Source: an uncultured virus (IMG/VR IMGVR_UViG_3300045125_000080) (lineage: Duplodnaviria; Heunggongvirae; Uroviricota; Caudoviricetes). From it: a stretch of 20,000 bases of DNA. Location: IMG/VR virus record IMGVR_UViG_3300045125_000080, one strand, 5' to 3'. Within the stretch, counting starts at the first letter, position 1; every line of letters starts with the position of its first letter. Shown piece after piece: positions 1-20,000 of the stretch. The notes beneath the pieces were generated by a model that saw only the letters and a list, made by a program, of their open reading frames with translations, searched no databases and was not told the DNA's origin. A program made the translations under genes and the position numbers.

Positions 1-58
1 CTTTAGAATCTGCTTCCATAATATCTATAAGTATTTCTTTTTGTTTTTCTTTGTTCAT
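1..58 (-). CDS. Small phage hypothetical protein, N-terminal part only (MNKEKQKEILIDIMEADSK..., runs off window)
   Basis: ATG at 58 sits in a degenerate junction repeat (AAATAGAAAAGTTATG); frame open to the window edge; translated by hand. Confidence 0.55.
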   Translation of the reverse strand, partial: MNKEKQKEILIDIMEADSK

Positions 59-95
59 AACTTTTCTATTTAAATTGGTTACAAATTATAACCAG

Positions 96-179
96 TTATT
101 TAATAAATAAATCACAAAATAAAATATAAGCATATAATAAACAAAATAATAATAATACAAAAAGCATTAACATTCTCAT
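96..179 (-). CDS. 27-aa hydrophobic micro-protein (MRMLMLFVLLLFCLLYAYILFCDLFIK)
   Basis: ATG overlaps the upstream stop (ATGA) within the junction repeat; one TM-like stretch. Confidence 0.4.
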   Translation of the reverse strand: MRMLMLFVLLLFCLLYAYILFCDLFIK

Positions 180-388
180 AGCTTTTCTATTTCTTGTTTA
201 TCAAAATAATATAAGTTTAATTCATTCTGACAATGATATAAGTAATCTGCGTGCATCTCATCTGCAACAACTAAACCATTTATTCCCACATCAACGCATA
301 CAGGACATTTACAAGACGCCTCTGTTCTAAAAACTCTTTGCTCTATCCTATCAATAAACCATTGTACATTATGCTTTTCGTGTTTCAC
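176..388 (-). CDS. 70-aa phage hypothetical protein with CxCxxC motif, ending KQEIEKL
   Basis: Part of track ORF 176..460; likely true start is GTG at 388 inside the junction repeat (GTGA overlap). Confidence 0.7.
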   Translation of the reverse strand: MKHEKHNVQWFIDRIEQRVFRTEASCKCPVCVDVGINGLVVADEMHADYLYHCQNELNLYYFDKQEIEKL

Positions 389-395
389 AGCTTTT

Positions 396-527
396 CTATT
401 TCTTGTTAAAAATATTTCTCCAATAGAATCGTTCATAGTTTCTATAAAACTCAATACCACATATAGTGTACAGAAAAAACTCTTTAATCCTATACATACT
501 TACATTTATGTATTCTAATAATCTCAT
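396..527 (-). CDS. ~43-aa phage hypothetical protein (MRLLEYINVSMYRIKEFF...)
   Basis: ATG at 527 in the junction repeat; ends NKK* as read, or KQEIEKL* at 385 if one base is missing. Confidence 0.55.
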   Translation of the reverse strand: MRLLEYINVSMYRIKEFFLYTICGIEFYRNYERFYWRNIFNKK

Positions 528-546
528 AGCTTTTCTATTTCTTGTT

Positions 547-744
547 TTACTTCTTTGAAGCACATTTATCACAATAATCAATTCCTTTATTTGTATCATT
601 GCCATCCCAATAACAGTGCATCGCTTTTTTACACTCTGGACATCTATACATTGGTTTTGATTTTGTAACTGTATTCCATACTGATTTCCAAAATGATGGG
701 CAATCAAATAGTTTGTGTTTCCATTTTTTTATAGAGTTTTTCAT
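547..744 (-). CDS. 65-aa Cys-rich putative Zn-binding phage protein (CPEC...YCDKC)
   Basis: ATG at 744 in the junction repeat; two CxxC pairs. Confidence 0.65.
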   Translation of the reverse strand: MKNSIKKWKHKLFDCPSFWKSVWNTVTKSKPMYRCPECKKAMHCYWDGNDTNKGIDYCDKCASKK

Positions 745-2185
745 AGCTTTTCTATTTCGTTTATTGCGTTTAGGACTTGACTTGTTGTGTATTTTGCGCA
801 AGGGGGAAGTTCTGAGTCAATATAACAAGGCTCACTTTCCACACCAATTTGCTCGATGCCAACAAAATGGTTTCATACAGATTGGGTTGTTAATGGAATG
901 ATTTGTAAGGATAACTTTGTCGGATAGGTCAGGATGCACCACTTCTGGGTTCGTATTGCCAAAGAAAAGTATTGACGGCACACCAAATGCTGATGCTACG
1001 TGGCTCACGCCTGAATCAATGCCTATAAATAGGTCAGCACTTCCCACTACATAACAAAGAAAGTTTTCGTTTTGTGTATTAATGTAAATAGCGTTCTTTA
1101 TTAAGCGGTACGTTTCTTTTCCTACCTGAAATACCGAATACCCTTTTGCTTGCAGGCTCGCTACCACATTTTCCCAGTCCACCCCAAATACTCCTCTACC
1201 AGACTGTCTAATGCCCTCTAAGTGTATAATACAGCGTCTTTTGAAAAAGCCTTGTACTCTCAATAATATCGAAAACCTACAGATAGTTTAGGATTTTTCA
1301 TTTCTCCATCCTTAATACCGCAGAACTGATAATAAGTTAGTAGTCTATTCTGTTTAGGAACAGACTCGTAGGCCATATCTAGGTTATGATAAATGGCATT
1401 ATGCAGTATTCTTCTGTTTATTGTTTTATAAAATGTACCGGGAAGTCGTGATTAACGAAAAGCATATAAAACTGCTCAAGCGTATCTAAGACAACCCTAT
1501 AACCCTTTATTATGAAAATATCTTAAAACAGGTTCAACTAAAATAACATCACCCATTGACGCCATTCTTTTAATTACAACAGTTTGCTGATACGGCTTAT
1601 GAAATTTTCCGTGAAATCCAAATGTATCGTAAATAGGCGCTCTAAGTTCGTAAGACAAACCTATCTGCTAAATCCTCTGGGGCGTATGTTATTTTATAAA
1701 ACTTTATTAAGGTAATCTCTATAAAGCCTGCCAATTGCTTGGTCTTCCGGATCGTGTAGCAACAATAAAATCATCAAGTAGTAAGTGCTGATTGAAGTTT
1801 TTTAGACCTAATGGAAAATCCTCCATTACCGACATTTTTGCCATCTGGATAAGTCCAAGGACGCTCCTATGTAATCGTAATGCAAAATTCTGGCAGCCAC
1901 GACTTCCCGTTCAGCACATACCCATCTGCTTGAATAACTAATACAAAGTCTGTATCAAAATACTTGTATAGCTCTTTAATCATAAAGTGAGCTGTACTCT
2001 TCCTTTGACCTAATAGTAGGAATATTTACTACCTCAATTCCCTCAAATTCAAAAGGCTTGTCTGTAATAAACTTAACGGCAGCAAAGTCACATTCAGCCA
2101 TACTCTTTCGTATAGCTGCTACTGCTTCTCCGTGATTTACGCAGTCTACGCAGATAAGAGTTACATTACTTAGACTTGTTTTCAT
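741..2185 (-). CDS. DUF5672-like domain fused to a GT9 (heptosyltransferase-like) glycosyltransferase; several indel frameshifts
   Basis: Joined frames give VTLICVDC...VLVIQADGYVLNG...YDYIGA.W...VGNGGFSIRSKK (DUF5672-like), then KRMASMGDVILVEPVL and ADLFIGIDSGVSHVASAFGVPSILFFG (GT9 motifs); ends ...NAINEIEKL* at 741. Confidence 0.8.
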
Positions 2186-2291
2186 TCCAAGTTTTCTTGA
2201 GTCTTTTGTATACTTTTTTCATTGTGTCGGGGGAAGACGCGGTGATGATTTGAGCCAACTTACGTAGCTTCTTTGCTCTTGTTTTTCTCAT
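2166..2291 (-). CDS. 41-aa basic micro-protein (MRKTRAKKLRKLAQII...)
   Basis: ATG overlaps the stop of 2288..2506; fills the gap to the GT9 gene. Confidence 0.55.
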   Translation of the reverse strand: MRKTRAKKLRKLAQIITASSPDTMKKVYKRLKKTWNENKSK

Positions 2292-2506
2292 TGTCTCCAA
2301 TTTATAGGTACTTGAATATTTTCTCCATTCATTTTGTTTGGATAAACTCTTATCTCATCATCGTAAAAATTGCGGACAGAACCATCTTCATAAAATACAA
2401 CCTTCCAAACTGTATTTACATCTGGGCCGTAATCTATCCACGCTATAGCCTTACCATAACCAAGTGGGGTATGAACGTCTATTCCTGCTTTTAATTCGTG
2501 TATCAT
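2288..2506 (-). CDS. 72-aa phage hypothetical protein
   Basis: Intact ORF with ATGA coupling at both ends. Confidence 0.75.
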   Translation of the reverse strand: MIHELKAGIDVHTPLGYGKAIAWIDYGPDVNTVWKVVFYEDGSVRNFYDDEIRVYPNKMNGENIQVPINWRQ

Positions 2507-3295
2507 TGTGTATTCAGTTTACCAAAGTAATAGTCAAGACTTCCCTGATGATAAAAATCATACCCATTCGGCCCTACTGGTATGCAGTTGGGAAGTTGTG
2601 GGCATATCTCCAAGATACGAGGAACTTTCAAAGCTTCGGCTATCTGATAGCAAAAACTTTGATTGCCAAGAAAGAATTTACACCCCTTAATCCATTGAGC
2701 CAGTTCATAAAAGTCATCAACCTGAAGTAACTCAAGGTCAAGATCCCACGTCTTGCAAAAGAGGTCTCTTTCTGATTGAAGTCCTGCAAAGACAATATTT
2801 TCCTGATGGGCCTTTAAAAGAAGTAATTGGTTAGATAGTTTCTGTACCGCTGGGTAAAGTTGATTATGATTTTATTATTCTCTCTTGCCTTGACATCTAA
2901 ATAGGGAACAGATAGGTCTGATGCCATTTGAGGGAAGACGTAGTTAAACCACCTATTGAGGCTTCCTCTTGGTTGATTGGTATATCTTTCTTGACGTATT
3001 AAGTCAAAGTCTATATCTACTTCTTCCCCCTTGAATACTAAAAGTCTTCTATGTAGTCTTGGGAAGATATGAGCCTGCGTAAATTATCAAACATATACTG
3101 CGACATACAGATAGGCTCGTCATATTCATTCTTAAACGGATGGATGCTGTCGGGAGTTCCCGCACCCTGCATACCTATCCTCTGGTAAACGATTCCCTTG
3201 CGTCCCGTATCTTCCCACAACTTCCTAATACCAGCCAAAAAGCTAATCAGGTCTCCAGAAGGGGAAGAAGTCTTATATTTTAAAGGATTTTGCAT
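2503..3295 (-). CDS. Second GT-B/GT9-like glycosyltransferase; frameshifted
   Basis: N-terminal SGDLISFL; C-terminal ELAQWIKGCKFFLGNQSFCYQIAEALKVPRILE resembles the GT9 'FIGxDSG..H.A.AL..P' region; TGA at 2503-2505. Confidence 0.65.
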
Positions 3296-3359
3296 ATCTT
3301 TGATACGATATTTTCGCAGCGTTTGCGAAGAGTTTTCTTCACAGCTAAATTGTTAAACA

Positions 3360-3621
3360 ATGCCTAATTTGTTTTTGGTGCAGGTTTACGGAATTGATGC
3401 TCCCGGTGGTTCTACTGAAATCTGCTGCCGCTGGTGGACAAGCAAATCTTTTTGCTTCTCAAAGCCCAATCCACGTTTACCCCACTACTCAGACACGTGG
3501 CGTAGCTCAAGTACAATGTAACGCTGTCATCGAAGTGCTTCCTCAAGGATTGAATCAAATCTCTACGAAGTACTTTACCGACAGAACTGTTGCTCAAGTA
3601 CAAGCTTTGGCTAACGCGTAA
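3360..3621 (+). CDS. ~87-aa Ala/Gln/Val-rich protein, monocistronic, possibly virion-associated; one frameshift near 3420
   Basis: MPNLFLVQVYGIDAPGGSTE joins the track ORF ending ...TDRTVAQVQALANA; own terminator follows. Confidence 0.6.
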
Positions 3622-3644
3622 TCGAATTTTCTCGATTAAAGAAG

Positions 3645-3671
3645 TCCGATCCATAGTGGTCGGATTTTTTT
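3645..3671 (+). terminator. Intrinsic terminator
   Basis: TCCGA(T)CCA-TAG-TGGTCGGA stem then T7, between convergent genes. Confidence 0.75.
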
Positions 3672-3825
3672 ATGCCAATTTGTTTCTGAGTTCTTCCAGC
3701 TCATTTTTAAGCTGGTCTAAGGATTGTTCCACGTGAAGCTTTAAGGCAGCCAATATCTTAACTTGGTCTACCACGTCAGACTTGGAAAGTTCCTTGATAA
3801 TCTTTTCAATGTTTGCTTTTGCCAT
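3670..3825 (-). CDS. 51-aa coiled-coil-like protein (MAKANIEKIIKELSKS...)
   Basis: Intact ORF translated by hand; ATG overlaps the stop of the HTH gene (TAATG). Confidence 0.65.
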   Translation of the reverse strand: MAKANIEKIIKELSKSDVVDQVKILAALKLHVEQSLDQLKNELEELRNKLA

Positions 3826-4040
3826 TAATCAATGTATTTGTTTGTGATAAAATAGGATACGAGCTGTGTGGTGTTCTTGCAATTAAACTTTGCCCTTACA
3901 AGTTGTAGCTTGTAGGCAAATGTATTTTTGTTAAGACCGACCTTTTCAGCTACCCCTTTTGCTTTCTCGCCGCTCGCCAAGAGGCGAACCCAAAGGATTT
4001 CTTCCTCTGTCGGAATGGGCGGTGTGTAGTTTTCTTCCAT
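3825..4040 (-). CDS. LuxR/GerE-type HTH DNA-binding protein
   Basis: LLASGEKAKGVAEKVGLNKNTFAYKLQLVRAKFNCKNTTQLV fits the LuxR C-terminal pattern. Confidence 0.8.
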   Translation of the reverse strand: MEENYTPPIPTEEEILWVRLLASGEKAKGVAEKVGLNKNTFAYKLQLVRAKFNCKNTTQLVSYFITNKYID

Positions 4041-4044
4041 ACTG

Positions 4045-4076
4045 CAAAGATAGGCGCTATAAAAGAAATTTACAAA
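4045..4076 (-). promoter_or_regulatory. Bacteroidota sigmaA-type promoter for the HTH gene, near-leaderless
   Basis: TTTG(4076-4073)-N20-TATCTTTG(4052-4045); ATG 4 nt downstream. Confidence 0.75.
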
Positions 4077-4091
4077 AAAATTTATATTTTA

Positions 4092-4122
4092 TTTGGTAGT
4101 CCAATTTTTATCTATATTTTTG
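4092..4122 (+). promoter_or_regulatory. Bacteroidota sigmaA-type promoter for the nuclease/heptose operon
   Basis: TTTG(4092-4095)-N19-TATTTTTG(4115-4122). Confidence 0.75.
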
Positions 4123-4163
4123 TTTAGAAATTATTTGAATAGGATAAATGATTAATTTACGGT

Positions 4164-4656
4164 ATGGGTATTGAACAGATAAGAGAATTAAAGAAACAGG
4201 CAGGACTTCCCAAGACGCCTAAAAAATATACTATCCCCAAGAAGTCAAAGAAGAAACTTAAAGAAGAAAAGGAAGAAAGAAAAGAAAGAGCAGGTGATGA
4301 TACACAGCTTGTAAAATGGTACAAGCATTGTCAAAGAGAAATGAGTGGTAATTGTTCAGAGTGTGGAAAGCCGACCAATACTAAAGTATACGAGTTGGCC
4401 ATTCATTCTATTTGCCACTTATTAGCAAAAAGAAAAACAGTAGCTCCAAGTGTAGCGTGTCACGCTCATTAACTGGATAGAGCTGTGTCCTGATTGTCAC
4501 TATAAGTTTGATAATAGTGCGTGGGAAGATATAGCGAAGTGGGGATGCTGGCCGGAGATACAAGATAGATTGATTCAGGTTTATCCAGCGATTGCAGAGG
4601 ATGAGCTTCGTCACTTCCCCGACATCGTACTAAACTATATGAATGAAAACTCTTGA
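4164..4656 (+). CDS. HNH/NinG-like Zn-binding nuclease; frameshift near 4465
   Basis: CSECG...ICHLLAK...NWIELCPDCHYKFD pattern; Lys-rich N-terminus. Confidence 0.7.
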
Positions 4657-4738
4657 CATTATAGCAACGATAGTCGGCATTATCTTTTTATATTTGGTAT
4701 ATAAAGCATTTGTTTATTCATTCTTTGATGATAAATAA
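4643..4738 (+). CDS. 31-aa single-TM micro-protein (MKTLDIIATIVGIIFLYLVYKAFVYSFFDDK)
   Basis: Intact ORF filling the gap; hydrophobic core. Confidence 0.5.
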   Translation: MKTLDIIATIVGIIFLYLVYKAFVYSFFDDK

Positions 4739-4740
4739 TT

Positions 4741-5141
4741 ATGATACGAAAAAACTGGTCTGGGTAAATGGATGCTTTGATATACTGCATCCGGGCCACT
4801 TTGAACTTTTTAGATTTGCCTCTGAACTTGGCAGTCTACACGTTGGAATAGACGCTGACGTGCGAATTAGAAAGATGAAGGGGCCGGGCCGACCAGTTAA
4901 TGACGAAGGGTTTAGAGCCGATATGCTATCTTCCCTGACATTCGTAGAAAAAGTTTACATCTTTGAAACAGATCAGGATTTAAGAGCAATAACCAAAAGA
5001 CTCAAGCCTGATATAATGGTTATAGGTGAAGAATATAAAGACAAGACTATTATAGGAGCAGAAAATGTAAAAGAGATTATATTCTTTAAAAAGACATTAG
5101 ACTCTACAACTGAAATTATTAATAAGATTAAGAATGGATAA
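4741..5141 (+). CDS. rfaE2: RfaE domain II-like heptose-1-phosphate nucleotidyltransferase (cytidylyltransferase superfamily)
   Basis: NGCFDILHPGH (HxGH), KGPGRPVN, C-terminal STTEII; start likely ATG 4741 with an indel shortly after. Confidence 0.85.
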
Positions 5142-5499
5142 AAAGCCTATTTGCACAGACGGTTGCCATATACAAAAAGGCTGGGGCAAAGAAATCGTTA
5201 TCATAAACAACGAGCTTTATTGTGGTAAGATTCTTGTATTTAAGTCTGGCTATCAATTTTCGATGCACTTCCATATTATCAAACAAGAAACGTGGTATGT
5301 AAATAAAGGCAAGTTTCAATTTAGATGGATTAATACCGAAGATGCAAGCATACATTCTATGGAATTGAATGTCGGGGAAGTCGTGACTATCCCTCGCGGT
5401 ATGCCACATCAATTAGAAGCACTTGAAGATGGAGAAATATTTGAAATATCAACACAACACTTTGATTCAGACTCGTACCGCGTATGGAAAGGAAATTAA
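5134..5499 (+). CDS. Cupin-fold sugar isomerase/epimerase-like protein
   Basis: KGWGKE...SMHFHIIKQETWYV...IPRGMPHQL...EISTQH. Confidence 0.8.
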   Translation: MDKKPICTDGCHIQKGWGKEIVIINNELYCGKILVFKSGYQFSMHFHIIKQETWYVNKGKFQFRWINTEDASIHSMELNVGEVVTIPRGMPHQLEALEDGEIFEISTQHFDSDSYRVWKGN

Positions 5500-5675
5500 C
5501 CCCTAGCTTAAAGGCTAAAGACCTTACAGTAAGAGAACACATAGCAATTAACCTGTTGCCTATGATGCTTGCTACTGCTTCAGACCTTGATGATCCAAAG
5601 GATGTCTGTGATGAGGCTATATCTATTGCTAACCTTTTAATTGAGAGGCTAAATGATGAAGAAAATATACGTTGA
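5484..5675 (+). CDS. 63-aa phage hypothetical protein
   Basis: Intact ORF overlapping both neighbours. Confidence 0.6.
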   Translation: MERKLTPSLKAKDLTVREHIAINLLPMMLATASDLDDPKDVCDEAISIANLLIERLNDEENIR

Positions 5676-5946
5676 TATTGACGGGACTATTTGTAATACT
5701 GTTGAGGGAAAATATGAGGATAGCACCCCTATTCAGGAACACATAGATAAAATTAATAATATGTATGACGCTGGTTGTTACATAGTTTACTATACAGCCA
5801 GAGGTCAGCGTAGCGGTAAAGACTATTGGATGCTTACAAACGACCAGCTTGAAAAATGGGGTTGTAAGTTTCATAAGCTTAATATGGGTAAGCCTGATTA
5901 TGATTTAATGATTTGTGATAAAACTAAACGCATCGAAGAAATATGA
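5653..5946 (+). CDS. Small HAD-superfamily phosphatase (capsule-biosynthesis-phosphatase-like)
   Basis: DIDGT motif I, YYTARG motif II, KP..D..ICDK. Confidence 0.85.
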   Translation: MMKKIYVDIDGTICNTVEGKYEDSTPIQEHIDKINNMYDAGCYIVYYTARGQRSGKDYWMLTNDQLEKWGCKFHKLNMGKPDYDLMICDKTKRIEEI

Positions 5947-6692
5947 ACTTCTTAATTATTGGGGAAAAATGTAAAGATGTATTTGTGTACGGGGAAGTCA
6001 CAAGGCTCAGTCCTGAAGCTCCTGTGCCTGTATTCAATCCTACTCGTAAAGTGGAAAATTTAGGAATGGCTGCCAATGTTTATAATAACTTATTTAATCT
6101 TATAGAAAAGAAAGCATCTTTAATCGGTCATTTTTCCAATGATAATATCATAAAAACAAGATACGTTGACGATAAGTCAAACCATTACTTTTTACGCATA
6201 GACGAAAACGACAAAACAGAGAGTATCAGGATTTCCCCCAACCTAACAAAAGTCATCCATAGTTCAGATTGCATTATTATATCAGACTACGATAAAGGTT
6301 TTATATCACTAAACGATATTTGGTCAATTTGCCAAGAAGCAAAAGAAAGTGCAGTAATTTTCTTAGACACAAAGAAGAAGTTAACACCTGTCATCTTTGA
6401 TCAGGTTGATTTCGTAAAATTCAACGAATCAGAATACAATCTCAATATTAAAAATTCAGAAGAATTTTCAAATAAGATAATAGTAACGAAAGGAGGAAAT
6501 GGAGCATACTACGATGGCGAGGACTTCCCCAGCGAGAAGAAATTAACCATTGATGTATCAGGAGCAGGAGATACGTTTTTAGCCGCATTAGCTTTCTATT
6601 TTATGACTTCCCGCGACATAAAAATAGCCATCCAAGAAGCCAATAAAGCAGCTTGCAAAGTAGTATCAGAAAGAGGAGTTTCGGTTATCTAA
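5943..6692 (+). CDS. rfaE1: RfaE domain I-like PfkB-family heptose-7-phosphate kinase
   Basis: RLSPEAPVPV, GMAANV, ISDYDKG, DVSGAGDTFLA. Confidence 0.9.
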   Translation: MNFLIIGEKCKDVFVYGEVTRLSPEAPVPVFNPTRKVENLGMAANVYNNLFNLIEKKASLIGHFSNDNIIKTRYVDDKSNHYFLRIDENDKTESIRISPNLTKVIHSSDCIIISDYDKGFISLNDIWSICQEAKESAVIFLDTKKKLTPVIFDQVDFVKFNESEYNLNIKNSEEFSNKIIVTKGGNGAYYDGEDFPSEKKLTIDVSGAGDTFLAALAFYFMTSRDIKIAIQEANKAACKVVSERGVSVI

Positions 6693-6700
6693 AAAATTTT

Positions 6701-6732
6701 TTTGGAAATAGAAAATTGGCGATGTATATTCG
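6701..6732 (+). promoter_or_regulatory. Bacteroidota-type promoter for the replication operon
   Basis: TTTG(6701-6704)-N20-TATATTCG(6725-6732); shares TTTGGAAATAG with the 12571 promoter. Confidence 0.7.
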
Positions 6733-6736
6733 TGTC

Positions 6737-6849
6737 GCTTAATCTGAATTTAATGAAATCAATTAAAAATATATTTCAAAATACTGGCTCGTCCTGTGAC
6801 GTTTCCTTCTCTTCATTGAGTTCGGATTAAGCAGCGTTATAGGCGAGCC
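6737..6849 (+). ncRNA. Structured 5' leader with two long interleaved helices and a 25-codon uORF (6753-6830)
   Basis: 6737-6757 pairs with 6812-6832 (21 bp, 3 G-U); 6786-6801 pairs with 6835-6849 (15 bp, 2 G-U, 1 bulge). Confidence 0.6.
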
Positions 6850-6865
6850 TACTTAATTTTATTTT

Positions 6866-7066
6866 ATGGCAACAATGAACTCTTTATTAATCTCTCCAAG
6901 TAGAGACCAAGCACAAGTTTCCATTTGTGTTAAATTATGTGGTTCTATACTGATAGAATCATCATATAATGAATGTCCTGTTTTTATTGAAATAGAAGCC
7001 GAAGATTGGGATTCAGTTAAAAAATTCATTGATTCAGAACTTAAAAAATTGAACGAAAATGGCTAA
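6866..7066 (+). CDS. 66-aa phage hypothetical protein
   Basis: Intact ORF overlapping the initiator start. Confidence 0.65.
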   Translation: MATMNSLLISPSRDQAQVSICVKLCGSILIESSYNECPVFIEIEAEDWDSVKKFIDSELKKLNENG

Positions 7067-7631
7067 AGATCCCGCATTTCTTTTTTATCCCAATGATTGG
7101 CTTGGAGGCACTCTTGGGATGACTTTAGAGCAAAAAGGAGCTTACATAGAGCTTCTTATGCTTCAATTTAATAGAGGTCATATGACCAAAGATATGATAG
7201 GTCACGTGTTAGGTCAAGAGGGTGGTCGAATTTTTGGTCAAATTAAGAACAAATTCCAAATTGATGAAAATGGCGATTATTTTAATGCCCGACTTGAAGA
7301 GGAACAAAACAAACGTAAGTCATTCGTACTCAGTAGGAAAAACAACAAAGAAGGCAAAAATCAATACACAAAAAGAAGGTCATATGAGAGGTCAAATGAC
7401 CTCACATATGGAAAATGAAAATGAAAATAGAAATATAAGTGAATATAGAGTTAGGGTAAGGGGGTATGGGGGAAAGGGGAAGAGAGCTGCTTCGTTTGTT
7501 GACTTGGAAAAAAATCTTGCCTACTTCACGGAGGATGGCACAGTCTTTCAGGAGCTTGGTTCGGAACAACGACAACTCTTGGAAAAAAGGAATTGAAATA
7601 CTACGAAATTTTTGAAGGTGAAATTTTTTAA
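7059..7631 (+). CDS. DUF1376/YdaU-like replication initiator; frameshifts near 7370 and 7590
   Basis: MAKDPAFLFYPNDWLGGT..MTLEQKGAYIELL N-terminus; lies directly before the primase-helicase. Confidence 0.75.
7176..7430 (+). repeat. Iteron-like 12-bp-phased GGTC(A) repeats inside the initiator gene; candidate origin
   Basis: GGTC at 7176, 7200, 7212, 7224, 7236 and at 7378, 7390; palindrome GGTCATATGACC at 7176-7187; GAAAAT repeats at ~7411-7428. Confidence 0.55.
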
Positions 7632-7640
7632 AAACTGAAA

Positions 7641-9545
7641 ATGTACTACGACCAACTTACAAAACTTGGAATTAGACTTCGGAAAAGAAGTGGGCAAGAA
7701 AAAACAACTTGCCCAAATTGCTCTGCTGGGCGGAAAAAGAAAACTGATCCTTGCCTTTCGTAAACATTTCTCAAGGCGATTACAACTGCCACAACTGCGG
7801 CTGGATGGGGAATGTGAGAACTTTTGTCAAGAAAGAAAATTTTAAAAAATACGAAAAACCAAGTCAAGAAATGCTCAAAAACATTGAGCTGAATGATAGG
7901 ATAAAGTTGTTTTTGAAGGTCGGGGAATAAGTGAGGCTACGTTGCAAAAATTCTTTATTCACGGCAAGGAAGAGTGGATGCCACAATCTCAGAAAAAACA
8001 ACGCTGCATCGTCTTCCCTACATACGCGACAATGAAATCGTAAACGCAAAATATCGCGATGGGAAGAAAGGGTTCAAACTTGTGAAGGATGCTGAATTGA
8101 TTTTTTCGGGATGCAAACACTTCAGGGTAGAAGATGTGCAATCATCGTGGAAGGTGAAATTGACGCGCTTTCAGCATACGAGGTTGGTTTTGGTCGGGAC
8201 TACGAACCGATTTGCAACGAGGATGGGGAAGTTGTGGAACACGAACTTGGCAGATTTGCGGTTCTTTCGGTTCCAAACGGGGCAAGTAAGGGGAACCAAC
8301 GGATGGAGTATTTGGACAACTGCGCCGAGTACTTGGAAACGGTTGAAGAGTTCATCATCGCAACCGACAACGATGCGCCCGGTCAAGCCCTTCGGGATGA
8401 GTTAATCCGCCGTTTAGGCGTGGAAAAGTGCCGAACTGTCAGGTGGGAAATCCTAAAATCGCACCAGACGCACGGAAAACGGCCCAAAAATCGCACCAAA
8501 AGATTTTAATGAGGTATTGTGCCACTTTGGAAAAGAGGCCCTTAAATCGCTTGTATTGAGTTCGCAGGAAGTTCCGGTGGATGGGATATTTTATGTCGAA
8601 GATATTTTTTCAACGATGTTGGAGAACTTTGAAAGGGGTGTTCAGATAGCCCCTCCGACAAGAATTGATGTGCTTGATGAGTACTTTAGGTGGAAGAAAG
8701 GAGATATAAATTTATGCACCGGATATGCTAATGCTGGTAAGTCTACTTTTATGCTTCAGTTGATGCTTGTTAAGAGTATTTGGGATGGATGGAAATGGGC
8801 GGTATTTAGTCCAGAAAATTTTCCTGCTTATGATTTTTATGATGATTTAGTAGAGATGTATGTTGGCAAGTGGAAAACGGATATGAAAAAGAAGAGTATG
8901 TAGAAGCCTGTGAATTTATTGGTCAGCATATATTCTTTGTGTATCCTGAAAACGAACACGATATAGAATCAGTACATAATAAGTTTCGTTATTTGATTTT
9001 AAAGAAAGGATTAGATGGTGTAATGATTGATCCATTTAATCAACTTGATTCAATGCAAAAGGCTTATCAAAGAGAAGACCAATATTTATCAAGTATATTA
9101 AAGGATATAAAAAGATTTGCATTACTAAATGGCATCTGTTATAACATAATAGCTCACCCAAAAAGTCCAAGTTATAGAGAAGATAAGTCTTTGCCTGTAG
9201 CGGATATGTATGATTTAGCTGGTGGTGCTATGTGGGGTAATAAAATTGATAACATACTTTCTTATTATAGACCAAGATTTCACGAAGACAAGAATAGTAA
9301 AGAAGTAGAGATATGGGTTCAAAAAATTAAAAGAAAAAGAACAGGCGGTCAGCTCGGTCATTGTAATTTAATTCTTGATTGGAGAACGAAAAGATTTTGT
9401 CATCCTGTATCAGGTCAAAGATTATTGTGATATTAAAAGAGCAAGAGTTGTCACATCTTCCCACAACCCAGATAACATAACACAAGGAGAGATATCTAAT
9501 AATTGGCTACCTTATAAGGATGATAGTACTGAAGCACCTTTTTAA
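7641..9545 (+). CDS. T7 gp4/Twinkle-like primase-helicase (Zn finger + TOPRIM + SF4 helicase); several frameshifts
   Basis: CPNC...CHNCGW; VEGEIDALS; ATDNDAPG; Walker A GYANAGKS; MIDPFN; IAHP; ends ...DDSTEAPF*. Confidence 0.9.
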
Positions 9546-9579
9546 TGTAGGGGAAGATATAATACACAAACACTAACCA

Positions 9580-10046
9580 ATGATAATTCACAAAACACAC
9601 ACGCACCGCTAAGACTTCCCCAACTACTAATTAAACCCAAGCTATTAGCTTACAGAGTAGGCTTTACAGAATCTTGTAGGTATGATTTAGGAATGAGAGA
9701 CCAAGGAGATATTAATAAACTATTTGGAGTGGGATATTTTCCCTCACACCACGAAAACTCTGTACGAGTAGGATGGAACTATGATATAGTATCAGGAAGA
9801 ATAAACATATTTGCTTATTGGTATGTAGGGGGAAAACGTGACTGGCAATACCTAAGAAGCGTAGACATAGGAGTAATGTGTTATTTTAAAATGTATATTG
9901 ACGATGATATGCATAGATTAGATATTGCAGGAAGAAACTACCGAGTAGATGTTCATAGCACGCCTATCTGCTATTTATTAAGACCATACTTTGGTGGAAA
10001 TAGAACCGCACCACACGATATTGTAATTGATATAAAAAAAGTATAA
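9580..10046 (+). CDS. Phage hypothetical protein (~155 aa); frameshift near start
   Basis: Track ORF 9693..10046 extends upstream (FTESCRYDLG) toward ATG 9580. Confidence 0.65.
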
Positions 10047-10276
10047 TGATTAAAACATTAAGAAGGAATGTTACTGAAGAAAAAGTAGAACGGACTAAAA
10101 AATTAATTAAACTTGGACGTTCATTAAGAGAGGCTGCAAAAGAAGTGGGTATTAGTTATTATTCTGCTTGGCATATTGCTAAGGGAAGTTATGACAATGA
10201 AATTAAACTTGACAGCATCTTTAAGAAAGAAGAAAGAAATAATTATTTTACGTGGAAAAACTTTGAGGTATTTTAA
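10046..10276 (+). CDS. HTH DNA-binding protein
   Basis: GRSLREAAKEVGISYYSAWHIAKG. Confidence 0.7.
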   Translation: MIKTLRRNVTEEKVERTKKLIKLGRSLREAAKEVGISYYSAWHIAKGSYDNEIKLDSIFKKEERNNYFTWKNFEVF

Positions 10277-10516
10277 TGGCAATAGTAAGAAACATACAAA
10301 ACAATAATCTATACCGTTATCTTGGATGATAATAAATATCGAAACATTATGACGGGAGTAGAAGGAGAGATACCAGAAGAAATGGCTCGTAAGATATTTA
10401 AGATTAACCTAGAGATGACGGAGCTGTGCGAGAACTTCCCCAACGTAGAAAAATTAATATTTGCATTAAAGCTTAAAATGGATAAAAATGAAAACACCGA
10501 TGCAAGAACTTCTTGA
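10276..10516 (+). CDS. Phage hypothetical protein (MAIVRNIQNNNLYRYLG...); one frameshift
   Basis: TAATG coupling at 10276; joins track ORF 10322..10516. Confidence 0.6.
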
Positions 10517-10703
10517 ATGGATTAAAGAGAAGTATGAAGTAAACATACCTGAATCAAAGCAAAATGAATACTTGACTCAAGAACGTAGTCATATTATTCG
10601 TGCGTGGGAAGATGGCGCACTCGCTAATGAAACAGGTATTGGATTTATTGACGGAACAATATATTTTGAAAATACATATTTAAACGATGCCGGCTCTCGT
10701 TAA
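10488..10703 (+). CDS. 71-aa phage hypothetical protein (MKTPMQELL...YFENTY)
   Basis: Intact ORF within the operon. Confidence 0.65.
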   Translation: MKTPMQELLEWIKEKYEVNIPESKQNEYLTQERSHIIRAWEDGALANETGIGFIDGTIYFENTYLNDAGSR

Positions 10704-10714
10704 CCGGTTTTATT

Positions 10715-11261
10715 ATGTCTGGTCTTATTAAAAAACAAGAAGGGGTTACACTTAAACATTAAGGAAGGGAAACTCGTTACCAAGAAAAATGGTGTAGTGG
10801 AAAGTTATGATGGCGTTCAGGGAGTCATTCAAAAGATTGACTTCGTAAAGGACGAGTATCAGGGCAAAACGTATGAGAAAGCGTCTATCCACATTAACAA
10901 TGTAGGGAAACGTATATCCTACAGATGCACGTAGATAGCGGTTACTTTAGAAACTTCTGCAACGCATTAAAGAACGGAAAGCCAAGAGAAGAGGTCTACA
11001 TTCAGCCGTCTTACAAGAAAGATGACAACGGAAAAACTTCTGCTGGTTGCTTTATTTCTCAGGGTGGTAAATTCTTAAAGCACGCCCACACAAAGGATAA
11101 TATGGGAGATCTTCCCCCGCTTGAAAAAGTAACCTTCAAGGGAGAAACAAAGTACGACAACAGCAAGCAAATTGAGTACTGGAAAAAATGGATTGCCGAA
11201 ACATTTAAAGAAGGAATTGAAGCCAGATGCTGAAGAGGAAGAAACCGACCTTCCGTTTTAA
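10715..11261 (+). CDS. Putative single-stranded DNA-binding protein; frameshifted
   Basis: Joined frames MSGLIKKQEG...; acidic tail EEEETDLPF* typical of SSBs; replication-module context. Confidence 0.65.
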
Positions 11262-11433
11262 TAAAGGGATCTATATCATTACTTGACTTCGATTTTAAGT
11301 CTTGTCTATTTTGCTCAGTATGCTCACATACATAACAGAAATGAGATTATAGCAAGGTGGCGAAGCTTGGTAGGTAAGAAAATGGATAGGATGTATATTC
11401 AGATTGCTCCTGACTATACACCTTCAAGAGTAA
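11261..11433 (+). CDS. Possible small hypothetical protein (...YAHIHNRNEIIARWRSLVGKKMDRMYIQIAPD...), ends uncertain
   Basis: Protein-like frame between SSB and terminator; start codon not visible. Confidence 0.35.
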
Positions 11434-11459
11434 AGCCGAGGAATTAACCTCGGCTTTTT
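11432..11459. terminator. Bidirectional intrinsic terminator
   Basis: AAAGCCGAGG-AATTAA-CCTCGGCTTT perfect stem between convergent units. Confidence 0.85.
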
Positions 11460-11522
11460 ACTGCCATTACTTCCCGAAACCCGACCAAAGGCCCGAATTA
11501 ATAATTAATTAGGCAGTAATAG

Positions 11523-11589
11523 CGACCAGTAGGGGACTCGAACCCCTATTTACCAGAGGAGGCGTGTTTGCTCTTACACTCAATTGGTC
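11523..11589 (-). tRNA. tRNA-like element with shortened anticodon arm; isotype not assignable
   Basis: Acceptor GACCAAT/ACTGGTC (1 mismatch), D stem GTGT/ACAC, T arm AGGGG-TTCGAGT-CCCCT; only 67 nt. Confidence 0.55.
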
Positions 11590-11596
11590 TATAAAA

Positions 11597-11737
11597 TTAG
11601 TTTCCTTTTCTAAACTCAAGGCCGATAAAAACCTTGGTACTATCCCTTAATACCTTGCCATCCAGATATTGCTTCTGAACTGTTACGCAGGATGTTAGGG
11701 AAGATATGACGATGATTGCGATGATTAACTTCTTCAT
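11597..11737 (-). CDS. Small lipoprotein (MKKLIIAIIVISSLTSC...); 3' end uncertain
   Basis: Signal peptide with LTSC lipobox; TAACTTTG promoter element at 11750-11743. Confidence 0.65.
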   Translation of the reverse strand: MKKLIIAIIVISSLTSCVTVQKQYLDGKVLRDSTKVFIGLEFRKGN

Positions 11738-11747
11738 ACCTACAAAG

Positions 11748-11904
11748 TTACTCCATAATTAGGATATAGTGAGCAGTCTTTTCCCCTGTTTTATAATAGA
11801 CCTTGACGCCCGGAAGCGTCTTACCTTGCTGTAAAAGACGCTGGATATACTGTCTTGAAACGCCTCTTAGCTTGGCGTACTGAGGTTGCTGACATTACTT
11901 TCAT
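11748..11904 (-). CDS. Small excisionase-like HTH protein; frameshift near start
   Basis: QYAKLRGVSRQYIQRLLQQGKTLPGV; TATATTTG at 11916-11909 just before the ATG. Confidence 0.6.
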
Positions 11905-11924
11905 ACCGCAAATATATGAAATGG

Positions 11925-11938
11925 TTGCTAATTAGCAA
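11925..11938. promoter_or_regulatory. 14-bp perfect palindrome TTGCTAATTAGCAA; candidate operator
   Basis: Overlaps the spacer/-33 region of the HTH gene promoter. Confidence 0.45.
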
Positions 11939-12405
11939 TGTTCGTTATATCGGTCAAAAAAGGCTCTTTTGTACGTTTTAACGAACACTGCCTTTTTACG
12001 CTTCCGAAAATGTCGGGCTTGCCTTAAAAAGGGTTTCGACCAAAACTTATACTATCAGTACATAAATCTGTATAAATAAACTTCAGCTATCTGTTAAATG
12101 CTTACTATGCTAGCTAGAAAATTATAGTCAATCAAATATCAATCTTTTATATTTAAAAATGCATAATCTTACAAAACTTGTTGTTAAACACATCTTCCCC
12201 AGAACACATCAGCACCATATACAACATAAACCCCCCGCGCTGACTGAGTGCGAGGATCTTCCCGCCACACCTAACCAAACAATGGCAAAGATCAACCAAG
12301 AGGACAAAGACCAGACCAACCCCGCCAACCTGCGCGAGGACTTCCCGCACAACATCACTAACAGGCAAAAAAACAGGGGACGGGGTAAGTATAAACCGCA
12401 ACCCC

Positions 12406-12490
12406 AAAAAACCCACCCCCGCGGAATCCGCGAGGGTACCCTCCAAGAGTAAGCACGCGACAAAAACCCAGCCCTAAGAATAGGGCCGGG
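12406..12490 (-). terminator. Two tandem GC-rich hairpins, each followed by a U-run on the minus strand
   Basis: Stems at 12467-12490 and 12415-12437; mismatches are G-U only on the minus strand. Confidence 0.6.
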
Positions 12491-12570
12491 ACACAAACAA
12501 AGAAAACACACTTGCCTACAAAGTTACATTATCCATCACCACGACTTCCCCAAACTTTTTATAAAATAAA

Positions 12571-12602
12571 TTTGGAAATAGTAAAACATCGTATTATATT
12601 TG
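12571..12602 (+). promoter_or_regulatory. Bacteroidota sigmaA-type promoter for the recombination operon
   Basis: TTTG(12571-12574)-N20-TATATTTG(12595-12602). Confidence 0.8.
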
Positions 12603-12638
12603 CTCTGGCCAATAATAAGCAAGCATTAGGTTTAAAAC

Positions 12639-12669
12639 GGCCTGTATTTCTATACGGGCCTTCTTTTTT
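12639..12669 (+). terminator. Terminator-like hairpin in the leader of the recombination operon
   Basis: GGCCTGTAT-TTCT-ATACGGGCC then TTCTTTTTT. Confidence 0.55.
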
Positions 12670-12681
12670 AAAACACACACA

Positions 12682-13351
12682 ATGACACAAACAACACTTG
12701 ATCTATTAAGGGATGCGGAGCCGTTATTTGCCCGCATACTTGAATTTGAGGCAAGCCATTCCTCTCTTCCTGATGTACTGGAAATGATTGACAAGATGGA
12801 GCCGCCTGCCTCTTGGGTGATAGAACTTCCCTCACAGATAAAGAAGGAACTTACAAGACAATCCCTCTGGATGTAATGGAGGCCGCTGTAAAGCGTATAT
12901 TTGGCACGAGAATCGCTTATCTCAAGTATGAGTGATCCAATCATCATTCAGGACAGGAGCGGCAAATTTTCGGCCTACAATGAGCCTCTCCGTACCAGGT
13001 ATCTGGAGACTTTGGATTTCTTCATCTAACCGGAGTGGCCTCTGTGACTTCCCCGAACATACAAGGACTAGAACTAGCCACCCCAAAAGCAGCAGTCAAT
13101 GGCAGTAAAGAACGCCATCAAGAAGCTCGGAGGACTCTTTGGTAAATACTTGAACCGGGTAGAGGACGAAATCATCGAGGAACCACAGATGAACCTTGAA
13201 GAAAAGATGGAATCACTTCCCGAAGCAATAAAAAACACCCAAACTATCGAAGAACTTAAGACCTACCGAAAGACTGGTATACTCTAAGAGTGTTTCACAC
13301 GAAATTCAGGGTAATCTATGAAGAACAATATAGAAATTAAAGACAAAATAA
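12682..13351 (+). CDS. Putative Rad52/Sak-like single-strand annealing protein; several frameshifts
   Basis: C-terminal (A)MAVKNAIKKLGGLFGKYLNR resembles the Rad52/Sak 'ALKRAA..FG..LY' helix; next to an exonuclease. Confidence 0.6.
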
Positions 13352-13376
13352 TAGTAAACACTTAAAAAATACTTAG

Positions 13377-14226
13377 ATGAACTGGGATAATTTACTCGTT
13401 AGATGCTCTTGTCTAGGCAAAATTATGACACCAACCAAGGGTTCGGTCATTACGGACAAGCAATTGGAGGAACTTGATAGGCTATCAGATCTTCCCAAGC
13501 GCACAGAAAAACAAGAAGTAACCTACCAAACACTACTGGCAAAGAAAAACGCACCACCAGAACTATCCGACACCGCAAAAAGCTACCTCAAGGAGCTTAT
13601 ACGTCTTCCATAAATACGGAAAAGAAACCGTTGGCGGATCAGAAAGGAGCAAGTACACTATGAAAGGCATTGTCCGTAGAGGACAACAGCATCAAACTAC
13701 TGAGCAGACTCGATAATGCCTACTATTCCAAGAACGAGGACTTCTTTAAAAACGACTTTATCATGCGGAACCCCCGATATTATGGTGAAATCGGAGAACA
13801 TATTCACCAAAATCATTGATATCAAGTCCTCTTGGGACGCCGCAAGCCTACTCAGCAACCTTGGGCAACCCTTAAACAGCAACTATTACTACCAAATGCA
13901 GGGTTATATGGCCCTAACAGGAGCTACCGAAGCCGAAGTCTGCTACTGCCTTGTCTCGATGCCAGATGAAATCATAAATTCCGAGAAAAAACGCATCTAC
14001 TACCTACTAAATCCGGCAACAGAAGACAACAAAGAGTACAAAGATGCCATCCAAAAGCTTGAGGACAATATGACCTTTGACGAAATCCCCGAAGGCGAGA
14101 GGCATTATCAAGTTCAAGGTAGAGCGCGATGACGCTGTAATTCAGTCTATCTACGAAAAAGTTCGTAGTTGCAGACAATGGATGTCCGAATTTGAAGAAA
14201 TGCACACCAGAATCAACAAAAATTGA
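13377..14226 (+). CDS. YqaJ/lambda-exonuclease-like PD-(D/E)xK nuclease; frameshifted
   Basis: RCSCLGKIM; GTPD...IIDIKSSW; YYYQMQGYMALTG. Confidence 0.85.
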
Positions 14227-14290
14227 CTTATTTGCACAACATATAGTGCAAAAACTTCCCCAACAGTCAAGTAATCCTTGACAACTCGCT

Positions 14291-14334
14291 AAAATGAGCG
14301 ATAAGTTAAGTAAAAATGAGCGACAAGTTGAGTA
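14291..14334 (+). repeat. 22-bp tandem duplication spanning the resolvase start
   Basis: AAAATGAGCGATAAGTTAAGTA / AAAATGAGCGACAAGTTGAGTA (2 mismatches). Confidence 0.8.
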
Positions 14335-14790
14335 AAAAAGTAATTTTAAACATTACTCCACAGACAAACATCAGAACAACGCAGGGTGATCGAGTATTTT
14401 TCCGAATTCCAAGAAATAAATTACGCCCTGCTGGACTAAAAGGCTACTCCGAATAGAGAGATACAACAACTACAAAGTAGAATTACTCACCGAAGCCAAG
14501 AAAAAAGGCTTTGTTGTTCCCGCTGCCGGACTTTCCATAACATTTTACATCCCCTGCCCTGAAAGTTGGCCTCAAAAAAGAAAAAAGCACACCACGGAAA
14601 GCTTCACCAGTCACGTCCGGATATCGATAACATAGGTAAGGGATTTTTTGACTCTTTGCTAGTCGAGGATAAGTACATCGCGAACATTACGCTCACCAAA
14701 AGATGGGTTGATTTTCCTCAAGGTTGGATTGAGTGCCTCATCTTCCCCGTAGACGAAACCATAGAAATCAAGGAGATACCAATAAAGTAA
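14316..14790 (+). CDS. rusA: RusA-like Holliday junction resolvase; frameshifted
   Basis: ITFYIPCPESW...HQSRPDIDNIGKGFFDSL..ED..I matches the RusA DxDN..K...D pattern. Confidence 0.85.
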
Positions 14791-14808
14791 TCTCTTTTTT
14801 ATTGCGCT

Positions 14809-14836
14809 ACTTAACATAATATTTATTATAGGAATT
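14809..14836 (-). other. dif-like XerC/XerD site AATTCCTATAA-TAAATA-TTATGTTAAGT (mirrored at 15186-15213)
   Basis: 11-6-11 layout; right arm 10/11 identical to the E. coli XerD arm TTATGTTAAAT; left arm resembles the ACTTCCTA(T/G)AA XerC arm of Firmicutes dif. Confidence 0.8.
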
Positions 14837-17800
14837 TATCTACGAAACATTTCGTAATAGACTTGTTTGCCAATACTCTGTGCAAGAATCGTGTTCTGTG
14901 AGTATATATACTAATATTATATTTTTGCCTAATATGTAAGTTATTGATTTTCAGTTATATGCAATAATTTTATATGTGTAACTGATTGATTGTCAACCTG
15001 TTATAAATGCAAGCATTTATAACAGGTTGACAATCAATCAGTTACACATATAAAATTATTGCATATAACTGAAAATCAATAACTTACATATTAGGCAAAA
15101 ATATAATATTAGTATATATACTCACAGAACACATTCTTGCACAGAGTATTGGCAAACAAGTCTATTACGAAATGTTTCGTAGATAGATTCCTATAATAAA
15201 TATTATGTTAAGTAGCGCAATAAAAAGAGACTGTCCGACGATATTCTATGGTTGGATCTACGATGTATCGACGCTTGAGGAAAATCAACCCGGTGACTTG
15301 TATTCGGTGTAGCATCCTCAGCCAAAGGATCAATCCCTCGACCGAACGTTATCGGTAGCAATGACTGGTGGCTTTTCCGTGTGTGCTGTGTTGAGGCCAA
15401 CTTTCAGTAGATGCTAAATGGTATGAGTCCGGCAGCTGAACAAAGCCCCTTGCTTCGATGCCAATTGCGTTCGAGGTAACGCTTTAGCCCAGCAGGAGCG
15501 TGGTGATCTCGGAAGTCAGCTCTCGATCGCCCTGCGTGACTGTGTCTGTGTGGGTGTCATGTTTAAAACCACTTTTTTGCTCAACTGTGGCTCATTTTTG
15601 CACTAACTTATCGCTCGATTTGCTACGAGTTATCAGGATTCTGACTGTTGAAGCGCTTGCACTAATGTTGATATGCAATATAGAAGTCTAGAATTTTTGT
15701 AGGGTGGACATCCGACGGCTACAGGCTTTTTTTTCGTAGATAAAATACACAGGCTGATGTCGCCTTCGAAGTTTTCGGCATAAATAGAACGAGTCACAGC
15801 GTCTGCTCGACAGCTTTGAACTGATCATGTCTGTTGCTGCGAGATTTCATCAGTATCATGAGCCCAAACTCAAGCTAGCGTGGCACATCTTATGATTGCA
15901 TCAGGTGCGCAAGGCTCGACAGCAGACGCTTTTTCGGCCTCCGCCGCCGGCTCCTGTTAGGGCCATATAGCCCGCGCAAAAATTTGGTAGTAATGGTTGC
16001 TGTTCAAGGAGTGTAGAATTTGTAAACCACGACAGGTACTTGATGTCAGCGATTCTTTGCGTGCACTCCATTTCACTATGCACCGGGAGTTCGTCGTTTT
16101 AAAGAAATCGCATTCTTGGGTGTGCAACATGTGCATTATAGACCAGATCGAGCCAACTTCCAGTGAGTTTGATGCTGTTGTCCTCTGCGGGAGATGCCTT
16201 CATAGTGTACTATGCTCTGATCCGCCAACCTTCTTTCCATTATGGAATTACATGCAAGCCGCCTTGAAGTGCGCCCTATCGAGTGTTTGGCGGAGCGACT
16301 GTCTCTGTGCGGTAACAAACTGGAGAATCTGATGAAAGCCTATCAAGTTGTCCTCCAATTGTCCCTGTGCATACTAGAGCGTAGCTGTAGAGTGTCCCAG
16401 AATGCATCCAACAGTATTTCAGACAGTGTTTGCTATATTTCGATAGATACCTGAATCTCGTGAAAACACTCTGTGAAGTAGTACACCTTCGGCAAGCTAC
16501 TTCGATATCGGGATTTGGAGTATGTTTATGCAGCTCGGGAAATTGCCATTGCTTTCTTCAAGAATTCATCTGTGGTTTACTCGATGATTTCGTCGCTCTA
16601 CCCGGTTTCGAAGTCCCCGCCAAGAGTCACTCCGAGCTACTGACGGCGTTCGCTGCTCTTTGACTGTTGTGCAGTGTAGTCACGCTGTATGACTGAGGGA
16701 AGTCACGACACCACGACAGTACTCCGAGCTACTTGCACAGACTTATCGCTGTACGTCGAGAGAAAATCTCACTGCCCCCAAAAAATCTGCAATTGTGATG
16801 ATTGAGATTCTCTCTCTCTTGAATTACAAAAATACTGCCAAGCCGCACAAAGACCCATGCGGCATACCGACATACAGTGACAGAGTGCGCGTTTCTTTTT
16901 ATCTGTGAGAGCACGCAAGATGCGAGGCGCTCCGTGCCATGTACATCCGGAGGGAGAGGAGGAGCTACTACTCAAAATTCGAGTATGCAGATTTGGCAGA
17001 AAAACCCACTAGTACGAAGCTCCCAATCGTCGTTTGAAATAGCATAAATTGTGTGTGTTTTAAGAAAAAAAAAAGAAAGGCCCGTAGCTCAAACACCGCA
17101 GTGGCCATTTGCCCCTAATAACTAGCGGCCCCGGCCCAGATGCAAGCATGTAGCGAGACTGATATTTTCCAAACTCATTTTTTATAAAAGTTTGGGAAAG
17201 TCGTGAGTGGATTAATGCGGCGTTCAGGGAACATGTGTGTTTTCTTTGTTTCCCGGCGTGACTGGATGCGGAGTCTTGCGCGAGAGTGACTGTGATTCCC
17301 TTTTAGCCTGTTGGGGATTCCCCGCGGGATCGCTATGCTGTACCCTTCGTGCCAACCCTCTTTGTGCCTGATTGTGACGTTCCCGGCAGGAAGCCATGAA
17401 GATAACAGTCACTTGGCCTGCTCGGTTGGCATCGCACTCGGTCAGCGCCGCCGGGCCCTGAGTATACGTGTGTTCGGGGAGGTTGTGGTGTTTGGCTGGC
17501 AAGTTTTTGTAACAGGTCACTACCTTTTTGGATATAAGAAGATTGATTTTTGAAATTAATTATATCATATTGGGTATAGTAGAAGCATTTTGACAAATCC
17601 CAATAAAAAACATTTTCAGTCGTCAGAGGATTTCGCGGCTCAACTCGGATTGAAATCCGAATTGCGACAGAATTTGTCACGTTTTTTGCTACAAGCTGAC
17701 TTTCGGAAACACCGTACTAATGTAAAGTTTGTTGCTTGTTCATTTTTACGTTCACGTGACTTGAGGCATTTTGAGCTGTAGTTGAAATCGCGACAGTTGA

Positions 17801-20000
17801 GCGTGTACGAGATCTTGTACTTACTAGTATGTTTTGTCGCATTTTTAAACAAATTTGGGGCATTTGTCAGAACATTTTTTCGGGCGGAGCATTTTCGGAA
17901 GTAGCAAAGTCGTCGTATTTTGAAAGAGAGAGCGTGAAGTCAGCCCCAGTAATCCGATAAAGGAGGCGGCGCATAAAAAAAATTTTCGCCCGATGCTAAG
18001 CAGGCATTTAGCTGAATTAGCAGCCATTTATCGCGAATAGTATTGCGGTCATGCAAGTGTACAGCAAGCCCAAGAAGGCTTCCAGAACAATGCTATCCCA
18101 GCGATCGTTACAGCAAAGATGCTCAGCGTCAAGGAGTCTGTTACCAAAGCAAGAGGGAAAGACTATGCTCATTATGATCGATTATGGAATAACACTTTGT
18201 AGGTATAACAAGTTAATCATCGCAATCATCATATCTTTCCTCTATGCCGTACAAGCAATACTCGAGCTACAAATATGCCAAGGTATTAAAGGATAGTATC
18301 GGAAACCTTGAGAGATTTAGAAAAGGAGGCTATAGATAGGCGCGCGGCAGACCACATAGGTGAGCAAACACGCACTCGTTTCAGTCCCCACTGCAGTCTC
18401 ACCTGCTGAAATTAATTGACCAATTCAGAGCTACTGTCGGGTTTCAGGAAACATTGGACGGCAAGACACAGGGGTTGAGGGATTCACTCGGCTTCACTCT
18501 TGTAGTCGGGAATTTGTTATCCTATCCGTTTTCTTACCTACCAAGAAAGCTCCACTTGCACCTGTATGGTCATTTCTGTTATGCATGACGACGTAAATAG
18601 CAGGGTAAGTCAAAGTCAGATAATTGTTATAGATCCTTCATTAAAATGGTCGGTTTCGGTTTCTCTAATCAGAACAAATCTGGCATTCCACGATCCATTT
18701 CTTTCCGGTATACCCTTGGTCGTCGCTGTTTCTCCAACTCTATTCTATCGAATTTAGCGAGGAGATCTCCCATGTCCATCGCTGTTGTGGATTAACAAGG
18801 AGTTTGCCGCCCTGGCAAATGAGCGACCGGCAAGGAAATTTTTCCGTTTTGTCGTCTTTTCTCTGTAAAGGGAGGCTGAACATATCAGATCTCTCTTCTG
18901 ATATTTAGCAGCTCGCGTTTAACTAATACTTGTGCAACAGTTTCGTAAACGTCGTGAGCTATGCGTTTCCCACCGTGGTAAGTGTGGATTCACTTTTCTC
19001 ATACGTTCGCCCTACTCGTCGTACTTTCCGACGAGTCGATCTTCTGAGTGATGACTTCCTGAGCGCGCTCATAACCATACCCGCACGCCATTTTTCTGAA
19101 CTGTAGCGGCATTTCCCTTCACTGTAATGTTTAAGTAAGTAACCCCTTACAATTTTTAGACCAGACACTCTTCGCGATTGACGAAAGCGGGAAAACGTGC
19201 TTCAAATATGCATTTTCAAATATAATGTTCCGTCAATAAATCCAATGCCTGATTTCATTAGCGAGGTGCACATCCCACGCACCGTTGACTGCGTTCATTT
19301 GCTGTTCGTAGGCATGTTTACTTCATGCTTCTCTTTAATCGAAATTCGTTGCAATCGTGTGTTTCATTTTTTATCCATTTAAGCTTTTATGCAAATGGTG
19401 AATTTTTCTACGGCGGAGTACTACTCTTACAGCTCATCGTCTAGGTTAATCTTAAATCATCTTACAGTACATTTCTTTCTGGTATCTCTTCCTTCACACT
19501 TCCCCGTCATATCGGTATTTGCATCGCAAGATAGCGGTATAGATTATTGTTTTGTATGTTGCCGTTAATACCTCCGAGTTTTCCACGTAAAATAGTTATT
19601 TTTTTCTTTCTTTCAAGTCTTAAGATGCTGTCATTGCTGTCCCTATAACAACTATGCCAAGCAAGTATAATAGCCCGCTGCTGCAGCCTCTCTTAATGAA
19701 CGTCCGAGTTTGAATTGTTACGAGTCCGTTCCTCTTCAGTAACATTCACTTCTTTAATGTTTTAATCATTAAACACTTTATATCAATTACAGTATCGTGT
19801 TGGTAGTTACCGAAGCAGTAGGTCGTAATAAATAGCGAGATAGTGTAATTTATCTACTCGGTAGTTTCTCCTGCGTAATCTATGCATATCATTTAAAATA
19901 ACATTACTCCTATATCTACACTTCTTAGGTATGCCAATCATTTATACCAATAAGCAAGTATGTTTATTCTTCTGATTATATGTCATAGTTCCATCTACTC

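What the first reader, a model, noticed from the sequence alone, without database searches (positions are those of the whole stretch)
800..14750. Strong over-representation of CTTCCC / GACTTCCC / CACGACTTCCC on both strands
Hand count in 1-15010: about 43 CTTCCC/GGGAAG hexamers, roughly one per 350 bp and mostly inside genes. GACTTCCC/GGGAAGTC occurs 12 times (1440, 1901, 2538, 4204, 5375, 5992, 6522, 6605, 9613, 12339, 12543, 13046). The 11-mer CACGACTTCCC occurs 4 times (1440rc, 1898, 5375rc, 12540). A rough independent-base estimate assuming ~36% GC predicts ~3 hexamers and <1 octamer. Orientation is mixed up to ~11700, then all ten copies I found are CTTCCC toward the fold point. Inference: a selected, dispersed DNA signal, such as a protein-binding, nicking or packaging site, a Chi-like signal, or a DNA-modification target.
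Basis: partly seen in the sequence, partly recalled or inferred. Interest (0 to 1): 0.7.

Follow-up and report, generated by a model that had tools for sequence, protein, structure and literature searches.

The report
Oriented DNA word across a phage clade
A clade of uncultured freshwater phages writes the short DNA word (A/T)(C/G)TTCCC about twice per kilobase into its genes on both strands, keeps it by selection on the DNA itself, and points every copy outward in its terminal repeats, which looks most like a Chi-type signal for an enzyme that enters DNA at its ends.

Summary
CTTCCC occurs 45 times in the window, against 7.1 expected.

It is not a sequencing artefact. CTTCCC is the top-ranked hexamer in 19 of 20 related IMG/VR loci with a large terminase at least 80% identical. 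It is unremarkable in all 7 more distant relatives.

It is selected at the DNA level:
- It lies in all six frames.
- It exceeds synonymous-codon shuffles 3 to 3.5-fold (z 10-15).
- 52-79% of sites are exactly conserved at orthologous positions, against 20-32% for random hexamers.
- Third codon positions inside sites are 71% conserved, against 51% elsewhere.

The real motif is bipartite: CA, three bases, W, S, then TTCCC.

Both orientations are equally common in the genome interior, and same-strand copies avoid each other. In the roughly 2.8 kb inverted terminal repeat that ends at the window's fold point, 89 of 90 copies in 14 contigs point outward.

My best reading is a Chi-like signal for an end-entering helicase-nuclease (confidence 0.4). 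No reader protein and no host was identified. Rival readings are a primase site and a protein-docking site.

This scan has noted similar dispersed words in other phage clades.

The parts
804..809 (-). motif copy (exact core CTTCCC)
1040..1045 (+). motif copy
1440..1450 (-). motif copy, 11-mer CACGACTTCCC
1898..1908 (+). motif copy, 11-mer CACGACTTCCC
2231..2236 (-). motif copy
2538..2545 (+). motif copy (GACTTCCC)
2590..2595 (-). motif copy
2932..2937 (-). motif copy
3023..3028 (+). motif copy
3061..3066 (-). motif copy
3211..3216 (+). motif copy
3262..3267 (-). motif copy (exact core, weak flanks)
4204..4211 (+). motif copy (GACTTCCC)
4523..4528 (-). motif copy
4614..4619 (+). motif copy
4930..4935 (+). 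motif copy (exact core, weak flanks)
5375..5385 (-). motif copy, 11-mer CACGACTTCCC
5992..5999 (-). motif copy (GACTTCCC)
6522..6529 (+). motif copy (GACTTCCC)
6605..6612 (+). motif copy (GACTTCCC)
7477..7482 (-). motif copy (exact core, weak flanks)
8013..8018 (+). motif copy (exact core, weak flanks)
8061..8066 (-). motif copy (exact core, weak flanks)
8226..8231 (-). motif copy
9457..9462 (+). motif copy
9551..9556 (-). motif copy
9613..9620 (+). motif copy (GACTTCCC)
10183..10188 (-). motif copy
10435..10440 (+). motif copy
10606..10611 (-). motif copy
11111..11116 (+). motif copy
11470..11475 (+). motif copy
11698..11703 (-). motif copy; last inward-facing copy before the terminal repeat
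12194..12199 (+). motif copy, outward, in terminal repeat (C/A-rich element)
12258..12263 (+). motif copy, outward, in terminal repeat (C/A-rich element)
12339..12346 (+). motif copy, outward, in terminal repeat (C/A-rich element)
12540..12550 (+). motif copy, outward, 11-mer CACGACTTCCC, just upstream of a promoter-like AT-rich box
12826..12831 (+). motif copy, outward, in terminal repeat
13046..13053 (+). motif copy, outward, in terminal repeat
13216..13221 (+). motif copy, outward, in terminal repeat
13491..13496 (+). motif copy, outward, in terminal repeat
14255..14260 (+). motif copy, outward, in terminal repeat
14742..14747 (+). motif copy, outward, last before the terminus
282..9835 (.). 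nine further copies with a variant first base (NTTCCC) that pass the position-weight matrix: 282+, 1170+, 3156+, 5706-, 6232+, 7923-, 8566-, 9738+, 9830-
   Evidence: variant cores enriched 1.4-2.2-fold over synonymous shuffles in relatives
12180..15010 (+). inferred inverted terminal repeat (inner boundary approximate), carrying a split exonuclease gene and RusA
   Evidence: G411 right end is an inverted copy of G411 2425-2528. Contigs G001, G002, G004 and G010 break within about 100-300 nt of this boundary. Alignment.
14796..15226 (.). perfect palindrome around the fold point (apex 15011-15012), the physical end of the DNA
   Evidence: arms 120 nt 100% and 94 nt 99%. Three IMG/VR contigs fold back at the homologous place.
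15227..20000 (-). noisy reverse-complement copy of about 9766-14795; not real extra sequence
   Evidence: 64% identity with many gaps; no short-read contig covers 15342-20000
7974..9430 (+). phage primase-helicase gene (zinc ribbon, Toprim, DnaB-like), split by frameshift errors; candidate reader under the rival explanation
3825..4040 (-). GerE/LuxR-type HTH gene at the divergent early region; candidate reader under the docking-site rival
13377..14132 (+). RecE/YqaJ-like exonuclease gene, split by indel errors
14380..14790 (+). RusA-like Holliday junction resolvase gene (frameshifted), last gene before the terminus

Best explanation
The word is an orientation-dependent signal. It is read on one DNA strand by an enzyme that travels along the DNA from an end or a break. 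The most likely case is a Chi-like sequence for the host's AddAB/RecBCD-type helicase-nuclease.

Shown:
- The motif, roughly CA-N3-W-S-TTCCC, is kept by selection on the DNA in a whole phage clade.
- Each orientation behaves as a separate resource. The two orientations are equally common, same-strand copies avoid each other within 200 bp, and opposite-strand copies cluster.
- In the inverted terminal repeat, only the orientation with CTTCCC on the strand whose 3' end lies at the terminus is kept, at two to three times the usual per-strand density.

Inferred:
- A nuclease entering at a genome end meets many correctly oriented copies inside the redundant terminal repeat. It switches from degradation to recombination-promoting resection, so the unique genes are spared and the 3' tail can invade another copy of the repeat.
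- Interior copies in both orientations do the same at breaks or replication intermediates.
- The reader protein and the host are not identified.
For: 1. Real and clade-wide. Whole relatives carry 79-126 WCTTCCC against 8-28 of the reversed control word. CTTCCC ranks first in 19 of 20 loci with terminase >=80% identical, and 212th to 1094th in 7 of 7 more distant ones.
2. DNA-level selection.
3. Strand logic. Plus/minus counts are 61/63, 62/68, 57/64, 59/59 and 90/88. Same-strand pairs within 100 bp number 37 against 83 expected (sd 9). Opposite-strand pairs number 124 against 84 (sd 9). Convergent (107) and divergent (112) pairs are about equal.
4. Terminal polarity. Outward:inward is 10:0 in the window, and 6:0 and 7:0 in two contigs whose terminal 3 kb is only 56-68% identical to it. 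It is 89:1 over 14 contigs, and 72:33 in the next 3 kb inward. The polarity does not follow transcription, since sense versus antisense overall is 237 versus 185.
5. Precedent with the same geometry. Lambdoid phage LLS has 23 Chi sites, 20 in the active orientation and clustered at the end open to RecBCD. Pseudomonas phage MD8 has 32 active and 0 inactive. Chi is active when it lies on the strand whose 3' end is at the entry point (PMC12315714, passages read).
6. Bacteroidota use AddAB, and the Chi of Bacteroides fragilis AddAB was unknown in 2010 (PMC2887965, passages read).
Against: - No host genome with the signal was found. In 401 Bacteroidota genomes the densest has 0.54 WCTTCCC per kb, and the best ratio to the reversed word is 3.3. 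In 400 kb of that densest genome the word is at expectation (observed/expected 0.98-1.0) and not skewed. Only about 400 species were sampled and the host is unknown.
- All Chi sequences I recall are G-rich. This one would be pyrimidine-rich on the recognised strand.
- The phage carries its own exonuclease and RusA, whereas the Chi-rich lambdoid phages mostly lack recombination modules.
- If the ends are covalently closed hairpins, which the foldback contigs allow, a nuclease cannot enter until the hairpin is opened.
- Sister lineages show no comparable word.
- The clustering of opposite-strand copies is not a specific prediction of the Chi model.
- Many of the 89 outward copies are orthologous, so they are not 89 independent events.
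Confidence: 0.4

Rival explanations
1. Initiation site for the phage's own primase-helicase. The enzyme starts lagging-strand primers at the word, so each strand needs a copy roughly every kilobase. In the terminal repeat, forks run only outward, so only the lagging-strand template (the CTTCCC strand) needs copies, and these would give purine-started primers.
For: - The phage encodes a T7 gp4-like primase-helicase (zinc ribbon, Toprim, DnaB-like) and no DNA polymerase was found.
- That protein is 66-92% identical among motif-bearing genomes and at most 32% identical in motif-free relatives.
- Mean same-strand spacing is about 0.8-1.1 kb, with same-strand avoidance at short range.
- The terminal polarity has the same geometry as for Chi.
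Against: - Known DnaG/gp4-type primases recognise trinucleotides (recalled), not a bipartite word of about 12 bp.
- Same-strand gaps reach 2.4-5.7 kb and spacing is close to random (CV 0.70-1.10).
- There is no two-domain or graded polarity across the complete 70.6 kb genome. Only the last 5 kb or so is polar.
- The two- to three-fold higher density at the ends is not predicted.
Confidence: 0.2
2. Docking site on duplex DNA for a phage-encoded protein, for example the small GerE-type HTH protein. The protein would coat, compact or globally regulate the genome, as a very dense version of stoperators or phage P1 C1 operators.
For: - The bipartite motif spans one helical turn (CA at -5/-4, TTCCC at +1 to +5).
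- A 72-residue GerE-type HTH gene sits at the divergent early promoter region. It was found in all motif-bearing genomes compared and in none of four motif-free relatives.
- Some intergenic copies lie next to promoter-like boxes or form inverted pairs.
Against: - In three error-free genomes, 257 of 277 copies lie inside genes, in both orientations relative to transcription.
- A duplex-binding protein does not explain why same-orientation neighbours are depleted while opposite ones are enriched, nor the 89:1 terminal polarity.
- The motif-free relatives are distant or incomplete, so absence of the HTH gene there is weak evidence.
- Another clade-conserved candidate, the DUF6321 protein, was excluded. 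78 of 80 loci that encode it lack the word.
Confidence: 0.12
3. Target of a sequence-specific nicking or base-modifying enzyme, or a polar guide for a DNA translocase (KOPS-like), or a word spread by a molecular drive, as DNA uptake sequences are.
For: - The motif is asymmetric and has a core plus weaker flanks with an A-rich, G-poor tail.
- Inverted pairs form stems in spacers, as uptake sequences do.
- The complement GGGAAG resembles the purine-rich KOPS and SRS words (recalled).
- Polarity towards the genome ends.
Against: - A modification target needs no enrichment.
- Nicks at 124 opposite-strand pairs within 100 bp would break the genome.
- A guide word should be polar throughout, but the interior is balanced.
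- No methyltransferase, nickase or FtsK-like gene is shared by all motif-bearing genomes.
- Uptake sequences belong to competent bacteria, and no sampled bacterial genome carries the word densely.
Confidence: 0.13

Closest known systems
Chi-rich lambdoid phages (E. coli phage LLS; Pseudomonas phage MD8), Genome Res 2025, PMC12315714
   Same: A short asymmetric word is accumulated far above chance in a phage genome. It is concentrated near the DNA end, in the orientation that places it on the strand whose 3' end is at that end (compared).
   Different: - There the word is the known host Chi, about one per 1.9 kb, almost all in one orientation, at one open end, in phages that mostly lack recombination genes.
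- Here the word and the host are unknown and the density is 2-3 per kb.
- Both orientations are equal in the interior.
- Both ends carry an inverted repeat, and the phage has an exonuclease and RusA.
Chi sites of AddAB/RecBCD bacteria
   Same: The word is 5-8 bp, asymmetric, lineage-specific and read in one direction. The Bacteroides AddAB Chi is unknown (PMC2887965).
   Different: No enrichment was found in 401 Bacteroidota genomes. Known Chi sequences are G-rich (recalled). This motif has a second conserved element (CA) five bases upstream.
DNA uptake sequences (DUS of Neisseriaceae, USS of Pasteurellaceae); properties recalled, from no call
   Same: A core with weaker, partly A/T-rich flanks, at about one per kb, in both orientations and all reading frames, with inverted pairs in spacers. 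It is lineage-specific.
   Different: Uptake sequences lie in genomes of competent bacteria and are read by the uptake machinery. Here the carrier is a phage, and the terminal polarity has no counterpart.
T7 gp4 primase recognition sites (GTC-based pentamers); recalled, from no call
   Same: They are read on one strand by a phage primase-helicase of the same domain make-up. The strongest octamer read on the other strand ends in GTC.
   Different: T7 sites have a three-base core and need no enrichment. Here the motif has about 12 informative positions.
Stoperators of Cluster A mycobacteriophages and C1 operators of phage P1; recalled, from no call
   Same: They are asymmetric words dispersed through a phage genome and read by one phage protein.
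   Different: Those number about 20-35 per genome, lie mostly between genes and are oriented with transcription. Here there are 120-180 per genome, mostly inside genes, and independent of transcription direction.
KOPS (FtsK) and SRS (SpoIIIE) polar words; recalled, from no call
   Same: They are purine-rich 7-8-mers with polarity towards a resolution site.
   Different: Those are skewed along whole replichores. Here only the last 3-6 kb is polar, and no FtsK-like gene was found.

Membership tests
Chi-like signal | Short asymmetric sequence far above chance | tested here: met
Chi-like signal | In a linear phage genome, active orientation (word on the strand whose 3' end is at the end) dominates and clusters near the open end | tested here: met
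   Outward:inward is 10:0 in the window and 89:1 over 14 contigs, at 2-3 times the per-strand density. Rule taken from PMC12315714.
Chi-like signal | Over-represented and replication-skewed in the host chromosome | tested here: inconclusive
   Host unknown. 401 Bacteroidota genomes reach at most 0.54 per kb, with ratio at most 3.3. The densest genome shows observed/expected about 1 and no skew over 400 kb.
Chi-like signal | Changes the activity of AddAB/RecBCD in one orientation | not testable with these tools
   needs enzyme or in vivo protection assays
DNA uptake sequence | Core plus extended flanks, about 1 per kb, both orientations, all frames | tested here: met
DNA uptake sequence | Resides in the genome of a competent bacterium and biases DNA uptake | tested here: not met
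   The carrier is a phage clade. No sampled bacterial genome is dense in the word.
Primase recognition site (gp4/DnaG type) | Trinucleotide core with a cryptic 3' base | tested here: not met
   The informative positions span -7 to +10, with an invariant TTCCC.
Primase recognition site (gp4/DnaG type) | Primers start at the site on the lagging-strand template | not testable with these tools
   No raw reads or RNA-DNA junction data.
Stoperator / dispersed operator | Mostly intergenic, oriented with transcription | tested here: not met
   257 of 277 copies are inside genes in three clean genomes. Sense 237 versus antisense 185.
KOPS/SRS polar word | Strand skew over whole chromosome arms | tested here: not met
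   The interior of the complete 70.6 kb genome is balanced in 5 kb bins.
Restriction-modification or BREX target | Avoided, or not enriched, in phage genomes | tested here: not met
   Enriched 3-7-fold over synonymous shuffles.
T5-type nick site | Single-strand interruptions at the word in virion DNA | not testable with these tools
   Only assembled contigs were served. Close opposite-strand pairs argue against nicks at all copies.

The most novel reading that the evidence does not exclude
This phage clade exposes the so far unknown Chi sequence of a freshwater Bacteroidota host, or a phage-owned equivalent read by its own replication and recombination enzymes. It combines that word with a genome architecture new for tailed phages: inverted terminal repeats of about 2.8 kb that fold back at a conserved terminal sequence, as in hairpin-ended poxviruses or rudiviruses. 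A RusA resolvase and an exonuclease are encoded inside the repeat, and the repeat is packed with outward-pointing copies of the word.
Probability: 0.3. Interest if true: 0.85.

Novelty: new variant of a known kind. Interest (0 to 1): 0.7.

Why it matters
- Dispersed words kept by selection show that some machine reads the DNA. Very few such words are understood in phages.
- This word has a clear grammar: strand-wise coverage in the interior and strict outward polarity in the terminal repeats.
- If the word is Chi-like, it gives a directly testable candidate for Chi in Bacteroidota, which is unknown for the Bacteroides AddAB studied so far (PMC2887965). It would also extend the recently described strategy of Chi-rich phages (PMC12315714) beyond Proteobacteria.
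- The terminal structure that came with it may be a new way for a tailed phage to handle linear ends. It consists of an inverted terminal repeat and foldback at a conserved end, seen in four independent assemblies.
- Practical point: the window's second arm is an assembly artefact and its genes carry indel errors.

Tried and rejected
- Base-calling artefact at a modified site. I considered this because the window has long-read errors and a noisy foldback arm. Rejected because independent IMG/VR assemblies and short-read contigs carry the word.
- Codon or dipeptide usage. Rejected.
- Heptose pathway, GT9 glycosyltransferase and small HNH protein as linked functions. Rejected because motif-bearing G010 and G411 lack them.
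It was the most conserved clade protein, 89-96% identical. Rejected because it has more than 8000 close homologues in many phages, and 78 of 80 loci encoding it lack the word.
- A different word ('dialect') in sister lineages. None of comparable strength was found. The best z is about 7, against 16-18 for one motif-bearing genome.
- Host search:
  - No prophage relative above 53% terminase identity was found in the GTDB genome collection.
  - No tRNA was called in the window or in 7 loci.
  - A scan of 401 Bacteroidota genomes, and a closer look at the densest genome, gave nothing host-like.
- Other phage lineages with the word. Of the 80 loci fetched, the only dense one (G411) turned out to be a member of the same clade.
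- An apparent all-plus run in the right 18 kb of G411 in the listing came from a truncated listing. My own counts show a mixed interior.
- Even spacing. Spacing is near random overall (CV 0.84-1.05) and only slightly regular per strand.
- Whole-genome polarity. None.
- Rfam. No family matched in 1-15200.
- Protelomerase or DNA polymerase. Not detected by Pfam or PHROGs in the genes scanned.
- Read-end pile-ups for nicks. Not possible, because all 24 runs offered are kept as contigs.
- Literature. Searches for CTTCCC with phage and motif, for GGGAAG with Chi, and for overrepresented / bacteriophage genome / primase recognition (any two of the three terms) found no report of this word.

Full report
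OBSERVATION

CTTCCC or its complement occurs 45 times in the window, 43 of them in 1-15010. The expectation from 200 dinucleotide-preserving shuffles is 7.08 (sd 2.55, none above 13). GACTTCCC occurs 13 times against 0.33 expected. Orientation is mixed up to 11698. All ten copies from 12194 to 14742 are on the + strand.

WHAT THE WINDOW IS

The window comes from a phage. Its genes include:
- a heptose-nucleotide pathway and a GT9 glycosyltransferase;
- a GerE-type HTH protein;
- a replication organiser;
- a primase-helicase;
- a RecE/YqaJ-like exonuclease;
- RusA.

Several genes are split by frameshifts. Short-read contigs from four freshwater runs agree on single-base insertions or deletions at many places in the window. 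They cover 1-15000 but not 15342-20000. Positions 15011-20000 are a reverse-complement copy of about 9766-15010. The copy is 64% identical with many gaps, and perfect only for 215 nt either side of the fold. The window is therefore a long-read contig that folds back at 15010, and its second arm is noise.

Because of this I first suspected a base-calling artefact. That idea fails. Six IMG/VR relatives found through the sugar kinase carry 2.1-2.6 CTTCCC per kb, against 0.09-0.29 per kb in three distant ones.

CLADE-WIDE AND SPECIFIC

Whole records give these counts of WCTTCCC against the same word read backwards:

| Record | WCTTCCC | Reversed word |
|---|---|---|
| G001 | 79 | 17 |
| G002 | 83 | 25 |
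| G003 | 123 | 22 |
| G004 | 83 | 14 |
| G005 | 50 | 8 |
| G010 | 87 | 15 |
| G411 (70,567 bp, rated complete) | 126 | 28 |

In 27 loci found through the large terminase, CTTCCC is the top hexamer in 19 of the 20 with at least 80% identity, and third in the other. It ranks 212th to 1094th in all 7 loci with 71% identity or less. Some of the 20 loci are pieces of G001-G005.

Motif-free relatives show no other word of comparable strength. The closest cultured phages are Flavobacterium and Cellulophaga podophages, at 27% terminase identity. The runs that hold the sequence are from freshwater.

SELECTION ON THE DNA

- Frames. With ORF-based gene calls, copies lie in all six frames: sense 72/109/56, antisense 24/98/63. 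83 of 505 copies lie outside called genes, many of them in the two error-laden assemblies.
- Shuffles. Shuffling synonymous codons within genes leaves 23-30 copies where 81-97 are observed in four genomes (z 12.5-14.9), and 16 where 49 are observed in the fifth (z 9.8).
- Orthologous positions. At 74-80% nucleotide identity, 52-79% of copies are exactly conserved at the orthologous place, against 20-32% of all hexamers.
- Codon positions. Third codon positions inside copies are 70.8% identical (n=455), against 50.7% elsewhere (n=40,801). Second positions do not differ.

THE MOTIF

- Only changes at the first base of the hexamer are tolerated. GTTCCC, ATTCCC and TTTCCC are enriched 2.2-, 1.6- and 1.4-fold. 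The other 15 single changes are not enriched.
- The most enriched 7-mers are ACTTCCC (248 against 36), TCTTCCC (166 against 51) and AGTTCCC (115 against 30).
- An iterated weight matrix gives an invariant TTCCC, preceded by C>G, by A or T at -1, and by C at -5 (70%) and A at -4 (67%). Weaker C/A preferences follow up to +10, and the 3' side is A-rich and G-poor.
- With this matrix, motif-bearing genomes have 2.1-3.1 copies per kb and motif-free relatives have 0.08-0.19. The matrix was trained on the same genomes, so these densities are descriptive.

GRAMMAR

- The two orientations are almost exactly balanced: 61/63, 62/68, 57/64, 59/59 and 90/88.
- Neighbours alternate in orientation more often than chance (420 of 666).
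- Within 100 bp there are 37 same-strand pairs against 83 expected (sd 9), and 124 opposite-strand pairs against 84 expected (sd 9).
- Convergent and divergent pairs are equally common (107 and 112 within 200 bp).
- Some spacer copies form 7-8 bp stems with each other.
- Spacing is otherwise close to random (CV 0.84-1.05 overall and 0.70-1.10 per strand), with same-strand gaps of up to 5.7 kb.
- There is no polarity across the genome interior.

THE ENDS

- The last 106 nt of G411 are an inverted copy (95%) of G411 2425-2528.
- Contigs G001, G002, G004 and G010 all break within about 100-300 nt of the corresponding point, near window 12180.
- G411, G005, the short-read contigs and the window's fold all end within about 300 nt of one another.
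- Three further IMG/VR contigs fold back 608-682 nt after the exonuclease gene. This is the position homologous to the window's fold, and the last 40 nt or so are similar. Self-alignment of two of them shows perfect palindromes over more than 10 kb.

I infer a linear genome with inverted terminal repeats of about 2.8 kb and a fixed physical end at window 15010. I cannot tell whether that end is a covalently closed hairpin, an open end that long reads and assemblers fold back on, or a head-to-head replication junction.

In the repeat, every copy has CTTCCC on the strand that runs 5' to 3' towards the end:
- 10:0 in the window.
- 6:0 and 7:0 in two contigs whose terminal 3 kb is only 56-68% identical to the window.
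- 89:1 for WSTTCCC over 14 contigs, many of these copies being orthologous.
- 72:33 in the next 3 kb inward.

Ten copies in 2.8 kb is two to three times the per-strand density elsewhere. The polarity does not simply follow transcription. Other + strand gene blocks in the window are mixed, and sense against antisense overall is 237 against 185.

MECHANISM

A process that is symmetric about the two ends, and that reads one strand, is either entry of a helicase-nuclease at DNA ends or replication forks running out to the ends.

The first has a published precedent with the same geometry. Lambdoid phage LLS carries 23 Chi sites, 20 in the active orientation, clustered at the end that is open to RecBCD. 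Pseudomonas phage MD8 carries 32 active and none inactive. Chi is active when it lies on the strand whose 3' end is at the entry point (PMC12315714, passages read). Bacteroidota use AddAB, and the Chi of the Bacteroides fragilis enzyme was unknown in 2010 (PMC2887965, passages read).

I therefore rank a Chi-like signal first, at 0.4. In this reading the redundant terminal repeat serves as a buffer, where incoming nuclease is converted before it reaches unique genes.

Against this reading:
- The host is unknown.
- 401 Bacteroidota genomes reach at most 0.54 copies per kb, with a ratio to the reversed word of at most 3.3.
- The densest of them shows the word at expectation and unskewed over 400 kb.
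- Known Chi sequences are G-rich (recalled).
- The phage has its own exonuclease and RusA.
- Closed hairpin ends would block entry.

The primase-site rival (0.2) shares the geometry and has a clade-specific candidate reader. However, it requires an unprecedented recognition length, and it explains neither the long gaps nor the sharp terminal domain. A duplex docking site (0.12) does not explain the orientation grammar. Nicking, modification, translocase guidance and uptake-like drive together get 0.13. The remainder is unassigned.

CANDIDATE READERS TESTED

The heptose genes and the small HNH protein are absent from motif-bearing G010 and G411. The DUF6321 protein, 89-96% identical across the clade, has more than 8000 close homologues, and 78 of 80 loci encoding it lack the word. 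The GerE-type HTH protein and the primase-helicase remain as candidates, on distribution alone.

COMPARISON AND NOVELTY

The word works like Chi in Chi-rich phages. It looks like a DNA uptake sequence in its anatomy. It meets the sequence-level and end-geometry features of Chi, but the two defining functional features could not be met or tested: host enrichment with skew, and an effect on AddAB/RecBCD.

I found no report of this word in three literature searches.

Earlier notes of this scan describe similar dispersed words in other phage and giant-virus clades, none with a known reader. They are unchecked notes and count as context only.

I rate this a new variant of a known kind. The terminal architecture is a separate lead that deserves its own follow-up.

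Noticed in passing
window 12180-15226; also L188, L191, L195, G411 ends: The phage genome appears to be linear, with inverted terminal repeats of about 2.8 kb and a fixed end. Four independent assemblies fold back into a palindrome there. The last 40 nt or so are similar between contigs that are otherwise 56-68% identical. RusA and a RecE-like exonuclease lie inside the repeat, and no protelomerase or DNA polymerase was detected. This could mean hairpin ends or head-to-head replication junctions, which is unusual for a tailed phage.
   Followed up: partly
window 15227-20000: The second arm is a noisy reverse-complement copy (64% identity) of 9766-14795. No short-read contig supports it, so it is an assembly artefact of a foldback long read.
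   Followed up: yes
window 7974-9430, 13377-14132, 14380-14790, 11740-11905: The primase-helicase, exonuclease, RusA and a small Xis-like HTH gene are broken by single-base indel errors. Four runs agree on the corrections (for example at 8100, 13599, 13763 and 14103).
   Followed up: partly
window 12150-12460: A 300 nt element, strongly C/A-rich on the outward strand, lies at the inner edge of the terminal repeat. It carries three motif copies 64-83 nt apart and has blocks conserved in G411 and G005. It has no Rfam match. It might be an origin or another cis element.
   Followed up: partly
window 832-1263(-), 4710-6692(+): This is a phage-borne heptose-nucleotide pathway: cytidylyltransferase-like enzyme, cupin, HAD phosphatase, PfkB kinase and a GT9 heptosyltransferase. 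It is present in some clade members and absent from G010 and G411. The kinase is about 40% identical to genes of marine cyanophages.
   Followed up: partly
window 176-460(-); L010 14343-14657: This small DUF6321 protein is 83-96% identical across more than 8000 database proteins from many unrelated phages (GC 34-68%). That degree of conservation is extraordinary for a phage protein of unknown function.
   Followed up: partly
window 168-764 and 6698-6713, 6982-6997, 9990-10005, 12570-12590: A second repeated element lies upstream of small genes. It is a 32 nt box repeated four times at 139-217 nt spacing on the minus strand, with related TTTGGAAATAG-type boxes. These are probably promoters or translation start regions.
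   Followed up: no
window 11520-11565(-): There is a stretch resembling the 3' half of a tRNA (T arm and acceptor), next to the Xis-like gene. ARAGORN calls no tRNA. It could be an old attachment-site remnant.
   Followed up: partly
G001 35147-41254, G002 13063-20388, G004 34227-42065, G411 45035-54568: A giant virion-region protein of 2035-3177 residues differs greatly in length and sequence between clade members. It carries about 3 motif copies per kb in G411.
   Followed up: no

Follow-up and report, generated by a model that had tools for sequence, protein, structure and literature searches.

The window, the whole 20,000-nt stretch analysed here from an uncultured tailed virus (IMG/VR IMGVR_UViG_3300045125_000080), carries on its forward strand genes for a Rad52-like single-strand annealing protein (approximately 12581-13345), a PD-(D/E)XK recombination exonuclease (13377-14226) and, last before the sequence turns back on itself, a RusA-family Holliday-junction resolvase (14326-14790). 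The annealing-protein gene, broken by 1-nt indel errors of this assembly, was placed by a blastn map of its homology to L004:6812-7576, a 254-aa frame in a relative with a weak match to Pfam Rad52_Rad22 (E 1e-3). The exonuclease gene is split into ORFs at 13377-13613 and 13716-14132 and differs by consistent 1-nt indels from the contigs of four runs; relatives are 71-82% identical, and an intact copy of 281 aa (L004:7617-8462) matches phrog_5715 'exonuclease' with an E of 1.4e-38. The part of the RusA gene lying in one frame, its C-terminal 74 codons (14566-14790), matches Pfam RusA at E 5.6e-5, while intact relatives of 154-175 aa do so at E 2e-13 to 7e-12 and match phrog_140 at E 6e-20. Bit scores against PF05866, with a curated cut-off of 22.8, are 24.2 for the window fragment, 46.5 for L004, 51.2 for L005 and 41.7 for G020. 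Alignment of seven RusA sequences shows that the invariant Asp and Glu/Asp columns, which we take to correspond to the acidic positions of E. coli RusA, are kept, and that three of the seven carry Ser in place of the second Asp of a PD-x-D-N motif. An AlphaFold model built from these sequences was poor (pLDDT 45.7), and a profile search of the PDB with the alignment gave no hits.

The 221 nt that follow the RusA stop codon at 14790 (14791-15011) are non-coding and have a G+C content of 26%, against 38% for positions 1-15011, confirming the first-pass annotation, which had set the turn about 220 nt past a RusA-like stop in AT-rich non-coding DNA. The symmetry centre of the fold-back lies between 15011 and 15012, with the letters TGCA·AGCA (the dot marks the centre). 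Around it, 14891-15010 and 15013-15132 form 120-nt arms that are 100% complementary with AA (2 nt) in between, and an outer pair of 94 nt (14796-14889 and 15133-15226) is 99% complementary; combined, 215 nt face 214 nt with 213 matches, one mismatch and one gap. The resulting clean palindrome of 431 nt (14796-15226), which would consist of the terminal non-coding region and its read-through, folds as single-stranded DNA with -232 kcal/mol (z = -47), a value equalled by none of 100 shuffles. No extra bases occur at the window's centre, in line with the earlier remark that an adapter-like insert is absent. The 2-nt non-palindromic loop described at the same time survives in part: AA does lie between perfect arms, but relatives read TGCA·TGCA here, a perfect palindrome found at the centre of five independent related fold-back sequences, so that the 'AA loop' comes down to a single mismatch at the middle of a palindrome that has no spacer.

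Several short elements crowd the terminal region. A dif-like site, ACTTAACATAA-TATTTA-TTATAGGAATT, occupies 14809-14836 on the forward strand, 175-202 nt before the turn and thus where it had been reported (about 175 nt off), with a mirror copy at 15186-15213 that has one mismatch. Its two 11-nt arms are conserved and its 6-nt spacer is variable between the window, L009 and L007. The pattern ACTTAACATAA-N6-TTATAGGAA also occurs in at least 120 bacterial genome contig stretches, mostly of Chitinophagales, with one match per listed stretch, including one match at 2.06 Mb in a complete 4.36-Mb chromosome. These bacterial matches are presumably the functional dif sites of the hosts, and, judged by the dif mimic, the host of this phage is probably a Chitinophagales-type bacterium of the Bacteroidota; no Xer gene was found among the ORFs of the related genomes G006 and G020. 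Further forward-strand elements conserved in an alignment of ends are the sub-terminal palindrome TACGAAA-CA-TTTCGTA (14841-14856) and a GTGAGTATATATAC block (14898-14911), together spanning 14841-14911, and the motif TAACTGATTGATT (14979-14991), 20 nt before the turn and mirrored at 15032-15044. The latter, generalised as TAA(C/G)T(G/T)ATTG(A/G)TT, lies 19-26 nt off the turn not only in the window but also in L009, L005, L001, L002 and L235, and is degenerate in G011.

The second arm of the fold-back

Once reverse-complemented, the 4,989 nt of 15012-20000 can be aligned to 9766-15010. Over 5,810 alignment columns there are 3,588 matches, 406 mismatches, 1,036 positions missing in arm 2 and 780 extra in arm 2; outside the clean zone, 4,774 nt of arm 2 represent 5,030 nt, a ratio of 0.949. 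The second arm is thus error-rich and about 5% shorter, as first described; 15227-20000 repeats the other strand of 9766-14795 as a read-through full of errors and adds nothing to the genome. This type of error fits nanopore inverted duplicates, whose second arm is shortened by missed bases (PMC7229812).

The arm extends further than the likely terminal repeat. Positions 1-1041 of reverse-complemented arm 2 align to 9766-10916, beyond the likely repeat border, and the distal end of arm 2 (19777-20000) matches positions 60781-60507 of the relative G7, which is the near-end unique flank of arm 1, reversed. Past the likely repeat the long read comes back into the unique flank from which it started, reverse-complemented, which argues against an internal palindrome; short-read graphs cannot show such a return.

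Short-read data were compared as contigs from four runs, all of them short. Against these contigs the window has about 66 consistent 1-nt indels in 6 kb, and its genes are split. Among the listed short contigs of the four runs none lies across the turn, and one k=31 contig of run X9 stops exactly at 15010, as would result from an A/T branch at 15011, the pattern expected of flip and flop forms of an imperfect tip (a single contig; the window's centre is AA, and TT did not appear directly). Contig cover drops near the turn in X1 and X8, which is neutral as evidence, and contig depth over the putative repeat is mixed, being raised in X8 and X1 and not in X3 or X9.

Related phages and their terminal repeats

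The best 80 of 155 RusA relatives in IMG/VR were examined, and RusA is the terminal gene in all 80. Without a turn, none continues beyond RusA for more than 400 nt. In thirteen the sequence folds back through perfect arms of at least 50 nt at 99-214 nt from the RusA match; the remaining 67 contigs stop within 0-173 nt of it, eight of them in a perfect turn of 10-49 nt, for which random cut points gave 0 of 3,350. A fold-back is thus present in 21 of the 80, and the remaining 59 just stop near RusA. Run-through into unique sequence, which the first-pass annotation had named as the observation that would overturn a genome end, was found in 0 of 10 exonuclease/RusA relatives and in 0 of these 80. 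A dif-like site of the same kind and orientation lies in the terminal regions of 21 of the 80 relatives.

Contigs L001, L002, L005 and L009 are perfect palindromes over their whole length, with no mismatches, and L235 is a fifth case; the centre of L009 is homologous to window position 15011. Perfect palindromic centres are found in all five and in the 21 relatives, and they vary by subclade (TGCA·TGCA, TTACA·TGTAA, TAATT·AATTA and TTATA·TATAA). Counting the 21 together with L001, L002 and L235, the junction is carried in at least 13 data sets. Three contigs end exactly 63 nt beyond the centre, an overshoot that, by our own derivation, is the product of a k=127 graph at a self-complementary centre, so that reads span the centre in short-read data.

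Searched at the DNA level with 11000-15011, GenBank phages yielded no match, and the exact 21-mer beside the turn was absent from the viral contigs searched. The strict two-armed motif recovered only the four known palindromes, with no second kind of end bearing the motif, and L235 was the sole addition from loose motif scans among the matches listed; L100 proved to be an excerpt of L005's contig, and L516 a chance motif match within a gene.

Inverted terminal repeats are present in G020 (66,344 nt), a contig classed by IMG/VR as ITR and 100% complete, in which RusA lies at both ends inside perfect inverted repeats of 1,295 nt. The G020 repeat consists of RusA and one small ORF, without exonuclease or annealing protein. 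In G016, G017, G019 and G006 the far end mirrors a spot 1.5-4.4 kb inside the RusA end, through inverted copies of 99 nt (100%) in G016, at least 69 nt (100%) in G019, 98 nt (94%) in G017 and 106 nt (95%) in G006; no inverted copy was found at the far end of G018, nor any inverted match between the right and left ends of G011. A sister clade, G012, has plain inverted repeats of 122-133 nt and lacks both RusA and the fold-back. From the relatives we infer that the window's own genome has inverted terminal repeats too. Its repeat probably spans the interval between about 12.2-12.5 kb and 15.011 kb, the likely inner border being a C-rich element (12190-12520, forward strand; 53% G+C, 34% C) identified by composition and, as a border, by homology: relatives' contigs break at this element, near the ends of G8, G9 and G10 and at the outer ends of L001 and L002, and the inverted copies at the far ends of G006, G016, G017 and G019 correspond to it. 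Rfam gave no match over 1-15300, so the element is not a known RNA.

Interpretation of the turn

The turn between 15011 and 15012 is probably the physical end of a linear freshwater tailed-phage genome of about 66-70 kb with inverted terminal repeats, most likely in the form of a covalently closed hairpin or its replicated head-to-head junction, and we propose that this end is resolved by RusA without a protelomerase. The repeat in the window would hold the annealing-protein, exonuclease and RusA genes, and each end of the genome would fold back via a spacer-less AT-rich palindrome. The long read may have run down one strand, around the turn and back up the other, the arms re-annealing behind the pore so that arm 2 was badly base-called; with one molecule read down and back, the second arm (15012-20000) would be the same DNA as the first. 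Replication of the hairpin would produce a perfect palindromic junction that could be extruded as a cruciform, a RusA dimer encoded beside the junction would make a symmetric cut of the four-way junction, and a ligase would close the nicks to leave two hairpin ends, protelomerase being uninvolved. The terminal position of RusA in all 80 relatives strengthens this idea by association. As RusA genes are common in phages, it is from this position that we infer a role in end resolution. Among the phage genes no ligase was recognised.

Real hairpin ends could also be the work of an unrecognised telomere resolvase, protelomerase-like or otherwise site-specific, with RusA an ordinary debranching enzyme that is the last gene by chance. 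Protelomerase target sites have a perfect palindrome centre with a nearby sub-terminal motif, and the relatives' centre is indeed a perfect palindrome with a conserved motif 19-26 nt away; most ORFs of G006 and G020, moreover, have no family assignment. We nevertheless consider this unlikely, given that a search of 15 related records at E of at most 1, which a very divergent enzyme could escape, detected the ResT/TelK catalytic domain (PF16684) in none of them, and that Pfam searches of the 91 ORFs of G006 and 90 of G020 revealed no integrase, protelomerase or DNA polymerase, with no tyrosine-recombinase domain among the 181 and no protein-priming DNA polymerase. Five of the 15 records are rated at least 90% complete (G005, G006, G016, G017 and G020), and the absence of a protelomerase, first noted for the window, now spans all 15. 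The centre sequence also differs among subclades, while RusA remains terminal throughout. Less likely still are open inverted-repeat ends, whether blunt, cohesive or protein-capped, from which fold-backs would arise as minor head-to-head joins in the cell or the library, and in the window as a nanopore template-then-complement read. By itself the window's lone fold-back could be such a read; contigs that merely stop near RusA (59 of 80) would be expected of an open end as well, the X9 contig ends at the centre, the self-complementary tetramers there could serve as cohesive ends, and the sister clade has its plain short inverted repeats. However, two ends of one rare phage would seldom be joined in a metagenome library, where concentration is limiting, yet the junction recurs across the 21 relatives, L001, L002 and L235 and their data sets; cohesive ends would favour joints of left end to right end, which no contig contains, and neither adapter bases at the window's centre nor a protein-priming polymerase was found.

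That the turn might instead lie inside a circular or permuted genome, at the centre of one large perfect palindrome formed by two adjoining repeat copies, seems very improbable. Such an arrangement would, by our reasoning, give the same short-read assembly graph as hairpin ends, and joining the ends of G006 would yield one continuous leftward gene block. But the long read exits the likely repeat into the reverse complement of its own flank and not into far-end genes, and kilobase-scale spacer-less palindromes are expected to be unstable in bacteria. The first-pass annotation had judged a library or amplification fold-back at least as likely as a telomere, and the contig is a noisy long-read assembly, with its consistent 1-nt indels and split genes; that this one contig was joined by chance at an arbitrary point during library preparation, amplification or assembly is nonetheless scarcely credible, and the idea was rejected: independent short-read contigs, drawn from at least 13 data sets, turn at the homologous place, and none of the relatives examined continues through it. 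A T7-like packaging hairpin and snap-back priming by a short inverted repeat after a break were likewise discarded, because with either one the centre should show a spacer or a path that continues, and it shows no sign of these.

A genome end with inverted terminal repeats therefore remains our preferred reading for the window. More tentatively, a large clade of tailed phages, widespread in fresh water and represented by at least 155 IMG/VR contigs, may possess linear genomes of this kind with closed hairpin telomeres made by a tip-encoded RusA without protelomerase, a generalisation to which we give somewhat less than even credence, and in which the mimic of the host dif site would link the telomeres to the Xer system of the host. 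If this is true, one must ask how a genome with closed ends comes to be packaged by a terminase, a difficulty for the reading. For viromics, such genomes would turn up as palindromic contigs and false 'duplications', and their contigs would break at one gene every time; in short-read graphs hairpin ends and an internal palindrome look the same.

Comparison with known systems

The phage group encodes a terminase and a portal, and by large terminase its nearest cultured relatives, at 28% identity, are Bacteroidota podophages such as Flavobacterium phage vB_FspP_elemo and Cellulophaga phages (88 records, 68 from Flavobacterium phages and 15 from Cellulophaga phages). The position and strand of the terminase vary between records of the cultured podophages, as expected for circularly assembled genomes, and we know of no report of hairpin ends among them. 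In the open-access papers and preprints searched, phages such as those proposed here are undescribed. To our knowledge phage hairpin ends are otherwise limited to N15-type phage-plasmids, in which a protelomerase makes them. N15, phiKO2, PY54 and VP882 (protelomerase TelN/TelK) resemble the present phages in having a perfect palindrome centre with the gene of the enzyme adjoining the site. Unlike them, the records examined here lack a ResT/TelK domain (0 of 15) and include kilobase inverted terminal repeats, and in 0 of 80 relatives does a joined site, left uncut, continue on its far side into other sequence.

Inverted terminal repeats, hairpin ends and a junction resolvase occur together in poxviruses, in their large-DNA-virus relatives and in archaeal rudiviruses. 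In poxviruses the inverted terminal repeats close in hairpin ends, and concatemer junctions are cut by the RuvC-like resolvase A22. The phages described here would share with them a linear dsDNA genome, terminal repeats that turn back at the tips, a Holliday-junction resolvase, the lack of a protelomerase and, as we propose, resolution of an extruded junction. They differ in being tailed phages with terminase and portal, and in encoding a resolvase of the RusA family inside the repeat near the tip, as opposed to the RuvC-like A22; poxvirus tips, furthermore, are long mismatched flip/flop loops, whereas the centres in the relatives are perfect palindromes.

The rudiviruses SIRV1 and SIRV2 also have hairpin ends and inverted repeats, with a resolvase scheme like the one proposed here. 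In the established model for SIRV2 Hjr, successive genome copies are joined by a four-way junction of hairpins, which the resolvase nicks, and the nicked hairpins are then closed by a ligase (PMC3157427; see also PMC5062984). Rudiviruses depart from the present phages in using an Hjc-like resolvase in place of RusA, in their virion type and in the domain of their hosts. If our reading is true, the end strategy of poxviruses and rudiviruses would exist within the Caudoviricetes, in tailed phages of common freshwater bacteria, where it would be built on a different resolvase family and RusA would gain a defined role beyond debranching.

The fold-back point in the window and its relatives

The turn reported in the first-pass annotation at 15011|15012 is borne out by arm complementarity of 99–100%, with the inner arms (14891–15010 and 15013–15132) 100% complementary around the two bases AA and the outer arms (14796–14889 and 15133–15226) 99% complementary. 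Together they form a 431-nt palindrome with 213 matches, one mismatch and one gap, which as single-stranded DNA folds at −232 kcal/mol (z = −47), a value equalled by 0 of 100 shuffled sequences. The RusA-like ORF described upstream of the turn is likewise present, with its stop at 14790.

Four IMG/VR relatives of the exonuclease and RusA (L001, L002, L005 and L009) are perfect palindromes end to end, with 0 mismatches, and a metagenome collection contains a fifth fold-back case (L235). Window positions 14336–15005 align to both arms of L009, the centre of which is the homologue of 15011. All five share the motif TAA(C/G)T(G/T)ATTG(A/G)TT 19–26 nt before the centre and read TGCA|TGCA at the centre itself, so the apparent AA loop of the window is a single central mismatch. 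A single k=31 contig of the public sequencing run X9 stops exactly at 15010, as an A/T branch at 15011 would give, one hint of flip/flop forms of the tip.

Searching with seven aligned RusA proteins gave 155 relatives; the best 80 of them (79 contigs) were retained. Under the earlier proposal, relatives running through the turn into unique sequence would speak against it; among the best 80 of the 155, none continues for more than 400 nt past RusA without turning, and the finding withstands that check. In 13 of these 80 the sequence folds back 99–214 nt after the RusA match with arms that are perfect over at least 50 nt, and 67 reach a contig end 0–173 nt after the match, eight of the 67 with a perfect turn of 10–49 nt at that end (compared with 0 of 3,350 random cut points). 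In three contigs the sequence breaks off exactly 63 nt beyond the centre, which by our own derivation is the behaviour of a k=127 de Bruijn graph at a self-complementary centre; reads therefore span the centre in short-read libraries. Among the best 80 RusA relatives the centre sequence varies between subclades, and is always a spacer-less AT-rich palindrome. By IMG identifiers, the fold-back contigs derive from at least 13 data sets. We conclude that the turn-back is genuine and marks a conserved genome end.

The long read and its second arm

The window is a long-read assembly with single-base indels at about 1% in arm 1 (the sequence before the turn), and short contigs from four public runs jointly disagree with it at 12 listed places and a further 54 unlisted ones over 6 kb. 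Genes split in the window are intact in relatives: the primase-helicase falls into four ORFs between 7974 and 9430 (636 aa in the related sequence L004), the exonuclease into two, and RusA is down to 74 codons. Twenty run rows spread over eight studies, labelled for the most part as freshwater or other aquatic metagenomes, contain up to 35% of the window's sampled words. Contigs in all four runs cleanly skip a 230-nt segment (10043–10274) with a 76-codon ORF (10046–10276); this small gene is optional in the population. Just before RusA, contigs of runs X3, X8 and X9 share one different sequence past 14288, and 14253–14309 is skipped in two runs; the stretch where the exonuclease gene meets RusA is variable.

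Arm 2 is, as first described, error-rich and shorter. Past 15226 it keeps tracking arm 1, back to 9766, with ∼62% of alignment columns matching, and outside the clean zone it has 4,774 nt for 5,030 nt (1,036 columns missing, 780 extra), the switch from clean to noisy being abrupt. In nanopore inverted duplicates, as described in PMC7229812, the arms re-anneal behind the pore, the strand is pulled faster and bases are skipped. Arm 2, short and missing bases, behaves in this way; it is therefore the opposite strand of the same DNA and adds no further genome.

A sugar-nucleotide gene set, also present in relatives, occupies 832–1263 (−) and 4710–6692 (+). It encodes a fragment of a heptosyltransferase-like family-9 glycosyltransferase, together with a PfkB-type kinase, a HAD-like phosphatase, a cytidylyltransferase-like protein and a cupin, and resembles an ADP-heptose-type pathway for host-surface modification. 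IMG/VR labels the closest relative of the window (G007, L341–L344; 95% identical over 6.1 kb) a 'provirus'. Its far end, collinear with the related contig G006, showed no host flank, and the label may stem from the host-like sugar genes.

Inverted repeats and the nature of the end

The relatives are tailed phages encoding a large terminase (phrog_6681, E = 6e-81) and a portal (phrog_6547), and their nearest cultured phages by terminase are Flavobacterium and Cellulophaga podophages, at 28% identity. The 66,344-nt relative G020 carries outward-pointing RusA genes at both ends, inside 1,295-nt perfect inverted repeats that contain only RusA and one small ORF, and is classified by IMG/VR as having inverted terminal repeats and being 100% complete. 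Four further long contigs carry at the far end, inverted, a copy of a spot 1.5–4.4 kb inside the RusA end (99 nt at 100% identity in G016, at least 69 nt at 100% in G019, 98 nt at 94% in G017 and 106 nt at 95% in G006); none was seen when the far end of G018 was compared. What is copied is a G/C-rich element, C making up 34% of its sense strand, that lies upstream of the recombination genes at 12190–12520 in the window and at 2425–2528 and 70462–70567 in G006, and has no match in Rfam. Short-read contigs repeatedly break at this element, G8, G9 and G10 among them, and L001 and L002 have their outer ends at it. The inverted repeats have their inner edge here, and the element is also found at the far ends of G016, G017 and G019; the terminal repeat of the window would accordingly extend from about 12190–12520 to the turn.

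Hairpin ends and a single internal back-to-back palindrome give identical short-read graphs, and the long read helps to decide whether the turn is such a palindrome within a circle. Past the turn it crosses the likely repeat border and then runs through ∼2.4 kb of its own flank in reverse complement: within reverse-complemented arm 2, positions 1–1041 align to 9766–10916, and 19777–20000 matches in reverse the near end of the 95%-identical relative G7, not its far end. Because the read returns into its own flank, the molecule is either a hairpin or one end dimerised head to head, which argues against an internal palindrome insofar as the border is placed correctly. Against a hairpin stands the possibility of an open end, as 59 of the best 80 relatives simply stop at RusA, just as an open end would give. 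The fold of the window itself could be a template-then-complement nanopore read. In addition, a sister-clade genome (G012, L474–L477; 62,942 nt, rated 100% complete, terminase 56% identical) has plain 122–133-nt inverted terminal repeats with RusA and fold-back both absent, a different end type in close kin. We consider the end most likely to be a hairpin telomere, predicted to lie on inverted terminal repeats and to form without a protelomerase.

The dif-like site, RusA and a putative resolution mechanism

The dif-like site noted near the turn was confirmed at 14809–14836 (ACTTAACATAA-N6-TTATAGGAA); comparison of the window, L009 and the related sequence L007 shows conserved arms flanking a spacer that differs. 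At least 120 stretches of bacterial genome contigs carry these arms, with a single match in each listed stretch, and most of the matches listed belong to Chitinophagaceae, Saprospiraceae and other Bacteroidota; in a complete 4.36-Mb chromosome the match sits at 2.06 Mb. Sites of the same kind and orientation are found in the terminal regions of at least 21 of the best 80 relatives, a lower bound as many contigs stop short of the site. The site is a genuine dif mimic, and offers a hint as to the host.

Other genes of the relatives include a metallophosphoesterase, assigned to Pfam Metallophos and phrog_221 and weakly similar to a DNA-repair exonuclease family. It is situated close to the RusA end in G006 (L337:4566–5681, −) and G8, and near the opposite end, inverted, in G7, so that modules appear to be exchanged between ends; an SbcD/Mre11-like hairpin nuclease would bear on hairpin ends. 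Besides its two RusA copies, G020 encodes a NinG-family gene (L682:6955–7500, −), a primase (BT4734-like N-terminal domain and PriCT_1) and an SSB, and has weak crAss-like and SU10-like structural matches.

RusA is a common gene in phages. Here it is the sole constant neighbour of the end, preceded in the window's clade by an annealing protein and the exonuclease. No ResT/TelK catalytic domain was found at E ≤ 1 in 15 related records, and Pfam searches of 91 ORFs of G006 and 90 of G020 gave no integrase, protelomerase or DNA polymerase, to which PHROGs added none. As RusA is constant at the end and no protelomerase is recognisable, we propose a resolvase model in which replication through the hairpin would yield a palindromic junction that could extrude as a cruciform; RusA would nick this symmetrically and ligase would seal the nicks, giving two covalently closed hairpins.

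Among open-access papers and preprints, our literature search found no prior description of such phage ends. A resolvase model of hairpin-end resolution exists for poxviruses, and the scheme proposed here for RusA is the same. It is also that of SIRV2 Hjr, for which the resolvase model has been demonstrated in vitro (PMC3157427).
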